DNA of 64,000 nucleotides from an archaeon (GTDB lineage Archaea > Aenigmatarchaeota > Aenigmatarchaeia > Aenigmatarchaeales > JACQIB01). Where the stretch lies: contig DATDSO010000010.1 of assembly GCA_035291225.1 (NCBI GenBank), forward strand, positions 82,090 through 146,089. The letters run 5' to 3'. Of the stretch, positions 1-64,000 are shown in pieces. Under the pieces are notes generated by a model. That model was not told the DNA's origin. It did not search any database and worked only from the letters and a program-made list of their open reading frames with translations. Each line of letters begins with the position of its first letter. The stretch's first letter is position 1. Both the position numbers and the translations under genes were made by a program.

Positions 1-108
1 TTTTCTGCCAGCGCCACACAATAACAAAATCTCCCTCGCGAAAATTAGGCTCCATGCTTTGCTCGCGGGTTTTGTAGATAGAGATTGGAAAGCACATTCG
101 CTTCACTT

Positions 109-636
109 TTACAAACTCGGCCAAATCATTTCTTTTTTTGTTGGATACGGCGCAGTTGCTTTAAAAATTTCTAAACCTTTCGTTCTCCAGAAAATTTCTG
201 AAATTTTGTTTACACTTTCCAAAAGCTCTTCAGAAGCGCTCAAATTTATTTCCTGCCTTGCTTTGCTAGCGAGCTTCAAAGTTTTCCAAACCAAATCATT
301 TAGCTCGGGAAATTTCTGCAAATGCTCGGGCTTGAAATAATCTCCCCAAAGAATTCTCACTTCATTTTTCAAAATTTCCGCGTGCTGCTCTTTCACTAAA
401 ATATATCTCTGAATTTTGTTTAGAGCTTCCATTCTTTGCTCAGGAGTCATCTGCGGAACTATTGGAGGCAGCTCTGAAATTAAATTTACCATTCTAATAA
501 TTGTATGCGCCGCCATCTGCGCGCTGTGCGGATCGTAAATTCCGCAGGGAATATCGCAGTGCGCGTGCGCAATTCGCGCTGGAAAAATTTTGTCTATTGC
601 TGAAAAGATTTTGTGTATTGCTGGCATAATAATCAA
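109..636 (-). CDS. sodN: Nickel-containing superoxide dismutase (Ni-SOD) precursor. An N-terminal propeptide precedes the HCDxPCG nickel hook.
   Basis: The mature N-terminus HCDIPCGIYDP matches the Ni-hook HCDLPCGVYDP. Conserved downstream blocks ILWGDYFKPEH...FPEL and IFWRTKG parallel Streptomyces SodN. Confidence 0.85.
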   Translation of the reverse strand: MIIMPAIHKIFSAIDKIFPARIAHAHCDIPCGIYDPHSAQMAAHTIIRMVNLISELPPIVPQMTPEQRMEALNKIQRYILVKEQHAEILKNEVRILWGDYFKPEHLQKFPELNDLVWKTLKLASKARQEINLSASEELLESVNKISEIFWRTKGLEIFKATAPYPTKKEMIWPSL

Positions 637-666
637 ATAAAGTTATAATAGACTTATATAAAAAGC

Positions 667-1272
667 TTATGTTTCTTCAGCCATGCCCAAACTATTTTTC
701 AGGAATCCATCCCATTTTTTGTAGTGCACAAGAATCCCTTCTGGAGAAAGAACATGCCGTGGGCATGCGCTTTCCAAATCATCTTCTCCAATGCGTATCC
801 AAGCACCGCGCGTGTTCCCTTGTACGATTGCGTCCAGAACTTTTTTTCTACTTGCCCTGCCTAATAATTTCTGCCTCCGATCCTCCACAACGCTTATCTG
901 ATCCACATGCTTCTGTCTTAAATTCCATCTTGTTCTTTTATGTTCTTTCTCTCGGACAAATTTTTCCATAGCGCTCCTGTCCACGACATAAATATCCGTC
1001 ACATCACCACCGTTATGCCTGACATAAAAATACTGGAGGGAAAAATTTAGCCTTTCCGCTTCTGCAGAATATTTTCTGAACTGCTCAACAGCTATTATAG
1101 TTCTCTCATGATTTCCGAACGCTTTTACTTCTCCGATAACTCGCTGCGCTTCATCATAAATATCTGGCTGATATCCACCTCTTTTTTCTTTGCGCTCTAA
1201 GCCAAAAATTTCTGAAACCCTGTGCTCGCATTCTACTCCATGATAAACCCTTCTCGAATGTGAAGAAGACAT
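667..1272 (-). CDS. Hypothetical protein, possibly of PD-(D/E)xK nuclease fold.
   Basis: Long ORF with a QPDIYD...IGEVK spacing reminiscent of PD-x(n)-ExK. No other recognisable domain. Confidence 0.4.
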   Translation of the reverse strand: MSSSHSRRVYHGVECEHRVSEIFGLERKEKRGGYQPDIYDEAQRVIGEVKAFGNHERTIIAVEQFRKYSAEAERLNFSLQYFYVRHNGGDVTDIYVVDRSAMEKFVREKEHKRTRWNLRQKHVDQISVVEDRRQKLLGRASRKKVLDAIVQGNTRGAWIRIGEDDLESACPRHVLSPEGILVHYKKWDGFLKNSLGMAEET

Positions 1273-1405
1273 GACTCTTCTGAGAAATTAAAAGTTTTAA
1301 GCTTGCTTTCAAACCGCCAATCCACAAAGCTTATAAACTATAACTCACTTATAATCTTACGGTAGCTTTATTAACCAGTTATGAAAATTATAATCGTGTG
1401 ATAAA

Positions 1406-1762
1406 ATGTTAATGCCCTGCGAAGCAATAATCAAAAGCTTTTTGCCCGCTATAAGAGCGGCAACAGCAAAAAAACTTTCCGACGAGCATGAACTCTCTCA
1501 GGCAACAATCGCAAAAAATCTGGGAATAACACAGGCCGCCGTAAGCAACTATCTCTCGGGAAAATATGCAAAGCACATAAAAGAAATCGAGTCAAATTCA
1601 GAAATACAAAAAACTGCAAACAGGATTGCGCAGATGGTTGCTGTTGAAAGGAAAGAAAAAAAGCATGTTGTCAACACAATTTGCCTGGCGTGCGACAATT
1701 TTGCAGACTTGAGCTGCAAGGCAAACAAAAATTCAGCTGTTGTAAAGGCTTTTTTTAGATGA
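1406..1762 (+). CDS. Small HTH (XRE-like) transcriptional regulator with C-terminal Cys pairs.
   Basis: A helix-turn-helix-like segment SQATIAKNLGITQAAVSNYLSGK is present. A C-terminal CLACDNF....C may bind metal. A BRE/TATA-like AAGCTTATAAACTATAA lies upstream. Confidence 0.55.
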   Translation: MLMPCEAIIKSFLPAIRAATAKKLSDEHELSQATIAKNLGITQAAVSNYLSGKYAKHIKEIESNSEIQKTANRIAQMVAVERKEKKHVVNTICLACDNFADLSCKANKNSAVVKAFFR

Positions 1763-1774
1763 AAAATTATTTTT

Positions 1775-2389
1775 ATGAAAATAAAATCTGGTGAAAAAAT
1801 GCCGCTAACACTAACAAAAGAAACAATAATCAGCGAAGTGATAGAAAAATATCCGGCAGTTGCGGAAGTTTTGTCAGAGGCAGGATTGGGATGCGGTGGC
1901 TGCTCTTCCAGCGAGGGAGAGACAATCGCAGATGGTTTAATGTCTCATGGATTAACAGGCGAGGATGTTGATTCTTTCCTTGAGCAGATAAATACGCAGA
2001 TTGCTGCGCTTGAAAAAGCTGGCACGTTTAATGAACAAAAAGAAGAAAATGAAAAACCGAAACAAATTATAATCACAGACCCTGCAGCGGAAAAAGCAAA
2101 AGAGCTTATGAAAAAGCAAAATTTGAACGGAGAGCATGCTCTTAGAATAAAAGCGACCCCCGGCGGCTGCGCAGGCTTCAGGTATGGAATGGCTTTTGAC
2201 AAGCTTGCGAACGCAAACGGAGATGTTGTGCTGGAAAAATCCGGGCTTAAAATCCTTCTTGACCAGAAAAGCGCAGAGCGCTTGGGCGGGACAACAATTG
2301 ATTTTGTTGAAGATTTGGAAGGCTCGCGGTTCGTTTTCAACAACCCGTCGGCCAAAGCCACCTGCGGCTGCGGAAAATCCTTCAGATGA
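1775..2389 (+). CDS. Fusion protein with an N-terminal DUF1858-like redox domain (CGGC) and a C-terminal A-type Fe-S carrier (IscA/SufA/HesB).
   Basis: The C-terminus ends in the canonical HesB/IscA motif ...ATCGCGKSF. The N-terminus has the GLGCGGC motif typical of hybrid-cluster-associated DUF1858. Confidence 0.7.
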   Translation: MKIKSGEKMPLTLTKETIISEVIEKYPAVAEVLSEAGLGCGGCSSSEGETIADGLMSHGLTGEDVDSFLEQINTQIAALEKAGTFNEQKEENEKPKQIIITDPAAEKAKELMKKQNLNGEHALRIKATPGGCAGFRYGMAFDKLANANGDVVLEKSGLKILLDQKSAERLGGTTIDFVEDLEGSRFVFNNPSAKATCGCGKSFR

Positions 2390-2422
2390 AGCTTTATATA
2401 CCACTTAGGAGTAAATTATAGT

Positions 2423-2692
2423 ATGTCTAACTTCAGAATTGAGCATGACCGGCCCAACTGCATTGCCTGCGGAGCTTGCGCTGCTGTGACTCCGGATTTT
2501 TGGGAAATGAGCCCGGCGGATGGAAAGTCTGATATCAAAGGCTCGGAAAGAATTATGAACGGCGGCTCAGAAATTGTTTTGGAAAAACTTTCAATAGAGG
2601 AAAAAGATTTTCAGATAAACAAGGACGCGGCAGACGCATGCCCGGTTAATGTTATTCACATTTTCAAAGAAAGCGGGGAGAAGATAATTTAG
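2423..2692 (+). CDS. Small single-cluster ferredoxin.
   Basis: CIACGAC...CP cysteine pattern (CxxCxxC...CP). The ORF is about 89 aa. Confidence 0.6.
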   Translation: MSNFRIEHDRPNCIACGACAAVTPDFWEMSPADGKSDIKGSERIMNGGSEIVLEKLSIEEKDFQINKDAADACPVNVIHIFKESGEKII

Positions 2693-2859
2693 AAAAAAAT
2701 TTCATAGGCTCGGCAAATTCGTAAACTCATTTGCCTCGCCGACTAATGTGTGAAAAGAAAAAATCGGACGCGAAAGAATTTTTTGGCAATAGGATTTTGA
2801 CACATCAGTTGCGAGCGAGTTTTGGTTTACCAAAACGAGCGAGCCTTAGAAAAAAAATC

Positions 2860-3624
2860 ATGAGTGATGATATGCCAACCCTTGAAATAAAAAACCTCCA
2901 CGCGTCCGTGGATGGAAAAAAAATATTGAATGGAGTTTCGCTTACTGTTAAGTCTGGAGAAGTGCATGCAATCATGGGCCCGAATGGCTCGGGAAAATCC
3001 ACGCTCTCATTTTTGCTCATGGGCCACCCGAAATACAAAATAGACTCTGGGGAAATTTTGTTTGACGGAAAAAATATTTCCGAGCTGGCCGCGGACAAGC
3101 GCGCAAAGCTTGGAATGTTTTTAGGATTTCAATACCCGAGCGAAATCGCTGGGGTTTCTGTTTTCAATTTTTTGCGGACAACTTATAATTCTTTGCAGAG
3201 CAACGGCCACGCAAAGGAAATTCCTGTTTTAGAATTTGCAAGCCTGATGAATGAAAAAGCAAAAGTTGTCGGGATAGAAGCAGGAATGGTAAAGAGAAAT
3301 CTCAACGAGGGATTTTCCGGCGGAGAGAAAAAGAGAAATGAGATTTTGCAAATGGCTGTTTTGAAGCCTAAGCTTGCGATTCTTGACGAGCCCGACTCTG
3401 GAACTGACATTGATGGCCTGAGAAATATTGCGAACGGAATAAACAAAGTTGTCGCAGAAAACAAAACCGGCGTGCTTTTGATAACCCACTACAACAGGAT
3501 TTTGCAGCACGTGCGCCCGAACTTTGTGCATATTTTTGTTGATGGAAAAATTGTCAAGAGCGGCGGGCCTGAGCTCGCAGAAGAAGTTGAAAAAAGCGGG
3601 TATGATGTTTATAGGAATAATTAA
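2860..3624 (+). CDS. sufC: Fe-S cluster assembly ATPase SufC (ABC ATPase). The ORF-track start at 2731 is an upstream extension.
   Basis: Walker A GPNGSGKST, ABC signature FSGGEKKR and Walker B ILDEPDSG are present. The in-frame ATG at 2860 gives a typical ~254 aa SufC. Confidence 0.9.
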   Translation: MSDDMPTLEIKNLHASVDGKKILNGVSLTVKSGEVHAIMGPNGSGKSTLSFLLMGHPKYKIDSGEILFDGKNISELAADKRAKLGMFLGFQYPSEIAGVSVFNFLRTTYNSLQSNGHAKEIPVLEFASLMNEKAKVVGIEAGMVKRNLNEGFSGGEKKRNEILQMAVLKPKLAILDEPDSGTDIDGLRNIANGINKVVAENKTGVLLITHYNRILQHVRPNFVHIFVDGKIVKSGGPELAEEVEKSGYDVYRNN

Positions 3625-3637
3625 TTGGTGAAAATTT

Positions 3638-4183
3638 ATGCCAACACAAGAATATGCTATCGGAATAGAATCATTTCAAGAGATTTTAGAAGGAATGAAA
3701 ACTAGAGGAGGCACAAATATAGAAATTGCAGTCGGACCTGGCATAGTTAGAGTTTGCGGATATAATTCAGATGAACCTCTTTATTTTATAGATTTCGAAG
3801 GCAATCCGGATATTGCCTCTTTTGAACAAAATATAAAAAAGGCCAAAGATATCGAAGAAATTTTAAAACAACATGGTTACCCTGTTAAAATTGAATATTA
3901 TGGCTCACTGAAAGATGTGAAGAGTTCTGTTTTTAAAGATGGATATTATCGCGATTTTTATGTGAGAAGTGGAAAGTTGGAATCCGGACATGAGCTTCTT
4001 TGGATTGAATTGCATGGAGCAAAATCTTTGGCCAAACACTTGCCAGATGCTTCATCTGAAGAAGAAACGGATAAAATCAAATCTGAAGCAGAGCAAGGAG
4101 TAGACCCGCTTCATTATTTTGATTTTAAACTAGACGAAGTGGCACCTGAAGTTGATGAAACCACAATAGAAAAATGGAAGTGA
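3638..4183 (+). CDS. Hypothetical protein inserted between sufC and sufB.
   Basis: 181-aa ORF with a GGTGA SD-like motif 8 nt upstream and tight spacing. No recognisable motif. Confidence 0.5.
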   Translation: MPTQEYAIGIESFQEILEGMKTRGGTNIEIAVGPGIVRVCGYNSDEPLYFIDFEGNPDIASFEQNIKKAKDIEEILKQHGYPVKIEYYGSLKDVKSSVFKDGYYRDFYVRSGKLESGHELLWIELHGAKSLAKHLPDASSEEETDKIKSEAEQGVDPLHYFDFKLDEVAPEVDETTIEKWK

Positions 4184-4188
4184 TATTT

Positions 4189-5595
4189 ATGCCAGCCCCC
4201 AAATCCAGTTTCCTAGACATTAACCAAAAGAGCTCAGACTTCAAAATGGAAGTGGAATATTCAACAGAGCTGCCGAAAGGCTTGTCAGCAGAAGTTGTGA
4301 AAAAGATTTCAGAAATAAAAGGCGAGCCAGAGTGGATGCTTGCATTAAGATTAAAAGCTTTTGAGCATTTCACAAAAAGAGCAATGCCAACTTGGGGCCC
4401 AGACCTCTCTGCAATGAACTTTGATGAAATTACTTATTACAGAAAGCCTGCCGGAAAAAACGCAAAAGACTGGAAAGATGTTCCGGAAAATATCAAAAAA
4501 ACTTTTGAGCGCCTGGGAATTCCAGAGGCAGAAAGAAATTTTCTCGCGGGCGCGGGCGCGCAGATGGAATCCGAATCAATCTACCACAAAGTCCGCGATG
4601 ACTTGGCAAAGCTTGGAGTTATTTTCTGCGACATGGACACAGCTGTGCGCGAGTATCCAGAAATTGTGAAAAAATATTTCGGAACAGTTGTGCCTTACAA
4701 TGACAACAAATTCGCGAGCCTCAATACAGCAGTATGGTCAGGCGGAAGTTTTGTTTACATTCCAAAAGGAGTTCATGTTGAATTGCCTTTGCAGGCTTAT
4801 TTCAGAATCAATGCCGAAAGAACCGGGCAGTTTGAAAGAACAATGATAATTGTTGAAGATGGCGCGAGCGTGCACTATATTGAAGGTTGTTCCGCCCCAA
4901 GCTATTCTGAAAATTCTTTGCACGCGGCTGTTGTGGAATTAATTGCGCTGCCCGGCTCGCGCGTCCGCTACACAACTTTGCAAAACTGGGCAACAAACAT
5001 TTTTAATTTAGTTACAAAAAGAGCGCACGCCCACGAGGGAGCGTATGTGGAATGGGTTGATGCGAATGTCGGCTCTGCAATAACTATGAAATATCCGTCT
5101 GTGTTTTTAATTGGCGAAGGCTCGCGCGCGGATATTCTTTCAGTTGCATTTGCAAACTCAAACCAAATCCAGGACACGGGCGCGAAAGCAATTCACATTG
5201 GAGCAAACACTTCCTCAACAATTCTTTCAAAGTCTGTTTCAAAAGGCAGCGGCTTCACAAATTTCCGCGGGCTCGTGCAGATTTACAAAGGCGCGCGAAA
5301 TTCAAAGTCACATATGAAGTGCGACGCGCTCATGCTAGATTCGGAATCAAAATCAGACACAATTCCAACTTTGAAAATAGATGAGAAGGAAGTCCAGTGC
5401 GGGCACGAGGCGGTTGTGGGAAAAGTTTCCGAGGACCAGCTTTTCTATTTAATGAGCCGCGGTTTGACTGAGCAGCAGGCAACAACAATGATTGTCTCAG
5501 GATTTTTGCAGGCGTTCACAAAATCTCTGCCGCTTGAATATGCGATTGAATTTAACAGATTGATTGAATTGGAAATGACCGGTTCGGTCGGGTGA
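4189..5595 (+). CDS. sufB: Fe-S cluster assembly protein SufB.
   Basis: Roughly 470 aa SufB/SufD fold with typical C-terminal beta-helix blocks (...GHEAVVGKVSEDQLFYLMSRGL...). It is in an operon with sufC and sufS. Confidence 0.9.
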   Translation: MPAPKSSFLDINQKSSDFKMEVEYSTELPKGLSAEVVKKISEIKGEPEWMLALRLKAFEHFTKRAMPTWGPDLSAMNFDEITYYRKPAGKNAKDWKDVPENIKKTFERLGIPEAERNFLAGAGAQMESESIYHKVRDDLAKLGVIFCDMDTAVREYPEIVKKYFGTVVPYNDNKFASLNTAVWSGGSFVYIPKGVHVELPLQAYFRINAERTGQFERTMIIVEDGASVHYIEGCSAPSYSENSLHAAVVELIALPGSRVRYTTLQNWATNIFNLVTKRAHAHEGAYVEWVDANVGSAITMKYPSVFLIGEGSRADILSVAFANSNQIQDTGAKAIHIGANTSSTILSKSVSKGSGFTNFRGLVQIYKGARNSKSHMKCDALMLDSESKSDTIPTLKIDEKEVQCGHEAVVGKVSEDQLFYLMSRGLTEQQATTMIVSGFLQAFTKSLPLEYAIEFNRLIELEMTGSVG

Positions 5596-6827
5596 TTTTT
5601 CTGAATGAAAAATTCTGGTTGGGAATAAAAAAAGATTTTCCTGTTTTGCAAAGAAAAATAAATGGAAAGAAAATTATTTATTTGGACAACGCAGCCACGA
5701 GTCAAAAGCCGCTCCAAGTTATAGAAGCAATTTCACATTTCTACAAAACCTGCAATGCAAATGTGGGCCGCAGCATTCACACGCTCGCAGAAGAGGCAAC
5801 TGAAAAGTTTGAGGAAGCGCGCGAGAAAGTTGCGCGATTTATTGGAGCTCCTTTCAGCAGAGAAATAATTTTCACGCGCAACGCTACTGAAGCAATAAAT
5901 TTAGTTGCTTATTCTTTTGGGCAAACTCTAAAAGCTGGCGATGAAATAATTTCCACTGTAATGGAGCACCACTCAAATATTGTTCCGTGGCAGTTTCTGA
6001 AAACCCGCGGGGTTAAATTGAAATTTATTGATATTGATGAAAATGGAAATTTGGATTTGCAGCAATTTAAAAAATTGCTGAGCAAAAAAACAAAACTTGT
6101 TTGCCTGACTCATGTTTCAAATGTTCTCGGAACAATAAATCCGGTTGAGGAAATTTGCAAGCTCGCTCATGCAGCAGGCAGCCTTGTGCTTGTGGATGGC
6201 GCGCAGTCTGCCCCGCACATGCCTGTTAATGTGAAAAAACTTGGATGTGATTTTTTTGTTTTCTCTGGGCACAAAATGCTTGGGCCAACTGGGATTGGAG
6301 TTTTGTGGGGGCGAGCAGAAATATTGGAAAAACTTTCTCCATTCTTGGGCGGCGGGGATATGATTCGCGAAGTGAAATTAGAAGAAACAACTTTCAATGA
6401 ACTCCCATGGAAATTTGAGGCAGGCACTCCGAATATTGAAGGAGCGATTGCTCTCGGCGCAGCTATTGATTATTTGGAAAAAATCGGAATGCAAAAAATC
6501 CGCGAGCACGAAATTGAAATTACAAAATATGCTCTGGGAAAACTTTCCGAAATTTCTGGTGTGAAAATTTCTGGACCCACTCACGCAGCCGAGCGCGGCG
6601 GAGTTGTTTCATTTAATCTGAAAGGAGCGCACCCGCATGATGTTGCGCAAATTTTAGATGAGAGTGGAATTGCAATTCGCAGCGGGCACGCATGCTGCCA
6701 ACCTTTAATGAAAAGGCTCGGAATTGCAGCAGTCTGCCGCGCGAGCTTTTACATTTACAATTCCAAGGAAGATGTGGACGCTCTTGTTGCAGGAATAGAA
6801 AAAGTGAAAAAGGTTTTGAGGATTTGA
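5592..6827 (+). CDS. sufS: Cysteine desulfurase SufS (class V aminotransferase). A GTG start is likely.
   Basis: The YLDNAATSQKP motif, PLP-lysine region SGHKMLGPTGIG and catalytic Cys region RSGHACCQP are present. Confidence 0.9.
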   Translation: MIFLNEKFWLGIKKDFPVLQRKINGKKIIYLDNAATSQKPLQVIEAISHFYKTCNANVGRSIHTLAEEATEKFEEAREKVARFIGAPFSREIIFTRNATEAINLVAYSFGQTLKAGDEIISTVMEHHSNIVPWQFLKTRGVKLKFIDIDENGNLDLQQFKKLLSKKTKLVCLTHVSNVLGTINPVEEICKLAHAAGSLVLVDGAQSAPHMPVNVKKLGCDFFVFSGHKMLGPTGIGVLWGRAEILEKLSPFLGGGDMIREVKLEETTFNELPWKFEAGTPNIEGAIALGAAIDYLEKIGMQKIREHEIEITKYALGKLSEISGVKISGPTHAAERGGVVSFNLKGAHPHDVAQILDESGIAIRSGHACCQPLMKRLGIAAVCRASFYIYNSKEDVDALVAGIEKVKKVLRI

Positions 6828-6831
6828 TTTT

Positions 6832-7359
6832 ATGCCAGGAAAAGTTTATCAGATAAATGTTAAGCCGGACACTCCTGGCGAACATGGTTTGCCAAAGAGA
6901 TCTGTTGAGCATGTTGTAGTAACTCGATTAGGTTTAGAAGGAGATTTCTGCAGGCACAGATATGAACATGGCAATGCTCCAGAGAGAGCTCTTTTAATTT
7001 ATCCTTTGGAAGAAATCAGGCTGCTTAAATTAGAAGGATGGCCTATTGAGGCTGGCCATATAGGAGAAAATTTAACAACAGAAGGAATTCCTTATGAACA
7101 ATTTGGCACTCAGCAGCAAGATGGAGGAAAACAAAAATATGTTCTCGTTGATGGAAAGAGATTTAGAATCGGTGAATCTGTTGAAATACAAATAGCAAAA
7201 GTTTGTAATCCCTGCTCTAATTTATCTCTGCTTCCTTATGTTGATAGAAAATTTCCAGAATTTTTCAGAAGAGTTGTTGGAAAAAGAGGTTGGTATGCAA
7301 AAGTTTTGAAAGATGGTGAAATCAAAAGAGGAGATCCAATAGCAGAGGTGGCAGCATGA
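6832..7359 (+). CDS. MOSC domain protein (Moco sulfurase C-terminal-like).
   Basis: About 175 aa beta-barrel MOSC pattern with a conserved Cys near the C-terminus (VCNPCS). It is embedded in the suf operon. Confidence 0.65.
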   Translation: MPGKVYQINVKPDTPGEHGLPKRSVEHVVVTRLGLEGDFCRHRYEHGNAPERALLIYPLEEIRLLKLEGWPIEAGHIGENLTTEGIPYEQFGTQQQDGGKQKYVLVDGKRFRIGESVEIQIAKVCNPCSNLSLLPYVDRKFPEFFRRVVGKRGWYAKVLKDGEIKRGDPIAEVAA

Positions 7360-7736
7360 GCCTTGACATGTACGCAGAACAAATCCTTGACTACTACAAA
7401 AATCCCCGAAATTTTGGGGAAATAAAAAATGCGCAAATTCATGCGCGCGATTTGAATCCTTTGTGCGGGGATGAGATAGAAATTTTTGCGAAAGCAAATG
7501 GTCAAATGATTTCTGAAATAAAATTCAAGGGCGTGGGCTGCGCGATTTCAATGGCAAGCGCCAGCATGCTTACAGAAAAAGCAAAGGGGAAAAATATTTC
7601 TGAAGTTATGAAATTTGGAGAGAAAGAAATCTTGGAAATGCTTGGAATAGAAGTTTCTCCTGCGCGAAAAAAGTGCGCAATGCTCGGGCTTTGGGTTTTG
7701 CAGATGGGCCTGAAAAAGTTTCTAGAGAAAAAATAA
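7356..7736 (+). CDS. sufU: SufU/IscU-like Fe-S scaffold or sulfur-transfer protein.
   Basis: Conserved Cys in NPLCGDEIEI, GVGCAIS and KKCAML, which is the NifU N-terminal domain pattern. Confidence 0.75.
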   Translation: MSLDMYAEQILDYYKNPRNFGEIKNAQIHARDLNPLCGDEIEIFAKANGQMISEIKFKGVGCAISMASASMLTEKAKGKNISEVMKFGEKEILEMLGIEVSPARKKCAMLGLWVLQMGLKKFLEKK

Positions 7737-7924
7737 TTCTAAAAATCAAAAATCACCCAATTAAAGTGGTTTGATATTAATGGGTGATTTAGGTGACAAT
7801 GTTTGGTGTTCCGATATTAGAAAAATAAAATACGAACACCACACATTGTCAGGATATCCAGATACCACAGATATAATTATGGTTGCTTTGCAACCACCTA
7901 TTAAAAATAGGTGGTATCTGTCTA

Positions 7925-8584
7925 TCAGCAATAGCACCCATAAGGCCCGCGGCCGCAGGACACGCAGCTGTTTCCTGAGCATCTCTTGCATCCGCTGCAC
8001 TGGGAATCATTTGTGCAGTCCACATCCACGCATTTTTTGTTTGAGCAAATTTGTTTGTAGCCGCAGGCTGAATTTGAGGTGCATTCGGCTGTTGTGGTTG
8101 TTGCGGGCAATGTAGTTGTTGTGGTTGAAGAAGTGGTAGTTGAAGGAGTTGTTGTAGGAGGCAATGTAGTTGTTGTGGTTGAAGAAGTTGTTGTTGAAGA
8201 ACTTGTTGTTGTGCTGCTGCTTGTCGCAGATGTTGTTGTTCCTTGCGGAATGTTTTGCTTTAATCCCGCAGATTCCTTAACCGCGCAAACAACCTGATAA
8301 GTTTTCGCGTCCATCCAAACTATTAGCTTTGTATCGTTGCCTTCATCATCAATTGTTGTTTTGTAATAGCTGCCGACTTGAAAATTCTCGCAGTCTTTTT
8401 TTATTTCTTCCATCCGCGAAACAATCTCTCCCTGGCTAATTAGGCTTGTGGCAATTTTTGCATTCGGATATTGTGAAAGAAAATTCTGAATAGCCGGACT
8501 TGCTTTCAAATAAAGATCAATTTGGCTGGCTGTGCAGCCTGCCACCAGAACAACTCCCAGAAGCAAAATAGAAATTATTTTCAT
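7925..8584 (-). CDS. Secreted lipoprotein with a Thr/Ser-rich linker and a C-terminal Cys-rich domain.
   Basis: Signal peptide plus lipobox LVAGC. A (T/S)n linker is present. The C-terminus reads CTSNSACGYKQICSNKKCVDVDCTNDSQCSGCKRCSGNSC. Confidence 0.6.
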   Translation of the reverse strand: MKIISILLLGVVLVAGCTASQIDLYLKASPAIQNFLSQYPNAKIATSLISQGEIVSRMEEIKKDCENFQVGSYYKTTIDDEGNDTKLIVWMDAKTYQVVCAVKESAGLKQNIPQGTTTSATSSSTTTSSSTTTSSTTTTTLPPTTTPSTTTSSTTTTTLPATTTTAECTSNSACGYKQICSNKKCVDVDCTNDSQCSGCKRCSGNSCVSCGRGPYGCYC

Positions 8585-8671
8585 AGATTAATAACTATCG
8601 GGCTATTTTTAAATGTTTTGTGGTTGGAGCTAAGAAGCTTTTTTGGATGGGTTGCGATTAAAACATAAAAC

Positions 8672-9007
8672 CTACTCGTATTCTCTCCAAACATTCTCGC
8701 ATTTCGTGCAGCGATAAAATCTTGTCGGTGGCTCATCGCTTGCGCGAGTTTGCTGCATCCACCAGAATGCCTCCACATGTTCACATTTTGGGCAGGCAAT
8801 ATTTGTTTTCGGAAGAACATCAACTTTCGCTTTTTTGTCAACAACAATAATTTTCTCATCCTTCTTTTGCATTGTTGAAGATATTTTAAAGTCACCCCTG
8901 CCGGCAGAAGAAGTTTTTTTCTTTCCGCAGTTCCTGCAAACCAGAGCAGTGCTTTTGCCAGCCTTGTGCGGCATCATCAGCCCGCCGCATTTATCGCAGA
9001 ATTCCAT
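8672..9007 (-). CDS. tfs: Transcription factor S (TFS) / RNAP subunit M-like, the archaeal TFIIS homolog.
   Basis: An N-terminal Zn ribbon CDKCGG...CRNCG and a C-terminal Zn ribbon CPKCEHVEAFWWMQQTRASDEPPTRFYRCTKCENVWREYE with an acidic loop. Confidence 0.85.
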   Translation of the reverse strand: MEFCDKCGGLMMPHKAGKSTALVCRNCGKKKTSSAGRGDFKISSTMQKKDEKIIVVDKKAKVDVLPKTNIACPKCEHVEAFWWMQQTRASDEPPTRFYRCTKCENVWREYE

Positions 9008-9070
9008 GGTTTTAGAGATGGAATTCGGGATTTTTAAAGGTTTATAAAATGGAAAAAATAAAGTTGTGTC

Positions 9071-9451
9071 ATGACACCAATAGAAACAATGGCTCTGCTT
9101 GTAGTTCTGCTTGGCTTGATAAAACTTGCTGTTATTCTGTCAAACCCGCAAAAATGGATGTTTGTTATGCGCGCATTTTACTCGCGGCCAAAATTTACAA
9201 CGGCTTTTTCAGTTGCGCTTATTGCAATTTCCCTTTTTTTCCTTTTAGCTGAACTTACAATTGTCCAGATTTTTGCAACAATGATTTTTTTCATGGGCTT
9301 AATGTTAATGGGATTTTCTGCGTATTCAAAGGAGATGCTTGCATTGTCTCAGAAAATGTTGAAAGATAAAAATTCTCTGAAAAAAGCATGGCTTTCAATT
9401 GTTGTTTGGCTCGCGCTTTCTGTTTGGGTTTTGTATGGGATTTTATTTTGA
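9071..9451 (+). CDS. Small integral membrane protein.
   Basis: Four predicted TM helices. A TATA-like TTTATAAAA lies ~30 nt upstream. Confidence 0.45.
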   Translation: MTPIETMALLVVLLGLIKLAVILSNPQKWMFVMRAFYSRPKFTTAFSVALIAISLFFLLAELTIVQIFATMIFFMGLMLMGFSAYSKEMLALSQKMLKDKNSLKKAWLSIVVWLALSVWVLYGILF

Positions 9452-9489
9452 GCTGGTATTTTTAAGCGGGAAAAATAATTCTTCCTCTG

Positions 9490-10221
9490 TTGATTCCAAT
9501 GGCAACAATCCCAGACTATGTAATGCCCGCGCTTGGCATTGTCACTCCGGCAGCCGCGCTTGCTGCGTGGTTTATCCTGAATAAAAGTTTGCTCTCTGCA
9601 AAAACAAAAATTCCTTTGAATGAAAGAAAGCGCTTCTCTTATTTTTTGCTTGCTGGGCTTTTGGGATGGCTCGCCATTTCTTTTGTTTTCGGCTGGCTGG
9701 AAATTTTCAGGAATTTTTCATTTCTTGTTTTAATTTTCGGCTACGGAATTCCATACCTCGCAAATAAATTTCTCAACAGCTCGCAAATGCTTCAGCTTGC
9801 TGTTGACTCTGCCCCGAACCACTGGCTAATCGGAATCCAGCTTTACAGAGTGCTCGGAATAATTTTCCTAACAATGTACGCAGCAGGATTGCTTCCGGCG
9901 GCGTTTGCAATCCCATCAGGAGTCGGAGATATTATTGTCGGACTTTCCGCTCCTGTTGTCGCTTATCTGCTTTTCAAGAAAACTTCCAACTCAAAAAAAC
10001 TTGCGATTTTCTGGAACTATATTGGAATTCTGGATTTGATAATCGCGCTTACAATGGGCCCAATTACTGCGCCAACTCCGGTTCAGCTCCTCTCTTTTGA
10101 CGCGCCCAACTTGCCTATAATTTCCTATCCGCTTGTTTCAGTGCCGGCGTTTGCTGTCCCATTCTCGCTTATTTTGCATTTGTTTTCTTTGAGAATTTTG
10201 GGAAAGAAATTTAAATTGTAA
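9490..10221 (+). CDS. Integral membrane protein of unknown function.
   Basis: Multiple hydrophobic helices and no soluble domain motif. Confidence 0.5.
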   Translation: MIPMATIPDYVMPALGIVTPAAALAAWFILNKSLLSAKTKIPLNERKRFSYFLLAGLLGWLAISFVFGWLEIFRNFSFLVLIFGYGIPYLANKFLNSSQMLQLAVDSAPNHWLIGIQLYRVLGIIFLTMYAAGLLPAAFAIPSGVGDIIVGLSAPVVAYLLFKKTSNSKKLAIFWNYIGILDLIIALTMGPITAPTPVQLLSFDAPNLPIISYPLVSVPAFAVPFSLILHLFSLRILGKKFKL

Positions 10222-10224
10222 TTT

Positions 10225-10728
10225 TTATGCCAGCCCCAGCAATTCAAACGCCCCAACTTTTACCCAGCCGAGAATTGGAATTTTCAGAATTGCTTTTCCA
10301 TGTATTTGCGATTCTCTCACGCCATGCTCAAAATCCCCCTGAACAGAATTTGCATCGCCTTTTGTTTCAAAAGTTCCATCAGAATTTTCTGAAACAATCC
10401 TGTGAATAATTGGAAATTTATATCCGCCCTTCACTGCGTCAAAAACAATTATGTCGCCGACTTTGTAGCCTTGGATTTTATTTTCTCCGAGGAACATTCC
10501 TGTTACTCCGCTGCTTGGGCTTGAAACAATTATCATATCCCCTTTGTAAAAAGTCGGAACCATGCTGCCGGAGAAAACAGCAACAACAGGAGTGTCTGTG
10601 CTTAATGCAAAACCCAGTCCTGTCATTGCAAGCCAAGCAAAAAAGAAACCGCCCACAATGTAGATTGCAGTTCCCAAATTTGTGTCGCGGATTTTTTTCC
10701 ATTTTGATTTCAGTTCGGACATCTTCAT
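10225..10728 (-). CDS. Signal peptidase I of archaeal/ER type (S26B, Sec11-like).
   Basis: An N-terminal TM anchor, the catalytic Ser box FSGSMVPTF, and a His box IIHRI. Confidence 0.8.
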   Translation of the reverse strand: MKMSELKSKWKKIRDTNLGTAIYIVGGFFFAWLAMTGLGFALSTDTPVVAVFSGSMVPTFYKGDMIIVSSPSSGVTGMFLGENKIQGYKVGDIIVFDAVKGGYKFPIIHRIVSENSDGTFETKGDANSVQGDFEHGVRESQIHGKAILKIPILGWVKVGAFELLGLA

Positions 10729-10767
10729 AATTACCTACCAATAATTAGTATATGTGGTATAAAAAGC

Positions 10768-11634
10768 TTACGAAAGCACAACCCAAACTCCCGCGAGCAT
10801 TATTAACGCTCCAATAATCTTAAGCTTAATTCCCTTTTCTCCAAACAAGGCAAAGCCCGCGAAAGCCATTAAAATTGTTCGCAGCATTTGCACCGGAGTG
10901 AAAATTGTCGGTGACACAAGTTTGACCGCGGCAAAAACCGCCCACAGCGCAATTGCATAAAAAATCCCCAATATCAACGACCAGTTATTGAAAATATTTT
11001 TAAATGGCTTGCCAGATTTTGCATAAACAGCAGAGTAGATTGCAGTCATACCCAGAATTATGTAAAAAGTATATTTAGTTGGACTGAAACTTGCGAGCGC
11101 TAGCTTGTCAACATTTGCGGTCAGCCCGTAGAGGAAAGCCATCGCAAGCATATAGAAAGAAACTTTTGATTTTATGATTCCAGAAAAAGTTTCTGAAAGA
11201 TTGTTTTTCAGATGTACTACAAAAGCTCCTGCTGCCACAAGTGCAGCTCCCACAAAAATTTTCAGCTGAAAAGATTCTCCCAATAGAAATATTGCCAGCG
11301 CCGCCACAAAAACCGGACGCATGTTTTCCAGAGGACCGACAATTGAAAGCTCGCCGCTTTTGAGAGCTTTAACAAAAAATATGAACGCTGCTGCATTGAG
11401 CCCAATTGAAGCAAGCAAATAAAAAAGCGCCGACTGTGATGGAAAAATCTGCGGCTCTGAAATGTATGATGAAATAAAAATTGGAGAGAATAAAATTGTT
11501 GCAGTCAGAAATCCTCCGAGCGCTACTGCAATAGAATCCATTTTCAATTTGTCTGTTGCCCACTTTGCTGCTATCAACCCAATGCTCACTGAAACTATGT
11601 TCAGAATTGTATAAAGAATCCATCGCTCGACCAT
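10768..11634 (-). CDS. EamA/DMT-family transporter.
   Basis: About 10 TM helices arranged as two EamA-like halves. Confidence 0.65.
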   Translation of the reverse strand: MVERWILYTILNIVSVSIGLIAAKWATDKLKMDSIAVALGGFLTATILFSPIFISSYISEPQIFPSQSALFYLLASIGLNAAAFIFFVKALKSGELSIVGPLENMRPVFVAALAIFLLGESFQLKIFVGAALVAAGAFVVHLKNNLSETFSGIIKSKVSFYMLAMAFLYGLTANVDKLALASFSPTKYTFYIILGMTAIYSAVYAKSGKPFKNIFNNWSLILGIFYAIALWAVFAAVKLVSPTIFTPVQMLRTILMAFAGFALFGEKGIKLKIIGALIMLAGVWVVLS

Positions 11635-11665
11635 TTTTTATTTATAGTTAATTAGACTTAAAAAT

Positions 11666-12310
11666 TCACGCCCGCCCCACACTCTCTCCTAAAACCACAC
11701 CAGAAGCAATCAAGTGCGCGCAGCGCAGAGGCTCTGGAACAAAAGCGCGCGTTGTGCAAACTGATAAAATTTCCGCGGCGTCTTTTGGAGAAAGGCCCGC
11801 GCACTGAAAAAAGAATTTTCCTTTTTTCTTTTGTAAAGAAAATTCTGCAGTGTAAACAGTTCCGGCCGCGCGCGCACATTCGAGAATTTTTGTGGGCTTT
11901 TCGGTTTTCGTTGCAGCAGCGAAAAATTTTTCAAAATCAATTTTCTTTCTTGTAACTGCAATTACTGGAAGCTTTGTTTTCTCAAAAATTTTCTGTATAT
12001 TCACAATATTGAAGCCTGCAAAAGTAATTCCATCCAGCATTATCACACGAAGGTCTTTGAACTTGCACTTCTTCACTGAAGAAATAATTTTTTCCTCCGC
12101 GTTCGAGCCGTCGATTTCTATTTCTTCTTTCAAAAGCCCGTCCATGAATTGCCCGCCGCGGAAAACCGCGCCAATTAAAATTGTTTTTCCTTTTTCATGG
12201 AATTCAAACGGCCCGTCATCAAAAGCAAGCACGCGGATTTCAGGCTTGATTTTTTTGAAGGATATCATAGAATAAATTAAATCTTCGTAAATAAAAATTA
12301 AGAGTTTCAA
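11666..12310 (-). CDS. UPF0215/DUF99-family protein. The true start is probably the internal Met (MISFKK...).
   Basis: Conserved archaeal DUF99 blocks: VLAFDDGPF, IGAVFRGG, and a GITFAGFN-like segment. Confidence 0.55.
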   Translation of the reverse strand: MKLLIFIYEDLIYSMISFKKIKPEIRVLAFDDGPFEFHEKGKTILIGAVFRGGQFMDGLLKEEIEIDGSNAEEKIISSVKKCKFKDLRVIMLDGITFAGFNIVNIQKIFEKTKLPVIAVTRKKIDFEKFFAAATKTEKPTKILECARAAGTVYTAEFSLQKKKGKFFFQCAGLSPKDAAEILSVCTTRAFVPEPLRCAHLIASGVVLGESVGRA

Positions 12311-12318
12311 AACAAATT

Positions 12319-12585
12319 TTATTCTTTCAAAGCTCTCTTAAACTCTTTCTCGAGCTCATCGCACTGCTCAGCAACAGCATCTGCCGCGCGCTGCAAAAGC
12401 TTGCGCGGATTTGAGCCGTGCACAATTATTTTTGGCTCTAAAAGAAATGGATGCTCGCGAACAGCAGCAGCCTCCCCTCCTTCTGCCCAGACTTGCTTTG
12501 CAATAACCTGCGAAACTGTCTGCGTGTCCCCGCCGAGCTCAACAGATAATTTTTCCTTTTCGTCTAAAAGAACTTTGATGTTCAT
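12319..12585 (-). CDS. rpoL: DNA-directed RNA polymerase subunit L (Rpb11 homolog).
   Basis: An 88-aa protein with the archaeal RpoL pattern: ...LELKGETHTLGN-like core EHPFLLEPKIIVHGSNP. Confidence 0.65.
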   Translation of the reverse strand: MNIKVLLDEKEKLSVELGGDTQTVSQVIAKQVWAEGGEAAAVREHPFLLEPKIIVHGSNPRKLLQRAADAVAEQCDELEKEFKRALKE

Positions 12586-12660
12586 ATATTTTCAATAGCA
12601 GCAGGGCTTTTTAAAGTTTTACTCTGGCAAGCATTTAAAGTTAAAATTTGAACCTTCTTT

Positions 12661-13245
12661 ATGTTGTCGTCCTATATATCGATGAAAGAATATGCCCTAT
12701 ACAGATTGATATCCTATTTGTTTAGTCCTATGTTTGTGGCAGCGGCTGAAGTTGTTGCTTTCGCTCCATTCTCAAAAAATATCGTGGGTTCTCTGCTGAT
12801 AGGTTTTATTTTTCTTACTCTTTCACCGACTTTGATTATTTATAGAAAGTATAAAAGGGGAGAGGTCGATATTGATATTTCCGATAAGGAAGATAGACCA
12901 AGAATTTTTATTTATTCGATTATAAGCTTTGGTATCTGCACAGCGCTTTTCTGGTTAGTAAAAGATAAGCTGATGTTCACGGTTGCATTATCGTACTTTC
13001 TTGTTACAACAGTTATAATGCTGATGAATTTTTTCTCAAAAATCAGCACACACACAGCCGGCTTGGCGGGGCCTGTAACAGCAATTGTTTTTTATTTCGG
13101 GATTTATTATGCCGGACTTTTTTTGCTTTTGCTTCCCGTTGCATATTCAAGATTTAAATTAGGCAAGCACAATAGATTTCAGCTTTTTTCAGGAGCAATA
13201 ATAGCGAGTGTACTAACTTATTTAATTTTCACAGCGGTGTTTTGA
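12661..13245 (+). CDS. Polytopic membrane protein, possibly PAP2-like.
   Basis: Five to six TM helices. The SHTAG / SRFKLGKH segments resemble PAP2 phosphatase motifs. Confidence 0.45.
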   Translation: MLSSYISMKEYALYRLISYLFSPMFVAAAEVVAFAPFSKNIVGSLLIGFIFLTLSPTLIIYRKYKRGEVDIDISDKEDRPRIFIYSIISFGICTALFWLVKDKLMFTVALSYFLVTTVIMLMNFFSKISTHTAGLAGPVTAIVFYFGIYYAGLFLLLLPVAYSRFKLGKHNRFQLFSGAIIASVLTYLIFTAVF

Positions 13246-13643
13246 TGCTTTGTTCAATATGCTACAAAAAAGAAGGAGAGTGGCAATGCCAAGTCTGCAA
13301 GAGGATTGTCTGCGCAGATGATGCAAGACCGACAGGCAATGGGGTTTTTTGCGTGCAGCATGCTCCACAATCTTTCCAAAATAAACAGCAATCTCCCGCA
13401 ATAGAAGAAAGTGAGAGCTTGAAATCCATCAAGTCGGCATTCTTCACGGTTCTGTTCCTCACGTTGGGCATGGCTGTCATTGGATTTGTCGGCCAGCAGT
13501 TTGTGCAGACAACAGAATTACCTGAAAATGTGCAGGATGCCATAAAGTCTTTAACTTCTGTAGGCATAACAGTTATCTCTTTGATGGGAGTTGTAACTCT
13601 GATACTTGGGGTGGCGTACTTTGCCATGAGAAAGCGAAAATGA
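13242..13643 (+). CDS. Zinc-ribbon (B-box-like) protein with a C-terminal membrane anchor.
   Basis: CSICYKKEGEWQCQVCKRIVCADD...CVQH Cys/His cluster followed by two TM helices. There is a 4-nt overlap with the upstream gene. Confidence 0.45.
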   Translation: MMLCSICYKKEGEWQCQVCKRIVCADDARPTGNGVFCVQHAPQSFQNKQQSPAIEESESLKSIKSAFFTVLFLTLGMAVIGFVGQQFVQTTELPENVQDAIKSLTSVGITVISLMGVVTLILGVAYFAMRKRK

Positions 13644-13676
13644 AAAGCTTATAAGTCTGAGTGTATAATATTTTTT

Positions 13677-15077
13677 GTGATTTCAATGAGAGGTTTCGCT
13701 CTGGCTATTTTGCTTTTGGCCTTCTTCACCGCGCCTGCGCTTGGAGCTGAAGAAAATCTGGAAAATATAACAATTTCCGCAACAAATCCTTCAGAAGTTC
13801 TGGCGGGCGATTCAACTTTTTTTGAAGTGACTGTCACTAATAACTTTTTGGAAACGGATTGGTTTAGCATTTCAGTTTATCCTTCAGATTGGACAACAAT
13901 AGAAAATGGAATCTCTTCATTTATGCTTGGGAATGGCGGGAGCAAAACTTTAAAAATTTTCGTCAGTCCTCCAGTTGACGTTCGAGCGGCAAAATATGTT
14001 TACACAATAAATATTCAGAAAAGCTCCGGAGAGAAAGCCTTGAAAGATGTTGTTGTCGGAGTCCAGCAAAGATATGTTTCTGCTCTAATTTCTGATTTGA
14101 GATTAAGCTGCACCGAATGTGCGGGGCAATTAACAACAACAGCAAGAGTCAAGAATGTCGGCAACACACCAATAGCAAACGGGATTTTAGCCTTCTCTGT
14201 TGGTAATTTCAAAAAAGCTGTGGTAATAGATAATCTTAATCAGGGAGAGGAAAAAGAGTTTTCTGCCACATTTTTGCCGGTAACATGGGAGCCACATGAG
14301 TATGAAGTTTTTGTGCAGCTAGCAGCAGGAGCGAGCAGCGATTCTAAAACCGCGAGATTTTCAGTCCCGCCGATTACAAATTTCATCACAGACAAAAGCG
14401 AGCGAGATACTTTTTGGGGAAAGCGTGTGACAGCTACAGTTAGAAATGTTGGGAATGTAAAAGGGCCAGCGACAATTTCATCTGGCTCTGATTTCAGTCC
14501 GTTTATCGCTCTCTATCCAGATACAGCCGGCGCATCAATAACAGGAAATGCTGTAAGCTGGTATGCTGAACTCAAGCCAGGTGAATCAAAGACAGTTTCT
14601 TACAGCCAAGTTTTCTGGCCGACACCATTTATTGTTTTGTTTTTGATTTTTGCCGCGCTTTATGGCCATTCAATCGCAACAGCACTTGAAATAAATAAAT
14701 TCGCTCTGGGAACAGGAAAAGAGTTTGGAGTTTCCATAAAAATCAAAAACAAGGGAACTCGTGCAGATGGGGTTGTCGTGCGCGATGTGCTGCCTCATGG
14801 ATTTGATTTGGTTCCGATTTTTGAAACAGTCAAGCCCATAATCAGAAAAATTTCTGATGGGACTGAGTTGATTTGGAGGCTCGGCTCGGTCGGGAAGGGA
14901 GAAGAAAGGGTTTTGCATTACAGGGCAAAAAGCGGAGGCCATGGTGGAGCCATTCCACCTGCGGTTTTGCGTGGCGCTAGAGGCAGAAGCATTGTCTTGA
15001 GAAAATCAAACTATGTTGTTCTTCCAAAAGCCGCCAATGCAGAGCCAACAAAAGTCAAAGTAAGAGTCGTAGAGTGA
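13677..15077 (+). CDS. Secreted surface protein with CARDB/DUF11-like beta-sandwich repeats and a TM anchor.
   Basis: N-terminal signal peptide. Repeated ...TV(T)NVGN... blocks (KNVGNTPIANG, RNVGNVKGPA, IKNKGTRADG). An internal hydrophobic helix PTPFIVLFLIFAALYG. Confidence 0.6.
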   Translation: MISMRGFALAILLLAFFTAPALGAEENLENITISATNPSEVLAGDSTFFEVTVTNNFLETDWFSISVYPSDWTTIENGISSFMLGNGGSKTLKIFVSPPVDVRAAKYVYTINIQKSSGEKALKDVVVGVQQRYVSALISDLRLSCTECAGQLTTTARVKNVGNTPIANGILAFSVGNFKKAVVIDNLNQGEEKEFSATFLPVTWEPHEYEVFVQLAAGASSDSKTARFSVPPITNFITDKSERDTFWGKRVTATVRNVGNVKGPATISSGSDFSPFIALYPDTAGASITGNAVSWYAELKPGESKTVSYSQVFWPTPFIVLFLIFAALYGHSIATALEINKFALGTGKEFGVSIKIKNKGTRADGVVVRDVLPHGFDLVPIFETVKPIIRKISDGTELIWRLGSVGKGEERVLHYRAKSGGHGGAIPPAVLRGARGRSIVLRKSNYVVLPKAANAEPTKVKVRVVE

Positions 15078-15087
15078 GTTCTTAAAA

Positions 15088-15275
15088 GATATTTTTGGTC
15101 CCGCGGGGGAGATTTGAATTTGGGAATAAAAATTTATTTTTTTATTTCTCCCAGCCTCACGATTTCTTTTTTATTTCGAAACGCTGACTAAAAAATTCTT
15201 GCTTGTGCGCAAAAATCTACAGTCGTGCGCTCCACCATCTCTCCGCGCGCAAACTTTTATGTGCGCGATTGAGCT
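15088..15275 (-). tRNA. tRNA-Tyr(GTA) with three putative introns (D-loop, canonical 37/38, T-arm).
   Basis: On the minus strand, acceptor CCCGCGG pairs with CCGCGGG followed by A-CCA (C1:G72, an archaeal Tyr identity). Anticodon stem CACGA/TCGTG with loop CTGTAG..A. T-loop TTCAAAT. D-stem GCTC...GAGC. Total length is 188 nt, so about 110 nt of insertions are inferred. Confidence 0.5.
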
Positions 15276-15309
15276 ACCGCGGGTTGAAAATTATTTAGTC
15301 TGCTTAGCA

Positions 15310-15325
15310 TTAAAAAGCTTTTTAA
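15310..15325. promoter_or_regulatory. Perfectly palindromic BRE/TATA element TTAAAAAGCTTTTTAA, a candidate bidirectional promoter for 5S rRNA (+) and tRNA-Tyr (-).
   Basis: The 16-nt perfect palindrome is centred ~30 nt upstream of the 5S 5' end and ~33 nt upstream of the tRNA-Tyr 5' end on the opposite strand. Confidence 0.5.
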
Positions 15326-15347
15326 ACTTTCCTTTGCTTACAAATAA

Positions 15348-15464
15348 TGGTCGCGGCCAAGGCGGAGCGGCAAGACCTGTTCCCATTCCGAACACAGTAG
15401 TGAATCGTTCCAGCGATTTTGATTGTACTGCCGAAAAGGCGGGAAGTCAAAGACGCTGCGGCCA
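15348..15464 (+). rRNA. rrf: 5S ribosomal RNA.
   Basis: Loop C CCCAUUCCGAACACAGUAGUGAA matches the universal 5S CCGAAC...AGUGAA pattern. A downstream GAUUGUACUG...GGCGGGAA is present. A terminal helix TGGTCGCGGC pairs with GCTGCGGCCA. The ORF 15199-15483 over it is spurious. Confidence 0.8.
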
Positions 15465-15755
15465 CACTTTTAATTTTCTTTAAGAAGTTTGTAAAAGAAA
15501 TTTTTTCATGGCATTTGTATATTTTGATGTGGAGAGAGATCTGGTTGTAGTAGCCAAAAATAGAGGTCTTTACGGAATAGATTTAGGAGAACTTCCGTAT
15601 AGAATGAGAGCGGTTGAAACAGAAGAATATTCTTTTAAAGATTTTAGATTGCTTTTAGTAAGGGAACAGATTTCATGTTTAAGATTTTTGAGATTGGTTC
15701 ATTCCCCACCCAAATTATCAAACATTTAAATATTGTTTCTGCAAACTTGCTTTAT

Positions 15756-15862
15756 GCCCGAGTAGTATAGTGGCCTAGTATGCGAGCTTGTCATGAAATT
15801 TTTTAAAGAAAAATTTCAACAGAAAGCTTGTGACACGAGTTCAAATCTCGTCTCGGGCGCCA
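15756..15862 (+). tRNA. tRNA-Asp(GTC) with a canonical ~31-nt intron after position 37/38.
   Basis: Acceptor GCCCGAG/CTCGGGC plus G-CCA. Anticodon stem CGAGC/GCTTG with loop TTGTCA(T). T-arm ACGAG-TTCAAAT-CTCGT. A TATA-like TTTAAATA lies 28 nt upstream. Confidence 0.75.
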
Positions 15863-15874
15863 ACAAAAAATCAT

Positions 15875-16044
15875 GGGCCTATAACTCAGTCTGTGAGCGC
15901 CCGCGCTCAATCCGGCAAGGGCTTCACCTGAAATGGCAGAGTACAAGCCTTTTATCAATTTTGATAAAAGAATTGAGATGCGAAAATTTCGCATCCGTGA
16001 AAGAAAGCTTGGAGTCGTGGGTTCGAATCCCACTAGGCCCGCCA
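15875..16044 (+). tRNA. tRNA-Lys(TTT) with two putative introns (D-loop and canonical 37/38).
   Basis: Acceptor GGGCCTA/TAGGCCC plus G-CCA. T-arm GTGGG-TTCGAAT-CCCAC. Anticodon stem CAAGC/GCTTG with loop CTTTTA. The D-arm ACTC-AGTCTG[insert]GCA-GAGT is interrupted by ~41 nt. Total length is 170 nt. Confidence 0.55.
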
Positions 16045-16062
16045 AAATTGAAATTTTCAAAA

Positions 16063-16077
16063 AAAAGCAAAGCTTTT
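16063..16077 (+). promoter_or_regulatory. Second copy of the AAAGCTTTTTAA BRE/TATA motif, ~130 nt upstream of rpoH.
   Basis: The sequence CAAAGCTTTTTAAAGG is nearly identical to the 5S promoter core. It is followed by a ~100-nt region with a 9-bp stem hairpin (TTCAAAGGT...ACCTTTGAA). Confidence 0.35.
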
Positions 16078-16205
16078 TAAAGGTTGGTTAATGGTAAACT
16101 ATTGAAGCATCTACATTTTTAACTCCCTAGATAGAGTGCTCTAACAGAATTCAAAGGTCAGATGTCGCGTAGCGCATCGCTTGCACCTTTGAAACTGGTG
16201 ATACC

Positions 16206-16466
16206 TTGACAGAGAAAGAAAAAACTTTTGATATTCTGACTCATAATTTAGTGCCACAGCACACCATTCTTTCAGAAAATGAAAAGTTGGCGTTGTTTGA
16301 AAAGTATAAAATTGCATCGCAACAGCTTCCGAAAATTCTATCCAGCGACGTTGTAGTGAAAGCAGTTGGAGCGAAGCATGGAGATGTTCTGAAAATTTTG
16401 AGAAAAAGCATAACAGCCGGCCAGACGGTCTATTACAGGCTTGTTGTAAAACATGAGGTCGAATAA
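16206..16466 (+). CDS. rpoH: DNA-directed RNA polymerase subunit H (Rpb5 homolog). A TTG start is likely.
   Basis: The motifs [24 protein letters not shown]...LPKI and [23 protein letters not shown] match the RpoH family. It sits immediately upstream of rpoB, as in archaeal RNAP operons. Confidence 0.8.
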
Positions 16467-16468
16467 AT

Positions 16469-19400
16469 ATGAATAATATTCCGAGCCTCCAAAATGCAAC
16501 TCTGATACACGCATTCGCGAAAGAGCTTGGCTTTGTTCGTTTTCAAATAGAAAGCTTCAATAATTTTATCGAAAGAAAAATCCAAAAAGTTTTTGATGAA
16601 ATCGGGAAGATTGAGCCGGAAGTTCCTGAAGTGGGGGAGCTTGTGATAAAATTCGGAAAAGCTTCTGTCGGCGAGCCATACGTCAGAGAAGCTGATGGAA
16701 CGCGAAGAACTTGGCAAAATGCCCAGTATTCTCCTGTGGAAGCAAGAGTAAGAGACCTCACTTATGCCGCGCCTGTTTATGTTGAAATGACTCCTATTGT
16801 TAACAAAGTTGAGCAGGAGCCTGTGCCAGTCCAGGTCGGAGATATTCCTGTTATGATAAAATCTGACATTGATCCAACCTCAAAACTTTCTAGGGAGGAG
16901 CTAGAAGCAATCGGCGAGGACCCACAAGATCCGGGGGGGTATTTTATAATTAACGGAACTGAAAGAGCTTTGATTTTAACAGAAGAAATTTCACCTAACA
17001 GAATAATTGTCGAAAAACAAAAAGTTGGAAATTTCACAGAAGCTCTTAGAATAAATTCGGAGCGCGGCGGCTATACACAACGCCATCTAATTGAAAGGAA
17101 AAATGATAGTTCAATTGTGATTTCTTTTGCAAACATACGCCGACTTCCTATAGTTGTTCTCTTAAAATCTCTTGGGCATGAAAGCGACAAGGAAATAATA
17201 GATTTGTTTAAAGGTTATGACCAGAGAATCGCACAAGAATTTTATGGAAATCTTTACGAAAGCGAAGTCAAATCTCATAAAGAAGCTCTCAATTATATCG
17301 CCACACATATGAAAATCGCAGAGGAACAATATAAAAGTGAGCGCGTTGAAAATATAATTGATAAATATCTGTTGCCGCATTTGGGCCAAGATTCGAAAGC
17401 AAGAAAGGTAAAAGCGAAATATCTTGCAATTGCAATAGAAAAAATAATTTCTTTAAGCACTGGAAAAACTGAAGAAGATGATATCGACCACTATGCAAAC
17501 AAGCGCGTGCGCATGGCTGGCGATATGCTTGAAACTTTATTCCGCTCGATTTTAGTCGGAAGATGGGGACTCATTACAAGAATAAAATACAATTATCAGA
17601 AAATGGCAAAGCGTGGCAAGCTTCCTCCTGTTCAAACAATTGTTGAAGCAAACGTGGTTAGTAACCAGATAAATTCTGCGATGGCAACTGGAACTTGGAC
17701 CGGCGGAAGAACTGGAGTTTCTCAAAAACTCGACCGCGCGAATTTCATCAAATCAATTTCTCATATGCGCATGGTCCTTTCTCCTCTCACAGCAACTCAG
17801 GAGCATTTCAAGGCAAGGGAACTTCATCCAACATTCTGGGGAAGATTTTGCCCAGCAGAAACTCCGGAAGGTCCTACCATTGGATTGAGAAAAAATTTAT
17901 CTTTGATGGCGCAGATTACAACAGGTATTTTGGAACAAGAGAAAGAGAAGTTCCTGAAATTTCTGAAGCTGAGGGAAGAGCCGCAAGAAGGTGACGCAAA
18001 AGTTATAATTAACGGGACTCCTGCAGGTTTCACCAACCCAGAGGTTGTTTCAGAAATCAGGAAACGCAGGCGGGCGGACATTCTTCCAAAAGAAATCAAC
18101 ACATCGTTTTATAGAGATACAAATGAAATAAAAATTGCCACAGATTCTGGCCGAGTCCGCAGGCCGCTGATTGTTCTGGAAAATGGCTCTCCGAAACTTA
18201 CTGAAGATGATATAAAAAAGATTGCTGCAGGCGAACTCACTTGGGTAGAAACCGTCAAGTCTGGGGCTATAGAATTTTTAGATGCGGAGGAGGAAGATGA
18301 GATGCTTGTAGCACTTTATGAAAAAGATATTACCCCGAAGCATACGCATTTGGAAATTTTACCGACGGCAATTTTAGGCTTGTCGGCCAGCTTACTTCCA
18401 TTCTCTCAACACAACAGAGGGGATAGAGTAAATTTCGGCGCAAAAATGATAGGGCAAGCAGTAGGCATATATTCTCCGAACTATTTTATGAGAACTGAAG
18501 CAAAATCAAATCTATTAATTTATCCACAGACGCCACTTGTTGAGACTGCCATGACTTCTGCTTCGGGGCTGCTCGAGCATCCGGCAGGCCAGAACATTGT
18601 CATCGCAGTTGCAACTTATCATGGATATAATATCAACGATGCAATTGTTTTTAACAAAGCCTCAGTTGAGCGTGGGCTCTTTCGTTCATTTTTCTACAGA
18701 GTTTATGGGACCGAACAACGCAGATATTGGGGAGGTCAGGAAGATAAAATTTGTGTTCCAGACAAAGATGTGCGTGGTTACCGCTCCGAGGAGGACTACA
18801 ACAGATTGAATGAAGATGGGATTATTGCTCCGGAAACTCCTGTTTTAGATGGAGATGTGTTGGTTGGAAAAATTTCTCCGATGAGATTCCTTTCTTCAAC
18901 TGAACTTATGGGCGGAATAGCAAACATGCGTGAAAGCTCGGTTACGATGGGTTTCGAACGCGGGGTTGTCGATAGGGTTTTTGTAACAGAAACTTTGAAT
19001 GGAACAAAACTTATCAAAGCAGTGGTGCGCGATCTGAGAGTTCCGGAAGTTGGAGACAAATTTGCTTCGCGCCACGGGCAAAAATCTGTTATCGGAATGA
19101 TAGCAAAAGAGGAAGATCTTCCATTTTCAGCGTCGGGCTATACTCCTGATTTGATTTTTAATCCTCATGGAATTCCATCACGTCAAACTATAGGACAGCT
19201 GCTGGAAATTTTAGCCGGCAAGTCCACGGCTTTCGATGGAAAAAAAATAGATGCAACAGCTTTCGGTAGTTTGACGGAGAAAGAAATTCGCAATCTTATG
19301 GCAAATTATGGCTTCAGGAGCGACGGAAAGGAAGTTTTCTACAATGGGATTACAGGGGAAAAAATGGAATTTGAAATTTTTGTCGGGCTTACTTACTATC

Positions 19401-19774
19401 AAAAATTAGACCATATGGTTGCAAATAAAATACAGGCGCGTTCGCGCGGTCCGGTAACTTTGCTAACGCGCCAGCCGACTGAAGGAAAAGCAAAAGAAGG
19501 TGGAATAAGATTTGGAGAAATGGAAAAGGACTGTTTGATTGCGCACGGTGCTGTTCTGACTCTCAAAGAAAGATTTGATTCTGATAAAGTCAGTGTTCCT
19601 ATTTGCAGGAAATGTGGAGTGACTGCTGCATGGGACAAACAAAAAGATCAACACGTCTGCCCGCTTTGCAGGGACACTGATGTTGCGATAGTTGATATGA
19701 GTTACGCTTTCAAACTTTTGCTTGATGAATTAAAAGCGCTGCTAATTTACCCAAAAGTTGTGGTGGTTGGTTAA
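16469..19774 (+). CDS. rpoB: DNA-directed RNA polymerase subunit B (unsplit).
   Basis: 1101 aa with universal Rpb2 blocks (GEMERD-like GEMEKD, the C-terminal Zn ribbon CRKCG...CPLC). Confidence 0.97.
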   Translation: MNNIPSLQNATLIHAFAKELGFVRFQIESFNNFIERKIQKVFDEIGKIEPEVPEVGELVIKFGKASVGEPYVREADGTRRTWQNAQYSPVEARVRDLTYAAPVYVEMTPIVNKVEQEPVPVQVGDIPVMIKSDIDPTSKLSREELEAIGEDPQDPGGYFIINGTERALILTEEISPNRIIVEKQKVGNFTEALRINSERGGYTQRHLIERKNDSSIVISFANIRRLPIVVLLKSLGHESDKEIIDLFKGYDQRIAQEFYGNLYESEVKSHKEALNYIATHMKIAEEQYKSERVENIIDKYLLPHLGQDSKARKVKAKYLAIAIEKIISLSTGKTEEDDIDHYANKRVRMAGDMLETLFRSILVGRWGLITRIKYNYQKMAKRGKLPPVQTIVEANVVSNQINSAMATGTWTGGRTGVSQKLDRANFIKSISHMRMVLSPLTATQEHFKARELHPTFWGRFCPAETPEGPTIGLRKNLSLMAQITTGILEQEKEKFLKFLKLREEPQEGDAKVIINGTPAGFTNPEVVSEIRKRRRADILPKEINTSFYRDTNEIKIATDSGRVRRPLIVLENGSPKLTEDDIKKIAAGELTWVETVKSGAIEFLDAEEEDEMLVALYEKDITPKHTHLEILPTAILGLSASLLPFSQHNRGDRVNFGAKMIGQAVGIYSPNYFMRTEAKSNLLIYPQTPLVETAMTSASGLLEHPAGQNIVIAVATYHGYNINDAIVFNKASVERGLFRSFFYRVYGTEQRRYWGGQEDKICVPDKDVRGYRSEEDYNRLNEDGIIAPETPVLDGDVLVGKISPMRFLSSTELMGGIANMRESSVTMGFERGVVDRVFVTETLNGTKLIKAVVRDLRVPEVGDKFASRHGQKSVIGMIAKEEDLPFSASGYTPDLIFNPHGIPSRQTIGQLLEILAGKSTAFDGKKIDATAFGSLTEKEIRNLMANYGFRSDGKEVFYNGITGEKMEFEIFVGLTYYQKLDHMVANKIQARSRGPVTLLTRQPTEGKAKEGGIRFGEMEKDCLIAHGAVLTLKERFDSDKVSVPICRKCGVTAAWDKQKDQHVCPLCRDTDVAIVDMSYAFKLLLDELKALLIYPKVVVVG

Positions 19775-19776
19775 TT

Positions 19777-22236
19777 ATGACTTACATAAAAGAGATTGAT
19801 TTTTCATTGATATCCCCGGCGATGCTAAAGAAAATCGCGGCCACAGAAATAACAAAGGCTGACATCTATGATAACGACGGATTTCCGATAGACGGTGGCG
19901 CAATGGATCCGAAACTCGGCATCGTTGATCCCGGAATGCGCTGCCGCAGCTGCGGACTAAATGTCGGACAGTGCGTGGGGCACTTCGGCTATATTGATTT
20001 GGTTCGGCCGATTTATCACGTCCTTTATGTAAAACTTATTTACAAAATTTTAAAAAATATTTGTTTAGCCTGCTCACGCTTAGCCTCTGGAACAAAATGC
20101 GCAAGCTGCGGGACGGAACAGAAAAAAATCCGGTTTGAAAAACCTTATACTTTCTATGAAGATGATAAACAGCTCAGCGGACTGCAAGTGAGAGAGCGCT
20201 TCGAAAAGATTTCTGATGATGATGCTCTTACGCTAGGAATTAAAGGCGGGAGACCGGAATGGCTTATTCTGACTTTGTTCCCTGTCCCTCCTGTAATTTC
20301 TCGTCCTTCAATAACTTTAGAAACAGGAGAGCGCAGCGAAGACGATTTGACCCACAAGCTTGTTGATATAATCAGAATCAATCAGAGGCTCAGGGAAAAT
20401 TTGGGAATCGGCGCGCCAGATTTTATTATTGATGACTTATGGGAACTTTTGCAGTACCATACCGCAACTTTCTTTGATAATGAACTTGCTGGCCTGCCTG
20501 CGGCGCGCCACCGCTCCGGCAGACCTTTGAAAACTTTGGCAGATAGATTAAAAAGCAAGGAGGGTAGATTCCGCCAAAATTTAGCAGGTAAGCGTGTTAA
20601 TTATTCTGCGAGAACTGTTATCTCTCCTGACACTCATTTGAGTATCGACGAAGTTGGCGTGCCACTTCAAGTTGCCCAAGAGCTTACAATTCCGGTTTAT
20701 GTGCGCGAACATAATATTGAAGAAATAAAAAAACTTTTGGCTATTGCTCCAATATGGCCAAGCGCAAACTATATAGTGCGCCCAGATGGAAAGAGGAAAA
20801 AAATTACAATTGAAAATCGTGAAGAGGTTATAAAGGAAATTTCACCGGGCTATATTGTTGAGCGCCATTTGCGAGATGGAGATGTTGTTCTTTTCAACAG
20901 GCAACCGTCTCTACATAGAATGAGCATAATGGCTCATCGTGTGCGTGTGCAGCCATGGAGAACTTTCACTTTGAATATTCCAGTTTGCCCGCCTTACAAC
21001 GCCGACTTCGATGGCGATGAAATGAATGTCCACGTTCCGCAGACAGATGAAGCGCGGGCGGAAGCAGAACTTTTGATGGGCGTGCAGAAGCATATCCGTT
21101 CTCCGAGATTTGGGGGTCCGATAATCGGATGCGAGCAGGACCATATTTCCGGATGCTACTTACTGACGAAATCTGAAACAGAAATCCCATCAGAGACAGC
21201 ATTCCAGCTACTCGCAGAAATTGGCATTGATCCTCAAATTCCAAAAAAGAAAAATATTACAGGCAAGGAAATTTTTTCAGGAATACTTCCGAAAGGGTTG
21301 AACATTGAATTCCGCGCAAAGGTCTGCAGCTGCGACAAAGGCTTCAAAGGCACATGCCCGAATGACGGCCATGTCGTTATCAAGAATGGCAAACTTGAAT
21401 CTGGGGTGATAGACAAAAACGCAATCGGACGCGAAGCAGGAAAATTGATTGATGTCATCGAGCGCTTATACGGAAGCGAGGAAGCGAAGAATTTCATAAA
21501 TAGGGTTTCTCTTCTAGGAATAAAATGGCTGGAGAAGGTTGGATTTACAATCGGCTTGGATGATGGCGAACTTACAGACGATGTCAGAAAAAAAATCAAC
21601 GAAGCCATAATGAAAGGGTATGAGGAAGCAGAACAACTTATAAAACTTTACCGAGGGGGGAAAGTTGAGCTGATGCCGGGAAGAGATATGAAAGAAAGTT
21701 TTGAGATTCAGATAAGAAATATTCTGTCTAATACTAGCGATGCTGTAGGAAAAATCGTTAAAAACAATTTGAAAGAAAGTCCAATTGTTATTATGGGTAA
21801 GACTGGAGCAAGAGGGAGTATAAACCACATTTCTCAACTTACTGGTGTTGTTGGTCAAGAGCACGCTCTTGGAGAAAGAATTATGAGAGGCTACCATGGC
21901 CGCACGCTATCTCACTTTTTGGTTGGGGATCTCGGACCGGCTGCACACGGTTTTGTGGCAAGTTCTTTCAAAATCGGTCTGAATCCATTTGAATTCTTTT
22001 TCGATGTTCTCTCTGGTAGAGAAGGTCTTATGGACAAATCTTTGAGAACTCGCCACAGCGGATATCTGGAGCGCAGGCTTATCGGAGCTTTGCAGGACTT
22101 GAAAATTGAATATGACGGCACTGTTCGCGATAACAGAAAAATTATAATTCAATTCTGTCCTGGAGAAGATGGAATAGATCCATCCAGATCTGACTGGGGA
22201 AAGATTGATATAAAAAGAATTGCTGCTGCTATTTAG
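19777..22236 (+). CDS. rpoA1: DNA-directed RNA polymerase subunit A' (N-terminal two-thirds of Rpb1).
   Basis: Zn ribbons CRSCG...C are present. The NADFDGDEMNVHVPQ catalytic motif is present. It ends where A'' begins. Confidence 0.97.
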   Translation: MTYIKEIDFSLISPAMLKKIAATEITKADIYDNDGFPIDGGAMDPKLGIVDPGMRCRSCGLNVGQCVGHFGYIDLVRPIYHVLYVKLIYKILKNICLACSRLASGTKCASCGTEQKKIRFEKPYTFYEDDKQLSGLQVRERFEKISDDDALTLGIKGGRPEWLILTLFPVPPVISRPSITLETGERSEDDLTHKLVDIIRINQRLRENLGIGAPDFIIDDLWELLQYHTATFFDNELAGLPAARHRSGRPLKTLADRLKSKEGRFRQNLAGKRVNYSARTVISPDTHLSIDEVGVPLQVAQELTIPVYVREHNIEEIKKLLAIAPIWPSANYIVRPDGKRKKITIENREEVIKEISPGYIVERHLRDGDVVLFNRQPSLHRMSIMAHRVRVQPWRTFTLNIPVCPPYNADFDGDEMNVHVPQTDEARAEAELLMGVQKHIRSPRFGGPIIGCEQDHISGCYLLTKSETEIPSETAFQLLAEIGIDPQIPKKKNITGKEIFSGILPKGLNIEFRAKVCSCDKGFKGTCPNDGHVVIKNGKLESGVIDKNAIGREAGKLIDVIERLYGSEEAKNFINRVSLLGIKWLEKVGFTIGLDDGELTDDVRKKINEAIMKGYEEAEQLIKLYRGGKVELMPGRDMKESFEIQIRNILSNTSDAVGKIVKNNLKESPIVIMGKTGARGSINHISQLTGVVGQEHALGERIMRGYHGRTLSHFLVGDLGPAAHGFVASSFKIGLNPFEFFFDVLSGREGLMDKSLRTRHSGYLERRLIGALQDLKIEYDGTVRDNRKIIIQFCPGEDGIDPSRSDWGKIDIKRIAAAI

Positions 22237-22245
22237 GTGATAAGT

Positions 22246-23388
22246 ATGACAACTCTAAAAGAACTTGAAGAAACATTTCCTGAAAAAGTAATGGGTGAAC
22301 TGAAAGAAAATTTGAAAGGGATGGGCGAGAAAGAAAAGGAATTATTAATAAAAAAGTTTTTGGAAGTTTACTCGCGCAGCAAATTCGAGCCCGGCGAAGC
22401 AACAGGAATTATTGCAGCTCAAAGCATTTCCGAGCCTGCGACACAAATGACAATGCGAACATACCACGCGGCCGGCGCTGCAGCTGTGCAGGTTACTTTA
22501 GGCTTGCCTCGATTGGTGGAAATTTTTGATGCGAGAAAAGCTCCGACAACTCCTGCGATGATAATTCATCTACAAAAATCTTACAACACGCGCGAGAAGG
22601 CAGCAAAGATTGCTTCGGAAATCCGCGAAGTTCTTCTAAGTGACATATCATCTTCTGCTTCGATTGATTTGCTTAACCAGCAAATAGAAATTAATTTAGA
22701 TTCGAAGCAAATACGTGATGCGGGTGTGCGCGAATCTTCGATTGTGGATTCCCTTCGCGAACAGCTGAAGGGTGGGCCGGGTCTGCAGCATAGGGGAGAA
22801 AGAATTTATATAAAACCAAAATCTGAACTGACAGTAAAGGAAATGCAAAAGCTTCGTGGAAAGATTTTGGATGTGCACGTGAAAGGGCTAAAAGGAGTTA
22901 CGCACGCTGTTGTGAATCAAAAAGATAATGAATGGATTATTGCAACTTTGGGTAGCAACCTCGCAAAAGTTTTGGAAGTGGATGGAATCGATGCTGTCAG
23001 AACAACAACAAACAACATCCATGAGGTTGAAAGGGTTCTTGGAATAGAAGCTGCGCGCACAACAATTATCAATGAGGCTCTTAACACCTTGAAAGAGCAG
23101 GGTTTGGATGTCGATGCTAGGCATGTCATGCTGACTGCCGATGTTATGACAGTTGATGGAACAATAAAAGCAATTGGAAGATACGGAGTTGCCGGTTCAA
23201 AAGGCTCTGTTTTGGCGAGGGCTAACTTTGAGGAAACCATAAAGCACTTGACAAGAGCTGCTGCAACTTCAGAAGTTGATCACTTGGAGAGCATTGTAGA
23301 AAATGTGATGATAAACCAAGTTGTGCCTGTTGGCACTGGAATGTTTGATCTGACTTTCAAAATGCCGAGCAGGAAAAAGTCTGAGTAA
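22246..23388 (+). CDS. rpoA2: DNA-directed RNA polymerase subunit A'' (C-terminal third of Rpb1).
   Basis: Trigger-loop and bridge-region homology (GEPATQMTMRTYHAAG). A GGTGA SD lies 6 nt upstream of the ATG at 22246. Confidence 0.95.
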   Translation: MTTLKELEETFPEKVMGELKENLKGMGEKEKELLIKKFLEVYSRSKFEPGEATGIIAAQSISEPATQMTMRTYHAAGAAAVQVTLGLPRLVEIFDARKAPTTPAMIIHLQKSYNTREKAAKIASEIREVLLSDISSSASIDLLNQQIEINLDSKQIRDAGVRESSIVDSLREQLKGGPGLQHRGERIYIKPKSELTVKEMQKLRGKILDVHVKGLKGVTHAVVNQKDNEWIIATLGSNLAKVLEVDGIDAVRTTTNNIHEVERVLGIEAARTTIINEALNTLKEQGLDVDARHVMLTADVMTVDGTIKAIGRYGVAGSKGSVLARANFEETIKHLTRAAATSEVDHLESIVENVMINQVVPVGTGMFDLTFKMPSRKKSE

Positions 23389-23411
23389 AGCTATTTATGT
23401 GAGTTCTGCTA

Positions 23412-23687
23412 TTGATTATTATGCCTCTTGAGATTGATTTGAAAGCCGCGCTGGGAAAAAATCTGGTGAGCTTGGGAGCGCGCGTTTCAGAAAAGTTAGC
23501 AAGAAAAGGAGAAGCAAATTTTATTGTTGCAGCAAGCAACTGCCCTGAGGAAATTTTGAATGATTTGAGAAAAACTTCAGTAAAGGTAGAAACTTTTTCC
23601 GGAACAGGCAAGCAACTGGGGATTTTTTGCGGGAAACCTTTTCCGGTTGCGGCACTTGCTGTTAAGGTTGAGAAAAAAAAGAAATAA
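23412..23687 (+). CDS. rpl30e: Ribosomal protein L30e.
   Basis: About 90 aa. The segment KGEANFIVAASNCPEEILNDL is typical of L30e. Its position after rpoA'' is conserved in archaea. Confidence 0.8.
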   Translation: MIIMPLEIDLKAALGKNLVSLGARVSEKLARKGEANFIVAASNCPEEILNDLRKTSVKVETFSGTGKQLGIFCGKPFPVAALAVKVEKKKK

Positions 23688-23704
23688 AAAATTTGTGATA
23701 AAAA

Positions 23705-24106
23705 ATGACTGGTAGAGAATTCGACAATGACACAATACTTTTGATAAATGCGTTTGAAAATATAACGGGCACAGAAGTCAGGGATTGCGTGAATAGCGAG
23801 CTGCTTTATTTTCTTGTTGCTCCCGGAAAGGCCGCGATTGCAATTGGCAAAGGCGGGGAGCATGTGCAGACTGCCGAGAAAATGCTGAAGAAGCAGATAA
23901 AAGTTCTGGAGTGGCACGAGGACGCGCGCGAGTTTGTGAAAAACCTTATACCCCAAGCCGATAAAATACAAATCAATGGCGAGGCCGCGGTTGTGCAGGT
24001 TGGAAAAAACAAGGGTGCTGTCATTGGCAGGGGTGGAGAAAATATCAAAGTTCTGAATGAATTTTTGCAGAGAAACTCACAAATAAAAGAGATTAAGGTT
24101 ATCTGA
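23705..24106 (+). CDS. nusA: Archaeal NusA-like transcription termination/antitermination protein (KH domains).
   Basis: Two KH-like GxxG motifs (IGKGGEHV, IGRGGENI). Its position after rpl30e is conserved. Confidence 0.8.
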   Translation: MTGREFDNDTILLINAFENITGTEVRDCVNSELLYFLVAPGKAAIAIGKGGEHVQTAEKMLKKQIKVLEWHEDAREFVKNLIPQADKIQINGEAAVVQVGKNKGAVIGRGGENIKVLNEFLQRNSQIKEIKVI

Positions 24107-24111
24107 TCTTT

Positions 24112-25278
24112 CTAAACCCCGACAGCATTAACGATGCCGGGCCCAACAAACAAAAACACAACAGCCAAAATTAAAATCCCAGAAACCGAGCGCACAATTT
24201 TTTCTGCACCTGCGCCAAAATATTTTTCCGCCACTGCGCGAAACATCAGCCCGCCATCCAGCGGATAAATCGGCAGAATATTGAAGATTCCCACAGCAAA
24301 AGCAAAGAGCCAAATCATTTGGAACAGCGCGCCCACGCTTCTCAAGTTTTCAGAGCCTGTTTTGAAAACTTCCGGCGCCTCAAAGAAAACTCCAACTCTC
24401 GGCTTCCCATTTTCAAAATTTGGCTTTACATAAAAAGTTTCTCCATCAGCTTTGAAAGCTATTGCATTTCCTTCTTTTATTTTTCCAACTTCTTCGGTAA
24501 AGAAAGCGCCGCCTGTCTGAGCATATTCCAGATAAGTTGGCACGATTTGCTTGCCATTCACTTCTGTGATTGTCATGTTAGCTTTCAATCCTGCCAGATT
24601 GGCCGGGCTTCCTTCTGTTACATTCAGAATTTTCATTTCTATTGAAGAATTTGTAACAGCAGGCCAAATCAGAAATGCAGAAAGCAAAAAGAAAATTATT
24701 GCTGTAAGGAAATTTGCAAACGAGCCTGCGGCAAAAATTCTCAGCTTCTCTTTTAAAGGCGCACGGTTTACCTGCTTGTCTTCGGGTTCAACAAAAGCTC
24801 CAGGGAAAATCGTGAACAATAAAAGCCCGACGGATTTCAATTTAATTTTCTGCGCGCGCGCAATCACACCGTGCATAAACTCATGCGGAATTAAAATTGC
24901 GCCTATTGTCAAAAACCAAAACCAGAATGGGATGTAAATTATTCCACCATCAACCGAGCCTTCCTTTGCTAATGTTGGAAAAACTAATTGGGCAGCAGGT
25001 TGCTTTATTTCTCCTGAAAGAATTTTGTAGTCCTGCTCAAGAACAGATAAAATTCCGAAAACCATTGCTAGTCCGCAAAGGAAAATCGCAAAAGTTCCGG
25101 CAGCTTTCCAAAATTCTGGCGAGAGCTGGGCGACTTTGTCAATTGTGTTCCTGAATCTTTTCGTGCGCCACAGATAAAGCAGGTAGTATTTTATTTCAAT
25201 ATTTTTTCTATGGGTGTAAATATGAATTCCGAGAAACAAAACAAAAACTAAAATTGAGAGCGTGTAAAAATCAACCAT
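24112..25278 (-). CDS. Site-2 protease family (M50) intramembrane metalloprotease with a PDZ domain.
   Basis: HExxH as HEFMHG in a TM helix. The second motif is NILPIYPLDGG. A PDZ-like segment NVTEGSPANLAGLKANMTITEVNGKQI is present. Confidence 0.8.
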   Translation of the reverse strand: MVDFYTLSILVFVLFLGIHIYTHRKNIEIKYYLLYLWRTKRFRNTIDKVAQLSPEFWKAAGTFAIFLCGLAMVFGILSVLEQDYKILSGEIKQPAAQLVFPTLAKEGSVDGGIIYIPFWFWFLTIGAILIPHEFMHGVIARAQKIKLKSVGLLLFTIFPGAFVEPEDKQVNRAPLKEKLRIFAAGSFANFLTAIIFFLLSAFLIWPAVTNSSIEMKILNVTEGSPANLAGLKANMTITEVNGKQIVPTYLEYAQTGGAFFTEEVGKIKEGNAIAFKADGETFYVKPNFENGKPRVGVFFEAPEVFKTGSENLRSVGALFQMIWLFAFAVGIFNILPIYPLDGGLMFRAVAEKYFGAGAEKIVRSVSGILILAVVFLFVGPGIVNAVGV

Positions 25279-25308
25279 GCGGAATTTTTCTTCTGGAGAT
25301 TTATAAGC

Positions 25309-25728
25309 TTATGAAATTTTTAAAACTGTTAAACTTTTCGTGCTTTCCACTCCTTCTATTGCACGGATTTTTTCTATTATACCATTAAAACTTTCCGCGC
25401 TGTCTGTTGAAACTTCAACAACAACATCTGTTTCCCCTGCGGTCTCGAAAACTTTTTTCACTCCAGAAATTTCAAGAAATTTTTTTACAACTTTTTCTGT
25501 TTGCACGCGCGGCAAAGTATTTACAAGAACAACTGCCGCAAAGCCTGCGCGCGTTGAGAGCTCAACTGTGAAGCGCTTGATTACTCCGGCTTTTTTTAAT
25601 TTTTCTATTCTCTGCCTGACTGTTCCTTCGGAAACTTTAAATTTTTTTCCCAGCTCTGCGTTTGTCTGCCATGCATCCCGCTCAAGCTCGCGCAGGATTT
25701 TTTGGCTTAGGTTTAGTTTTTCTTCCAT
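25309..25728 (-). CDS. Lrp/AsnC-family transcriptional regulator.
   Basis: N-terminal HTH (NAELGKKFKVSEGTVRQRIEKL) plus a C-terminal RAM domain. Confidence 0.85.
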   Translation of the reverse strand: MEEKLNLSQKILRELERDAWQTNAELGKKFKVSEGTVRQRIEKLKKAGVIKRFTVELSTRAGFAAVVLVNTLPRVQTEKVVKKFLEISGVKKVFETAGETDVVVEVSTDSAESFNGIIEKIRAIEGVESTKSLTVLKIS

Positions 25729-25865
25729 AGAATATCACGATTTTCGTATATTTATTAGCTTTTTCTATTTATAAGGTTTATTTCTAGTTGATATTATACA
25801 GAATAATTACTGAAAGCGAAAGTTTAAATAGGTTCAGTTGCAGATGAATTTTAGGTGATTAAAAT

Positions 25866-26057
25866 ATGAAAAATAATGGCGGACGAGTTGATATAAGTCC
25901 TGATGGAGATCGTGTTATAATAAGAAGACAAGGAAGCCTTCCGAGCACATATTGGAGAGAAAACAGAGGATTTTATTTGAAAGAATCTCATGTTGAAGGT
26001 GGCATGCATACAGGACTTTACGTTCCGATGTGGAACCCGAGCAATGGCGGCTGTTAG
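25866..26057 (+). CDS. Small hypothetical protein (63 aa), first of a cluster of small ORFs.
   Basis: GGTGA SD 8 nt upstream. Gly/Arg/Asp-rich. No known motif. Confidence 0.3.
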   Translation: MKNNGGRVDISPDGDRVIIRRQGSLPSTYWRENRGFYLKESHVEGGMHTGLYVPMWNPSNGGC

Positions 26058-26210
26058 ATGAATCCCATGATACCTGTTGTTGATGAAGATTATTTTGAGT
26101 GATTGAATGGCAAGCGAAAGAAGAACCACAAGCTTGGAAGAGAGTTGGCTGAATGCAGTTATGATAACTTTGCCAGAGGAAGATTGTAATAATTAATTTG
26201 GTGAAAAAAT

Positions 26211-26408
26211 ATGGCAGAACATGATGACAGAGGACCGGATCCAGGACCGCAGGAGCCAATAGGCATAAGCAACAGAAGGCCTGCTCCCAGAGTTTATGGA
26301 GGCGCCATGGTGTATGACGTGTTAGAGGATCTATTTCGGAGAGATGAACCAAGAGTTTATTTCGCGCGAGTTGGCCGCCAAGATTTGTGGCTCCTGAAAG
26401 TTAGGTGA
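26211..26408 (+). CDS. Small hypothetical protein (65 aa) of the MA-start family.
   Basis: GGTGA SD 8 nt upstream. The 5' end ATGGCAGAAC... is shared with neighbouring small ORFs. Confidence 0.35.
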   Translation: MAEHDDRGPDPGPQEPIGISNRRPAPRVYGGAMVYDVLEDLFRRDEPRVYFARVGRQDLWLLKVR

Positions 26409-26464
26409 AAAATATGATGCCAGAAATTGATGAAGATATTGGAGATTTTTGAGGGGATTTTTTT

Positions 26465-26623
26465 ATGGCAGGAAGAACGCCGATTGTAGAAGCAGAAGAA
26501 GGCTTTGATGGAAACGATGGAGATCCTCATGCGCCTGTTGGGCTTCCTGCATATGGAAGTTCAGGCGGGATAGGAGACTACTCTGCTGGCAACGGAGGAA
26601 CTGATGTGTACAACGAGATTTGA
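26465..26623 (+). CDS. Small hypothetical protein (52 aa, Gly/Asp-rich) that is not in the ORF track.
   Basis: ATGGCAGGAAGAAC start with a GAGGGG SD-like motif upstream. It translates to MAGRTPIVEAEEGFDGNDGDPHAPVGLPAYGSSGGIGDYSAGNGGTDVYNEI. Confidence 0.3.
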   Translation: MAGRTPIVEAEEGFDGNDGDPHAPVGLPAYGSSGGIGDYSAGNGGTDVYNEI

Positions 26624-26626
26624 AAA

Positions 26627-27184
26627 ATGATTTTTATGGCCAGAAGAAATTTTGATATAATTGATGCCGATCCCGGCAGAATAACTGCATTAACAGGAAG
26701 CGTGTTTCCATACGATTCTGTAAGAGTAGGTGGCAGAAATTATATTCGCTCCGATTTCTCCCGGGAAGAAGATGGGACATGGACTGGTGTTTATAGAGAC
26801 GCCGAATTGGGCGGAGTTGATCCATGGGATGTATGGAATGATGTGTTCACCGCCAATGGCGGCAGTGTTCCTATTTTTCAACATTCTATTGGAGGAAATG
26901 TCCCACCAACAGAATTTGTCAGATTCAGAAGGCCAGAAACTCCTTCTATCCCTTTAGCATATTCTCAGCCACCTCAGAAACAAGAAAGTTATGAATCCCA
27001 AATGAAAAGAATGACTATAGATGTGTTGCCTGAACCGGATATGGTCAGATACGGCGCAGCAACTAGCGCTGGAAGATATGTTCCTGCTTATTTCCCCGGA
27101 ATGGATACGCGCACACCAGAAGGACTTGGATTTCCAGGGAGATTAGTTTTAGCAAGTTCTTTGCCAGGCGGGAAGAAAAAATAA
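26627..27184 (+). CDS. Hypothetical protein (185 aa) of the MA-start small-ORF family.
   Basis: Begins ...ATGGCCAGAAGAAAT. It is Gly/Pro/Asp-rich with no known domain. Confidence 0.4.
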   Translation: MIFMARRNFDIIDADPGRITALTGSVFPYDSVRVGGRNYIRSDFSREEDGTWTGVYRDAELGGVDPWDVWNDVFTANGGSVPIFQHSIGGNVPPTEFVRFRRPETPSIPLAYSQPPQKQESYESQMKRMTIDVLPEPDMVRYGAATSAGRYVPAYFPGMDTRTPEGLGFPGRLVLASSLPGGKKK

Positions 27185-27241
27185 TTCTGCATTGGAATTT
27201 TTTTCGGTTTTTATTTTTAGATTTTTCTAAAAAATTTAAAG

Positions 27242-28394
27242 GTGATAAAAATGATACCACGAATAAACACAACTCAACTTACAAGGGAGCTGATAGGGAT
27301 AAGCTCTGTCAGCGGAAGCGAGACAGCGATAGCGGAATTTATCCTAGAATATTTAGAAGGCCACGGATTTGCTCCCAGATTAGTTGCTGGAAGATTTTCC
27401 GAAAGAGATTGGATTAATGTTGTTTGCGAATCTGGCGCAAGGAATTCCAAAAGAATTGCTTTGAACGCGCATATTGATACTGTTCCTGCTGGCGACGGCT
27501 GGGAAACAAATCCTCTTGAAGCAGTTGAAAGAGGTGGGAAAATATACGGTCGTGGCGCAGCTGACATGAAAGCAGGCTTAGCAGCGCAACTAAACGCTTT
27601 CGTAGAGCTCGGCGATACGTATGATTTGATTTTAACAGCAGTTTCAGATGAGGAAGGAATATCGCGCGGCACAAATGCTCTTGCTGACCAAGGAATTTAC
27701 AATGGCTGCTCTGCTGCGATTTTTTCAGAGCCAAACACTTCAGTCAGAAATGAAAGCGATTATGAAATTAGAATAGGCGGCAGGGGGAGATATGTTTTTG
27801 AAGTTCATGTGAGGACAGCAGGCGGGCATGGGGCAAAGGAAAAGAGAGCAAATGCAATACTGGAGGCTTCAAGATTCCTGAATGAAGTCCATGAATTTGA
27901 AACTGATGAGCATCCTATAATGGGAAGGGCCAGATACAATATAGAATCAATTGGCGGCGGCGCTGGGGGATTCCTCTCAACTCCAAATCATTGTGTTGTT
28001 CAGATCAGCAGGTTCGCTCTTATTGGAGAAAATCTTGAAAGCTGCAAAAAAAGAGCTGGAGGGAATTGTAAGAGAAAGAGTTAGAGATGCGGATGTAAGT
28101 GTTGCTGTTCAGCAAAGAGAAACTCCATTCTGCCAGCCATATCTGAATGATGCAAACAACAGAATTGTGCAGTGCGCCCAGTCTGCTTACAGGAATATTG
28201 GAATTGATCCGCGGCTGACAGCTCCGTCTGTTTATGATATTTCAGTAGTTGGCGGGAGACTTGGAATTCCATCAATAAACATTGGTCCAATCGGTGGAGA
28301 TATACATGCTGCGAATGAATTTGTTTATGCGAGCTCTGTTGGAAATTTCGAAAGGGTTTTGAGAGGAACAATAAGGAGATACCAAGGTGATTGA
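27242..28394 (+). pseudogene. M20-family metallopeptidase (ArgE/DapE-like) interrupted by a +1 frameshift around 27990-28050.
   Basis: The N-terminal part (27242-28084) carries M20 motifs HIDTVP, GRGAADMKAG and DEEG. The C-terminal part continues in a different frame (27951-28394) with ...GPIGGDIHAANEFV. The two ORFs overlap by ~130 nt. Confidence 0.55.
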
Positions 28395-28574
28395 TATACT
28401 CAACCCAAATAACACCATCAGGAGCAGACGGAAACACGATCGGAAGGCTTGTGAATTTTCTATCAGAACTATCGAGAGATTTTCTAATTCACCTGCTGGT
28501 CCTGATAATTTTTCAAAGTCTGAAGTAGGATAAATTTTTCTCAACTTTATAAAATCTCTTTCAGAAGTAGTAGC

Positions 28575-30206
28575 ATGGAAAAAAGTTTATTCTGGGCAGA
28601 CCAGCTCGCGGATGAAGTCGAAGCTCGGGCGAAAAAAGAAAAACTTCCAGCAGTAGTGCGCTGCGGGCAAACACCAAGCGGTGGCAAGCATATTGGAAAC
28701 CTGAACGATGTTGTGCGCGCATATTTTGTTTACAAATCCCTTTTAGAGCGCGGAGTTGAAGCAAAATTTATCCATTCAAGTGATGACCGTGATCCACTGA
28801 AAGACGTTCCTAAAAGAATTGCAGACTTGGAGGGAAACTGGCACGACTCCGCGAAATTCCCAGAGCTGAAAAATTTTCTTGGAAAACCATTGTGCAGAAT
28901 TCCTGACCCGTTCAAATGCTGCAGCTCTTGGTCAGAGCACTTCACAAAAGTCTGGGAAATTGGCTTGAACGCAATTGGAATGAAACCGAAAATTGTTTCC
29001 AATGATGAATACTACAAAGCTGGAAAGTTTGAGCCTTACATAAAAAAATTTTTTGAAAAAATAAAAGCTGCTGGAAAAATCGCAGCGAAATTCCAGCAGA
29101 CAAAATCCGAGGACTACATTCCATTTGACGCAATCTGCCCAAAATGCGGAACGCTCACTAACATTTCTTCCTTTGATTTGAAAACGAAAAAAGTTTTTTT
29201 CACTTGCGGGGGCAAAGCAATAAAGAAAAAAACAGCCGAGGGCTGCGGGTTTGAAGGCTCTGTCCCATGGTCAGAGGGAAAATTGCAGTGGAGGTTTGAA
29301 TGGCCTGCTCAGTGGGCAATTGAGAAAACAACTTTTGAGCCAATGGGAAAAGACCACTGGGAAGGCTCTTGGAAAAGCGGGGAAGTTATCGCGCGCGAAA
29401 TTTTTGAAATTGAGCCGCCGATTCCGTATGTTTATGAATTTTTTCTTGTTGACGGGCAGAAAATGTCCGCGAGCGTTGGGAATGTTATAATAGTTCAGGA
29501 TATTTTGAAAGTCATTGAGCCGGAAATTTTTATTTACTTTTACACAAAAAGGCCAGGAAAGCAAAGGGATTTTTCAATGAAAGAAATTTTCAGGCTTGCT
29601 GATGAGTTTGAGAATGTTGAGAAAAGATATTTTGAGCACGAGAAGATGGAAGATGAACACGAAAAAGCAAATATTGAGCGCTCCTATTTCATGAGCATGG
29701 AAAAAATTCCGAAAAGTTTGCCAGTAAGAATTCCATTTACTTTCGCCAGCATGGTTAGCCAGATTGTTCCAAGCGAAAAAATGCTTGAGAAAGCGCTCGT
29801 GCTTTTGAAATCAACCGGGCATGTTTCTGGAAAAATTTCCGAGGCTGATAAAAAAATAATTTTGCAGAGGCTGGAGCGCGCGAAATTCTGGGCTGAGAAT
29901 TATGCGCCGCCGGAATACAAAATAAAATTGCTGGACGCGCCGGCGGTAGAAATAATTTCAAAATTGAGCACAGGGCAAAAGCTTGCCCTGCATGATTTGG
30001 AAAAGGATTTGCTGAAAAAAACTTTCAAAGAAAAAGAATTGTATGGCCGAGCGATGGAAATTGCAAAAGCCCGCGGGCTTGATGCAAAAGAATTTTTCTC
30101 TGCCGCTTACTTGGTTCTTTTGGGAAGAGAGCAGGGCCCGAGGCTCGCGCAGTTTATTTTGGCTGTTGGGCAGGAAGAGGTTGCGAAGAGGATTGAGAAA
30201 CTTTAG
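28575..30206 (+). CDS. lysK: Class I lysyl-tRNA synthetase.
   Basis: HIGN (HIGH motif) and KMSAS (KMSKS motif) are present. The Zn-binding CPKCG...C is present. Size 543 aa. Confidence 0.9.
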   Translation: MEKSLFWADQLADEVEARAKKEKLPAVVRCGQTPSGGKHIGNLNDVVRAYFVYKSLLERGVEAKFIHSSDDRDPLKDVPKRIADLEGNWHDSAKFPELKNFLGKPLCRIPDPFKCCSSWSEHFTKVWEIGLNAIGMKPKIVSNDEYYKAGKFEPYIKKFFEKIKAAGKIAAKFQQTKSEDYIPFDAICPKCGTLTNISSFDLKTKKVFFTCGGKAIKKKTAEGCGFEGSVPWSEGKLQWRFEWPAQWAIEKTTFEPMGKDHWEGSWKSGEVIAREIFEIEPPIPYVYEFFLVDGQKMSASVGNVIIVQDILKVIEPEIFIYFYTKRPGKQRDFSMKEIFRLADEFENVEKRYFEHEKMEDEHEKANIERSYFMSMEKIPKSLPVRIPFTFASMVSQIVPSEKMLEKALVLLKSTGHVSGKISEADKKIILQRLERAKFWAENYAPPEYKIKLLDAPAVEIISKLSTGQKLALHDLEKDLLKKTFKEKELYGRAMEIAKARGLDAKEFFSAAYLVLLGREQGPRLAQFILAVGQEEVAKRIEKL

Positions 30207-30210
30207 AATT

Positions 30211-30564
30211 TTATTCAACCAAAATTTCATCTTCTTCAGACCAAGGCGGATTGCAAGCAACCAATATCTCCGCGTCTTCTTTGCTGGTTTTCCATGCCTT
30301 ATGATTTGTATTTGGAAAAATCATTATCATCTGACCGTTTTTCAGATGTTCAATTTTCTGGTCAATCTCCACATCTATTGAGCCTTTTAACACATAATAA
30401 ACTTCTGTAAGTTTTCTGTGATAATGTTTTTTTGTAGAATCTTTTATTGTGATATGAACAAAATCCATTCCCAAAAAATCTTTAGAATCTGTCAGCTTTC
30501 TCATTACACCACATGAAATTTTCTTTGGTTCCGCGGCTTTGATATCTCTTGTTATATGTGGCAT
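30211..30564 (-). CDS. Cupin-domain protein.
   Basis: Two-His cupin motif HYHRK...YYVLKG and the segment GQMIMIFPNTNHKAWK. Confidence 0.55.
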   Translation of the reverse strand: MPHITRDIKAAEPKKISCGVMRKLTDSKDFLGMDFVHITIKDSTKKHYHRKLTEVYYVLKGSIDVEIDQKIEHLKNGQMIMIFPNTNHKAWKTSKEDAEILVACNPPWSEEDEILVE

Positions 30565-30566
30565 AA

Positions 30567-31301
30567 CTACTTCCCAAACCTTCTCTCCCTCTTCTGAAAA
30601 TCCTCAATCGCTGCAAAAAAATCTTCCTTTGTCAATTCAGGCCATGCTTTTTCAAGAAAAGCAAATTCGCTGTAAGCAGACTGCCACAAAAGAAAATTGG
30701 AAATTCTGCGCTCGCCGCCAGTTCGTATAATCAAATCAGGATATGGCTGGCCGTTTGTGTAAAGAGTGTGGCGGACTAAATCCTCTGTAATAATTTTCGG
30801 ATCAATTAATCCCTCGGAAACCTGCTTCGCAATTTTTACCACAGCATCAGTAATCTCTTCCTGACCGCCGTAGGCAATTGCAAAATTCAAAAAGAATTTG
30901 CTGTAATTTTTTGTTGCTTCTTCGGCTGCGCGAATTGCTTTCTGGACTTTTTCAGGAAGCATCCAGATGCGGCCGATGACTTTTATATTTATTTCATTTT
31001 CAATCATATCTTTATTTTCTCCGCGTGCAATTTCCAGAAAATTTCTTTCCATTAGATCCATAATAAAATCAAACTCCTCTTTCGGGCGGCCGAAATTCTG
31101 TATCGAAAAAGAATAGAAAGTCGCGCGCTTTATCCCAAGCTCTTTGCACCACTCGCAGAACTCGCGGACTTTTTTCGCGCCCCACTCATGTCCTTTCCAC
31201 GGCTGGAGCATTAATCTCTTTGCGAAGCGGCGGTTGCCATCCATTATAATTCCAATATGCTCGGGAATTTTTCCTGCGGATAAATCTGTCATAAAGCTCA
31301 T
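30567..31301 (-). CDS. uppS: Cis-prenyltransferase (undecaprenyl/dehydrodolichyl diphosphate synthase).
   Basis: The motif HIGIIMDGNRRFAK and a C-terminal RTGGERRISNFLLWQ. Confidence 0.85.
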   Translation of the reverse strand: MSFMTDLSAGKIPEHIGIIMDGNRRFAKRLMLQPWKGHEWGAKKVREFCEWCKELGIKRATFYSFSIQNFGRPKEEFDFIMDLMERNFLEIARGENKDMIENEINIKVIGRIWMLPEKVQKAIRAAEEATKNYSKFFLNFAIAYGGQEEITDAVVKIAKQVSEGLIDPKIITEDLVRHTLYTNGQPYPDLIIRTGGERRISNFLLWQSAYSEFAFLEKAWPELTKEDFFAAIEDFQKRERRFGK

Positions 31302-31337
31302 GCAGGCTTCGAAATCAATATTTAAAAAGTTTCCATA

Positions 31338-33434
31338 TCAGGCGTTCGTTTCTTGTTCCTCTTCTTCAGAATCTTGTTCTTCGTACACCTCGCTTACGCT
31401 GCCGAGTATTGTTCCGAATACATCTGTTGGATCTTTAATTGTTTTTATCTGCCCACCGCTTTCCTCAATCAGTTGAGTGAGTGCATTTTTTGCAGGATAT
31501 TTAACTATATGCAAAAGCGCAAGTTTGTTTCCGCGAGAAGTTGCTGTGCGTATAAACTCATTTGTTTCCTCGCTGATTTGGGAATTAAGTTCATCGATTT
31601 CGGCATCGGTTATCAAAACAGTAAAAACTGGATCTTTGTTTTTCTTGAGGATTTGTGTCATTGTTCCAGAAGGCAGAATTGTTCCTCCATTGGCTTCCTC
31701 TTTTGCCAAAAACACATTTTCGGCGCGCATGTAATTGGTTGTCCATTCTGTGTGCAGTTCTTCTGGGTATGGATCTGCATACGTTGCGCTGAAGTCAAGA
31801 GCGGCAACTCTTGCTCCGTGCTTTCCAGCTAAATCAAGAGCAGCAAAGGCTCCGACATTAGCTGACTCGTATTTTTTATCAAAAGCCATACTTCCAGAAG
31901 AGTCTCTGATGATAAGCAGATCAGGCCTTGCTACATAAACTTTGTGGCCTTTTCTAACCATCCTTGTTCTTTCTTTTAGCGTTGTTCTTCCCGGAATCAT
32001 TTCTGGAGAAATTGAAAGGGATTTCTGCACATCCAACTCTTCAACAGAGTCCCCGATATTCCACTTGCCAAAATATGTTCTTCTCGGTCTCCCTCTTCCT
32101 TTCTGAGTGGGCTTAACTTCCATCAAGTTTGCCGCTTTAACCCTGTACCAATATCTTTTTAATTCTCCCTCTTGAATGCCGGCTGCGCTCATAACTACTT
32201 TAAAATTTTCATAATTATTTTCATTTCTGCTGAAAGCTTCGGAAGCGTAAGCAGCCTGCTCTTCCTCGCTCATTTGCGGCGTGGTGCCTACCATGGCTCT
32301 TATATCAATCGGCAAACCTGCTTTGTTGGGGTATTCTTTTTTATCAGAGCATTTGCAGCCCGCGCCCTCTCCTTCTTTTTTCTCCTCTTGTTTTGATTTT
32401 CTTTGCGGCCTTCCTTGACCTCTGCCTTCAACAGGAATTGAAGGCGGCGCATATCTCCTTCCTTCCTGATCTTTAGATTTTTCATCTCCTTTTAACTTCT
32501 TTAAAATTCTTTTAATTATTTCACCTCTTCCGAAACCCGGCTCTTTCTCTTCTTGCTCTTTTCCTGGGCTTCCTCCCTGACCGCCGCTACCATCAACAGG
32601 CAGCCCCATATTTCCTTTCATACTTTGGTCTTGTTTCATTTGCTGGTTTTGTAATCTTTGCTGCTCTCTTAAAGCATCTTTTCTCATCACAGGCCCAATA
32701 ACTTTAGAGAACTCGCCGATCTTATCGTACCAGAGGCCCGAATCCCTATAATCTTTTCCAAGAACTTCTGCAACTCTTTCCGCTGCTTCTACTTCATGCC
32801 TGCTTAATCCTAAAGCTTCAACACCAAGATCAGTGTTCCACATTGATTCGTATGCTTTGTGAAATATTTTTACTGACTGGGATGCTTCCCCTTCCAATTT
32901 TTTATCCACGAGATTTTTAACATATTTCATGAATTCCCTTCGCCACCATTCCACAGTCTGGGAATTTGTTTTCTTTCCATAGCCATCTCTTCTCCAAGTG
33001 TCAATTACTATATCTCCGAATAGATTTACAATATTGTTTGCGTAATCAGGGACATGATCTCGTGGTATATTTTCTCCTGCCAATGATTTTGAAACAGCAT
33101 CAACCATTGCTGCCCTAGTTCTAATATCAAATGGAAAAATCTTGTAGTGAGTAATTTCATGCTCTGCACACTGCTGAAAATAATCTTCCTTCTCCCTTTC
33201 TGTCAAGCTGTCAGGTATTGCTGCTGCATTTAAATGCGGCCTCGCGCCTTCGTGCCATTCCAAACAAAAGGGGGACGGATCAGCAGGATCATAAATTATT
33301 TCAGGATCCGGAAGCTCGTTGCATGCTCTCATATTCCAACAGGCTCTATTGTAAACGCCTCCCCATCTTTGAAGATCAGCAGGGCTTTGAGGCTTTGCCT
33401 CTCTATCGCTTGCATCGGAGTTGTGTTCTGTCAT
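31338..33434 (-). CDS. Large vWA (MIDAS) domain protein, the MoxR partner. It has an N-terminal domain with HExxH, a low-complexity linker and an acidic tail.
   Basis: The C-terminal vWA carries the MIDAS motif DSSGSM and a downstream TDAEID. The N-terminus carries AEHEITHY. A Gln/Gly/Lys/Glu-rich linker is present. The C-terminal tail reads EEQDSEEEEQETNA. Confidence 0.75.
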   Translation of the reverse strand: MTEHNSDASDREAKPQSPADLQRWGGVYNRACWNMRACNELPDPEIIYDPADPSPFCLEWHEGARPHLNAAAIPDSLTEREKEDYFQQCAEHEITHYKIFPFDIRTRAAMVDAVSKSLAGENIPRDHVPDYANNIVNLFGDIVIDTWRRDGYGKKTNSQTVEWWRREFMKYVKNLVDKKLEGEASQSVKIFHKAYESMWNTDLGVEALGLSRHEVEAAERVAEVLGKDYRDSGLWYDKIGEFSKVIGPVMRKDALREQQRLQNQQMKQDQSMKGNMGLPVDGSGGQGGSPGKEQEEKEPGFGRGEIIKRILKKLKGDEKSKDQEGRRYAPPSIPVEGRGQGRPQRKSKQEEKKEGEGAGCKCSDKKEYPNKAGLPIDIRAMVGTTPQMSEEEQAAYASEAFSRNENNYENFKVVMSAAGIQEGELKRYWYRVKAANLMEVKPTQKGRGRPRRTYFGKWNIGDSVEELDVQKSLSISPEMIPGRTTLKERTRMVRKGHKVYVARPDLLIIRDSSGSMAFDKKYESANVGAFAALDLAGKHGARVAALDFSATYADPYPEELHTEWTTNYMRAENVFLAKEEANGGTILPSGTMTQILKKNKDPVFTVLITDAEIDELNSQISEETNEFIRTATSRGNKLALLHIVKYPAKNALTQLIEESGGQIKTIKDPTDVFGTILGSVSEVYEEQDSEEEEQETNA

Positions 33435-33448
33435 TATCTCACCATAAA

Positions 33449-34228
33449 TTAAGGTTTGGTTCCTTTGTAGGTAGCAAAAACTTCATGAAATTTTTTCAAA
33501 ATTGACACAACGGTTTTAATCCCATATTTTTGTGCTGTTTTTCCAATAGAATCAAGCGGCGGAAGCTGCCTTAGCAAATGATTACCCCATTGATTATATT
33601 CCAATTCAGTGGGCGCTTCTATTTTTTTGTCTTCCAACGCATCCACTAAAACAGCCGTCATAATGGGGCGCATATCTTTGGGCATAAGCAGCGCAATCAT
33701 GTAAGGGTGGGCCACTTTTGCTCGCTTTTGTTTGACATCGGTATCTTCATTATAATTCTGCCCCGGCACATTTACATCAGTAACTTTACTCCCTTCTAAA
33801 AAATATTCCGGGAACAAAATTTTTAGATTTTCCAAATCAACAACTTCTCCAACATCTGCCACATCTGTTTCCAGCAAATATGGATTTATTCTTTTTAACA
33901 ATGAATGCCAAACAGGTCTTTTTAGCTCTACTTTCGAATTAAATCTGTTAACTCGCCTTTCTCCCGTATCAAAGTTCGGAACTAATGTTATGCAGTGCGG
34001 TCCAGCATATCTGATAAACAAATTGTCATGTCCATAAATTTTGCATAAATATTCTCCAAGAACTTTTTCCATTTGCTCAATCAATTGCGGCGGAGTTCCA
34101 TCGCCAGAAGGCGGGGCTTTCTCCGCATCCTTTAGGCTCCCGTCTCTTGGAGACACTGGCTGAGAGCCATGCCTTCTCTCAAGTGCTTCCTTTATTGATG
34201 GGCTGGATGGTTCTGCCATAAAAATCAA
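33449..34228 (-). CDS. Hypothetical protein, paralog B of a tandem pair in the MoxR-vWA operon.
   Basis: Shares the N-terminal PSSPSIKEALERRHGSQPVSPRDGS and colinear blocks (NPYLLETDVADV.., AHPYMIAL) with the upstream gene. Confidence 0.6.
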   Translation of the reverse strand: MIFMAEPSSPSIKEALERRHGSQPVSPRDGSLKDAEKAPPSGDGTPPQLIEQMEKVLGEYLCKIYGHDNLFIRYAGPHCITLVPNFDTGERRVNRFNSKVELKRPVWHSLLKRINPYLLETDVADVGEVVDLENLKILFPEYFLEGSKVTDVNVPGQNYNEDTDVKQKRAKVAHPYMIALLMPKDMRPIMTAVLVDALEDKKIEAPTELEYNQWGNHLLRQLPPLDSIGKTAQKYGIKTVVSILKKFHEVFATYKGTKP

Positions 34229-35037
34229 TTTCTGCCTCTGTAAAGATTTGCAACATCAACAACTGCTTTTATTATGGGCTTCAAATCTTTCACTCCGTAT
34301 TCTTCTGCTACTTTAGCAAAACATTCTAAAGGCGGAACAGAGCCCCAAAGACAGCTTGCAACTCTCCCCATTTTAACCTCCGTTGGAACAATAACCATTT
34401 TATTTTTTATTGCGAGGGTTATCACAGCTGTTACATATGGCCTGACATCAGGCACTACAGATAACGCAAGCATATATGGATTTGCCAGTTTAGCTCGTCT
34501 GATATTTTCAGCTTCATTATTATAATCATTATCAACGAATGTCTCTCTAAAAGTTTCCAAAGCAGGAATTTCAGGTAACATATCCTTCAAAGCTTCCAAG
34601 CTAACAGCTTCTTCAACCTGAGCCAGATCTGTTTCCAGAAGATATGGAGATTTTTTTCTCAAAATAGAACGCCACATCTGCCTGCTCACACTGTCAGCTA
34701 ATCTTGGCTTAAAGCTACTTAAATTAGAATTTTGAAATACTGGCTCAACGAAAAGCAAGTAAGGCCCCATCCCTTTTAATGAAAAATGGTCATTTTCATA
34801 AATTTTATGAAGGCAGTCTCCCAACACCACTTCCATTTCTTCGAGAAGTTCTATCGGTATTTCACCTGTATGCGCAGAAAATTTTTTTCCGGCCTTTTCG
34901 CTTTCACTGCTATCTGAACCGCTCCCGTCTCTTGGGGATACTGGCTGAGAGCCATGCCTGCGTTCAAGAGCCTCTTTAATTGATGGGCTTGATGGAGGAC
35001 TTGGAGGTCCGCTTTCCATTTTATCACCTCTGTCCAC
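34225..35037 (-). CDS. Hypothetical protein, paralog A of the tandem pair. The true start may be the internal MESGPPS.
   Basis: The same N-terminal 23-aa motif and colinear blocks (SPYLLETDLAQV.., ANPYMLAL). It overlaps the stop of the MoxR gene. Confidence 0.6.
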   Translation of the reverse strand: MDRGDKMESGPPSPPSSPSIKEALERRHGSQPVSPRDGSGSDSSESEKAGKKFSAHTGEIPIELLEEMEVVLGDCLHKIYENDHFSLKGMGPYLLFVEPVFQNSNLSSFKPRLADSVSRQMWRSILRKKSPYLLETDLAQVEEAVSLEALKDMLPEIPALETFRETFVDNDYNNEAENIRRAKLANPYMLALSVVPDVRPYVTAVITLAIKNKMVIVPTEVKMGRVASCLWGSVPPLECFAKVAEEYGVKDLKPIIKAVVDVANLYRGRN

Positions 35038-36502
35038 TGCCGGGGTTTCTAAGTCTCTCGCGTATTAACGCCCTAAGTTGGTTTTGCGCACCCAGAGGCA
35101 AAGAACGGTATTCAGGTCTTCTCAAGTCTAACATCATTGTTGCAAGCTCTTGCGGATTTTTCATGCCGCCGATGCGGCCAACATTGTCTCTGTAAAGAGC
35201 ACTGTCCATTCCTTCAACAAAAGGAACCATATCTAATTTCACAATCAAGTCATCAAACTGTTGAAGCTTTTGGACATCTGAAGAATTTCCTTTGCCTTCC
35301 AGCAGAGTAAGGTAAATTTTTTCTGCTTCCAGTCTCTGATCCAACTTTCTCATGGAAATTTTCCAAGCGTCTCCAACCATTTCCATGAGGTTTCCATTAT
35401 AAGGGTCTTTCATCAAAATTTGATCATTGGGTTTTATTCTATGATATAAAGCATACGGGGCCATAGCTCCAGCAACCTCTACTGAAACCGAAGGCTGATC
35501 CAAAAGCCATGCAACTCTTTTTGCAACTTTGCTCCATCTTTCATGAGTTCTTGTGGAAATGTGGGCATCGGTCATCTGGCATGGATTTTTTATTCCAACC
35601 GCAGAAACTTTTATGTCAGTAGCATAGTGGCATTTGTTGCACAAACCTTCGGATGGTTTTCCCCTTCCTTTAGCTTTATCACCGTCGGCTTTTATGCAAA
35701 GCGATAATTCTTTTTCAAAGTAAGTCATCTGCAACATGGCATCCGAGTCAATCGGAATTTTATCTGCTTCTTTTGTTGCTTCTGTCAAATCTTCAAATGT
35801 CGTAATTTGCTCTAATCCTCTGCCATGAAGAGAAACATCTTTTCTGCCTGCAATCTCAGCCAAGTCTGCCATAGAAGCTGGCTCAACAGGGCAAGATAAA
35901 ACGAAACGGTCGTACATAGCTGGGTCAACTTCAAATGTTCCTTCTCCAAAAGGATTTATGGTTCCAAAAACTCTTTGATCGGGAACAACGAAAGCCGCGT
36001 CTGCATATTTCCAAACGCCCTCTTCTATACCTGCGAAAAACATATTCATAACTTCCGGAGAGGCTCTGTTGAACTCATCTGCCACCTTCCACCTTCCAAG
36101 CGTCCATTTTCTGGGCACAGGAACTTCTTGAGGATTATTTCTGTCCAATAATTTTGCCATGTCTGGGCGAGCGACTATTTTTTCTTCTGTTTGCTCTGGG
36201 TGAAGCCTAAGAACATTAGTTTCAATTTCTGATTCAGGTATGCCTGCAAGCATTACACCCAATGCTTTTGCTAGAGAAGTTTTTCCGTCTCCATGTCCAC
36301 CCACATATAGAATTGTGCCACCCGGTGTTATTGCTGTTGCGATTCCTAAAAATGCCGCCGCCTCATAAGATTCTCTCTGTTTTACACCACCCCGATCCAC
36401 GACAACACGAAAAGGATCGGAGCTATTCAGATAAATAAGCCTGTCTCCCAATGTGTAATAGGCGCTCATTAATTTATCTCTAAGCTTCTCTGGATTAGCC
36501 AT
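35024..36502 (-). CDS. MoxR-family AAA+ ATPase with an extended Cys-containing C-terminal region.
   Basis: Walker A GGHGDGKT. The MoxR-specific Walker B region VADEFNRASPEV. Sensor-1 region FGTINPFGEGTFEVDPAMYDRF. A promoter-like AAGCTTTATATA lies ~35 nt upstream on the minus strand. Confidence 0.8.
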   Translation of the reverse strand: MANPEKLRDKLMSAYYTLGDRLIYLNSSDPFRVVVDRGGVKQRESYEAAAFLGIATAITPGGTILYVGGHGDGKTSLAKALGVMLAGIPESEIETNVLRLHPEQTEEKIVARPDMAKLLDRNNPQEVPVPRKWTLGRWKVADEFNRASPEVMNMFFAGIEEGVWKYADAAFVVPDQRVFGTINPFGEGTFEVDPAMYDRFVLSCPVEPASMADLAEIAGRKDVSLHGRGLEQITTFEDLTEATKEADKIPIDSDAMLQMTYFEKELSLCIKADGDKAKGRGKPSEGLCNKCHYATDIKVSAVGIKNPCQMTDAHISTRTHERWSKVAKRVAWLLDQPSVSVEVAGAMAPYALYHRIKPNDQILMKDPYNGNLMEMVGDAWKISMRKLDQRLEAEKIYLTLLEGKGNSSDVQKLQQFDDLIVKLDMVPFVEGMDSALYRDNVGRIGGMKNPQELATMMLDLRRPEYRSLPLGAQNQLRALIRERLRNPGSGQR

Positions 36503-36564
36503 AAAACCACATACTCCTTAATAGAATATACCACCTATTAGTATATAAAGCTTGTGGTAAGCTG

Positions 36565-37158
36565 TTAATAAAAAAGCAAATCCGCTGTTGCAGCAGAAAC
36601 AACTGCAGGCATTGTTATCACAGCCACTTGCTTGAAAGCATCTATCCCAGCGCCTGTTCCAAGTATTGAGACAAAAATAAATGAAGTCAGAAAAGAAATT
36701 ATGTAAACCTCAACTGCGCGCAAAGCTGAGGCTCTGAAAATTTGTGTTGAGACAAACTTTCTCCTGCGCGAAAAATAAATCAGGAGAAATCCCAAAAAGA
36801 ACCCGAGAAAAATCACAGACAACATATTCAATAAATTGAGCCTAGCTGAAATATCCCAAACTTCCTGTGTTACAGTAAAGAACATCGCACCGAAAGCTGC
36901 GCCCACAAAATCCTGCGCAACAAGAATTGTCGGCTTTCCGTGGAGGAATCCAAATTCCTTTTCCTTCCTTTCTTTATACTTCAAATCTTCCAGAGCTTCA
37001 ATATCTTCTGTGATTTCCTGTGCGACTTTTTCCAGGCGCTCCTCAGCAATTTCAAGCTTGTCAGCCTCGCTCATTTTCCTTAGTTTTTTCTTTATTGTTC
37101 TGCTTTTTTCAGCAGCCGCTATCCGGCCGCGCATTTTCAAGGGAAAACCTTTTGCCAT
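36565..37158 (-). CDS. Membrane protein with an N-terminal coiled-coil and four C-terminal TM helices.
   Basis: A charged coiled-coil region (EADKLEIAEERLEKVAQEITEDIEALEDLKYKERKE) followed by hydrophobic helices. It lies 62 nt upstream of the MoxR gene on the same strand. Confidence 0.5.
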   Translation of the reverse strand: MAKGFPLKMRGRIAAAEKSRTIKKKLRKMSEADKLEIAEERLEKVAQEITEDIEALEDLKYKERKEKEFGFLHGKPTILVAQDFVGAAFGAMFFTVTQEVWDISARLNLLNMLSVIFLGFFLGFLLIYFSRRRKFVSTQIFRASALRAVEVYIISFLTSFIFVSILGTGAGIDAFKQVAVITMPAVVSAATADLLFY

Positions 37159-37241
37159 GAAACGCTTTCTATTGTGGAATTTAAGAAGTTTTTTTCGCTT
37201 CCGCGCAGCAGCTTTTTATACCTTGGGAAATTAGTTTCTGA

Positions 37242-38507
37242 ATGGATTCGGGGAAAAATTTTGAGGTAAAGGATTTGGGCTTGGCTGAGCAAGGCTTGAG
37301 AAATATTGAGCTTGCTGAAATGCACATGGGATCGCTTTTGAAAATCCGCGAAAGATTCTCAAAAGAAAAACCTCTTTCTGGAATCAGAATCGGGCTTGCG
37401 CTGCATATTACAAAAGAAACTGCTGTTCTCTTGAAAACTTTGAAAGCCGGCGGAGCTGAAATTGCAATTACAAGCTGCAACCCGCTTTCGACGCAAGATG
37501 ATGTTGCTGCAGCTTTAGCGAAAGAAGGATTTGCGGTCTGGGGCTACAAGGGAGAGGGCACTGAAGATTATTACAGATTTATTGAGAATGTTATAAAATT
37601 TCGGCCGCAGATTACAATTGATGACGGGATGGATTTGGTTTCGGAAATTCACAAAAAGCACGCAGAGCTCATACCAACAATTATCGGCGGCTGCGAGGAA
37701 ACAACAACCGGAGTTATTAGACTGAAAGCAATGAAAAAAGACAATGCCCTGAAGTATCCGATAATTGCAGTCAACGATAATAAAACAAAACATTTGCTGG
37801 ACAATTATTACGGAACTGGCCAGAGCACGCTTGACGGAATTATCCGCGCGTCAAATATTTTGTTCGCGGGAAAAACAGTTGTTGTCGCAGGATACGGGAG
37901 CTGCGGAAAAGGAGTTGCGCTTCGCGCGCGTGGTCTCGGGGCAAATGTGATTGTAACTGAAGTAAATTATTTCCGCGGGCTGCAGGCTGTTTATGATGGG
38001 TTCAGGGTTTTGAAAATGGAAGAGGCTGCCGGTCTTGGAGATATTTTCATTACATTAACTGGAAACACTTCTGTAATTCGCGCTGAACATTTTGAAAAAA
38101 TGAAGGACGGGGCTTTGCTTGCGAACTCCGGGCATTTTGATGTTGAGATTGATAAAAATGATTTGGAAAAAATTTCTGTTTCAAAAAAGCAAGTGCGGCC
38201 TTCGCTTGAGGAATATAAATTAAAAAATGGAAAAAGAATTTTTCTTGCGGGCGAGGGCAGGCTTGTGAATCTTGCTGCTGCTGAGGGCCATCCCTCTGAA
38301 GTCATGGCAACTTCTTTCTGCGGGCAGGCGCTTGCTGTTGAATATCTTGTGAAAAACAAAGGGCGGCTGCCGGCTGATGTGATTGTTCTGCCGGAGGAGA
38401 TTGATGATTTTATTGCGCGGCTCCAGTTGGATTCTATTGGAATAAAAATTGATGAGCTGACTGAGCAGCAGAAAAAATATTTGGGAAGCTGGAAGGAAGG
38501 GACTTAG
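37242..38507 (+). CDS. ahcY: S-adenosyl-L-homocysteine hydrolase.
   Basis: A NAD-binding GYGSCGKG motif. Conserved blocks DDGMDL and HFDVEID. Size 421 aa. Confidence 0.9.
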   Translation: MDSGKNFEVKDLGLAEQGLRNIELAEMHMGSLLKIRERFSKEKPLSGIRIGLALHITKETAVLLKTLKAGGAEIAITSCNPLSTQDDVAAALAKEGFAVWGYKGEGTEDYYRFIENVIKFRPQITIDDGMDLVSEIHKKHAELIPTIIGGCEETTTGVIRLKAMKKDNALKYPIIAVNDNKTKHLLDNYYGTGQSTLDGIIRASNILFAGKTVVVAGYGSCGKGVALRARGLGANVIVTEVNYFRGLQAVYDGFRVLKMEEAAGLGDIFITLTGNTSVIRAEHFEKMKDGALLANSGHFDVEIDKNDLEKISVSKKQVRPSLEEYKLKNGKRIFLAGEGRLVNLAAAEGHPSEVMATSFCGQALAVEYLVKNKGRLPADVIVLPEEIDDFIARLQLDSIGIKIDELTEQQKKYLGSWKEGT

Positions 38508-38992
38508 AAAATATTATTTACAATTTTGTCTATGTGTATGACGGGCTTTCCGTTATAATGGCATTCGTAAAAAAGTTTGCTGTCTGAAGTTATAAAAGAA
38601 ATTTGTGGATTGACTTCATTCAGCAAAATTATAGATACATCTGCTACATCAAATCTTAAAATTTCATCTCTCTTTAATATCAAATCCTTTTCAATATATT
38701 GCTCAGTAACGCCGCTCAGCAAAGCAAAATGTTTTTTCATAAATTCAGAAAACATATTTTCTCCTAAAAGTTTCTTCAAGAAGTGGAAAGTTTCTGTCAG
38801 TATTTGCGGCGTTACCATAACCTGCTTTCCTATTAGAAAGCTATAGAGGTAATCAAAATTACTTTTTGTATACTTTCTTTTATCTCCAATTTTACTTATG
38901 CGACCTGCGTCAAAAATGCCTATCAGAAATAATAAAAGAGGTTCTGTATCTACTATTACAGATTCATTTGACTCGTTTGACACTAGAAACAT
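38504..38992 (-). CDS. PIN-domain protein (putative VapC-like nuclease).
   Basis: An N-terminal VIVDTEPLL acidic motif and a C-terminal ITSDSKLF, which match the PIN pattern. Confidence 0.5.
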   Translation of the reverse strand: MFLVSNESNESVIVDTEPLLLFLIGIFDAGRISKIGDKRKYTKSNFDYLYSFLIGKQVMVTPQILTETFHFLKKLLGENMFSEFMKKHFALLSGVTEQYIEKDLILKRDEILRFDVADVSIILLNEVNPQISFITSDSKLFYECHYNGKPVIHIDKIVNNIF

Positions 38993-39203
38993 CCCCAGTA
39001 ACTTTGTCGATTTCTATCTCATAGGAGGCCAAAACAGAAATAAAAGCATTGGGATAAAATTCGCATTTAACTATCCAAAGTTTTCGGTCGCTATCAATAA
39101 CAACTTCATTTAGATTGAATCCGAAAAGTGTCATTCCCCTTATTTTTTCAAGATAGTTCTTTGCTATTAGAACAGCTTCTTGAGAATTTTTAACTTCAGT
39201 CAT
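38964..39203 (-). CDS. Small hypothetical protein overlapping the PIN gene start, possibly its cognate partner.
   Basis: A 79-aa ORF with a 29-nt overlap with the downstream PIN ORF on the same strand. Confidence 0.3.
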   Translation of the reverse strand: MTEVKNSQEAVLIAKNYLEKIRGMTLFGFNLNEVVIDSDRKLWIVKCEFYPNAFISVLASYEIEIDKVTGDVSSVKRVK

Positions 39204-39269
39204 ACAACCACCACAACTAAGCTATTGGTATGGAACCATATTTATAAAGCTTGAATCCAAAAAGAAAAT

Positions 39270-39749
39270 ATGAAAACTTTTTCAATTTTATTGGTGACGA
39301 TTATTTTAGTAGCTGGGTGCACAGCCAAATCGGGAGAAATAAATTCTCCACACAACACAGAAAAAGAGTCTTCGTCTTCAACTTCTATGGCATTGACTTC
39401 AGAATCGGTAGATGGGGTGTCTTCCACAACTACAACATCTGTAGTTTCAAAGTGCCCTGATTTTTCTGCATTACCTCACGGCTTTGATGAACAGGTTGGA
39501 AGTGTTGTTGTGAATACTCCAAAGAATCAAGAATTCAATGGGTATAAAGTAAAGGGAACATATTCTTCGCCGATAGCTGGCTCTTTTGTGCCATGCAAAA
39601 AGGGAAGTCGAGTTGGAGAAAATTCTAACTACTACTATTGCCGAGATATGATAGTGAACAAAGTAGATGCGAGTGGTAATATCTTAGATGCTAAAAAGAT
39701 GACGGTTGTTTTGGACGCAGACAATGCTTATGTAACAACGTTATGCTAA
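39270..39749 (+). CDS. Secreted lipoprotein with a Ser/Thr-rich linker.
   Basis: Signal peptide MKTFSILLVTIILVAGCTAKSGE, a lipobox nearly identical to that of 7925-8584. An S/T tract is present. Confidence 0.55.
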   Translation: MKTFSILLVTIILVAGCTAKSGEINSPHNTEKESSSSTSMALTSESVDGVSSTTTTSVVSKCPDFSALPHGFDEQVGSVVVNTPKNQEFNGYKVKGTYSSPIAGSFVPCKKGSRVGENSNYYYCRDMIVNKVDASGNILDAKKMTVVLDADNAYVTTLC

Positions 39750-40352
39750 TTTACTCAAAAGTCTGTTAGGTCTTTCTGAAATTAGCTTTTTTAGAGTCTC
39801 TCTTTTTCTAAATTCTAAGCTATCGGTGTGATTAACTGAAAGCTTTATTTTATGTATTGATTGATGTTCATAATCTCGCCAATGTTAGCAATTTGAATAT
39901 GGATTCCTCCTCAGCTTTCTTGGTAGTAATTACTGATATTTCGAACTCCACCGATTTATTTATATAAAAACCTTTTCCAATCCCTTTTCGATTTGCTCTA
40001 AAGAATCTTTTAAAAATTCTTCTATGTCATTTACCATTTGAATCTTGTCATACTAGCTTCTCATAGTTTATATTGAAAAACATTTCAACAACTTATGAGA
40101 AATTTTGGTGCGGGAGGAGAGAATTTCTTTATATCCAAAAGCAATTTTCCTTTTTGGATAAGCCCTAGCCTTTTTCGAGAAAAAGGCTTGGGTTTGAACT
40201 CTCGTATGGACTAACCAACTAGGCCCTCAACCTAGCACGCTTGCTCAGCGCATCTGCAGATTATCTTATTTTTCTGCATCTGCTCTTCGCTTTTGACCAG
40301 GCTACGCGACTCCCGCGTGCAATTTAATAAAGGTTTGATATTATTAAATCTT

Positions 40353-40904
40353 ATGAAATCGGTCCATATCACCTACTTTGTCCACGGAACAAGTGTAGAC
40401 AATCAAAAAAATATTTCATCAGGCTGGCACAACACTGAGCTTTCGGAATTGGGCATAAAGCAATCAGTAGAGCTAAAGGAAAAAATCAAAGATAAAAAAT
40501 TTGATGTTGTTTTCTGCTCTGATTTGAAAAGGGCTGCGGATTCTGCAAAATTAACATTCGGAAATTCTGTCAAGATTATTCTGGATAGCAGATTAAGAGA
40601 ATGTAGTTATGGAAAGTTCAACGCCGGGCCTTCAGAAGTTGTTGAGCCTCTGCAAGAAAATCATATCACAAAAAGATTTCCCGGCGGGGAAAGCTATGAG
40701 GATGTTAAGAAAAGAATGGGCGATTTTCTGAATTTTCTGAAGAAAAACTATTGCGGAAAAGAAGTTGCCATTGTTGCGCACAAAGCCCCGCAGCTGGCGT
40801 TGGACGTTTTGCTTAAGGGAAAAACTTGGAAGATAGCTTTCAAGGAAGATTGGAGAAAAAAGAAAGCTTGGCAACCGGGCTGGGAATATGAAGTGAAATG
40901 TTGA
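40353..40904 (+). CDS. Histidine-phosphatase superfamily (PGAM-like) protein. The ORF-track start at 40293 is an extension.
   Basis: An N-terminal ITYFVHGTS segment (RHG-like motif) and a later VAHKAP (His) segment. Confidence 0.5.
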   Translation: MKSVHITYFVHGTSVDNQKNISSGWHNTELSELGIKQSVELKEKIKDKKFDVVFCSDLKRAADSAKLTFGNSVKIILDSRLRECSYGKFNAGPSEVVEPLQENHITKRFPGGESYEDVKKRMGDFLNFLKKNYCGKEVAIVAHKAPQLALDVLLKGKTWKIAFKEDWRKKKAWQPGWEYEVKC

Positions 40905-40910
40905 TTTTCT

Positions 40911-42308
40911 ATGCAACCCCAGCTTCAAATCAAGAAAAAACACGTCCGCACAATCAGCGGAGTTGCTCCATTAACAGTTGTGGTTAAACCATGGACTTGC
41001 CCGGGAAAATGCACTTATTGCCCTGAGGCAACTGATGGGACTCCTAAGAGCTATACGGAAAAAAGCGCGCCTGTTATTCGCGGCCGCGAATGCGGCTGGG
41101 ATGCAAAAAAACAAACTGAGGCGCGGCTAAAAATTTTTAATTTAATGGGCCACCCGACTGAAAAAGTTGAAGTGCTTTTGCTCGGCGGGACTTTTCCAGC
41201 TTATCCGCAAAATTATCAGGAGGAATTTGTGAAAGGAATTTTTGACGGGCTGAATGGATTTGCTTCTGAAAATTTACAGCAGGCAAAACTTGCGAATGAA
41301 ACTGCCCAGCACAGATGCGTGGGGCTTTGCATTGAAACTCGGCCAGACTGGTGCGGAAAGGAAATTATAAATAATTTTTTGGACTATGGCTGCACGCGCG
41401 TTGAGCTTGGAGTGCAGGCTTTAGACGAAAAAATAAATTTGCGCACCCAACGCGGGCACGGAATTGCTGAAGTCGCTGGAGCTACAAAAATTTTGAAAGA
41501 TTCTGCCTACAAAGTTTTCTATCATTGGATGGTTGGGCTGCCGGGCTCTACACCTGAAAAAGATTTGGAAATGTTCAAAGAGCTTTGGAAAAATCCAAGC
41601 TTTCGGCCGGACGGATTGAAAATTTATCCAACTCTTGTAATCAAAGAGACAAAATTGGAAAAAGAATTTTTGGCAGGGGAATTTGTTCCGTATACAAACG
41701 AGCAGATTGTTGAAGTTGTTTCAAATCTGAAAACTCTTGTGCCGCGCTACTGCAGGCTCGCGAGAATCATGCGCGCGATTCCCGAGGAGTATATTGTTGG
41801 CGGCTCAAAAAATTCCCATCTGCGGGATGAAATAAAAAATTACATGAGCGCGCGTGGTATGAAGTGCGAATGCCTGCGTTGTCGCGAGGCCGGATTCTTT
41901 TCAAAAGCCGGCGGGGCAGTGGATCTTGAAAATATAAAGTTGAACAGAATTGATTATGAAGCGAACGGTGGGAAAGAAATTTTTTTGGCAATTGATGAAA
42001 TGAAAAATGATCTTATGCTCGCGCTCCTGAGATTGAGAATTCCGAGCGCGCCGTTCAGAAAAGAAATCTCCGCTGGCACTGCGCTTATCAGGGAAATCCA
42101 TACTTTTGGCCAGCAGATTCCAATTGGAACAGAAGGAAATATTCAGCACGCGGGATTCGGGAAAATGCTTTTGGCAGAAGCAGAAAAAATTGCGCTGGAA
42201 GAATTTTCATGCAAAAAAATTCTCGCAATTGCTGGCGTGGGCGCGCGGGAATATTTTCGGAAGTTTGGATATGGGAATGATGGGGCGTATGTGAGCAAAA
42301 ACTTATGA
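40911..42308 (+). CDS. elp3: Elp3 homolog (radical SAM plus GNAT; tRNA wobble-uridine modification).
   Basis: Radical-SAM CPGKCTYCP motif. A C-terminal GNAT motif QHAGFGKMLL. Size 465 aa. Confidence 0.85.
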   Translation: MQPQLQIKKKHVRTISGVAPLTVVVKPWTCPGKCTYCPEATDGTPKSYTEKSAPVIRGRECGWDAKKQTEARLKIFNLMGHPTEKVEVLLLGGTFPAYPQNYQEEFVKGIFDGLNGFASENLQQAKLANETAQHRCVGLCIETRPDWCGKEIINNFLDYGCTRVELGVQALDEKINLRTQRGHGIAEVAGATKILKDSAYKVFYHWMVGLPGSTPEKDLEMFKELWKNPSFRPDGLKIYPTLVIKETKLEKEFLAGEFVPYTNEQIVEVVSNLKTLVPRYCRLARIMRAIPEEYIVGGSKNSHLRDEIKNYMSARGMKCECLRCREAGFFSKAGGAVDLENIKLNRIDYEANGGKEIFLAIDEMKNDLMLALLRLRIPSAPFRKEISAGTALIREIHTFGQQIPIGTEGNIQHAGFGKMLLAEAEKIALEEFSCKKILAIAGVGAREYFRKFGYGNDGAYVSKNL

Positions 42309-42310
42309 AA

Positions 42311-43054
42311 TTAAATAGGCAAAAATCTTGCAAGCAGCAAAATCAAAACTAACCCCGCGATTATAGAAAATAAGACAGAGGTTCTCTGCTCTTTGTGCTG
42401 AAGCTCTGGAATCAAATCTGCTGCCGCTACAAAAATAAAAGTTCCTGCGGCAAAGCCCAAGCCAACTGGTATAAGCCAGTCTGCCACTCCGAGAAATAGA
42501 AGCCCTGCAATAATTCCGATTGGTGTGTCAAGAGCTGTGAGCAGAATTGACGCGGAAACTTTTTTTCTGGAAAATCCCGCACCCAAAGAAACAGAAGCTG
42601 CGACAAAAGAATCCGGAATCTGGTGGAGCGCAACTGCAAGCCCGACAATTATTCCAAGCTCTGTGCTTGCCGAAAATCCAAGGGGTATTACAAATCCATC
42701 TATCAAACCATGCACAACCATTCCGCCCATTGCTAAAGTTCCAAATGGCTGAATATGTTTTGAGCCTGCTTTGTGCCCGCCGACATGATTTCCTTTTATC
42801 AAAATATGCTCAATAATAAGTAGAGAAACAAAACCAAGAGCAATTCCAATTCCCGCTGAGGAAATATTTATTTTGTAGGCCTCGGGAATAATGTCAAAAA
42901 TTGAAATTCCCAGCAAAATTCCTGCGGATGCGCCGAGCATCAAGTGCAAATCGCGCTCGCTGATTTTTTTTTTCATGTATGGAAGGAAGAGCATCACTAA
43001 AGGAACAATTCCTGTTATCAGTATCCACGGCAATAGCTCTAATAAATTTACCAT
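42311..43054 (-). CDS. ZIP-family metal (Zn/Fe) permease.
   Basis: Eight TM helices. The HQIPDSF/HxxxD motif and an His-rich loop HVGGHKAGSKH. Confidence 0.8.
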   Translation of the reverse strand: MVNLLELLPWILITGIVPLVMLFLPYMKKKISERDLHLMLGASAGILLGISIFDIIPEAYKINISSAGIGIALGFVSLLIIEHILIKGNHVGGHKAGSKHIQPFGTLAMGGMVVHGLIDGFVIPLGFSASTELGIIVGLAVALHQIPDSFVAASVSLGAGFSRKKVSASILLTALDTPIGIIAGLLFLGVADWLIPVGLGFAAGTFIFVAAADLIPELQHKEQRTSVLFSIIAGLVLILLLARFLPI

Positions 43055-43107
43055 GCGACAGAATGTTTTTATCCATTTATAAATTTCTTTTCCAAAAGTT
43101 TATTTGC

Positions 43108-43294
43108 GGGCCCGTAGTCTAGTTTGGTAGGATACCAGCTTGGGGATTCCTAAGCTAAAGAGAAGCCGAAATGCTGGCGACCTGTGTTCAAACGGCCTTT
43201 TCTTTCATGGAAAGAAAAGAACCGAGGAAAAGAAAGATATAATCCAAAAAGGCATATCACCTTCAGTCATATGAAAATCACAGCGGGCCCACCA
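43108..43294 (+). tRNA. tRNA-Pro(GGG) with two putative introns (canonical 37/38 and within the T-arm).
   Basis: Acceptor GGGCCCG/CGGGCCC plus A-CCA. Anticodon stem CCAGC/GCTGG with loop TTGGGG. T-stem CTGTG-TTCAAAC...[~85 nt]...CACAG. A TATA-like ATTTATAAA lies 33 nt upstream. Confidence 0.55.
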
Positions 43295-43332
43295 TTTGAA
43301 AACTTTATAAATAACCTCAATATTGTTTTTTT

Positions 43333-44304
43333 ATGAAAGATTCGAAATCGGTTTTTTTGATTGGATTGATTTTTATTCTGTTTGTTAGCGGATGTGCGGC
43401 AAAGCTTCCTGCGGGTACAACAACTACAGCAGCTCCCGCAAATGTTACCACAACAACTCTACCCCCAACAACCACAACAATTCCCGGCCCTGAAAAAATT
43501 GCAGATGGGGTCTCAGCGTTTTTGATTTCCAACAGCACTATTTACTATCTTTCTGAAACAGAAGCAAAACTCTATAAGTATGCAAAAGGCTCTCAGCCGA
43601 CTGAACTTGCCTCTGGTATTGGAATAAAAACAAGAAATATTCTGGATGACGGTGATTACCTCTACTTCACTCATGAGGTGGGCGGCGCAGCAAAATTCAG
43701 CAGAGTTCCGAAAGCGGGCGGCCAGCTGGAAGAGAAATTTTCATGCTCTCCGGGAAATCTCGCAAATTTATTCTCGGATGATACATACATCTATGTTCTA
43801 CCAACAACAGGCACGTTTTGCCGACTCTTGAAAACAACGTTCGCCTCAGATGGAAATTTCAGGCTGGGTGTTGCCGGAGCAGGTGAGAATTTAGTTTATG
43901 ATTCAAAAAATGTTTTCTTTCCAGATACTCAGTGGATAAAGAAAGTCCCGCGGATAGGGAAAATCGAAGTGGGCGTTCTGGTAAGCGAAGTTGTGAAATC
44001 TAACTTACTTTTGGATGGAACAAGTATTTACTGGATAAATAAAAACAATGAGCTCTACAAAGTCGGTACAGATGGAAAGGGGAAAGTCCTTATTGCACAG
44101 AAAATCGATTCTAAATATATAGCCCAAGATACAGCATCAATTTACTTTATAGAAAACTCCGATAACTCAATAAAGAAAATAGTAAAAGCCGGCGGTGCTC
44201 CAGTTACATTGGGAAAACTTTCTGGTCCCGCATCAAAAATTGAAGTCGATACTGAAAATATTTATTGGTTGCAAGAAGGAAGCTTGATGAAAAAAAGGAA
44301 ATGA
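43333..44304 (+). CDS. Secreted lipoprotein with a Thr-rich linker and beta-propeller-like repeats.
   Basis: Signal peptide plus FVSGC lipobox. The tract TTTAAPANVTTTTLPPTTTT. Repeats of the form (S/D)xxIY(Y/F/W)(L/I): TIYYL, YLYFT, YIYVL, SIYWI, SIYFI, NIYWL. Confidence 0.6.
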   Translation: MKDSKSVFLIGLIFILFVSGCAAKLPAGTTTTAAPANVTTTTLPPTTTTIPGPEKIADGVSAFLISNSTIYYLSETEAKLYKYAKGSQPTELASGIGIKTRNILDDGDYLYFTHEVGGAAKFSRVPKAGGQLEEKFSCSPGNLANLFSDDTYIYVLPTTGTFCRLLKTTFASDGNFRLGVAGAGENLVYDSKNVFFPDTQWIKKVPRIGKIEVGVLVSEVVKSNLLLDGTSIYWINKNNELYKVGTDGKGKVLIAQKIDSKYIAQDTASIYFIENSDNSIKKIVKAGGAPVTLGKLSGPASKIEVDTENIYWLQEGSLMKKRK

Positions 44305-44306
44305 AG

Positions 44307-45350
44307 TCATTGAACAACAATTGGAATTCCCTCAAACTTTTTCTCTGACTCAGAAAAAATTTCTTCAGAAATTTTCATTTTTGAAAAATTTTGTTTTGTA
44401 TAAAGTGGCGGCGCGGGAATTTTCTGATTTACCAAAAGCCCAACGCGCGCGTCCTCCTGCGAATCTGCAAATTTATAATCTGGCAAAAATTTTTCAAGCT
44501 CTTTGCAAAAGTCCAAAACTTCTGAAAATGTTGGCATGCGAGTTGTAGGCATCCGCTCGCGCGACTGCCCAATTGCAGACCAACCTTTCACTTCAATAAA
44601 ATGCGGCTTTGCTTTTGATATAAGCTCTGCATATTTTTCTGGAGCTTCCATGTTCAAGTTTTTTACCATTGTGAGCCTGATAACTTTTCTTGTTTCAAGT
44701 CTCGGTAAAATAGAAATCGTGCGCAAAATATTTTTCCACATTATTTTTCCTTGTGTTGGGTGCTGAGTTTTTACGAACATTTCCTCGTTGTTCGCAGAAA
44801 GGGAAACATAAAGTTGTGTCGGCAGCGGATTCATTGTTTCCAATCTTTCAGGATATGTTCCGTTTGTAACAAGAAAAGTTGTCATGCCGTGTGCATGGAA
44901 TTCTTCAATCATGTGCTGCAAATAAGGATAAGTTGTCGGCTCGCCATCCAAACTTATTGCAACATGAGCTGGCTCCATTGCTTCTTTCAAATGTTTTTTT
45001 GAATGCTCAACGCCACCGAGCCCTGTTAAAAGTTTTTTCTGCGCTTCGATTGCCTCCTTTACTAAATCTTTCGGGCTGTCCACTAAATTTTCTTCAGAAT
45101 CTTTGAAATAGCGAAAATCGCGCCAGCAATAACTGCAGCGCAAATTGCAGGTTGTCATTGTTGGAGTAAACTGCACGCAGCGGTGCGAGCGGATACCATA
45201 AAATTTTTGCTTGTAGCAGGTTTTCTCCCCGCCGGTTTTTACAGAAGCTTTTGTGTAGTGGCAGAGCTTTACTGCCGAGTGCTTGTTTTTCCCAATGATT
45301 TTGTAGTTTGCTTTTTGCAGCCTTGCTAATTGTTCGGGTGTGAGTGGCAT
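44307..45350 (-). CDS. taw1: tRNA 4-demethylwyosine synthase (Taw1/TYW1, radical SAM).
   Basis: Radical-SAM CNLRCSYCW motif. The upstream Cys cluster CVQFTPTMTTC. The characteristic segment HVAISLDGEPTTYPYL. Confidence 0.8.
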   Translation of the reverse strand: MPLTPEQLARLQKANYKIIGKNKHSAVKLCHYTKASVKTGGEKTCYKQKFYGIRSHRCVQFTPTMTTCNLRCSYCWRDFRYFKDSEENLVDSPKDLVKEAIEAQKKLLTGLGGVEHSKKHLKEAMEPAHVAISLDGEPTTYPYLQHMIEEFHAHGMTTFLVTNGTYPERLETMNPLPTQLYVSLSANNEEMFVKTQHPTQGKIMWKNILRTISILPRLETRKVIRLTMVKNLNMEAPEKYAELISKAKPHFIEVKGWSAIGQSRERMPTTRMPTFSEVLDFCKELEKFLPDYKFADSQEDARVGLLVNQKIPAPPLYTKQNFSKMKISEEIFSESEKKFEGIPIVVQ

Positions 45351-45469
45351 ATAATTCAGTTATAATTTTAGAATTCGAAAGTTTATAAAACCTTTATGAA
45401 AATTCCTCACGGAAGTTTTACAAAATTTGTAAAGAATAATATATAAATCCCCTCGAGAGTAATTTTCAC

Positions 45470-48400
45470 ATGGGTTGTAATAAATTATTATTAGCTCTTG
45501 CTGTATTTTCTATTTTAATAATTTCTGTAGCAGCAACTCCAGCGCTTGCCGCAGATCCTGTAACAGATTTTTTTAATTGGCTTTTTGGAGTAACCGGAGC
45601 GCAGACAGGAAATGAAACTCCGGCATCTTCAAGCAGCACAACATCAAGTTCAACCACAACAACTACATCAATACCCAGCTGCGAGGGACCAATACCTTCT
45701 TCAGGATGTACATGTCCCAGTCCGGGCGGACCCGTTTATTATAGCGGCTTTTGTTGTAGCAATACTTATCAGGCCTCTACAGCTTGCGGAACAACTTCAA
45801 CTTATACTACAGCAACTTCCTCCTCTTCATGCCCATCTTCTGTCCTTTCTGTTTTAGGAGAAGGATGCCACTTCATGTACACCGGAAGTGATGGAAGATC
45901 TATTTATTGCAACAGCGGAATGACGCGCTCAATGAAAGAGAGCGACACAGCAGCGAAAGACGGATGCACGTCTGACACAACCACAACAACTTATTCCGGA
46001 ACAACAACCTCCTCTCTTCCTTCCACAAGCACCCCATGCACAATTGGCTCTGCGATAACTTCTCTCTGCAACTGCGGCGGGTATTCTTATAATTCTGGAT
46101 ATTGCTGTTCTTCAACATCGGGTTCAGGAAGCGGATATTTCCAGAGCAATGCCTGCGGGACAACCACAACTTATTACACTTCAACAACTTACTCTTCAAC
46201 ATGCCCTTCCACTGTTCTTTCTGTTTTAGGAACAGGATGCCATCAGATGTATACAGGAAACGATGGTAAAACAATTTACTGCGATAGTGGAATGACGCGC
46301 TCAATGAAAGAAGGAGACACCGCCTCAAAAAGTGGATGCACATCTGAATCAAATGTTTGTAGTTCCTCAAATCCGTGGTATTGCTATGATCAAACTTCTT
46401 GCACAGGAGTCTCTGCAAACTGGTGCAAGAGCAGCAGCACAAGTGGCGGATATTGCTCAACCTCAACATGCCCAACTTGTTCAAAGGACAGCGCATGGAA
46501 TTGTTATGACCAGAGCGGCTGCACAGGAGCTGGCGGAAATTGGTGCCAATCAGGAGGTTCAAGTTATGGATATTGTCAAAATTCTGCATGCCCAACCTGC
46601 AGTTCTTCGAGTCCATGGAATTGTTATGATGAAACTTCTTGCAAAGGAGCAACAGGAAATTGGTGCAAGAGTTCTGCCTCCTCGGGAGGAACTGCTACAT
46701 ACAGCTCTGGCTGGTGTTCTTCAAGTTCATGCCCAACCTGCGCCTCAACTTCAAAATATAATTGTTATACAGAAACAGACTGTAAAGGAGCAACAGGAAT
46801 CTGGTGCGGTTCTCAATCAGGTTCAGGAGGATATTGCGGTGAAGCGGTTTGCCCAACTTATACTTGTTCAAAGAGCGAGCCATGGAACTGTAAAGACCAA
46901 ACAACTTGTTCTGGCGCAGGAGCGAGCTGGTGCTCCGGCTCCGGAGGATATGGATATTGTTCAAGCTCATGCCCAACCTGCGACAAAACTAATCCGTGGA
47001 ATTGTTATACAAAAGAAGCGTGTACTGGCGTGAGTGCGCAATGGTGTTCGGGCTCGGGTGGTTATGGATATTGTTCCAGTTCAACATGTCCAACATGTAG
47101 CTCAACAACAAAATATAATTGTTACGATGAAACTTCCTGTAAAGGCGCAACGGGAAGCTGGTGCATTTCCCAATATGGAGGAAGCGGTTGGTGTCAAGAT
47201 TATTCATGTCCAACTTATACTTGTTCAAAATCAGAACCTTGGAATTGTAGAGATGAAACAACCTGTAAAGGTGCAGGAGCAAGCTGGTGCGGCAGTTGGT
47301 GTCAAACTAGCTCTTGCCCGACTTGTTCAAAATCTCAGATATGGAACTGCAACACAAAAGAAACTTGTACAGGAACAGGAGCAAACTGGTGCACAAGTCA
47401 AAATATAGCTTATGCTACGGCAGCGGGTGGAGCAGCAGCATCATCGCCACCGTCGTCTGGTTGGTGTCAAGAATCTTCCTGCCCAACTTACGCTTGTTCG
47501 AAAACAGAACCTTGGTATTGTTATGACCAGAATTCTTGCTCAGGAGCAGGAGCGAGTTGGTGCACTGGTTATGGCGGAGCAGGAGGTTATTGCCAAAGCG
47601 GATCCTGCCCAACTTATACATGCTCTTCTTCAAATCCATGGAATTGTTTCAAAGAAGAAGAATGCAAAGGAGCAGGAGCGCGGTGGTGTGTGACAACATC
47701 ATATGGAACTACCTTAAATGGGTGGTGCTCAAATTCCTGCCCAACTTGCAGCTCAACACAAAAGTATAATTGTTTTGATAAAACTTCCTGCGCGGGCAGC
47801 GATGGATACTGGTGCGGTACAGAATCAACAGGATGGTGCGCTGACCAAAAATGCGCCACTTGCAGTACAACCCAGCCATGGAACTGTTATGATAAAGAAA
47901 CATGCACAGGGGCAAGCGGAAGTTGGTGCACAAATCAATACAGCACTTATGGATCAACCGCAGTTGTTTCATCCGGCTGGTGCCAATCTAATGATTGCCC
48001 AACATGTTCAAAATCCCAGCCATGGAATTGTTTTATTGAAACAGACTGCAAAACAAACGGAGGCAACTGGTGCGGCACGTGGTGTCAAGACAGCTCATAC
48101 CAATGCCCATCAACAAAGGGCTACAATGTAGAGGAGAAAAAAGAAAATTTCATAAAACCTGAAAATTGCAAAGAGCAAAAAGATTCTAATACAGGTTACA
48201 CTAATTATGTTTGTGAAAAGAAGACTGAAGAAAAATGTCCAGAGCTTTCGGTAGATGTAAAAGAGAAATGCGAATCAAATAGTGGAAAGCTTACGATAAA
48301 GAAAGATAGGCGTGGCTGCGAATTTACAGACTGCAGATTCAAAGAAGAGTTTAATCCAGACAAGAAATTTATTTTAAAGAAATTTGACCGCTGCCCAACA

Positions 48401-49423
48401 GATGCTGAATTAAATGAATATCAAAGTTCCTGCGAAAAATCTGGCGGCACACTGAAAACAAGCTTGGAAGGCGGTTGTAAAATAGGATTTTGTTTGAACG
48501 CTGATGAGAATGAATGTGAAAGAGAAATAAATCCAAAGTTTGAGAAAGAGATCGAAGAGAAATGCAAGAAAGAGGGACTTGTGGTTGTGAAAGACTTTGA
48601 TCCGCGCGGCTGCACGGTTTTGCACTGCGGCGAACAAGACTTCTGCAAGAAAGTCCCGAAGAATGCTTATAGTGAGTGCGAGAACCAAGGCGGTGAGCTT
48701 GTTGTTAAAACAGATGAAAGAGGGTGCGCGACTTTCTCTGAATGTGTAAGGCCTGGAGATGAAAAAGTTTATTTGGAGGAGCATGAGAAAATAACTGAAA
48801 TTCCGGATGAAACAGAATTGCTTTCCCTTGCTTTGAAGCTCGAGGAATTAAAAGTTTCGTTTGATAAGATGTCAACTCAGGCAAAGGATCTGGCTAATTA
48901 TTATAAATCAACAGGAAGTTCAGAAGCTAAGAAGTTAACAAGAGTCGCAGATATGTTTGCTGCTGCTACTGGAAAAATAGATGAAATAAAAACAGCATTG
49001 AGAAACAAACTAACAACAATAACGCCGGCTGATTTAGAGGAGATAAAGCTTGAGATAAGGACAATCAGGAAAGTGACTTTGAAGGACATTTTGTATGTTA
49101 TGCTTAGCACAAAAGATGATGTGAAAGATATCGTTGATGAAAAGGAAAAAGATTGCGGCATAGATGGGCTCTGCTTTGACAAGAGCTTCAGAATATGCCA
49201 AAAAGCAATAATGAGATCTGACCAAGAGGGAACGTTTGTAAGAATAACTGGAGAAAGCGATGGAAAGTGCTTGATGGAAGCTGAAGCAAAAGTCGCTGGA
49301 ATCGCAGTTTCAATGAAATGCGAAGTGCCGAACTATGCTCTTGGATTTAAGAACCCAGAAACAGATGTACTTCCATACTGCACGGGCGGTTTAGTTGATG
49401 CTATAAAAACGGGAAAGGTTTAG
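45470..49423 (+). CDS. Giant secreted Cys-rich tandem-repeat protein (putative surface/adhesin protein).
   Basis: N-terminal signal peptide. S/T-rich tracts. More than 20 tandem ~40-aa modules of the form CPTC-x(3-5)-WNCY-x(3)-C-x-GA-x-G-x-WC. Four C-terminal C..C..GC..C modules in a Lys/Glu-rich region. Confidence 0.75.
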   Translation: MGCNKLLLALAVFSILIISVAATPALAADPVTDFFNWLFGVTGAQTGNETPASSSSTTSSSTTTTTSIPSCEGPIPSSGCTCPSPGGPVYYSGFCCSNTYQASTACGTTSTYTTATSSSSCPSSVLSVLGEGCHFMYTGSDGRSIYCNSGMTRSMKESDTAAKDGCTSDTTTTTYSGTTTSSLPSTSTPCTIGSAITSLCNCGGYSYNSGYCCSSTSGSGSGYFQSNACGTTTTYYTSTTYSSTCPSTVLSVLGTGCHQMYTGNDGKTIYCDSGMTRSMKEGDTASKSGCTSESNVCSSSNPWYCYDQTSCTGVSANWCKSSSTSGGYCSTSTCPTCSKDSAWNCYDQSGCTGAGGNWCQSGGSSYGYCQNSACPTCSSSSPWNCYDETSCKGATGNWCKSSASSGGTATYSSGWCSSSSCPTCASTSKYNCYTETDCKGATGIWCGSQSGSGGYCGEAVCPTYTCSKSEPWNCKDQTTCSGAGASWCSGSGGYGYCSSSCPTCDKTNPWNCYTKEACTGVSAQWCSGSGGYGYCSSSTCPTCSSTTKYNCYDETSCKGATGSWCISQYGGSGWCQDYSCPTYTCSKSEPWNCRDETTCKGAGASWCGSWCQTSSCPTCSKSQIWNCNTKETCTGTGANWCTSQNIAYATAAGGAAASSPPSSGWCQESSCPTYACSKTEPWYCYDQNSCSGAGASWCTGYGGAGGYCQSGSCPTYTCSSSNPWNCFKEEECKGAGARWCVTTSYGTTLNGWCSNSCPTCSSTQKYNCFDKTSCAGSDGYWCGTESTGWCADQKCATCSTTQPWNCYDKETCTGASGSWCTNQYSTYGSTAVVSSGWCQSNDCPTCSKSQPWNCFIETDCKTNGGNWCGTWCQDSSYQCPSTKGYNVEEKKENFIKPENCKEQKDSNTGYTNYVCEKKTEEKCPELSVDVKEKCESNSGKLTIKKDRRGCEFTDCRFKEEFNPDKKFILKKFDRCPTDAELNEYQSSCEKSGGTLKTSLEGGCKIGFCLNADENECEREINPKFEKEIEEKCKKEGLVVVKDFDPRGCTVLHCGEQDFCKKVPKNAYSECENQGGELVVKTDERGCATFSECVRPGDEKVYLEEHEKITEIPDETELLSLALKLEELKVSFDKMSTQAKDLANYYKSTGSSEAKKLTRVADMFAAATGKIDEIKTALRNKLTTITPADLEEIKLEIRTIRKVTLKDILYVMLSTKDDVKDIVDEKEKDCGIDGLCFDKSFRICQKAIMRSDQEGTFVRITGESDGKCLMEAEAKVAGIAVSMKCEVPNYALGFKNPETDVLPYCTGGLVDAIKTGKV
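46340..48110 (+). repeat. Coding tandem repeat array (about 22 six-cysteine modules, ~115-130 bp each) inside the giant gene.
   Basis: Recurring nucleotide words (tcatgcccaacctg, ccatggaattgttat, ggtgcaagag) at ~120-bp spacing. Opposite-strand ORFs over this region are repeat-induced artefacts. Confidence 0.7.
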
Positions 49424-49432
49424 GTGAGATAA

Positions 49433-49714
49433 ATGTTTGATTCAATAATTGCGGCAAGGAGAAAGGATTCGGGAAAAGATAGCGGCAGTTCGGATTTTAT
49501 TTCAAAAAACAAGACAGCACTAGCTCTTGTTTTGATATTGGTTGTTGTTGCGGTCTTTGTCGCGCAACCAAAGGGAGTTGTGCAGGGCCCGAGCACTCCA
49601 ATCGAATCGAAAATTTCAACTCAATCAGAAGCTGGAGAAACTATTTCAGACTTGAGCTCTTCTGCAGCAGCTGTTAGCTCTTTCTTGAAAGACATCGATA
49701 ATAGCATTGGTTGA
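49433..49714 (+). CDS. Small membrane-anchored hypothetical protein.
   Basis: GGTGAGATAA SD immediately upstream. One TM helix (ALALVLILVVVAVFV). Confidence 0.35.
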   Translation: MFDSIIAARRKDSGKDSGSSDFISKNKTALALVLILVVVAVFVAQPKGVVQGPSTPIESKISTQSEAGETISDLSSSAAAVSSFLKDIDNSIG

Positions 49715-49762
49715 ACCTCTGTCCCGAAAAACTTTATAAACCTTAAATGAAAAGAGTTTTCT

Positions 49763-50149
49763 ATGTTCTCGCAATTCAGAAGCCAGCGAAAGAAAACCGG
49801 CGGGCTCTACAACGAAATTAGGAAAAAGAAAAAAAGAGATTTGGGCAGCGATTTTATTCCGATTCACTTGAAGGAAAAGGAAAAAGTAAAATCTGTGAGA
49901 ATGACTGGCGGGGATTTGAAATTGAGAATGCTTGCCGCGAGCAAAGCAAATGTCCTTGACCCAGCGAGCGGAAAATCAAAAGTTGTGAAAATTGTAACAG
50001 TAAAAGAAAATTCTGCGAACCCGCACTTTGTGAGGATGAATGTCATCACGCGCGGGGCTGTTGTTGAAACAGAATTGGGCTTGGCAAAAATCACAAGCAG
50101 GCCCGGGCAGCATGGGGTTGTTAATGCTGTGCTTGTTGAGAAGAAGTAA
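49763..50149 (+). CDS. rps8e: Ribosomal protein S8e.
   Basis: RKKTGG and TGGxxKxRxL motifs are present. The C-terminus ITSRPGQHGVVNAVLVE matches archaeal S8e. Confidence 0.8.
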   Translation: MFSQFRSQRKKTGGLYNEIRKKKKRDLGSDFIPIHLKEKEKVKSVRMTGGDLKLRMLAASKANVLDPASGKSKVVKIVTVKENSANPHFVRMNVITRGAVVETELGLAKITSRPGQHGVVNAVLVEKK

Positions 50150-50198
50150 AATATGTTCTGTAAGATTCTTTGAAATTGAAATATGTTTTTAAATATTT

Positions 50199-51077
50199 TC
50201 AGTATGCAACTTTTATGCCCAAACCTTCTATAAGAGAAGCGCAGCTTTTTCTGACTGTTACTTCTGATACTCGTGCTCTCCAAGCAACTTCCCTCTGGGT
50301 TCTCCTTTCATTTGAAAGTATTGATGCTGCGTAAATCGCACCGGAGGCGACACCGCGCGGATCTTGCCTCGAGTTATATATTCCTTTTTCTTTCGCGTCA
50401 TCCAGAAATTTCCTCGCCTTTGCTGCAACTTCACCACTAAGCTTAAGCTCGGAGCAAAAGCCCGGAACATAATCCTTAGGTTCGAATCCCTTATTTTTGA
50501 GATGAAGTTTCCTTACTAGAACTTCTGATGTTCTCTCTGTAAGATCATAGTTACAACCAGATGCATGAGCGACATCTTCGGACATTATCGGAATTCTATT
50601 CTCGGTAGCAGAAGCAAAAACATAGCCACCGACCAAATCCATGTCTTCGGTTCCTTGAAAAAATCCGTCTTTTCTGTATTCTTCAAAAAGTTTTCTCGCG
50701 CCCGCTCTTTTGTAAAGTTGCAAAGCATAATCAGCGACTCGCTTCGGAAGCCCGAGCCTAGCGCAGGTTCCTTTTATAGCGCCCACAGCATCTTCATTAA
50801 GATTCATTGATTGGAATGAGACTGCTGTATGAACACTTCCAAGCCTTGTCCAATTTTCCCGTTCGCCTGCTTTTCTTGTTAAACCTTCAGTTTGAGATTC
50901 TATCCCCTCTATAACAGAACCCAAGAATGGCGTTAGCTCGCGCACGGGCGGAACGTATATACCATCACTTTCATCATTAACTAGACCGCAATCCACGCAA
51001 ACAAATTCTTCTTTTTCATCAACCTTGACTTCTTCGCTTCCGCACCCAGAACATTCATGAATCATTGTTTCCGCCAC
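50199..51077 (-). CDS. tfb: Transcription initiation factor TFB (TFIIB homolog).
   Basis: N-terminal Zn ribbon CSGCGS...CVDCG, a B-finger, and two cyclin-like repeats. A C-terminal HTH SEVTVRKSC is present. Confidence 0.9.
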   Translation of the reverse strand: MAETMIHECSGCGSEEVKVDEKEEFVCVDCGLVNDESDGIYVPPVRELTPFLGSVIEGIESQTEGLTRKAGERENWTRLGSVHTAVSFQSMNLNEDAVGAIKGTCARLGLPKRVADYALQLYKRAGARKLFEEYRKDGFFQGTEDMDLVGGYVFASATENRIPIMSEDVAHASGCNYDLTERTSEVLVRKLHLKNKGFEPKDYVPGFCSELKLSGEVAAKARKFLDDAKEKGIYNSRQDPRGVASGAIYAASILSNERRTQREVAWRARVSEVTVRKSCASLIEGLGIKVAY

Positions 51078-51213
51078 ATTTGCATTGGTAGCATAGATTT
51101 ATAAAGTTATTACCACTGGGCAGAAGGAGGTTTATAGAGGTGTTTTCATCGTGTTGGTGCCGATAACAGAATTTCTAAAAAATATTGTTGCGCTCGCTAG
51201 CAGAAATAAATTA

Positions 51214-51609
51214 TTAAAAATATTTTCTCTTTTTTCTATCAAATCTTGGGGAGGATATTGCAAGCAAAGTTAAACCTTTCATGTTTTTGTATTTGGTTCC
51301 ATGGGGCAGAAAAACCAAATCGCCTTTCTTTATTGTAAATTCTTTTCCCTCAATAATGCATTTTCCTTCGCCTTCCAAAACAAAGTAGGCAACATCGCTT
51401 TCCTTGTCAACACCAAGCTTTATGTCGTTCCCGACTTTTCTGACTATTGCAATGCTGAACTTCGGAAATTCTCGTGTGTTCAAAATGTCTGTTACTTTTG
51501 TATCGCCGAAATCATTCTCTTTCAAATCTTCTGCTCTGATAATTTTTGGTTCCATAAAAATTCTAGAAGAATTTTTGTGGCGCGAAAAGCTTTGCTTTTT
51601 TGCTGTCAT
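51214..51609 (-). CDS. Cupin-domain protein.
   Basis: Conserved cupin beta-barrel motifs (G(x)5F(x)2G...LPHGTKY). Confidence 0.55.
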   Translation of the reverse strand: MTAKKQSFSRHKNSSRIFMEPKIIRAEDLKENDFGDTKVTDILNTREFPKFSIAIVRKVGNDIKLGVDKESDVAYFVLEGEGKCIIEGKEFTIKKGDLVFLPHGTKYKNMKGLTLLAISSPRFDRKKRKYF

Positions 51610-52517
51610 AATATCACTTTCATCCCATCCTTCCCAACAATCGAATTCTTAAAAACTTTTTTTGCAGCAGCCAGAGTTTCTTTCGTATCTTTGTATCTGC
51701 GACTTAAATGCACGAGCGCAAGTTTTTTCACAGAATATTCTTTTGCGAGCGCAGCCACATCAGCAACAGCAGAGTGCGCTCTTCCTTCAACTGCTTCTAT
51801 AAAAGTTCCGTCATGAATTAACAAATCCGCGCCTGCGGCTGCGCGGAAAAATTCCTCTGTTGGCAGGCAGTCGCCAGAATAGGCAAATTTTCTGCCGAGA
51901 GAAATTTTTGAAATTTCGCTCAGGTTTATTGTTTTGTTTTTTATTTTCAATGAGCCTTTTAGTTTGAGCTCGCTCAACTGTGGTCCAATCTCCAAGCCAA
52001 ATTTCTTCGCCAGCTTTATGTCAATTTTCACATGAGGCTTTTCCGAAAAAACAAATCCGCAGGCAGGCACGCTGTGCTTTACTGGAGTGGAAAAAATTTC
52101 ATATTCAGAATTTTCAAAAAGTTTTTGTTTTTGTTCTATATCGCAGTCAATTGCGCGGATTTCAAAGCCAATTCCATAATAGCTCAGCTCCACAATTCCA
52201 TCAATAAATCGCGAGGCCTCTGGAGCGTAAATTTCTAATGGATTTTTTCTATCTAGGAGGTGCATTGTTTCAATCAACGGAAGCAAACCCGCAAAGTGGT
52301 CAGCGTGCCAGTGGGAAATGAAAATTTTTGAGATTTTCAGAGGAGAAATATTTTGCTTTTGCAAACCTAACTGGGCGGATTCACCGCAGTCAAACAGAAA
52401 AACATCCGCGCCCCTGCGCAAAACATAAGCAGCCTGCATTCTTTTCTCTGATGGAATTGAAGAGCCTGTTCCGAGAAAAAAGATTTCAAGTGGGAGGGGC
52501 ATGCAAATTGTGGGCAA
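51606..52517 (-). CDS. rnz: Ribonuclease Z (tRNA 3' endonuclease, metallo-beta-lactamase fold).
   Basis: The HWHADH motif and an FLGTGSSIP N-terminus. Size 303 aa. Confidence 0.85.
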   Translation of the reverse strand: MPTICMPLPLEIFFLGTGSSIPSEKRMQAAYVLRRGADVFLFDCGESAQLGLQKQNISPLKISKIFISHWHADHFAGLLPLIETMHLLDRKNPLEIYAPEASRFIDGIVELSYYGIGFEIRAIDCDIEQKQKLFENSEYEIFSTPVKHSVPACGFVFSEKPHVKIDIKLAKKFGLEIGPQLSELKLKGSLKIKNKTINLSEISKISLGRKFAYSGDCLPTEEFFRAAAGADLLIHDGTFIEAVEGRAHSAVADVAALAKEYSVKKLALVHLSRRYKDTKETLAAAKKVFKNSIVGKDGMKVIL

Positions 52518-52696
52518 CCGATAGATTTAAATATATGTGATAAGAAAATAAATTATGTCCATGGTGCCAGAATGGCCGGATAGACCAAATGTTTTTGTTG
52601 ATGAAGTTGATGAAGAAGGTGTGCCTTATGGATGGAGAGCCATGCACGCTCTTTCAGGTTCAAATCCTGACTATGAGTAGGTTTCTAAAATTTTTA

Positions 52697-54070
52697 TTAA
52701 AAATATTTTCTCAGAAAAATCCTGAAATCTTTTGTTGCTAAAATTGAAAGTGCTCGCTCGCCACAAATTAATTTTGCTTTTCTCATCGGGCCAGCGAGCT
52801 TGCTAGGAACTCCTGCAAGCAAAAGCTCTTTCTCGCTCGCAGACAAAAAGTTTTTCAGGAAACTTTCTGCTGTTGTAAATTCGCGCTCGGTTTCAACAAA
52901 CCAGTTTTCTCCCTCTATAGAAACTTTCTTGCCGGCATAGTGCTTCAAAAAGCCCTCAGATGGCTTGTGCGCGTAAATTGAAGGTCCTGCATGCTTTGTT
53001 GTTTTTGAAATTTCCCAGCTATCGAATTCCAGAATCACAACGCAGAATTTTTCGTCAAAGTAGCTGTCTGCTTTTAGAAGCCTAAAGCCTGCTTTCTGTA
53101 AACTCTGCTCAAATATTTTCAAAAGTTTTTTCAGCTGTGTCCAAATTATATCTCCATGAGTGCGCGGGCGCCCGAATTTTATTGCGCAGAAATAGGAGCC
53201 GCGCAATTTGATTTGCTTTTTTATTTCTGCTGAGCTTAGAGGCTTTTGCTGCGCTGGAAAGAAAAATTTGTCTGCTGGTTTGGAAAGGAAAGTGCGAGCG
53301 GCGAAAACAAATTTGTAAAAGCTTTCTGCAGAAACTGCTGCTGCAACGTTTCTATTTTTGTCAACTGGATCGATTACAATTAATGGAGAAGAGAATTTTT
53401 TGAAAAGCTCTGCGTGGGGGGGATTTGGATTTTTCAAGTCAATGGAAGTTCCAGCTGTCTGGTTGCCTGCAGCTTCTAAAACTTTTTGGAAGTTTCCATA
53501 TTTTAGAATTAACAATTCTGAAAGATAGCCAGAGAATCCGCTCGTGCGCAAGTCGGCTCCATAGCAGCCTGCTGCTGCCAAGAATTTTTTTAACAAGCGC
53601 ACTTGGTCTTTTTGTTCCGCGGAAATATTTTCCAGAACAAATTTCACATGATGCGGAGTGCGGTCAACTGCGGATTTTATTTTTTCTGGGAGGGCATCAT
53701 AGCATGGCACAATGTCCAAGTCAAAAGTTTCCCTACCGTGTTTTACAAGTGCGTGAACATACGGATGCTCTGCATATTCAAGCTCAAATTTTGATTTCAG
53801 AACAGAAGCGATTTTTTTTGCGAGCCCCAAGCCTTTTTCCTCAAATTCCTTCCTCTCCAAATTTTCTGGAAAAAGCAAAAACAAATCCAGCTCATTTTTG
53901 TCAGCGAGCCAAGTTCCTTTTGCGACAGAGCCGCAAATCATCGGTCTGCCTCCGAGATGTTTCGCTGTTTCAAGGAGTTTTTTCTCGAGAGCAAAAACCA
54001 TTTTTTCCTTTGCAGGAGATGGCCTGATTCTTTTCAGAACTCCAGTGAGAACGTTAGAGCTATTTTCCAT
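52697..54070 (-). CDS. cca: Archaeal class I CCA-adding enzyme (tRNA nucleotidyltransferase).
   Basis: The motif GSVAKGTWLADKNELDLFLLF (the GS...DxD nucleotidyltransferase signature). Size 457 aa. Confidence 0.85.
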   Translation of the reverse strand: MENSSNVLTGVLKRIRPSPAKEKMVFALEKKLLETAKHLGGRPMICGSVAKGTWLADKNELDLFLLFPENLERKEFEEKGLGLAKKIASVLKSKFELEYAEHPYVHALVKHGRETFDLDIVPCYDALPEKIKSAVDRTPHHVKFVLENISAEQKDQVRLLKKFLAAAGCYGADLRTSGFSGYLSELLILKYGNFQKVLEAAGNQTAGTSIDLKNPNPPHAELFKKFSSPLIVIDPVDKNRNVAAAVSAESFYKFVFAARTFLSKPADKFFFPAQQKPLSSAEIKKQIKLRGSYFCAIKFGRPRTHGDIIWTQLKKLLKIFEQSLQKAGFRLLKADSYFDEKFCVVILEFDSWEISKTTKHAGPSIYAHKPSEGFLKHYAGKKVSIEGENWFVETEREFTTAESFLKNFLSASEKELLLAGVPSKLAGPMRKAKLICGERALSILATKDFRIFLRKYF

Positions 54071-54129
54071 AAAGCTTATTGGGCTGTGCTTTTAAAAACT
54101 TTATAAACCGGCTATACAAAAAGTAATGT

Positions 54130-54780
54130 ATGACGGCAATTGAAGATGCTGTATCGTCGTTTGCGGGGAGTTTGACACAGCAGATACCTGTTATTCTAAC
54201 GCAGATTATAGCTGCAACCATAACTGTTCTGCTCGGGCTTGTAATAGGTAAAGTGATAGGGAGGGTTGCCAGAGAAATAGTTATACGATCAAGAATCGAT
54301 GAATGGATTTCTTCTGAAGATCATGTAAAGTTCAGAATTTCATCTATTCTTGATTTGGTCGTTCGGTGGACAATTTATTTCGTTTTCCTTAAGCAGGCCG
54401 CGATTTTCCTTGGGGTGGCTGCAATAACAGAATTCATCAACAACATGATAAATGTCATACCTAGCCTGCTTGAAGGATCTCTTATAATCATAATAGGCTA
54501 CGCTATAGCAGTCTACTTGAAAGACAAAATAATAAGTTCGAAAACTGTCTACAGCGATTTAACCGGAAAAATCATTTTCTTCTTTGTTGTTTACATTTCT
54601 ATTGCTCTTGCTTTGCCATTTGTCGGAATAAATCCAACACTTATCAACAATATACTTCTCGTCATAGCTGGTTCTGTTGGTTTGGGCTTGGCGATAGCCT
54701 TAGGCTGGGGACTGAAAGATGTTGTGAGAGACGTAGCGCATCAGTATGTGAAAAAATTTATTAGAAGCCGGAAGAGGTAA
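54130..54780 (+). CDS. Membrane protein with repeated conserved TM-helix modules (mechanosensitive-channel-associated type).
   Basis: Several TM helices with an internal repeat. A basic C-terminus. Confidence 0.45.
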   Translation: MTAIEDAVSSFAGSLTQQIPVILTQIIAATITVLLGLVIGKVIGRVAREIVIRSRIDEWISSEDHVKFRISSILDLVVRWTIYFVFLKQAAIFLGVAAITEFINNMINVIPSLLEGSLIIIIGYAIAVYLKDKIISSKTVYSDLTGKIIFFFVVYISIALALPFVGINPTLINNILLVIAGSVGLGLAIALGWGLKDVVRDVAHQYVKKFIRSRKR

Positions 54781-54786
54781 TTTAGA

Positions 54787-55230
54787 ATGTTTGTAAAAGA
54801 AGTTATGAAGACTGATGTGAAGAAAACAAGAGCTGATAGTAATGTAAAGGAAGCGGCGGAAATTATGAGCGATAACCACATAGGCTCTCTTATTGTTGTC
54901 GGCGGCGCGGGGGACGTGAAGGGGATTGTGACAGAAAGAGATATTCTAAAAAAAGTCGTTTCAAGAGGCTTCCGTTCCACGGATATTACAATTGAAAAAA
55001 TCATGACTCCTGTAGATGAGATGATTTCGGTTGATCCGAATTCAACTCTCGAAGAGGCCGCTGACCTCATGACACAAAATCATGTGAAAAGATTGCCTGT
55101 TGTTGAGGAAGGTCGGCTTGTTGGAATAATAACAGCCACCGATTTAATTGCGCAGGAAAAACTTCTTGTGGAAAAAGTCGCTGCTTTGCTCGCACTAAAA
55201 AGAGGAACTCAAATTTCAGTTGGTGGTTAG
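54787..55230 (+). CDS. CBS-pair domain protein.
   Basis: Two CBS motifs (..IGSLIVV.., ..VKRLPVVEEGRLVGIIT..). Confidence 0.7.
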   Translation: MFVKEVMKTDVKKTRADSNVKEAAEIMSDNHIGSLIVVGGAGDVKGIVTERDILKKVVSRGFRSTDITIEKIMTPVDEMISVDPNSTLEEAADLMTQNHVKRLPVVEEGRLVGIITATDLIAQEKLLVEKVAALLALKRGTQISVGG

Positions 55231-55662
55231 GTGCTTGTAAACGAATTGATGAAAGACAAAGTTGCGACAGCACGGATTTCAGATAATCTGGAAAAGGCTT
55301 TGGAACTAATGAAAAAAAATAAAGTCAGCTCGCTCGTTGTTCTAAAAAAGAAAAATGTTTGCGGGATAATAACGTATATAGATATTGCGAAATCTGCAAC
55401 GAGCTTGGGGGGTCTGAGAAAGATAAAAGTGAAATCAGCAATGCCGAAAAAACTTTTCTCTATAGGGCCGAGGGAAAATATTATGAAAGCTACGGAGCTC
55501 ATGAAGAAAGAAGGCATTAGAAGGCTTCCTGTTATAGAAGAGGGGGAGCTAAAGGGGATTATTACATCAGCCGATTTAATGGAGCATCAGAATGAAATTT
55601 TTTTCCGGGCCCAGAGAATTCTTTCTCTGAGATCAAATCTTAGAGACCGGTTCAGTTTCTAA
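55231..55662 (+). CDS. CBS-pair domain protein (tandem paralog).
   Basis: Two CBS motifs (..VSSLVVL.., ..IRRLPVIEEGELKGIIT..). Its start abuts the previous stop. Confidence 0.7.
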   Translation: MLVNELMKDKVATARISDNLEKALELMKKNKVSSLVVLKKKNVCGIITYIDIAKSATSLGGLRKIKVKSAMPKKLFSIGPRENIMKATELMKKEGIRRLPVIEEGELKGIITSADLMEHQNEIFFRAQRILSLRSNLRDRFSF

Positions 55663-55728
55663 TTTTTCTTTGAATTATTCTCGCGAAATTAGTTTACTAT
55701 TCTTTAGTTAGAAAGCTTTATATACTAT

Positions 55729-56136
55729 GTGGTGGTAAATTATAGTATGCTTGGAAGGATGTTGGTGTTAATTTTAATCAGCGGAATTAGCTTCATCTTT
55801 TTTCATGAGTTGGGGCACTACGTTGCAGCCGAAGCACTTGGATTGAAGCCAAATTTTGTGTTTGCGCATGTACCTGACAATATGTTCATGGGATTTTCTG
55901 TGGGGGTTTCCCACTTACAATCTAGTAGCGCGATGGAAGGGTTTGTAATATTGGGAGCCACAATACTTCCTTTAATTTTGCTATTTATTTTTATTGCAGC
56001 ATCAAAAGTTTTTGAAATTGAAGATCTTATGTTTGTGGCGAAAATATACTTTATTTTGATTGCTGTAAATCTTGTTCCAATTCCCGGCATAGATGCCTTG
56101 GACGCAAATAAACTAATTCTTAGAATGCTTGGCTAA
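55729..56136 (+). CDS. Minimal M50-like (site-2 protease-like) membrane metalloprotease homolog.
   Basis: HELGH in the first TM helix. An NLVPIPGIDALD segment resembling NxxPxxxxDG. Only 135 aa. Confidence 0.4.
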   Translation: MVVNYSMLGRMLVLILISGISFIFFHELGHYVAAEALGLKPNFVFAHVPDNMFMGFSVGVSHLQSSSAMEGFVILGATILPLILLFIFIAASKVFEIEDLMFVAKIYFILIAVNLVPIPGIDALDANKLILRMLG

Positions 56137-56522
56137 CGTGTTGAAACAATCATTTTCTTTCCCATTATAATCCAATACTGCACTTCGCCGCCCTGAGTTA
56201 TTTTTCCTTTTAATTCTTCGGGCACCTGAGAATCGAACGTCTCGTAATTTTCCAAATCCATAACTTGGGCTGTTTCTCCTGTGATTGCAACTACCTGGCC
56301 GTTTCTCTTGTCAATAATTGGGACTTCCAATTCTGTGTCAGCTGGCTTCACAACCGAGCGCTTTCTGTTGTCAAATAACCCAACAGCCTCGAGCCTGACT
56401 TTCGCCGCACCATGCTTCCCACTTGCGGAAATCGTGACATCAACAACCCTGCATGGCTCACCGTCCAGAATGCAAAATTTTCCTTCTTTCAGATTTTTAA
56501 TTGCGGATTTTGTTTCAGTCAT
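56133..56522 (-). CDS. eif5a: Translation initiation factor 5A (aIF5A, hypusine-containing).
   Basis: The hypusination loop SASGKHGAAK (STSKTGKHGHAK-like). Size 129 aa. Confidence 0.85.
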   Translation of the reverse strand: MTETKSAIKNLKEGKFCILDGEPCRVVDVTISASGKHGAAKVRLEAVGLFDNRKRSVVKPADTELEVPIIDKRNGQVVAITGETAQVMDLENYETFDSQVPEELKGKITQGGEVQYWIIMGKKMIVSTR

Positions 56523-56555
56523 TCCAATTCTTTCAGGAGAGGATTTATAAAGTTT

Positions 56556-57020
56556 TTATTGTATAGGCACGCTGAAATCTTTTGTGAGAATATTGTTGCT
56601 CTCATCGGATTCAGAAATTCTTTCCACAGGGTCAACTCTTATAGTAAGCGTGTACTCGCCGTCAGAAAGTCCATAATATTTCAGCAAAATCTGCGAGCTG
56701 CTGGATCCGATATTTCCCTTGTTCACCTGCTCCTCGGGATAAATTAATTTTCCGGTTGCTTTCTCTTTTACCTCCGCGCCAACAATAACATTTTCAGCTG
56801 CGGCTTTTCCTTTGTTGAATATTGTTGCGCTCACGGAAATCTGCCCTGCCAATTTAGAAAAACTAACGCTGTCAGAAATATACAAATCCGGCAGAGCAGA
56901 GCCTGCTTGTGTTGTTGTCGCAGTTGCCGCTGCCGTGGAAGTTGTTGCAGCAGAAGTTTGCGAGCCCACGCATGCGGAGATGAAAATTATTGAAACCAGC
57001 GCGAACAGCAATTTTTTCAT
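56556..57020 (-). CDS. Secreted lipoprotein with a CARDB-like beta-sandwich domain.
   Basis: Signal peptide plus ISAC lipobox. An Ala/Thr linker. A NKGKAAAENV block. Confidence 0.5.
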   Translation of the reverse strand: MKKLLFALVSIIFISACVGSQTSAATTSTAAATATTTQAGSALPDLYISDSVSFSKLAGQISVSATIFNKGKAAAENVIVGAEVKEKATGKLIYPEEQVNKGNIGSSSSQILLKYYGLSDGEYTLTIRVDPVERISESDESNNILTKDFSVPIQ

Positions 57021-57050
57021 AAATTAAATATGCATTACCAATTTATAAAA

Positions 57051-57590
57051 CTAAACCCGCGCGAGCAAATCAGATTTCGTAACAACACCGGAAATTTTTC
57101 CATTTTTTGCAACAAGAACAATTGGATAAAATTTCAACAGGTTAGAAACAACTTCAGCCCCAGCCTCCAGCGAAACAATCGGCGGCGGCTCTTTCATGAT
57201 TTCGAAAATTTTATTTTTGCTTTCATCCAGCAGAGCATCCAAAATTTCCGATTCACCCACAAGCCCGACAATTTTCTTCCCGCGCAAGACTGGCATTTGA
57301 GAAATCCCGTGGCTGCGCATTTTTTTTGCAACTGCATGGATTTTTTCTGCCGGCCCGCAGAAAATTAATTTTCTGCTCATGAACTCGGAAACGCGCGCTT
57401 CCTTCTTTTTTGAAAAATTTTCCAGCGCAGAAAATATTTTTTTCACAGAAGAATAGCTCGGGTCAATTGCTCCAGATTCAAGCTTTGCAATCATGGACTG
57501 GGAAACCCCTGCTATTTGCGCGAGCTGCTGCTGCGTAATCCCAAGCCTGCGCCGGATTTTTCCAACGTCATTGATTTCATGCGGAACCAT
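57051..57590 (-). CDS. HTH (XRE-type) plus CBS-pair transcriptional regulator.
   Basis: N-terminal HTH ([25 protein letters not shown]). The C-terminal CBS pair motifs IVGLV..DLL and MPVLRGKK. Confidence 0.7.
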
Positions 57591-57686
57591 AATTACAATG
57601 AAAGCCCAGACTTTATAAATATTCTTAAAAGAATAAAGCTTTCAGTAAGGCTTATAAGCCTTGGAGCAAAAGAAATAAAAGTTATT

Positions 57687-58844
57687 ATGACTGAAAAATT
57701 TCTGTTCACATCAGAATCTGTAACAGAAGGCCACCCAGACAAAATCTGCGACCAAATTTCAGACTCTGTTTTGGACGCGCTGTTCAAGCAGGACCCATTC
57801 TCGCGCGTGGCAGTTGAAACTTTAACAACAACCGGTTTGATTGTAGTCGCGGGTGAAGTCACAACAAAGGGCTACATTGATGTTCAGGGAGTTGTCAGAA
57901 ATACAATAAGGCAAGTTGGATACGACAAACCAGAATATGGATTTGACGCAGATAGCTGCTCCGTGCTTGTTGCTTTACACGAGCAGAGCCCGGACATTTC
58001 TCAAGGCGTGACAGCAACAGAAGCGCGCGAGCAGGGAGCAGGCGACCAAGGATTGATGTTTGGATTTGCGTGCAACGAAACCCCAGAGCTAATGCCTCTT
58101 CCAATTATTCTCGCACACCGCCTCACAGAAAAACTTTCATCTTCAAGAAGAAGCGGGGAATTAGAATGGGCGCGGCCAGATGGAAAATCACAGGTTACAG
58201 TTGAATACGAAGATGGAAAACCAAAAAGAGTTACAGCTGTTGTGATTGCAATTCAGCACTCGCCTGATGTTTCCTATGAAAAATTGCGGGACGATGTTAT
58301 TGAAAAAGTTATCAAGCCAGTCTGCGGAAAATATTTGGATTCTGAAACCCAGTTCCACATAAACGCAACCGGAAAATTCGTGATAGGCGGCCCGCCCGGC
58401 GATTCGGGAGTTACTGGAAGAAAAATTATAATGGATACTTACGGTGGAATGGGAAGACATGGTGGCGGGGCTTTCTCTGGAAAGGACCCGACAAAAGTAG
58501 ATAGGAGCGCAGCATACATGGCGCGCTATGTTGCGAAAAATATTGTTGCCGCTGGCTTGGCTGACAAATGCGAAATACAAGTTGCGTATGCAATCGGAGT
58601 TGCCCAGCCAGTTTCAATTAATGTAAACACTTTCGGCACAGGAAAAATTTCCGATGAAAAAATAATTGAGCTTGTTAAAAAGCATTTTGATTTCCGGCCG
58701 GCGGCAATTATCAGCCACCTGAATCTGCGCAGGCCGATTTACAGAAAAACCGCGGCGTTCGGGCACTTCGGAAGAAATGATCCTGATTTCACTTGGGAGA
58801 GAACTGACATGGCGGGGATTTTGAGAAGGGAAGCAGGGTTGTAA
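57687..58844 (+). CDS. metK: S-adenosylmethionine synthetase, bacterial/eukaryotic MetK type. The ORF-track start at 57516 is an extension.
   Basis: [18 protein letters not shown] is the canonical MetK N-terminus. The motif [19 protein letters not shown] is present. An in-frame ATG at 57687 gives ~385 aa. Confidence 0.9.
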
Positions 58845-58911
58845 TATCTACTAAGATTTAAGCTATGAAAATATTTTTAAGCATGGCTTGTCCAAAGTTC
58901 TTGTGAATTAA

Positions 58912-59805
58912 ATGAGTTGGATTCTATTTACTTTAGCCTCTTATTTCCTGACTGCTGTCTCTGATGTTACAGATAAGGTTGTGCGAGATAAATTTGTTAG
59001 GAACAGCTATTCTCTTGCAATACTGACCGGTTTTCTAAACTTGGTTATGGCGGCACTGCTAGTTCTAATAAAACCTATTGCGCTGCCAGCAACAGCCGAC
59101 ATTATTTTTTTGCTGTTGAGTGGAATCATTAATGTCGCAGCCGTTACATTTTATTTTGAAGCCATGGCCAGCAACGAAGCTTCAAGAGTTGTGCCTCTGT
59201 TCCAATTTATAGCTCCATTTACTTTTATGCTTTCATTTATTTTTCTGGGTGAAAGGCTGACATCACCCCAGTTCATCGGATTTATCTTGCTCGTGTTAGG
59301 AGGATTTTTAATTTCAATAAAGAAGATACGTGACGTGTTTTCTATTGATAAAGGATTTTGGCTTATGATGTTGTCATGCATTTTGTATTCAATATCTTTT
59401 GTTATAATAAAGAATTCCCTTCTCACCCTCGACTTCTATAGTGCCCAACCATTCATTAGCGTAGGCTACTTTATAGGCGCCATACTTGCAATACCGATTT
59501 TTCTCTTTTTAAGAAAAATGAAAATTTCAGATCTACATTTCAGCAGGCCGGCCATAACTCTTCACGGACTTAATCAAATAATTTATGTCAGCGCGCGTGT
59601 GCTGCTGAATTTATCATTCTCTTTAGCAGCCGTTTCCTTAGTTACTTCTATACAGGGTTTTGTCGGGGTTTTTGTTTTGATTTTGACAACTGCAATTTCA
59701 ATATTTTTCCCAAAAATTTTAAAAGAAGATATTAGCAAGTCCGCGCTCGGACTGAAGATAGTCGCGATCGTGCTTATGTTTATTGGGGTTTGGATAATTA
59801 AGTGA
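58912..59805 (+). CDS. EamA/DMT-family transporter.
   Basis: Ten TM helices in two EamA halves. Confidence 0.6.
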   Translation: MSWILFTLASYFLTAVSDVTDKVVRDKFVRNSYSLAILTGFLNLVMAALLVLIKPIALPATADIIFLLLSGIINVAAVTFYFEAMASNEASRVVPLFQFIAPFTFMLSFIFLGERLTSPQFIGFILLVLGGFLISIKKIRDVFSIDKGFWLMMLSCILYSISFVIIKNSLLTLDFYSAQPFISVGYFIGAILAIPIFLFLRKMKISDLHFSRPAITLHGLNQIIYVSARVLLNLSFSLAAVSLVTSIQGFVGVFVLILTTAISIFFPKILKEDISKSALGLKIVAIVLMFIGVWIIK

Positions 59806-59809
59806 TCTC

Positions 59810-60427
59810 ATGAAACCTAATCTCATCATCTTCGACCTCGATGGTACGCTGATAGATACACTGGATGCTTACTTTGAATTTTTCAACAATCTTCTGGAAA
59901 AATGGAAAATCCCCCAAGTCACAAAAGAATTCTACCAGAAAAACCTTTTCTGGAAAAATATTTCTGTTGAAATTGCAGAAATCGCAGGCGTGGATAAAGT
60001 TGAGGAAGGCATGAAAATCTACAAGGAAGAATTCAAAGATTACTATGGAAAAATAAAGCTCATGAAAAATTCAAAGGAAACTCTGGATGAATTAAAAAAA
60101 ACTTTTCCTCTGGCTCTGCTTACAAGCACCGTAAGTTATGGAGCAAAAGGAATTTTGAAGCAGTTTGGCATGGAAGATTATTTTCAAATGGCGGTTTTCT
60201 TTGACGATTTGAAAAAGCCCAAGCCAGATCCAGAAGGCCTTTTGAAAATCATGGAAAAATTTTCTGCAAAGCCCGAGGAAACTATTTATGTGGGCGACAG
60301 CCCTTCTGATATGAAAGCTGCTGAAGCCGCAGGCTGCAAATTTATCGGCTACGGGCCTACTGAGAAATTCTCAAACCACAAAAGCATTCAGGATTTGTAT
60401 GAGCTGTGCGAGCTTGTGAAAAAATAA
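59810..60427 (+). CDS. HAD-superfamily hydrolase (subfamily IA).
   Basis: Motif I LIIFDLDGTLIDT. Motif II ..LTS... Motif IV GDSPSD. Confidence 0.75.
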   Translation: MKPNLIIFDLDGTLIDTLDAYFEFFNNLLEKWKIPQVTKEFYQKNLFWKNISVEIAEIAGVDKVEEGMKIYKEEFKDYYGKIKLMKNSKETLDELKKTFPLALLTSTVSYGAKGILKQFGMEDYFQMAVFFDDLKKPKPDPEGLLKIMEKFSAKPEETIYVGDSPSDMKAAEAAGCKFIGYGPTEKFSNHKSIQDLYELCELVKK

Positions 60428-60486
60428 TTTTATAACCCTGTTTAAAAAATCAAAAATAGACATCGAATTATGATTTGTTACTTCCA

Positions 60487-61017
60487 TTAAGAACATGCGC
60501 CCCACAAACCCCTTAAATTTTCTTTTGCTTCTATCTCTGCCTGTTTGAATTGTGATTGATATTTGTAGGGTGTTTTGTAAGTGTATTCTCTCGCAAATCC
60601 TTCGGAAATCAGAAGCTGATTAAAGTTTGTTCCATTCTCAAGAAAAACATATCTCAATAACCTTTTATATTTATCTCTATTGTCTTGTGTTGGGTCTGCT
60701 TCCAGCTTGATTATTGCCCCCCCCCCCAGAATTTCTTTCGCAAAATTGCTGGCTTCCAAACCAAAACACTCCAAGGGTTTTGAAGGGTGAACTGTTTCCG
60801 GCGTGTCAATTCCAATCAAACGAACTTTCTCTATCGTGCCGTTATAATCTACCCAAATCGTATCTCCATCAACGACTTTCACAACATCATAAAATTGTGT
60901 GTCGTAAGGTTGAGCACCTTGAATTGTTGTGGATGGCATTTGATAATCTGTGTCGGATGTGCAACCAGCTATTAGAACTGACAAAAGTAGAAAGAAGAAT
61001 AGAGTTTGTTTTTGCAT
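60487..61017 (-). CDS. Secreted thermonuclease (SNase-like) lipoprotein.
   Basis: LIAGC lipobox. SNase motifs VKVVDGDT, RLIGIDTPE, and ...GLWG. Confidence 0.8.
   Translation of the reverse strand: MQKQTLFFFLLLSVLIAGCTSDTDYQMPSTTIQGAQPYDTQFYDVVKVVDGDTIWVDYNGTIEKVRLIGIDTPETVHPSKPLECFGLEASNFAKEILGGGAIIKLEADPTQDNRDKYKRLLRYVFLENGTNFNQLLISEGFAREYTYKTPYKYQSQFKQAEIEAKENLRGLWGACS
60717..60727. repeat. Homopolymeric C11 (G11 on the coding strand) tract inside the nuclease gene.
   Basis: Eleven consecutive C at 60717-60727 in a ~38% GC genome. They encode GGG(A) in the minus-strand frame. Confidence 0.8.
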
Positions 61018-61130
61018 AAAACAAATTAGAAAGCATAATATTTAATAACACGAACATTCTATCCAATTCCGACTTTTTGGGCAAAGCCCCACCTAACTAT
61101 AGTTTTTAAATAGCAAATTAAACAATATTT

Positions 61131-64000
61131 ATGAGAAACCTCATAATTGCAATAATTTTCTCCTTTGTAATTTTCTCAGCTGCAGCTCTCGCCCACGAAG
61201 GCGACCTGAAAGATGAAATGGACAGCATAACAAATTATGCACAGGATTACGAAGCAGGAAAAATTTCTTTCCTTCAGCTAAAAGTTTTAACTGAAAGTAT
61301 AGGAGAAAAAATTCGGCGCTCGGTCAGCGAGGGTTTTATAAAAGTAAAGCCCGAAGAAGCAGACCATGAATTCGAAGGCTTGAGCACAGAAGCAATTGAA
61401 AAGCTTTTGGGCCCCTCAACAGAAAAAACTTCCCATGTCTGGATTGTTAATGAGGAAAAAGAAGCTGGCTTTGACAAAGAGCTCCCTGGATGGCGCAAAA
61501 GTGTTTTCAATGGAAACAAAATAAAAATCACAGTAAACGCGTGGCCGCAGATTTTCAGGAGCGCGGAAGGGGACAAAATTTTCTACTGGCTTGGATTTGA
61601 TTTCTTTTTCAAAAAACAATTTGAGCTCGATCCTGCCGGACTTGCTGATGGAGTTAAGCAGCAGGTTGAGAGCTATTACTACACAGGGCAGGGAGCAGAA
61701 ATAATTGCAAGAAATCTTGCGACAACTGAAAAAATTTTGCAGGATTATTTGGAGCAGAATTCCGAAAACTGCGAATCTGCGGTGAAATCCATTGTTGATG
61801 GAGAGCGCTCGGAGAAAATGAACAGGCAAACGCGCGGCAGCCTTTTCTCAGGAAAAAATGTAAAAGTTAAAATTGACTCGGGCGCCTGCGTTGACTGCAA
61901 GGACTGGGCGGATTTTCACATAAACGGCTGGGTTGAGGCTTTTGACAGAAGTTATAATATTCGCGAATCCGAGCCAATTGAATTTTTCAAGGAAACTTAC
62001 AGGCAGAAAAGTCTGGAAGAGCTTTACTCAACGCTTGAAAAACTTTTTTCCGGAATGAAGCAGTCTGCGCAAACTTATGACAACATAAAACATCCGCAGT
62101 TTTCAGATGAGTTTGCAGAATTCCGCGGAGAGCTTGATGTTGTTTCTCAGGTGATAAACGAAAAAGTCAATGATTGGCAGCTTTCAAAAGAGGAACGAGC
62201 CAGAATGGTTAAAGAGCGCGATGAAAGAGTTGAAGAAATATTTGAAAAGTTTTTAACAGAAAAAACTTCTGAAATTGTGAAGCAGGTTGAATTCAGGAAA
62301 AAACTTTTGACTTTTAATGAAACAAAAATTGGCACGCACTGCGAGAGCAGGTACAATGACTGCGGGCCTGGAGGGATGTGCTCGGACGCAAAATGCGTTG
62401 CGCGCCCAGAGGAAAGAAGAGGTCCGCCAGAAGGCGGAGGAAGAATTTGCCCGCAAGTCTGCATTCCGATGTGGGAGATGAGGGATAACAAATGCGAATT
62501 CAACCAATGCGGTTCAGGCTGCGGAGCTGACAATCAAAATTCTTTTAACACGGAAGCAGAATGCAGAGCAAGAATTGTCGGTCAAACTTCTTCAACGCTT
62601 CCACAAGAAACAACTTCTTCCACTTTAACAAACACAACAGCCCAGCAAACAACTTCCACTTCTCAAACAACTGCAACAACTTCTCAAGCCACGACTACAA
62701 CAGCTGCAAGCACAACTACAACTTCTCAGGCAACCACCACAACAGCAGGACCGACAGGCGGCTTTCTTGCGCGCGGCAGATTTATCACAGGCTATCAAAT
62801 TGCTTCAGAGGATGAAAATTCCTGCTTGAAAAAAGGCTGCAGGCAGAACCAATTTTGCAACACAGAAAAAGGCTGGTGTGAATGCAACCAAGGCTCTTCT
62901 GACTGCGATGGCGATTGGAGAAACGGATGCGAGTCCAACAAGCAGTGCCAGCCATGCATCCCAGGAACCGAGTGCAGTCCGGCAAGATGCGAACCTGACC
63001 ACATGAGCGGAATAGAAACATTTACATGCGCACAGGATGAGGCGCGCCAAGAAGAAGTTGCTGGTTTTGAAATGAATGCAAACTGCCAGTTCAGCCAGAA
63101 AGAAGGGGCGCACGGCTGGGCAGGCTTCAATGGTTGGGGAGAAAAATTCGACAGAGTCAACCAGCTGAAAAATTCCCAGCAGAGCAACACAGACTGGTGC
63201 TCGCGCGAACTCTCCTCTCTGCTGAAAGAAAGAAGGGAAATTGAGAAATCTTTTTCTTCCGGATTTTTGGATTGGTTTATGAAAGATTATGTCGCGGGAA
63301 ATGCAGAGGACTTTGAAATTTTCGGCCGCTCTTTTGGAAGCTTGTATTGGAGCATTGTTGAGAATAATAAAAGAACAGCAGAATCTTTGAGTTGCTTGGG
63401 AAGAACTAACTGGCCTGATGTTGAGCCGATAACAGCAAGGCTTGAAACAGAATTCGGCGGAGTTTACATTTATGAAAAACTTTTAGAGACAGACCACTTC
63501 GGAGAAAAAATGCGCGTGTTAAGCCCGTATATGGTTATGAATATTTTCCCGCCAAAAGAAGTTTTCAAAGAATTTTTCATACGCGGTTTGAAAGAAGGAA
63601 AGCTCGGGCCTGAAGGCGAGCAGGAAAATGGGCCGAGCCCTGCTGAAATTGCGCAGATAAAAAAAGAGCCGCAGGCCTATGGAATAATCCAGAGAATTTC
63701 AAATAATTTCGGCGGCGAGGCAAATATAATTTTCTCAATTAATGACAAGGGAGTTGAAGAAGCGAAAATGCTTATGCAGGTGAATCCGGATATTATTATG
63801 CAAATGAAGCCTGCTTTAGATTACAAGGGAGAAGTTGATGCAACGCTCAATATAGATTTTGATTATTTCTACAACATGATCAGCTCAATGGAAAAAGGAA
63901 AATCTGTTCACACTGAAAGGCCTCCATGGGACCAGCAGCCTGATGTTAGAGAAGCAGTAGGCGGCGCAGCTGAGGGAATAAAGTTTTTCACAGGAATTGT
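61131..64000 (+). CDS. Large secreted protein with a central Cys-rich (EGF-like) segment and a Thr-rich linker. It is partial and runs off the window end.
   Basis: Signal peptide MRNLIIAIIFSFVIFSAAALA. An open frame with no stop to position 64000, which is probably why it is absent from the ORF track. The tract TSSTLTNTTAQQTTSTSQTTATTSQATTTTAASTTTTSQATTTT. Cys clusters CNQGSSDCDGDWRNGCESNKQCQPC. Confidence 0.55.
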   Translation, partial: MRNLIIAIIFSFVIFSAAALAHEGDLKDEMDSITNYAQDYEAGKISFLQLKVLTESIGEKIRRSVSEGFIKVKPEEADHEFEGLSTEAIEKLLGPSTEKTSHVWIVNEEKEAGFDKELPGWRKSVFNGNKIKITVNAWPQIFRSAEGDKIFYWLGFDFFFKKQFELDPAGLADGVKQQVESYYYTGQGAEIIARNLATTEKILQDYLEQNSENCESAVKSIVDGERSEKMNRQTRGSLFSGKNVKVKIDSGACVDCKDWADFHINGWVEAFDRSYNIRESEPIEFFKETYRQKSLEELYSTLEKLFSGMKQSAQTYDNIKHPQFSDEFAEFRGELDVVSQVINEKVNDWQLSKEERARMVKERDERVEEIFEKFLTEKTSEIVKQVEFRKKLLTFNETKIGTHCESRYNDCGPGGMCSDAKCVARPEERRGPPEGGGRICPQVCIPMWEMRDNKCEFNQCGSGCGADNQNSFNTEAECRARIVGQTSSTLPQETTSSTLTNTTAQQTTSTSQTTATTSQATTTTAASTTTTSQATTTTAGPTGGFLARGRFITGYQIASEDENSCLKKGCRQNQFCNTEKGWCECNQGSSDCDGDWRNGCESNKQCQPCIPGTECSPARCEPDHMSGIETFTCAQDEARQEEVAGFEMNANCQFSQKEGAHGWAGFNGWGEKFDRVNQLKNSQQSNTDWCSRELSSLLKERREIEKSFSSGFLDWFMKDYVAGNAEDFEIFGRSFGSLYWSIVENNKRTAESLSCLGRTNWPDVEPITARLETEFGGVYIYEKLLETDHFGEKMRVLSPYMVMNIFPPKEVFKEFFIRGLKEGKLGPEGEQENGPSPAEIAQIKKEPQAYGIIQRISNNFGGEANIIFSINDKGVEEAKMLMQVNPDIIMQMKPALDYKGEVDATLNIDFDYFYNMISSMEKGKSVHTERPPWDQQPDVREAVGGAAEGIKFFTGI

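Follow-up and report, generated by a model that had tools for sequence, protein, structure and literature searches.

Archaeal tRNA genes with several introns, intron sites at 53/54 and 59/60, and relaxed splice motifs linked to special forms of the splicing endonuclease EndA have already been described (PMC4090602, PMC4033280, PMC5829648). Among the Thermoproteales, which are hyperthermophilic Crenarchaeota, Pyrobaculum, Thermofilum and Caldivirga have relaxed bulge-helix-bulge (BHB) motifs (Sugahara 2008, Fujishima 2010; PMC4033280, PMC4090602). [quoted passage not shown] Within the DPANN, the small genomes of ARMAN-1/2 (Micrarchaeota) carry non-canonical tRNA introns with BHL/hBH-type motifs that require a broad-specificity endonuclease, and the ARMAN enzyme is the three-unit epsilon2 form (PMC3239211, PMC3488258). 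Marked tRNA gene disruption has been reported as well for Pacearchaeota, Woesearchaeota, Nanohaloarchaea and Mancarchaeum (Kaneta et al. 2018, PMC5829648), along with DPANN lineages in which an alpha4-type EndA with an L3 loop goes together with increased disruption, and new DPANN genomes whose predicted tRNA sets are incomplete (PMC5829648). The 46 species analysed in that work did not include Aenigmatarchaeota genomes, and our literature search found no published tRNA introns in this phylum.

The tRNA genes described here, from a 64-kb stretch of an Aenigmatarchaeota genome (the window), show the same archaeal oddity in a further lineage. They resemble those of Thermoproteales in their relaxed motifs and in having similar introns at one position of different isoacceptor families, but the host is a DPANN archaeon of cold groundwater with ~41% G+C, and the shared intron family, marked by a conserved hairpin and a UUAUCCNAAAAGG core, is concentrated at the T-loop site 59/60. 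With ARMAN-1/2 they share the small-genome DPANN setting, non-canonical introns and the type of motif, although the phylum is a different one and the intron density here is very high (12 introns in six genes). The processing logic and the enzymes would be the same as for the split and permuted tRNA genes of Nanoarchaeum equitans, Caldivirga and Thermofilum; unlike in those, the exons here are collinear within one gene, contiguous and in order over 107-211 nt, and neither separate halves nor a permuted order were seen.

The host is archaeal as judged by its RpoB/A'/A'' genes, and its RpoB is 62-83% identical to those of Aenigmatarchaeota metagenome-assembled genomes; the source habitat is groundwater metagenomes. 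Five tRNA genes were identified in the window, Tyr(GUA), Asp(GUC), Lys(UUU), Pro(GGG) and Leu(GAG), with one to three insertions each, 10 altogether, of 26-85 nt. At 116 nt past the end of the window is a sixth gene, Ile(UAU), with two more introns. All four tRNA genes that a preliminary description of this DNA had listed proved to be real and close to where it had placed them, while Leu(GAG) had been overlooked, and the gene lengths of 170-190 nt given there have to be widened to 107-211 nt. Its view that interruption is a genome-wide trait is strengthened by Leu and Ile, making six of six genes and 12 introns within ~80 kb, a sample of about six genes and not the full set. Six contigs from different samples, taken from ENA, JGI and Logan assemblies, contain the 957-nt cluster of the Tyr, Asp and Lys genes with 100% identity. 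TATA-like boxes are found ~25-33 nt upstream of the Tyr, Asp, Pro and Leu genes. Between the Tyr and Asp genes, and inside the interval (15088-16044) to which the preliminary description referred, is a 5S rRNA gene on the forward strand (15349-15464; Rfam RF00001, 62.8 bits), which is context and not part of the intron phenomenon. The order Tyr-5S-Asp-Lys recurs in the related locus L027; in another, L008, the 5S gene is likewise located between Tyr and Asp, but with Tyr on the opposite strand.

The most interrupted gene is tRNA-Tyr (15096-15283, reverse strand), with four exons, three introns and an encoded CCA, whose 75-nt spliced product ARAGORN recognises as tRNA-Tyr(gta). Its D-loop intron (15238-15268, reverse, 31 nt, at 15/16) has a relaxed HBh' motif with three of four central pairs (GCUC/GAGA) and an inner helix of 5 bp; the boundary is ambiguous, as a 17/18 alternative would preserve the 9-nt D-loop seen in orthologues. 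The counterpart in L027 has, by manual reading, all four central pairs (GCUC/GAGC) in the same register. The second intron (15164-15216, reverse, 53 nt, at 37/38) has the hBHBh' form with one central mismatch (central 3/4, outer 5, inner 3) and is 94% identical to the orthologous intron of L027. The third (15119-15147, reverse, 29 nt), in the T-arm, has an HBh' motif with a complete central helix (UGGG/CCCA) and 8 inner pairs, and its site can be refined to 53/54. The tRNA-Asp gene (15756-15862, forward) also encodes CCA and has a single intron at 37/38 (15794-15824, forward, 31 nt), 87% identical to its L027 orthologue, with an hBH motif (central 4/4, outer 7, and inner 0 in the strict register, with an extra A before the inner hairpin); the spliced product is tRNA-Asp(gtc). 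Only 12 nt past the Asp CCA starts tRNA-Lys (15875-16044, forward), so that the two genes are probably co-transcribed. This gene has an encoded CCA and two introns, one in the D-loop (15892-15933, forward, 42 nt, at 17/17a; HBh', central 4/4, UCAG/CUGA, inner 5 bp) and one at 37/38 (15955-16005, forward, 51 nt; strict hBHBh', central 4/4, outer 5, inner 2). After splicing, ARAGORN identifies tRNA-Lys(ttt), and the restored D-loop, AGUCUGGCA, is the same as that of L008.

The remaining two genes of the window are located further downstream. The Leu gene (40106-40316, reverse), found by scanning for an acceptor stem followed by NCCA, has a long variable arm, an encoded CCA and two introns, neither of them at 37/38; splicing gives an 89-nt tRNA-Leu(gag). 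The D-loop intron (40241-40292, reverse, 52 nt, at 21/22) has an HBh' motif (central 3/4, inner 4 bp), and the T-loop intron (40123-40192, reverse, 70 nt, at 59/60) an hBH motif of the bulge-helix-loop type, in which the 5-bp T-stem is the outer helix and three of four central pairs form (UUCA/AGAA). In tRNA-Pro (43108-43294, forward), which encodes CCA and splices to tRNA-Pro(ggg), the 37/38 intron (43146-43171, forward, 26 nt) has a strict hBHBh' motif (central 4/4, outer 5, inner 2). The second insertion (43193-43277, forward, 85 nt), reported earlier as lying in the T-arm, is placed more precisely at 59/60, again with the T-stem as outer helix (5 pairs) and a complete central helix (UUCA/UGAA) in an hBH motif. 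The number and general position of the introns in these genes are thus as the preliminary description had them for Asp, Lys, Tyr and Pro.

Standard tools recovered little of this. With default settings ARAGORN reported no tRNA gene in the window, and with its -i option found Asp alone, with the intron misplaced and the gene miscalled as Ser. Rfam gave 49.6 bits for Asp and just a partial, sub-threshold match of 24.4 bits for Lys; relaxing the E-value gained only this Lys match, plus chance matches to snoRNA and miRNA families. This failure fits the incomplete DPANN tRNA sets mentioned above (PMC5829648). A custom scanner based on tRNA structure, with bounds set on the G+C of stems and the length of introns (a version without them was far too permissive), retrieved the five genes, Tyr and Leu included, and one match within a coding region from both strands (128 kb). 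A scanner match at 41684-41918 was rejected as a tRNA since it lies within a radical-SAM gene and lacks CCA, as was a T-arm look-alike at 52654-52670 that is part of a 42-codon ORF. The gaps 1272-1775 and 30206-30567 were also discarded as tRNA loci because they contain small protein genes.

In-silico splicing turned all five window genes into full cloverleafs that have the expected anticodons and encode CCA, in agreement with the canonical stems, anticodons and CCA ends initially proposed. This is weak evidence by itself, because ARAGORN accepts many artificial splice combinations. When BHB motifs were enumerated and the products filtered with ARAGORN, Pro appeared as the top solution, but many artificial products were accepted too, often outranking the true one, and the procedure does not discriminate. 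We have therefore aligned the Asp, Lys and Tyr genes with orthologues from Aenigmatarchaeota genomes (four intron-less ones for Asp, those of L008 and L031 for Tyr), a comparison independent of any splicing model. All insertions map to one of three sites, the D-loop, 37/38 or the T-loop, and outside them the intron-less or single-intron orthologues are collinear with the proposed exons. The exon assignments thus hold against both the orthologues and ARAGORN.

A BHB-type motif is present at each proposed junction. We required two 3-nt bulges around a four-position helix with at least three pairs, together with a flanking helix of 4 bp or more, and such a structure can form at 10 of 10 junction pairs of the window, versus 0.7% of arbitrary position pairs. 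Strict hBHBh' motifs are found at 37/38 of Lys and Pro, and the motif of Tyr 37/38 departs from this by its one central mismatch; the remaining seven are relaxed. The type of motif follows the site: near-canonical and based on the anticodon stem at 37/38, central and inner helices only (HBh') in the D-loop introns and at Tyr 53/54, and T-stem plus central helix only (hBH, or bulge-helix-loop) at 59/60. For the four junctions unable to borrow a tRNA stem, few shuffled introns passed the same requirement (Tyr D-loop 0.25%, Tyr T-arm 0.25%, Lys D-loop 0.1%, Leu D-loop 0.05%). Among shuffles of the anticodon-loop and T-loop introns, 14-40% also did so, because the tRNA's own stem provides one helix. 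Minimum-free-energy folds of whole precursors contained the motif for just two of the 10 introns (complete central helix in the Lys D-loop and Tyr T-arm introns, with both 3-nt bulges unpaired in the former); we count this as uninformative and not as a negative result, since the energy model disfavours 4-bp helices between bulges. Manual reading of the Asp D-loop intron present in L027 and L026 showed all four central pairs retained across a U-G to U-A change, while the homologous T-loop intron of the L027 tRNA-Tyr had no recognisable motif in the standard register.

Intron load differs among the relatives. The closest one has nine introns in three tRNA genes, and genomes at 62-69% RpoB identity have zero to two introns per gene, compared with three at 83%. 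In the genome studied here the load is two introns in each of Lys, Pro, Leu and Ile and three in Tyr, non-canonical sites included. No similarity links the 37/38 introns of different tRNAs. The T-loop introns at 59/60, on the other hand, belong to one family, shared by Leu, Ile and Pro of this genome and by Lys, Asp, Tyr, Glu, Cys, Ser and Gly of its relatives, that is, similar introns at the same position of different isoacceptor families, as in the transposed intron clusters described elsewhere (Fujishima et al. 2010). The Pro intron is 91% identical over 46 nt to the T-loop intron of the L027 tRNA-Tyr (E = 2e-11), and that of Leu is nearly identical over its first ~48 nt to introns of a Glu (L038) and a Cys gene (L039), a similarity that spans ~55 alignment columns when the T-arm flank is included. 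Members carry, besides the UUAUCCNAAAAGG motif, a conserved 5' hairpin (P1) with compensatory changes. A covariance model of the family (R1) gave 105 bits for the Leu intron, which is a training sequence, and 37.7 bits (E = 1e-4) for that of Pro, which is outside the training set, as are further T-arm copies that the model finds in tRNA-Ser, in tRNA-Gly and in a Lys-like gene. The strong matches are all in T-arms, and the small number of weaker matches overlap these same intron hairpins in antisense orientation. A pattern scan for the family returned no match in a viral collection and three loci, all from one sample, in a metagenome collection.

Taken together, these tRNA genes of an Aenigmatarchaeota (DPANN) archaeon are very probably genuine and expressed, each with one to three BHB-type introns removed by protein splicing. 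Exon structure, motif geometry, the pattern of presence and absence among orthologues and the intron family can be read directly from the sequences; from these we infer transcription, cleavage, ligation, the specificity of the enzyme and the spread of the introns. Each gene would be transcribed as a precursor of 107-211 nt, which at every exon-intron boundary would form two 3-nt bulges with a 4-bp helix between them. EndA would cut both bulges, an RtcB-type ligase would join the exons, and the introns, by analogy, may be circularised. The product would be a standard cloverleaf with its CCA end already encoded. Since the motifs at the D-loop, 53/54 and 59/60 are relaxed, the enzyme would have to accept relaxed motifs, which, together with the published cases (PMC5829648, PMC4033280), suggests a broad-specificity endonuclease. 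Genes for EndA or RtcB were absent from the window, from ~16 kb of flanking contig and from the 40 loci searched, and an EndA profile search of public proteins had only Archaeoglobi, Methanococci and Methanopyrus relatives among the matches listed, none of them tied to the host.

That the genes might instead be decaying pseudogenes, disabled by their insertions while functional copies reside elsewhere in the genome, could be suspected from their being overlooked by standard finders and from the L027 Tyr insertion that, on manual check, lacks a clear splice motif. Yet a splice motif can form at each insertion in the window, and the intact exons have perfect stems, the identity elements and CCA and have been kept while the introns diverged, with compensatory changes between orthologues in the acceptor stems. 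Interruption affects all six isoacceptors encoded in ~80 kb of a small genome, likewise three of three in the nearest relative, and a second, intact set of tRNA genes is unlikely in such a genome, which makes decay a very improbable explanation. Neither does over-fitting account for the genes. Allowing up to three deletions could let cloverleafs emerge by chance from many sequences, and indeed ARAGORN accepted dozens of alternative artificial splice combinations, and the scanner, loosely set, gave many false matches. This idea is effectively refuted by the intron-less orthologues, whose alignments with the proposed exons span the full length; besides, a modest stem G+C filter reduced the scanner output to five true matches and one false in 128 kb, Rfam scored Asp independently, and all the genes lie in intergenic gaps and end in NCCA.

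It is also quite unlikely that the insertions are elements of another kind, such as miniature DNA transposons or self-splicing introns, that are removed without EndA or not removed at all. The T-loop insertions do behave like mobile elements, being a dispersed family with a conserved hairpin and the UUAUCCNAAAAGG motif, and the inner helix that a full BHB would have is missing at their 5' splice site. At 26-85 nt, though, the insertions are far below the size of group I or II introns, no Rfam ribozyme or intron family that would reveal a self-splicing core gave a match anywhere in the window, even with E values of up to 5 allowed, and neither terminal inverted repeats nor target duplications were seen in the sequences. 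Moreover, the strong copies are all located exactly at tRNA position 59/60, where the 3' bulge and central helix keep their register, and EndA-dependent introns are well established at both 53/54 and 59/60 (PMC4090602).

Given splicing by EndA, the wide distribution of the T-loop family might be explained by the 59/60 motif itself. On the exon side it draws on no more than the T-stem and the universal T-loop UUCA, which pairs with WGAA at the 3' end of the intron. Because nothing else is needed from the exons, a 59/60 intron could be spliced from any tRNA, and we infer that this is why a single family occurs across so many isoacceptors. A bolder and rather tentative possibility is that these introns are not passive insertions but a young, actively spreading selfish RNA or DNA element, which may consist of a ~70-85-nt cassette with the 5' hairpin, the UUAUCCNAAAAGG core and the 3' WGAA as a "guide" that pairs with the T-loop UUCA. 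Were this true, the cassette could be spliced from any tRNA gene and might also be targeted to any of them, and the near-identical Leu, Glu and Cys copies in close relatives would offer a natural system for studying the transposition of archaeal tRNA introns.

The extreme multi-intron state, with about two introns per gene, is thus extended to Aenigmatarchaeota, with an intron load that shifts quickly between relatives. Standard finders detect just one of the five tRNA genes here, so that genomes of this clade will appear to miss most of their tRNAs, which skews estimates of DPANN completeness and auxotrophy. A compact intron family at one universal tRNA site bears on how archaeal tRNA introns arise, and the EndA of this lineage is predicted to be able to cut relaxed motifs.

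The tRNA genes at the Tyr, Asp, Lys and Pro loci of the window are mostly missed by standard tools. With default settings ARAGORN found no tRNA genes in the window and, with introns permitted, only that for Asp, whose intron was misplaced so that the gene was called Ser; Rfam gave 49.6 bits for Asp and a partial match below threshold (24.4 bits) for Lys. We have used a structure-based scanner in which the D, anticodon and T loops may hold insertions, while stem G+C and intron length are bounded. Along both strands of the window it returned exactly five tRNA genes, Tyr(GUA) (15096-15283, -), Asp(GUC) (15756-15862), Lys(UUU) (15875-16044, beginning 12 nt past the Asp CCA), Pro(GGG) (43108-43294) and Leu(GAG) (40106-40316, -), together with one extra match that was rejected as a tRNA, lying inside a coding region and having no CCA. 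The Leu gene, also detected by a scan for a 7-bp acceptor stem followed by NCCA, carries D-loop and T-loop introns and none at 37/38. It had been overlooked in the preliminary description, which counted four tRNA genes and rightly saw all of them as interrupted. Running the scanner on the public contig outside the window revealed a tRNA-Ile(UAU) 116-296 nt beyond its right end (6722-6902, -, of L036, the contig DNA reaching past that end), with introns at 37/38 (31 nt) and 59/60 (72 nt); the UAU anticodon suggests that the reading of AUA does not depend on the usual modified-CAU tRNA. Introns are thus present in all six sampled tRNA genes of this genome (12 introns in total), and the earlier claim of a genome-wide trait gains the Leu and Ile genes, on a basis of six genes.

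Four RNA genes lie in the interval 15088-16044, with a stand-alone 5S rRNA (15349-15464, +; Rfam 62.8 bits) between tRNA-Tyr and tRNA-Asp and no 16S or 23S gene nearby. This Tyr-5S-Asp-Lys cluster lies upstream of rpoH-rpoB; its order recurs in L027, the closest relative, and the 5S likewise sits between the Tyr and Asp genes of the related locus L008. A 73-codon ORF (15508-15729, +) without a Pfam match separates the 5S rRNA from tRNA-Asp, and this stretch of DNA is also conserved in L027. Six contigs, from ENA, JGI and Logan assemblies, carry the 957-nt cluster with 100% identity, and it is therefore no assembly artefact.

Removal of the ten proposed introns left products of 75-89 nt, in which ARAGORN recognized full cloverleafs with CCA encoded in every case, namely Asp(GUC), Lys(UUU), Tyr(GUA), Pro(GGG) and Leu(GAG), so that the exon pieces do give canonical tRNAs as first described. 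This support is by itself weak, because many artificial splice combinations of the same sequences were also accepted. The decisive test for the exons was the comparison with orthologues, for which we fetched related rpoB loci that brought homologous tRNA genes with them. Intron-less genes for Asp (L008, L015, L019 and L030) and Lys (L024, L028 and L031) align collinearly with the window exons, and throughout the Asp, Lys and Tyr alignments the insertions of interrupted genes fall only at the D-loop, 37/38 and the T-loop. On these sequence alignments the introns are defined independently of any splicing model. The arrangement originally proposed, with one intron in Asp (37/38), two in Lys (D-loop and 37/38) and three in Tyr (D-loop, 37/38 and a T-arm site, here 53/54), agrees with both the alignments and the spliced cloverleafs, and that of Pro (37/38 and a T-arm site, here 59/60) with its spliced cloverleaf. 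The boundary of the Tyr D-loop intron is ambiguous: the motif register favours 15/16, and the same register gives a perfect GCUC/GAGC helix in L027; the 9-nt D-loops of the orthologues would favour 17/18.

In scoring bulge-helix-bulge motifs, the central 4-bp helix was formed by the 4 nt ending two before the 5' cut and the 4 nt ending two before the 3' cut, with a 3-nt bulge on either strand and outer and inner flanking helices. The strict form (hBHBh') was found in the 37/38 introns of Lys (51 nt) and Pro (26 nt), both with 4/4 central pairs, an outer helix of 5 bp and an inner one of 2 bp. The 37/38 intron of Asp (31 nt; central 4/4, outer 7 bp, inner 0) has an extra A ahead of the inner hairpin, and that of Tyr (53 nt; outer 5 bp, inner 3 bp) has one central mismatch (3/4). 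The relaxed form HBh' is seen in Lys 17/17a (42 nt; central 4/4, outer 1 bp, inner 5 bp), Tyr 15/16 (31 nt; 3/4, 0 and 5 bp), Leu 21/22 (52 nt; 3/4, 0 and 4 bp) and Tyr 53/54 (29 nt; 4/4, 0 and 8 bp), and the form hBH, also called bulge-helix-loop, in the 59/60 introns of Pro (85 nt; 4/4, 5 bp and 0) and Leu (70 nt; 3/4, 5 bp and 0). Every one of the ten junction pairs has at least 3/4 central pairs and a flanking helix of 4 bp or more, as do only 0.7% of position pairs taken arbitrarily from these precursors. No tRNA stem can be borrowed by Tyr 53/54 or by any of the three D-loop introns, and when these were shuffled, just 0.05-0.25% of trials still passed. Shuffled anticodon-loop and T-loop introns passed in 14-40%, because the tRNA's own stem provides the outer helix, and at these sites the motif alone is therefore weak evidence. 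Minimum-free-energy folds of whole precursors recovered the central helix (4/4) only for the Lys D-loop intron, with both bulges entirely unpaired, and Tyr 53/54.

The window (G+C about 41%) codes for subunits B, A' and A'' of an archaeal RNA polymerase. Proteins of genomes labelled Candidatus Aenigmatarchaeota match its RpoB at 62-83% identity, and an identical RpoB occurs on groundwater-metagenome contigs of up to 479 kb. L027 (RpoB identity 83%) has three introns apiece in Tyr, Asp and Lys; L008, L009, L015, L017, L019, L021 and L026 (62-69%) have 0-2 in a gene, again at the D-loop, 37/38 and T-loop, the Lys gene found in L024 and L028 (62-64%) is intron-less, and in L031, labelled Nanohaloarchaea (51%), Tyr is interrupted at 37/38 and Asp at 59/60, all these counts being lower bounds because a loop-only scanner misses stem introns. 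A tRNA-Gly(GCC) in a related metagenome locus (L038, 8296-8471, +) has a 21-nt intron in the anticodon stem (29/30) besides a T-loop family intron at 59/60. The orthologous 37/38 introns of the window and L027 are 94% (Tyr) and 87% (Asp) identical. Unlike these conserved introns, those of the D-loop and T-loop come and go among relatives: Asp has both in L027 and neither in the window, and the Lys D-loop introns of the two differ in position and sequence. CCA is encoded in the window, L027, L008, L009, L026, L017 and most genes of L015 and L031, and is absent from L019, L020, L021, L024, L028 and L030, so that this trait varies by sub-lineage inside the phylum.

Introns at 59/60 form a family shared by different tRNAs. 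Over 46 nt the Pro intron of the window shares 91% identity (E = 2e-11) with the 59/60 intron of the L027 tRNA-Tyr (2306-2565, -), and the Leu and Ile 59/60 introns and the T-loop introns of Lys and Asp in L027 have in common a 5' hairpin whose start is the splice site, the motif UUAUCCNAAAAGG and the 3' end UAUNAGAAA. Compensatory changes are present in the hairpin. Scanning metagenome contigs for the family pattern retrieved three loci, all from one sample, in which a near-copy of the window Leu intron interrupts tRNA-Glu(CUC) and tRNA-Cys(GCA). A covariance model trained on six members detected additional copies in tRNA-Ser(CGA), tRNA-Gly(GCC), a Lys-like gene and the window Pro; its strong matches were all T-arms, and the few weaker ones antisense overlaps of the same hairpins. 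No member was found in viral contigs, and the 37/38 introns showed no similarity across different tRNAs. The motif at 59/60 would need from the exon only the T-stem and the universal T-loop UUCA, with which the intron WGAA would pair, and this should allow such a cassette to be spliced out of any tRNA, whereas for a 37/38 intron the pairing partner would have to be the anticodon loop of its own host. The L027 tRNA-Tyr T-loop intron has no recognizable bulge-helix-bulge in the standard register and carries a T-loop-like UUCCAAAU at the 3' end; the window Tyr has in its place a different 29-nt intron at 53/54, a difference that could reflect intron sliding or rearrangement.

Beyond the exon structures, motif geometry, insertion or absence among orthologues and intron family established here, the course of splicing can be sketched from what is known of archaeal tRNAs (PMC4090602, PMC4033280). 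Precursors would be transcribed from TATA-like boxes, which we read about 25-33 nt ahead of the Tyr, Asp, Pro and Leu genes; EndA would cut both bulges, and RtcB would join the exons and circularise the introns. With relaxed motifs at 7 of the 10 junctions, EndA should be of a broad-specificity kind, predicted to be one of those described: (alpha-beta)2, epsilon2 or the DPANN alpha4 form with an L3 loop (PMC5829648). No EndA homologue was found in the window, about 16 kb of contig flanks or any fetched locus, and a profile search of a public protein collection gave, among the matches listed, only distant euryarchaeal enzymes. The preliminary observation is confirmed and its interpretation supported, the type of EndA aside. 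The window also codes for a CCA-adding enzyme (tRNA_NucTransf2 and CAA_C; 52697-54070, -), though CCA is encoded in all six tRNA genes; the adjoining metallo-beta-lactamase-fold gene (51606-52517, -) could encode an RNase Z-like enzyme for tRNA 3' processing. Also present are a class I lysyl-tRNA synthetase (PF01921; 28575-30206, +), typical of many archaea, and a 1317-residue ORF without a Pfam domain (45470-49423, +).

Up to three introns per tRNA, non-canonical sites (53/54 and 59/60 among them), relaxed motifs and similar introns grouped in families across different tRNAs have already been described, multi-intron tRNAs being reported from Thermoproteales, ARMAN and a few other archaea (PMC4033280, PMC4090602, PMC3239211), and the present genes are alike in all these respects. 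Several DPANN lineages have raised tRNA disruption (PMC5829648). Aenigmatarchaeota fell outside these surveys, and our literature search for tRNA introns in this phylum found no paper. The very high intron density and the well-defined intron family at one universal site go somewhat beyond the routine. These genes are relevant to the annotation of DPANN genomes, and the T-loop intron family provides material for the question of how archaeal tRNA introns spread.

Follow-up and report, generated by a model that had tools for sequence, protein, structure and literature searches.

Archaeal lysine operons controlled by regulators of the Lrp family (LysM / FL11), such as lysWXJK of Sulfolobus, are the closest described counterparts of the locus that we analyze here. 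The locus belongs to an Aenigmarchaeota-like genome; DPANN archaea have tiny genomes, and most of their lineage-specific genes are unexplained. Other points of comparison are the taxonomically restricted ORFans of prokaryotes, the bacterial leader-peptide attenuators of trp, his, thr and leu, and clusters of RiPP precursor genes. The regulator FL11 is a lysine sensor, and archaeal FFRP sites take the form abcdeWWWedcba (PMC2715240). LysW has a C-terminal EDWGE tail, and three or four Zn-binding Cys lie in its globular domain of about 54 aa (PMC10433800). A low content of the cognate amino acid is an established pattern in biosynthetic pathways (PMC4209129).

The window, by which we mean the entire 64,000-nucleotide stretch of DNA that was analyzed, contains seven same-strand cistrons at 25866-27184 (+), with 63, 14, 29, 65, 12, 52 and 185 aa in order. 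They are flanked by a divergent Lrp/AsnC gene on one side and an M20 deacylase gene on the other. The original prediction had described four same-strand small ORFs (63, 65, 52 and 185 aa) between an Lrp regulator and a frameshifted peptidase; all four are present, three shorter ones lie beside them, and both flanking genes are as described. We interpret 25850-27200 as a genuine polycistronic operon of seven small cistrons, and have moderate confidence in this explanation as a whole.

Several features recall the LysM/FL11-controlled operons: the divergent Lrp-type regulator is nearest to FL11, the control region contains a candidate FFRP-type palindrome, the products are poor in lysine, and downstream there is an M20 gene of the ArgE/DapE/LysK family, followed in a sister lineage by DapF. 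A difference is that the small ORFs have survived in lineages from which the enzymes have disappeared. They resemble prokaryotic ORFans in that they are short, fast-evolving, weakly structured, annotated as hypothetical and devoid of homologues. What sets this locus apart is that seven of them make up one tightly coupled operon with conserved junctions, a duplicated module, conserved micro-ORFs of 11-12 aa and an avoidance of one amino acid that the neighbouring enzymes share.

The locus presents seven ORFan genes that can be shown from sequence alone to be real, co-organized and evolving by cassette exchange, and a Lys-to-AGA-Arg signature ties them to the adjacent lysine-pathway genes and the Lrp-type regulator. 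If the lysine link is true, small ORFan proteins could be placed in starvation regulons by the amino acid that they avoid, and the locus would point to small proteins and peptides of 11-12 aa that an auxotrophy-prone symbiont makes when lysine is exhausted. Even if the link is false, the locus illustrates cleanly how small genes turn over at a site prone to recombination within a core gene neighbourhood.

Organization and coding capacity of the cistrons

The intercistronic gaps are, in order, 0, 4, 14, 5, 12 and 3 nt, and the stop codon is frequently embedded in the Shine-Dalgarno sequence (SD) of the following cistron, e.g., GTTAGGTGA. From these two properties we infer that the cistrons are translationally coupled. 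The motif GGTGA occurs four times in the 1.4 kb of the cluster, compared with 0.72 expected (P = 0.006), upstream of the 63 aa ORF, the 65 aa ORF, the 12 aa micro-ORF and the M20 gene. It had been proposed that at least three of the four larger ORFs carry this SD; in fact, only the 63 and 65 aa ORFs do, while the 52 aa ORF has GAGGGGA and the 185 aa ORF has no convincing SD upstream. The SD of the 29 aa ORF is GAGTGA. A common ATGGC (Met-Ala) start, also proposed, is found in the 65 and 52 aa ORFs, in the 29 aa ORF and at the second ATG (26636) of the 185 aa ORF, but not in the 63 aa ORF, which starts with ATGAAAAAT (MKNN). Such starts are enriched (4/7 cistrons vs 2/54 genes elsewhere, Fisher p = 9e-4). 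The proteins that have them show no similarity deeper into the sequence; the shared N-terminus consists of two residues.

The first cistron, ORF A (63 aa, 25866-26057, +), is preceded by the SD AGGTGAT at 25853-25859 and encodes a basic protein (pI 9.0) that ends in NGGC. The sister lineages L003 and L009 have orthologues of 64 aa (57% identity) and 70 aa (z 8.1), respectively, which also end in GGC. An AF2 single-sequence model (pLDDT 70) has six beta strands. We considered a ubiquitin-like or sulfur-carrier role for the GGC terminus and rejected it, because there is no ThiS/MoaD Pfam hit and the predicted beta meander has no Foldseek match. A resemblance seen by eye between ORF A and the N-terminal half of the 185 aa protein was likewise rejected as paralogy (z <3).

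The micro-ORF t1 (26058-26102, +) encodes the 14 aa peptide MNPMIPVVDEDYFE, with the conserved core MIPVVDEDYFE starting at 26067. L003 encodes the same peptide, preceded by an SD of its own (TTAGGTGATAGC-ATG), and the sole nucleotide change is synonymous. It is followed by the acidic 29 aa ORF MASERRTTSLEESWLNAVMITLPEEDCNN (26107-26196, +), which is 86% identical in L003. Over t1 and the 29 aa ORF together, 3 of about 21 synonymous sites have changed, compared with 45-58% in neighbouring genes (p = 0.003). The 65 aa ORF (MAEHDDRGPDPGPQ..., 26211-26408, +; SD GGTGA at 26200-26204) has no orthologue in L003 or L009, and has only marginal similarity to the N-terminal part of a 147 aa protein of L003 (z 3.1). 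Its TGA stop lies inside the SD (AGGTGA, 26403-26408) of the second micro-ORF, t2 (26414-26452, +), which encodes the 12 aa peptide MMPEIDEDIGDF. This peptide is identical in L009, whose junction differs over about 80 nt by a single, synonymous change.

The product of the 52 aa ORF (26465-26623, +) is Gly/Asp-rich, very acidic (net charge -8) and free of Lys. Its orthologue in L009 has 64 aa (z 19); the two share the core DGNDGDPHAPVGLP and an identical 41-nt block. The last cistron, the 185 aa ORF (26627-27184, +), ends in ...GRLVLASSLPGGKKK and is called by NCBI as 182 aa, starting at the ATG at 26636. Its N-terminal half is variable and its C-terminal 60 aa are conserved. The homologue in L003, the 147 aa protein P0002, is 54% identical over the C-terminal two thirds. 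An AF2 model of the 182 aa protein (pLDDT 36) was too poor for a fold search, and has beta strands only at residues 7-55. The products of the cluster are one small basic beta protein, several acidic proteins that are probably disordered, and two acidic micro-peptides. Basic and acidic small proteins alternate along the cluster.

Every cistron has coding-type codon usage. The scores of the seven range from 0.11 to 0.40 (ORF A 0.118, t1 0.25, the 29 aa ORF 0.12, the 65 aa ORF 0.127, t2 0.40 and the 52 aa ORF 0.295), on a scale where the values are 0.10 ± 0.09 for real genes and -0.25 ± 0.14 for 195 spurious ORFs, no more than 0.5% of which reach the scores of the cistrons. An antisense ORF of 145 aa (25915-26352, -) was rejected because its codon usage is that of a spurious ORF and it has no counterpart in L003.

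Purifying selection acts on ORF A and on the 185 aa ORF, in each case in the annotated frame: in pairwise comparisons within a set of three lineages in all, dN/dS is 0.26 for ORF A (Fisher p = 1.6e-4) and 0.38 for the C-terminal part of the 185 aa ORF (Fisher p = 5e-5). For both, pN/pS is lowest in the annotated frame (0.47 vs 0.86-0.91 for ORF A; 0.55 vs 1.0-1.2 for the 185 aa ORF). These two genes evolve several times faster than neighbouring genes. The dN/dS of the 52 aa ORF (0.55) is not significantly below 1, nor is that of the 29 aa ORF, and nucleotide changes in the micro-ORFs between lineages are synonymous only.

Lysine depletion and the divergent Lrp gene

The products had been described as rich in Gly, Asp, Pro and Arg, and this is borne out: the pooled fraction of the four residues is 0.369, compared with 0.198 ± 0.037 (maximum 0.29) in 50 other window genes. 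Lysine is avoided: the cluster has 8 K and 35 R in 420 aa (P = 3e-8), and Lys is the most depleted residue (4.3-fold) while Glu is unchanged. The shift from K to R goes through AGA, which is the codon for most Arg in the cluster; GC3 and the choice of Arg codons are host-like. The related proteins of the sister lineages follow the same pattern, with no K outside a KKK tail in the 147 aa protein of L003 and no K in two proteins of L009. The lysine poverty could also be a by-product of a Gly/Pro/Asp/Arg composition of the disorder type instead of lysine economy.

The same bias is found in the adjacent genes. The M20 gene (27251-28394, +), of the ArgE/DapE/LysK deacylase family, is broken: Pfam Peptidase_M20 and M20_dimer match its two halves, of 280 and 147 aa, which are separated by one extra A in an A7 run (28046-28052). 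The extra A is identical in every independent assembly compared. The intact orthologue in L003 has 380 aa, matches TIGR01910 (DapE-ArgE) at 169 bits and is followed by DapF. In the window, R/(K+R) of the M20 gene is 0.71, the most extreme value of 57 window genes (mean 0.32 ± 0.13); in L003, the ratio is 0.90 for M20, 0.81 for C26 and 0.73 for DapF. The cluster proteins and the adjacent M20, C26 and DapF are thus strongly depleted in Lys, with AGA-encoded arginine instead. Because this avoidance of lysine is kept despite fast turnover and is shared with lysine-pathway neighbours, we infer that the proteins are made when lysine is scarce.

The divergent gene (25309-25728, -) encodes a transcription regulator of the Lrp/AsnC (FFRP) family, with Pfam matches to AsnC_trans_reg and HTH_24/HTH_AsnC. 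The protein is 96% identical in both sister lineages and 78% identical in the closest named relative. Its nearest solved homologue is PH1519/FL11 (E 3e-16, 63 bits), the best among many similar FFRP hits, a ranking that does not by itself indicate the effector. Between the start codon of this gene and its TATA-like element (25767-25774) lies a candidate FFRP-type palindromic box, ACGA-TTT-TCGT (25737-25747, unstranded). This box fits abcdeWWWedcba at 12/13 positions, and is the sole match to ACGAWWWTCGT in 64 kb, where 0.09 are expected by chance. L003 has the identical box, whereas L009 lacks it.

A putative promoter for the cluster, read from the sequence (25812-25830, +), consists of a purine-rich BRE-like stretch and the TATA box TTTAAATA at 25823-25830, 36-43 nt 5' of the first ATG. 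The block AAAGCGAA.GTTTAAATAGGTT does not vary among the window, L003 and L009 (alignment A3), and a more distant relative, L010, has GCTTAAATAAG at the same position. This conserved BRE/TATA promoter would drive the operon from within a 137-bp control region shared with the divergent Lrp gene, and the regulator encoded by that gene probably controls the operon, which would make it a member of a lysine-responsive Lrp regulon. Our best reading, which we consider about evenly balanced between right and wrong, is therefore that of an Lrp-linked small-protein operon that would be expressed under lysine scarcity.

A possible, if rather doubtful, alternative is that this is a real, lineage-restricted operon of small proteins that has nothing to do with lysine, in which case the composition would be that of disordered, fast-evolving proteins, and the adjacency to Lrp, M20 and LysRS would be coincidental. 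It is consistent with the combined Gly, Asp, Pro and Arg content of 0.37 and with the mostly low-confidence, unstructured model of the 182 aa protein. In addition, no homology ties the ORFs to any pathway. The small ORFs also outlive the loss of M20 and DapF in the lineages of the window and L009. Their function therefore cannot depend on the lysine-pathway enzymes, as they persist where these are broken (window) or gone (L009). Against this alternative, Lys is the most depleted residue, with Glu unchanged and K replaced by R through AGA codons. Moreover, disorder cannot explain why the well-folded M20, C26 and DapF, at the extreme of 57 genes, have the same bias.

Relatives, cassettes and the origin of the cluster

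At this one site, the three lineages combine the same cassettes in different ways. Those of L003 are A, t1, the 29 aa ORF and the 147 aa ORF, whereas L009 has A', a t1-like ORF and t2, together with ORFs of 64 and 48 aa. The junctions, which contain stop, SD and start, are nearly identical between lineages, whereas the gene bodies are very divergent; the peptide sequences of the acidic micro-ORFs of 11-12 aa are kept. Recent recombination between lineages, instead of functional constraint, could be the reason why the junction blocks are so similar.

It had been suggested that the ORFs form a family of small-protein genes. They are indeed real small genes, judged by codon usage, purifying selection and conservation in sister lineages, but they are only weakly a family. 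In alignments of the ORFs, internal paralogy is significant only for a module of about 40 nt, in which the end of an ORF is followed by an SD and an acidic micro-ORF (t1 and t2 with the upstream junction: z 4.2; 4/1000 shuffles). The remaining ORF pairs have z <3, apart from the marginal match of the 65 aa ORF noted above. The operon may have grown in this lineage by duplication of a module made up of ORF end, SD, acidic micro-ORF and Met-Ala ORF, and it may diversify through recombination at the conserved junctions.

The cluster proteins have no detectable relatives beyond the two sister lineages. Word-index protein searches returned only the query itself and P0002. In a profile search of 1.84 billion representative proteins, P0002 was the sole true relative; the other matches were a piece of the query and two giant repeat proteins (P0005 and P0006). 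We consider the latter two artefacts because their scores are built up from 8-10 weak matches to repeats within them. When metagenomes were scanned for the micro-ORF, in line with a homolog search that had been suggested, the L003 lineage alone was found. As predicted, no known domain was found: the cluster proteins have no match in Pfam, PHROGs, NCBIfam, PADLOC or PDB sequences.

A decayed larger gene had also been proposed; the ORFs would then be what stops and frameshifts have left of one or two longer genes. Neighbouring ORFs do share a frame across single stops (63|TAG|14 and 12|TGA|52|TGA|185) and the locus is eroding, given that M20 is frameshifted in the window and that C26, DapF and M20 are missing in some lineages. 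Moreover, where the window has ORF A, L010 has a single gene of 154-160 aa, which shows weak similarity at the C-terminus (z 3.7). However, the stops and the SD and start signals that follow them are conserved between lineages that are dS ~0.7-1.1 apart, which argues against a single decayed gene. In addition, one junction changes frame in L009, dN/dS in the annotated frames of ORF A and the 185 aa ORF is 0.26-0.38, all pieces retain coding-type codon usage, and no longer, intact homologue was found among the 1.84 billion representatives. We regard decay as very improbable. One specific candidate was ADP-forming acetyl-CoA synthetase, which lies beside Lrp in Bathyarchaeia (L021). This idea was prompted by a weak hit of the 160 aa protein of L010, and was rejected because tblastn searches of the window, L003, L009 and L010 regions were empty; the small ORFs have no similarity to the Bathyarchaeia enzyme.

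If the cluster were what is left of a mobile element, virus or toxin-antitoxin-like module that had inserted among core genes, this would account for the hypervariable content between close relatives in a conserved core neighbourhood, and for ORFan genes encoding basic and acidic small proteins in alternation. This explanation, which extends the earlier proposal of a prophage or toxin remnant, is highly improbable in our view. Searches of PHROGs, 50,697 phage records, 72,556 plasmids and IMG/VR gave no hit, and there was no Pfam or PADLOC hit at E <=1, toxin and antitoxin models included. The window contains no tRNA. The flanks consist of core genes (RNA polymerase operon, NusA, M50 and LysRS), and the scans that covered them showed neither an integrase nor terminal repeats. 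Codon usage (GC3 and Arg codons) is that of the host, and the promoter block is shared with the more distant relative L010, which has a different gene there. A diversity-generating retroelement was rejected as well: the scanned ORFs include no reverse transcriptase, a template-like repeat is absent, and the population is clonal across assemblies.

The KKK end, the micro-peptides and the conserved blocks

The last cistron and the M20 gene are separated by 27185-27250 (+), which contains oligo-T tracts (T7 at 27198-27204; T5 at 27208-27212, 27214-27218 and 27222-27226) and the SD of M20 (27240-27246), and is about 97% identical to L003. The segment 27160-27255 folds better than all 200 shuffles (z -3.07), whereas the L003 equivalent of the segment does not stand out from shuffles (z -1.2), and the first hairpin alone has z -0.27. 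The intergenic region is probably a terminator together with the translation-initiation region of M20.

The last ORF, otherwise nearly free of lysine, recalls the trp, his, thr and leu leaders in that it ends in three Lys codons (27173-27181) and a stop. From this KKK-stop it is 14 nt to the oligo-U tracts and about 65 nt to a gene of the lysine-pathway type, and the KKK is kept in both lineages that have the ORF. Unlike a leader peptide, however, the ORF is 147-185 aa long and under selection at the protein level, no alternative terminator/antiterminator pair is evident, and the hairpin is neither robust nor conserved, and L003 folds differently. To our knowledge, leader-peptide attenuation has not been established in archaea.

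The t1 peptide resembles LysW in being small, lysine-free and acidic, with an aromatic residue and a terminal Glu in its end (...DEDYFE). The EDWGE motif itself is absent from it, as it is from t2, which ends in DEDIGDF. The small ORFs lack the length and the Zn-binding cysteines of LysW: t1 and t2 have no Cys, and ORF A has a single one at its C-terminus. The small ORFs have no homology to any lysine-pathway protein in Pfam and NCBIfam, and no LysX/ArgX ATP-grasp or RimK domain was found among the Pfam-scanned window ORFs or the L003 neighbours. A more elaborate hypothesis, to which we give very little credence, is that the lysine-free proteins would form an archaeal lysine-starvation device, with the KKK-stop as a ribosome-mediated sensor for the DapE-like and DapF genes, and/or with the micro-peptides as minimal LysW-like handles or competitors for the adjacent M20 and C26. 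In such a device, the sensor would be the conserved KKK-stop of the last cistron beside the oligo-U tracts, i.e., control of the leader-peptide type. The handles would be the acidic micro-peptides ...DEDYFE and ...DEDIGDF, and the targets would be gamma-glutamyl-type hydrolases.

The least probable explanation is that the conserved nucleotide blocks are a functional non-coding or cis-regulatory RNA with incidental ORFs on top: synonymous sites are far more conserved than in neighbouring genes in t1 and the 29 aa ORF, the t2 junction and the 41-nt core of the 52 aa ORF, but codon usage over the blocks is coding-like, they have no Rfam match even at E <=10, their predicted folding on both strands is within what shuffles give (z +1.7 to -1.1), and their constraint is explained by translation signals since they coincide with the stop/SD/start junctions. 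A C/D-box or other small RNA was rejected on the same Rfam and folding results.

Clusters of RiPP precursors also consist of several small ORFs on one strand that begin with similar codons and then vary. They differ from this locus in that only Met-Ala is shared here, and neither a modifying enzyme such as YcaO, LanM or rSAM-SPASM nor a C39 transporter lies next to the ORFs, whose neighbours encode Lrp, M50, M20 and LysRS. The radical-SAM genes in the window, with a Radical_SAM_C domain and a wyosine-formation domain, lie >13 kb from the cluster.

A final point concerns base composition, as the region had been described as GC-rich. There is a slight rise (0.434 in the cluster vs 0.414 in the window), but this is only at the 85th percentile among equal-sized windows. 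We rejected foreign GC-rich DNA as its source because GC3 in the cluster (0.33) is at or below that of host genes. The rise is due to codon position 2 (GC 0.48 vs 0.35-0.42), that is, to amino-acid composition.

Gene content and coding status

Seven consecutive plus-strand ORFs occupy window positions 25866-27184: ORF A (63 aa, 25866-26057), the micro-ORF t1 (14 aa, 26058-26102, with a conserved core MIPVVDEDYFE starting at 26067), a 29 aa ORF (26107-26196), a 65 aa ORF (26211-26408), the micro-ORF t2 (12 aa, MMPEIDEDIGDF, 26414-26452), a 52 aa ORF (26465-26623) and a 185 aa ORF (26627-27184; annotated by NCBI as 182 aa from the ATG at 26636). The gaps from stop to next start are 0, 4, 14, 5, 12 and 3 nt. 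A divergent Lrp/AsnC regulator gene lies upstream (25309-25728), and further upstream are genes for an M50 protease, a NusA-like KH protein, L7Ae, RpoB, RpoA' and RpoA''. Downstream, an M20 gene (ArgE/DapE family), split into two ORFs, is followed by class I LysRS. The RNA polymerase, NusA-like, L7Ae, M50 and LysRS flanks place the cluster in a core-gene neighbourhood. Judged by Lrp, which is 78% identical, the closest named relative is a MAG of Candidatus Aenigmatarchaeota. The locus shows no differences between any of the assemblies compared, and the cluster proteins turn up in over 40 blocks of the indexed sequence collection. Elsewhere in the window, three consecutive minus-strand genes (31338-36502; 698, 259 and 270 aa) adjoin a dynein-related/MoxR-type AAA_5 ATPase gene; neither they nor a plus-strand 1317 aa ORF (45470-49423) match Pfam.

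We conclude that the cluster is a real, lineage-restricted small-protein operon. Codon usage was scored by log-odds after training on 50 window genes, with stop codons left out of all models and 195 spurious ORFs within real genes as calibration. All seven cistrons score 0.11-0.40, compared with 0.10 +/- 0.09 for 60-codon chunks of real genes and -0.25 +/- 0.14 for spurious ORFs, at most 0.5% of which attain the cistrons' scores; an antisense 145 aa ORF over the cluster scores -0.20. Against the sister lineage L003, dN/dS is 0.26 for ORF A and its syntenic orthologue (Fisher p = 1.6e-4) and 0.38 for the C-terminal two thirds of the 185 aa ORF (Fisher p = 5e-5), versus 0.06 for Lrp and 0.10 for M50, and pN/pS is minimal in the annotated frame of both ORFs. 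Between-lineage substitutions in t1 and t2 are all synonymous. For the ORFs of 52 and 29 aa, dN/dS is not significantly under neutrality. No orthologue of the 65 aa ORF occurs in L003 or in L009, a second sister lineage. The original prediction's small-gene reading is supported by codon usage, by selection in the annotated frames and by the sister-lineage loci.

That prediction, which reported the small ORFs and flanking genes as we find them, also noted Gly/Asp/Pro/Arg richness, and this is confirmed (G+D+P+R 0.369 in the cluster versus 0.198 +/- 0.037 in other window genes). The proposed common ATGGC (Met-Ala) start occurs in the 29, 65 and 52 aa ORFs and at the second ATG of the 185 aa ORF, but not in ORF A; Met-Ala starts are enriched (4 of 7 cistrons versus 2 of 54 genes elsewhere, p = 9e-4). 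A GGTGA SD, ascribed to most of the genes, is present upstream of the 63 and 65 aa ORFs but absent from the 52 and 185 aa ORFs. It is also found 5' of t2 and of the M20 gene, and the count in 1.4 kb is 4 versus 0.72 expected (P = 0.006). GC content is indeed raised, but slightly (0.434 versus 0.414, 85th percentile), and the rise is located in codon position 2 and stems from amino-acid composition; GC3 (0.33) is equal to or lower than that of host genes.

No small ORF matched Pfam, PHROGs, NCBIfam, PADLOC or PDB sequences. In a word-index search the 185 aa protein found one homologue, the 147 aa L003 protein P0002, and ORF A found itself only. When 1.84 billion representatives were searched exhaustively with a profile, the matches were P0002, part of the query's own sequence and two artefacts from repeat proteins. 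The AlphaFold model of the 182 aa protein is poor (pLDDT 36), with beta strands confined to residues 7-55; the single-sequence model of ORF A is moderate (pLDDT 70, six strands) and has no Foldseek match in PDB or BFVD. The product set comprises a basic beta protein, several acidic proteins that are probably disordered, two acidic micro-peptides and one protein with a conserved hydrophobic-polybasic tail.

Comparison of the locus across lineages

The locus occurs at the same position in three lineages (the window, L003 and L009), adjoining a 96%-identical Lrp gene. In the window the order is A, t1, 29, 65, t2, 52, 185. In L003, A is 64 aa long, and a 51-nt linker containing a 10 aa ORF separates it from t1, which has an SD of its own; the 29 aa ORF and the 147 aa ORF come next. 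Beyond these lie M20 (intact, 380 aa), a C26 GATase-like gene, DapF, a gene of 231 aa and LysRS. L009 carries A' (70 aa, with a GDGGC terminus), then a linker that encodes MDMILLDYLEFENN, followed by t2 and a 64 aa ORF orthologous to the window's 52 aa ORF; a last ORF of 48 aa lies directly before LysRS, and M20 and the 185 aa gene are absent. The original prediction had suggested a metagenome search for homologues, and a metagenome scan with the micro-ORF pattern matched the L003 lineage and no other. In L010, a more distant relative within the Aenigmatarchaeota, the same TATA/SD arrangement precedes one 154-160 aa gene, which takes the place of ORF A and whose C-terminus is only marginally like it; directly after it, on the opposite strand (L010 5290-5400), is what looks from its sequence like a tRNA gene.

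Across the aligned lineages, the promoter and all stop/SD/start junctions are near-identical and the gene bodies are highly diverged. ORF A has about 57% amino-acid identity (dS at least 1.4). The t1 and 29 aa block has synonymous differences at 3 of about 21 sites, versus 45-58% in neighbour genes (p = 0.003). As to the suggested paralogy, it holds for one module, since the junction of the 63 aa ORF end with t1 is repeated at the 65 aa ORF end and t2 (74% over 38 nt; as good in 4 of 1000 shuffles); other ORF pairs within the cluster are not significantly similar. Both copies contain GTTAGGTGA, which combines a TAG stop, a TGA stop in another frame and the next cistron's SD. The M20 start (AGGTGATAAAAATGATACCA, MIP..., 27240-27259) resembles the SD and start of t1/t2 (26403-26422; L003 5846-5866; pattern AGGTGA...ATGAT[A/G]CC[A/T], MIP/MMP), and the micro-ORF units may derive from a duplicated M20 initiation region. 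A 41-nt block in the 52 aa ORF is 100% identical between window and L009. Its +1 frame (26508-26573, plus strand) encodes METMEILMRLLGF in both, which could be chance or a second constraint behind the frozen synonymous sites.

We reject the decay of a single larger gene, as raised in the original prediction. Some neighbours do share a frame over one stop, but the stop and SD/start signals are kept across lineages, one L009 junction changes frame, the annotated frames are the ones under selection, and no longer homologue was found. As to a possible RNA element, the 3' intergenic region (27160-27255) is the sole region folding unusually well (z -3.07); its L003 counterpart does not (z -1.2), and the hairpin spanning the final codons lacks robustness. 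Rfam gave no match in the cluster even at permissive thresholds, and conserved blocks on both strands fold no better than shuffles. At 27173-27226, the three Lys codons (AAGAAAAAA) ending the 185 aa ORF are complementary to a T7/T8 tract 14 nt downstream; the predicted L003 fold pairs Lys codons with the T tract, not statistically better than shuffles. The suggested prophage remnant gains no support, as phage records, plasmids, IMG/VR, PHROGs and PADLOC yielded no relatives of the cluster. A remnant of acetyl-CoA synthetase, an Lrp neighbour in Bathyarchaeia, was rejected on direct comparison.

Lysine avoidance and proposed regulation

The seven products (420 residues) contain 8 Lys and 35 Arg. 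Lysine makes up 1.9%, whereas the other window genes have 8.2% when pooled and 8.7% as the mean per gene (P = 3e-8). Glu content is unchanged. The two L009 proteins, the 52 and 29 aa ORFs, t1 and t2 have no lysine, and the L003 147 aa protein has it solely in a terminal KKK. R/(K+R) of the window M20 is 0.71, the most extreme among 57 window genes (0.32 +/- 0.13); in L003 it is 0.90 for M20, 0.81 for C26 and 0.73 for DapF. Lrp, M50 and LysRS are normal. Because GC3 is host-like and cluster Arg codons are mostly AGA, one transition away from AAA, the skew is at the amino-acid level and does not reflect foreign DNA. Given fast ORF turnover together with lysine avoidance in all three lineages, the bias is probably maintained by selection.

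Biosynthetic pathways low in their own cognate amino acid are an established pattern (PMC4209129). M20 (DapE/LysK family) and DapF are lysine-pathway-type genes. Among solved structures, the nearest homologue of the regulator is PH1519/FL11, which senses lysine in Pyrococcus (PMC2715240). The window's one ACGAWWWTCGT palindrome, a candidate FFRP-type box, lies inside the shared Lrp/cluster control region. Composition, gene context, regulator homology and this box support, short of proof, a lysine-limitation regulon. This link through lysine avoidance is new and testable. We rate the cluster as an Lrp-associated, amino-acid-linked operon made up of ORFan small proteins.

Most likely, one putative promoter (TATA 25823-25830) would drive a polycistronic mRNA of about 1.35 kb ending at T tracts past 27184, with ribosomes passing between cistrons via SDs embedded in stops. 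The divergent Lrp-type regulator would control the operon, whose products would be made under lysine scarcity, and recombination at the conserved junctions would swap, duplicate or delete cassettes, producing the lineage differences. More speculatively, the KKK-stop beside the putative terminator might be a lysine sensor, and t1 and t2 might be LysW-like acidic handles, the t1 tail (...DEDYFE) being likened to the LysW C-terminal tail EDWGE (PMC10433800); tests of class membership bore out neither idea.

The M20 gene and loss of neighbouring genes

Breakage or loss of M20 and DapF leaves the small ORFs in place, so these cannot simply serve the two enzymes as accessory subunits. Compared with the L003 orthologue (380 aa, intact), the window M20 gene (27251-28394) has one extra A in an A7 run (28046-28052). 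This frameshift is the same in all assemblies compared, which implies a fixed pseudogene or a transcriptional/translational slippage site. Relaxed constraint would fit its higher Lys content (3.2% versus 1.1%) and its dN/dS of 0.20, above that of neighbouring genes. Missing from the window are three genes that L003 has between M20 and LysRS (C26 GATase-like, DapF and the 231 aa gene; L003 7656-9943) and one of 228 aa that it has between M50 and Lrp (L003 4330-5016); L009 (1-2440) has, in addition, lost M20. This stepwise loss suggests that a lysine/DAP-type gene set is eroding in the clade. The L003 RNA polymerase A'' gene (1-2122) contains an intein (Intein_splicing and LAGLIDADG_3 matches), whereas the window A'' gene (22237-23388, 383 aa) has the RNA_pol_Rpb1_5 domain only.

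Follow-up and report, generated by a model that had tools for sequence, protein, structure and literature searches.

At 31338-36502 the window, a 64,000-nucleotide stretch of archaeal DNA, carries a real four-gene archaeal operon that encodes an ATPase, two paralogues and a partner protein. Our preferred reading, to which we give a probability of about 55%, is that the products are a MoxR-class ATPase, its vWA partner and two dedicated client or adaptor proteins that would be recruited through a short N-terminal peptide, the tag. On this reading, the mechanism of which we infer, the tag is a new element and the ATPase-partner pair a new variant of the MoxR-vWA chaperone. It has proved notoriously difficult to identify what MoxR-vWA chaperones act on, and no client is known for most members of the family. 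In the present case the operon itself encodes the likely clients, and these bear a short conserved peptide in which a Glu is invariant. If this peptide does serve as an address label, the client set of a MoxR system could for the first time be read from the genome.

Organisation and composition of the operon

The four open reading frames run in the same direction on the minus strand and, as the initial annotation had described, are tightly packed, with spacings (gaps or overlaps) of 4-14 nt (Table 1). Four motifs were also confirmed in place (GGHGDGKT at 36278-36301, VADEFNRA at 36062-36085, and DSSGS and HEITH as in Table 1), while calling the vWA protein a giant was an overstatement for its length. 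For paralogue A an alternative GTG start at 35037 would give a protein of 270 residues (34225-35037); the ATG is the more likely start. The genes around the operon are housekeeping genes, encoding RNA polymerase, LysRS, UPP synthase and SAH hydrolase.

Table 1. Features of the operon and of the gene upstream, in window coordinates
Feature	Position	Strand	Remarks
Membrane protein, 197 aa, DUF2391-like	36565-37158	-	Pfam DUF2391 24.5 bits
BRE/TATA-like promoter element of the operon, AAGCTTTATATA	36542-36553	-	Exact match, ~40 nt before the ATPase ATG
MoxR-class AAA+ ATPase, 492 aa	35024-36502	-	
Cys/His cluster within the ATPase (C269, C288, C291, H292, C308)	35579-35698	-	Kept in 91-98% of 87 family ATPases
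Paralogue A, 264 aa from ATG, tagged accessory protein	34225-35019	-	Agrees with public gene call
N-terminal tag of paralogue A, SSPSIKEALERRHGSQPVSPRDGS	34921-34992	-	24 residues, same as paralogue B
Paralogue B, 256 aa from ATG, tagged accessory protein	33449-34219	-	
N-terminal tag of paralogue B, SSPSIKEALERRHGSQPVSPRDGS	34136-34207	-	24 residues, same as paralogue A
Partner, 698 aa: HExxH N-domain, disordered linker, helical middle region, MIDAS-vWA	31338-33434	-	
Partner N-domain, aa 18-276 (HEITH at 33147-33161)	32607-33383	-	Invariant HExxH residues, AF2 model
Partner linker, aa 277-370, low-complexity, G/K/E/Q-rich	32325-32606	-	pLDDT <50 over 283-361
Partner vWA domain, aa ~500-690 (MIDAS DSSGS at 31890-31904, T585, D610)	31365-31937	-	

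The block had been thought noticeably more GC-rich than its flanks, and horizontal acquisition had been suggested on that account. Neither claim is supported. The GC content of the block is 0.419 and that of the window 0.4135, which puts the block at the 79th percentile among windows of its size, adjacent housekeeping genes lie at 0.42-0.44, and GC3 of the four operon genes (0.30-0.35) is slightly below that of the flanking genes (0.35-0.44). The tetranucleotide distance of the block is only at the 92nd percentile, so that it is no outlier in this respect. A GC-rich island or a recent horizontal transfer was rejected on these three measures; both composition and promoter are native. The operon does have a promoter of its own, as had been claimed, but there is nothing special about it: AAGCTTTATATA has six matches with at most one mismatch in the window where 0.5 would be expected, and it is thus the usual BRE/TATA element of the genome.

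The membrane protein does, as noted before, end 62 nt upstream of the ATPase, but it is probably outside the system. We rejected it as a component because its gene is closed by its own terminator-like hairpin and T-run (36597-36581, minus strand) upstream of the operon, and because at the orthologous locus L001/L008 an RHH_1 gene precedes the ATPase and there is no membrane-protein gene.

The MoxR-class ATPase

The first gene product had been taken for a MoxR AAA+ ATPase and this identity holds: it scores above the Pfam cut-off for AAA_5 (31.8 bits, cut-off 22) and its MoxR motifs are complete. It is below the cut-offs for AAA_3 (18.5 bits, cut-off 27) and AAA_lid_2 (15.8 bits, cut-off 22.7, E = 0.011); an AAA_lid_2 match is recorded for the orthologue at L010, and the Asgard orthologue at L055 exceeds the cut-offs of both AAA_5 (52.5 bits) and AAA_3 (30.7 bits). 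The motifs GGHGDGKT, DEFNR, TxNP, DRF, SxR and HR, which we take to be Walker A (GxxGxGKT), Walker B (hhhhDExNR), sensor-1 (TxNP), the arginine finger (DRF) and sensor-2 (SxR...HR), are each kept by 90% or more of the 87 family ATPases compared. The key residues (G68-T75, D142, E143, N145, R146, T181, N183, D198, R199, F200, S316, R318, H354 and R355) are present in 90-100% of the same relatives. With the orthologue at L001 the identity is 70%. The Cys/His cluster may bind zinc.

The partner protein

The last gene had been described as encoding a MIDAS-bearing vWA protein that also has an HExxH motif, with which family conservation and the predicted structure both agree. The protein matched no model in Pfam (0 families at E <= 1) or NCBIfam. 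A confident AF2 model, made from a 53-sequence alignment (pLDDT 82, pTM 0.78), confirmed in prediction that the C-domain has the vWA (Rossmann-like alpha/beta) fold. Of the MIDAS residues D511, S513, S515 and D610 are invariant in the family, and only one of 53 members lacks T585. The link to the Pfam vWA families comes through relatives only, 31 of 53 matching VWA_2 and 17 of 53 matching VWA; the window protein itself matches neither. No further domain follows the vWA domain. The linker is poorly conserved and in P0004 its length differs.

Across 66 members the N-domain keeps H92, E93, H96, Y97, P101, D103 and D141 without exception and N137 almost always. In the AF2 model a helix and three short strands precede the HExxH helix, after which more helices follow; pLDDT is mostly >90, and H92, E93 and H96 lie within the predicted helix 79-98. 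Candidates for a third zinc ligand are D103, N137, D141 and D145. The domain had no sequence match in Pfam or PDB, family level included, and none to a peptidase family, and its profile found only designed helical repeats among the PDB sequences. The domain may be zincin-like, an assignment made from motif conservation and the predicted order of secondary structure. The window partner has a Phe at the position of the nearly invariant C100, which counts against the preferred reading. If the domain is active, a protease would be built into this MoxR partner.

DUF2201_N and DUF2201 describe a putative metallopeptidase and a vWA-like domain beside MoxR ATPases. By description the partner is alike, joining an HExxH N-domain to a vWA-like C-domain next to a MoxR ATPase, but it matches neither model at E <= 1. 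Among the relatives, one of 53 matches DUF2201 (PF09967, E = 0.005) and none of 66 N-domains matches DUF2201_N (PF13203). Membership was rejected on the absence of PF13203 and PF09967 matches in the window protein.

When the partner model was searched with Foldseek, 605-813 columns were aligned to phage CobT-like or VWFA proteins of 535-809 aa (E = 2e-9 to 2e-6), and these alignments are full-length, yet the TM-scores are only 0.20-0.28. CobS is an AAA_5 ATPase that pairs with CobT, and pairing with an AAA_5 ATPase is common to both systems, but the partner has no Pfam or NCBIfam CobT match, there is no CobN, and HExxH is not a feature of CobT that we know of. Membership of the CobT, NorD, CbbO or ViaA families was rejected since there is no Pfam or NCBIfam match and housekeeping genes surround the operon; the partner resembles these families in structure only.

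It could be argued from these alignments, and from weak matches of the ATPase to Mg- and Co-chelatase ATPase models, that the pair is a chaperone for cofactor insertion of the NorQD, CobST or CoxDE type, serving one metalloenzyme encoded elsewhere, with the paralogues as assembly factors. We think this very unlikely, given that no candidate metalloenzyme is conserved beside the pair in any of ~120 loci, that CobT, CobN and NorD family matches are absent, and that the accessory proteins are wholly different between loci, unlike one conserved client.

The paralogues and their N-terminal tag

The two central genes are tandem paralogues, as had been proposed (40% identity, E = 4e-52), and have no match at family thresholds in Pfam, NCBIfam, PADLOC or PHROGs. 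Paralogue A had no PDB match either and a search of PDB with the paralogue profile was empty; the sole match of paralogue B, to Pfam PF23450, is sub-threshold (E = 0.052, 14.3 bits, cut-off 27.8).

The tag is identical in the two proteins, which are 21-50% identical outside it, and the strict tag motif occurs in the window at these two sites only. At the DNA level 62 of 72 nt are the same and all 10 differences are synonymous, with no non-synonymous change. Judged from the coding sequences, purifying selection acts on the protein sequence of the shared 24-residue peptide. Gene conversion as the source of the identity was rejected, because the copies differ at these 10 synonymous sites.

In related operons 2 to 7 accessory proteins have unrelated bodies that are preceded by a like N-terminal peptide and then a low-complexity linker. 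The tag takes the forms IxxALE, ΦDDxLxE and YFxKFxxLE at these loci, the first being the core common to the window paralogues and to the accessory proteins of L001 and L015. GIAGALExxHGKP is present on six proteins at L001/L008, MPIDDALEE on seven consecutive genes at L015, LDDK(L/V)xxLP on five proteins at L009, GLDDVLAE at L034, and YFxKFxxLE on six proteins at L061 and three at L097. Once the tag is removed, hhalign detects no homology of the bodies across loci or across the subgroups of one locus (probabilities <1%). At most Asgard loci the ATPase-partner pair is bare and tagged neighbours are absent; tagged arrays thus belong to one part of the family, which counts against the preferred reading. 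A selected peptide that recurs on unrelated accessory proteins lends real support to the earlier view of the paralogues as dedicated clients or adaptors; the client role itself we infer.

The tag and the HExxH domain could also be combined differently, as a processing system in which an active zincin peptidase recognises or cleaves the tag, the ATPase and vWA domain merely present the substrate and the accessory precursors are matured or activated by the cut. The invariant residues of the N-domain and its predicted order of helix, three-strand sheet and HExxH helix, which would fit a minimal zincin, are in keeping with this, but its third zinc ligand is at the candidate stage and it has no match to a Pfam peptidase family or PDB sequence. 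At L014 the two flanking proteins contain three and two repeats of the sequence KRTLPEEQELE, an arrangement reminiscent of a polyprotein, whereas in most loci the tag starts at residue 2-15 and cleavage there would remove few residues. Some MoxR-vWA systems have been linked to peptide-processing zincins (PMC7159879). We regard a processing system as rather doubtful, and it is compatible with the client or adaptor reading rather than exclusive of it.

Proposed mechanism and comparison with known systems

Under the preferred reading, the N-terminal peptide would be a targeting tag that recruits the accessory proteins to the machine, probably, by analogy with other MIDAS domains, through its conserved Glu on the MIDAS metal. 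The sixth ligand of a MIDAS metal is an acidic residue of the bound protein (PMC6624252, PMC13036017), and the conserved Leu-Glu of the tag would supply it, like the Glu of Rsa4 and Ytm1 for Rea1 or the acidic ligands of integrins. The ATPase ring would next move the vWA domain, so that the tagged protein is remodelled, assembled or released, and cleavage of the tag or linker by the zincin-like N-domain may end the cycle or activate the client. Alternatively, the reader of the tag could be the HExxH domain, the ATPase or some unrelated machinery. It also counts against the preferred reading that we know of no N-terminally tagged substrates of MoxR ATPases.

A bolder form of the proposal, which is possible and which we put forward tentatively, is that the IxxALE-core peptide is an encoded address label whose Glu docks on the MIDAS, that the Asgard-centred family, often adjacent to SMC/ScpB, is a prokaryotic counterpart of the Midasin type, and that the fused zincin provides the release step. 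If the Glu docks in this way, the operon would spell out the clients of its machine.

In Rea1/Midasin the MIDAS binds the UBL ligands of Rsa4 and Ytm1, and one conserved Glu completes the metal coordination (PMC6624252). Both systems combine a MIDAS domain with an AAA+ motor and a flexible linker that is acidic or of low complexity; that a Glu holds the ligand is conjectural here. However, in Rea1 six AAA modules are united in one giant polypeptide, and its ligands are folded UBL domains, not short N-terminal peptides; the comparison is one of mechanism and layout rather than of sequence.

NorQ-NorD, a MoxR AAA+ ATPase with a vWA partner, inserts iron into nitric oxide reductase (PMC13036017, PMC9976466). 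As there, the gene for an AAA_5-type MoxR ATPase adjoins that for a partner made of an N-domain, a long, functionally important linker and a C-terminal vWA domain with a DxSxS-T-D MIDAS. In contrast, the window operon has no NOR genes nearby, its ATPase is about twice as long and has a C-terminal extension as well as the conserved Cys/His cluster, the N-domain of its partner has the invariant HExxH, and the proposed clients are operon-encoded and N-terminally tagged.

The VMAP/iSTAND ternary conflict systems combine a MoxR-vWA core with a rapidly diverging third component, and it has been proposed that their vWA domain captures a substrate peptide and that the ATPase then releases the substrate remodelled (PMC7159879). 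The window operon is similar in having additional fast-diverging, largely helical components. It differs in that no VMAP or iSTAND domain was matched and no effector domains are fused to the vWA protein, in that the family is archaeal, mostly Asgard and DPANN-type, where those systems are from multicellular bacteria, and in the shared N-terminal tag, which is absent from that description. VMAP membership was rejected, as the paralogues have no Pfam VMAP match at E <= 1 and no further domain follows the vWA domain of the partner.

Distribution of the family

Word-indexed homologue searches with paralogue A, the partner and the ATPase profile returned only the query itself and one sister lineage. 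Scans of genomes and viruses for related loci were empty, that of metagenomes gave an unrelated ClpB (L007), and tblastn against phages and plasmids found no match. The wider family is seen only through exhaustive HMMER searches and a hand-made degenerate DNA pattern. An exhaustive search with the partner profile gave 209 cluster representatives at E <= 1e-3, and most of those among the matches listed cover both N- and C-terminal parts. The ATPase is the immediate upstream neighbour of the partner in 89 of 118 related loci. The same pair is present in 110 GTDB genome pieces, most of them from Asgard archaea. The statement in the initial annotation that no MoxR system has this architecture was therefore too strong, ternary MoxR-vWA systems also having been described (PMC7159879). 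The ATPase-partner family itself appears to be undescribed, in that neither the curated models nor the literature searched gave a description of it. It is common in Asgard archaea and has no curated model for the N-domain or the whole partner.

Ternary MoxR-vWA conflict systems (PMC7159879) raise the alternative of a defence role, with the accessory proteins as fast-diversifying sensors or effectors restrained by the pair. Their copy number of 1 to 7 and bodies diverged beyond recognition would suit this, as would HEPN/NTase, RHH and PIN genes around L001, a DNA methylase and a second, separate bpMoxR-DUF2201 system beside the pair at L012, and one family member on an IMG/VR contig. It nevertheless seems unlikely. 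PADLOC, run on five window proteins, gave only a weak match of the ATPase to IetA (E = 0.019, 12.4 bits), the window proteins have no Pfam VMAP match, phage and plasmid collections gave none, and the operon sits amid housekeeping genes with native composition and promoter. In the Asgard members synteny is with SMC and ScpB genes, not with defence genes, and since the family is so often found beside them its function may bear on Asgard cell biology. The pair is also present in the cultured Promethearchaeum syntrophicum and Lokiarchaeum ossiferum.

Organisation and genomic setting of the operon

The initial annotation had described four tightly packed co-directional genes with two paralogous proteins in the middle. 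Between 31338 and 36502 the minus strand carries four ORFs, every motif that it quoted is in place, and the two middle proteins are 40% identical (E = 4e-52). The ATG starts match the public gene calls for the same contig. The motif AAGCTTTATATA, allowing at most 1 mismatch, occurs 6 times in the window (657, 2389, 10758, 36542, 39241 and 55713) against 0.5 expected, and is therefore the ordinary BRE/TATA element of the organism; the sites provide a usable promoter consensus for the genome. Given this motif, the terminator-like hairpin and T-run that close the membrane-protein gene and the TATA-like CTTTTTAAATA upstream of the downstream UPP synthase gene, the genes for the ATPase, the two paralogs and the vWA partner probably form one transcription unit.

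To the same annotation the block looked more GC-rich than the flanks, which suggested horizontal acquisition; the composition does not bear this out. Its GC content is 0.419, compared with 0.4135 for the window and 0.42-0.44 for flanking housekeeping genes, placing it at the 79th percentile of equal-sized windows; its tetranucleotide distance is at the 92nd percentile, not the maximum and not an outlier. GC3 is 0.30-0.35 in the four genes and 0.35-0.44 in the flanking genes. The block is flanked by core chromosomal genes (RNA polymerase B, A' and A'', class I LysRS, UPP synthase, SAH hydrolase), and there is no sign of recent acquisition. The organism was found again in groundwater metagenomes, on contigs of up to 874 kb.

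Coordinates of the features in the window and in related loci (L numbers)
Feature	Position	Strand	Remarks
ATPase	35024-36502	-	492 aa
Cys/His cluster of ATPase	35579-35698	-	C269, C288, C291, H292, C308
Paralog A	34225-35019 from ATG	-	264 aa; 270 aa from GTG start at 35037
Paralog B	33449-34219	-	256 aa
Partner	31338-33434	-	698 aa
Promoter motif AAGCTTTATATA	36542-36553	-	
Membrane protein	36565-37158		197 aa; ends 62 nt upstream of ATPase
ORF, no Pfam match at E <= 1e-4	45470-49423	+	1317 aa
RHH_1 protein and surrounding genes	L001:5819-5959, 13430-13807 and 322-2722		RHH_1 protein of 46 aa
Leucine-rich-repeat loci	L010:3420-3920; L128:3994-4503, 4680-5381		AT-rich
Second MoxR system	L012:14717-18088		
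Proteins flanking partner gene	L014:1-1140, 3398-4312		
Protein adjoining pair, Thorarchaeota chromosome	L068:2965-4077	-	370 aa

The ATPase and its partner

The ATPase passes the Pfam cut-off for AAA_5 (31.8 against 22) and scores under those for AAA_3 and AAA_lid_2; an Asgard ortholog is over the cut-off for both AAA_5 and AAA_3. The Walker A, DExNR, TxNP, DRF, SxR and HR motifs are all present and are 90-100% conserved among 87 aligned ATPases of the family. The protein is a MoxR-class AAA+ ATPase, as the initial annotation had it, and its catalytic residues are intact. A Cys/His cluster located between ATPase core and lid is 91-98% conserved in the same 87 proteins; the alignment marks it as a signature of the family, and it is possibly a zinc site. 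The cluster is not known from other MoxR proteins.

For the partner there was no match in Pfam, NCBIfam or PDB sequences, and against PHROGs only a weak, non-significant one (E = 0.057). In an exhaustive profile search 209 cluster representatives reached E <= 1e-3, and the majority match in the N-terminal and C-terminal parts alike. Its description as a vWA/MIDAS protein with an HExxH motif holds. Among 53 aligned family members Asp511, Ser513, Ser515, Met516 and Asp610 are invariant, Thr585 is found in 52, His92, Glu93, His96, Asn137 and Asp141 are at least 90% conserved, and 31 match Pfam VWA_2. In the AF2 model based on this alignment (pLDDT 82, pTM 0.78) the predicted N-domain (residues 18-276) consists of a helix, three short strands, the HExxH-bearing helix and more helices; a disordered, low-complexity linker (residues ~283-361), a helical middle region and then the vWA domain follow. 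Searching PDB sequences with a 66-member profile of the N-domain gave no genuine match, and those members have no recurring Pfam family. The predicted topology, together with the invariant residues (HExxHY..P.D, followed on a later helix by N...D...D), would fit a putative zincin.

Their layout makes the two proteins a NorQD/CobST-type MoxR-vWA pair. Unlike the curated systems, however, the partner has an invariant HExxH N-domain, the ATPase has the Cys/His cluster and, in the branch to which the window belongs, the operon encodes accessory proteins with a common N-terminal tag. The system does not qualify as a member of VMAP, DUF2201, CobT or NorD, and a literature search found no description of the family.

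Distribution of the family

A search of GTDB species genomes and IMG/VR with a degenerate DNA pattern encoding HE[x]xHYxxCP[YF]D found 110 GTDB genome pieces and one IMG/VR contig, all encoding true family members (HMM E about 1e-32 to 1e-198). It is a large family with mostly Asgard members. By the names carried by the sequence records the 110 pieces comprise Thorarchaeota (45), Promethearchaeota/Loki (17, including the cultured Promethearchaeum syntrophicum MK-D1 and Lokiarchaeum ossiferum), other Asgard (4), archaea without a finer label (20), Bathyarchaeota/Thermoproteota (2), DPANN-labelled (3), Methanosarcinales-labelled (3) and bacteria, mostly Bacteroidales (16). The ATPase gene is the immediate upstream same-strand neighbour of the partner gene in 89 of 118 non-redundant loci. 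The window partner has a single close relative, in L001 (58% identical across the whole alignment and 61% within the best local segment; L008 is a sister MAG), and forms a divergent branch with it. A defence-type system is an alternative reading of the operon, but it does not qualify as a PADLOC defence system, with a weak match to the ATPase only, the context is chromosomal, and there are no phage or plasmid matches.

A common N-terminal tag on the accessory proteins

Paralogs A and B have no above-threshold match in Pfam, NCBIfam, PADLOC or PHROGs and none in the PDB; the only relatives found were each other. They have an identical 24-residue stretch at the N-terminus, SSPSIKEALERRHGSQPVSPRDGS, while outside this tag they are 21-50% identical. 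The coding stretches of the tag agree at 62 of 72 nt and all ten differences are synonymous, which, given the divergence of the rest, is the pattern of purifying selection on the peptide. Recent gene conversion as the source of the identity is ruled out by the same ten differences and the diverged remainder. The strict motif has no further occurrence in the window.

Tag peptides of accessory proteins in the window and in related loci
Locus	Tagged proteins	Peptide
Window	paralogs A and B	SSPSIKEALERRHGSQP
L001 (plus one in L008)	5 (+1)	GIAGALExxHGKP / NIAQALEKxHGK
L015	7, consecutive genes after partner gene	MPIDDALEE
L009	5	LDDK(L/V)xxLP
L034	1	GLDDVLAE
L061 / L097	6 / 3	YFxKFxxLE
L010, L128 (leucine-rich-repeat proteins)	1 each	IELEKLIGK / TEIEKFLGK
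Bacteroidales, upstream proteins	1 each	YEKALELK / YETALTEK

All the tabulated proteins have the order tag, low-complexity stretch, body. Without the tags, the bodies have no detectable similarity between loci or within-locus subgroups (hhalign probabilities <1%). With a strict threshold of 6 or more identical residues out of 8, an N-terminal stretch is common to same-operon pairs in 4 of 118 loci; pairs from different loci reached it in 1.5% of 3000 trials. As far as these comparisons detect, the tag is the sole common feature of the accessory proteins and accompanies the ATPase-partner pair, so that it looks like a putative targeting signal.

In the AT-rich loci L010 and L128 a small leucine-rich-repeat protein with a tag-like N-terminus follows the pair, and in L128 a Ras-like small GTPase also follows. 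The L068 protein, which resembles the classical AAA neighbours of L070 and L041, has LAEALEL at residues 20-26; it is the sole Asgard neighbour with a loose tag pattern, which may be chance.

A proposed role for the tag

In MIDAS domains the sixth metal ligand, an Asp or Glu, is supplied by the bound protein; Rea1 grips Rsa4 and Ytm1 by way of a single conserved Glu, and NorQD remodels its target by having the AAA+ ring turn the vWA domain and stretch the linker of the partner (PMC6624252, PMC13036017). By analogy, we propose a putative mechanism in which the conserved Leu-Glu of the tag would dock on the MIDAS of the partner, the ATPase would then move the vWA domain, and the tagged protein would be remodelled, assembled or released; the HExxH domain may cleave the tag or the linker. 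In L014 the two proteins on either side of the partner gene carry internal copies of KRTLPEEQELE, three in one and two in the other, at spacings of about 100-130 residues, which gives them the look of polyproteins or multivalent ligands. These repeated internal tags speak for a processing element in at least some loci. The alternative of a cofactor-insertion chaperone is countered by the lack of a conserved enzyme beside the pair. The system points to clients of MoxR proteins and permits a simple tag-binding test.

Neighbourhoods of related loci

The surroundings of the operon differ between the window genome and L001, where the RHH_1 gene before the operon, and nucleotidyltransferase/HEPN pairs and a PIN_9 gene around it, provide toxin-antitoxin-like neighbours that are absent from the window. 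In Asgard loci (L058, L116, L108, L071, L070, L041, L074 and others) the pair often adjoins genes for SMC, ScpB and a small classical AAA protein. Within 8-kb pieces, a true SMC (SMC_N and hinge) is present in 40 of the 118 loci and the classical AAA protein in 42; ScpB is near the pair in P. syntrophicum MK-D1 and SMC in L. ossiferum. Either a functional link or inherited synteny could explain this proximity. The L012 contig carries, ~5 kb downstream of the pair, a second MoxR system of a different kind, made up of a P-loop protein, bpMoxR, a protein of 254 aa and a DUF2201/VWA_2 protein; a DNA methylase separates the two systems.
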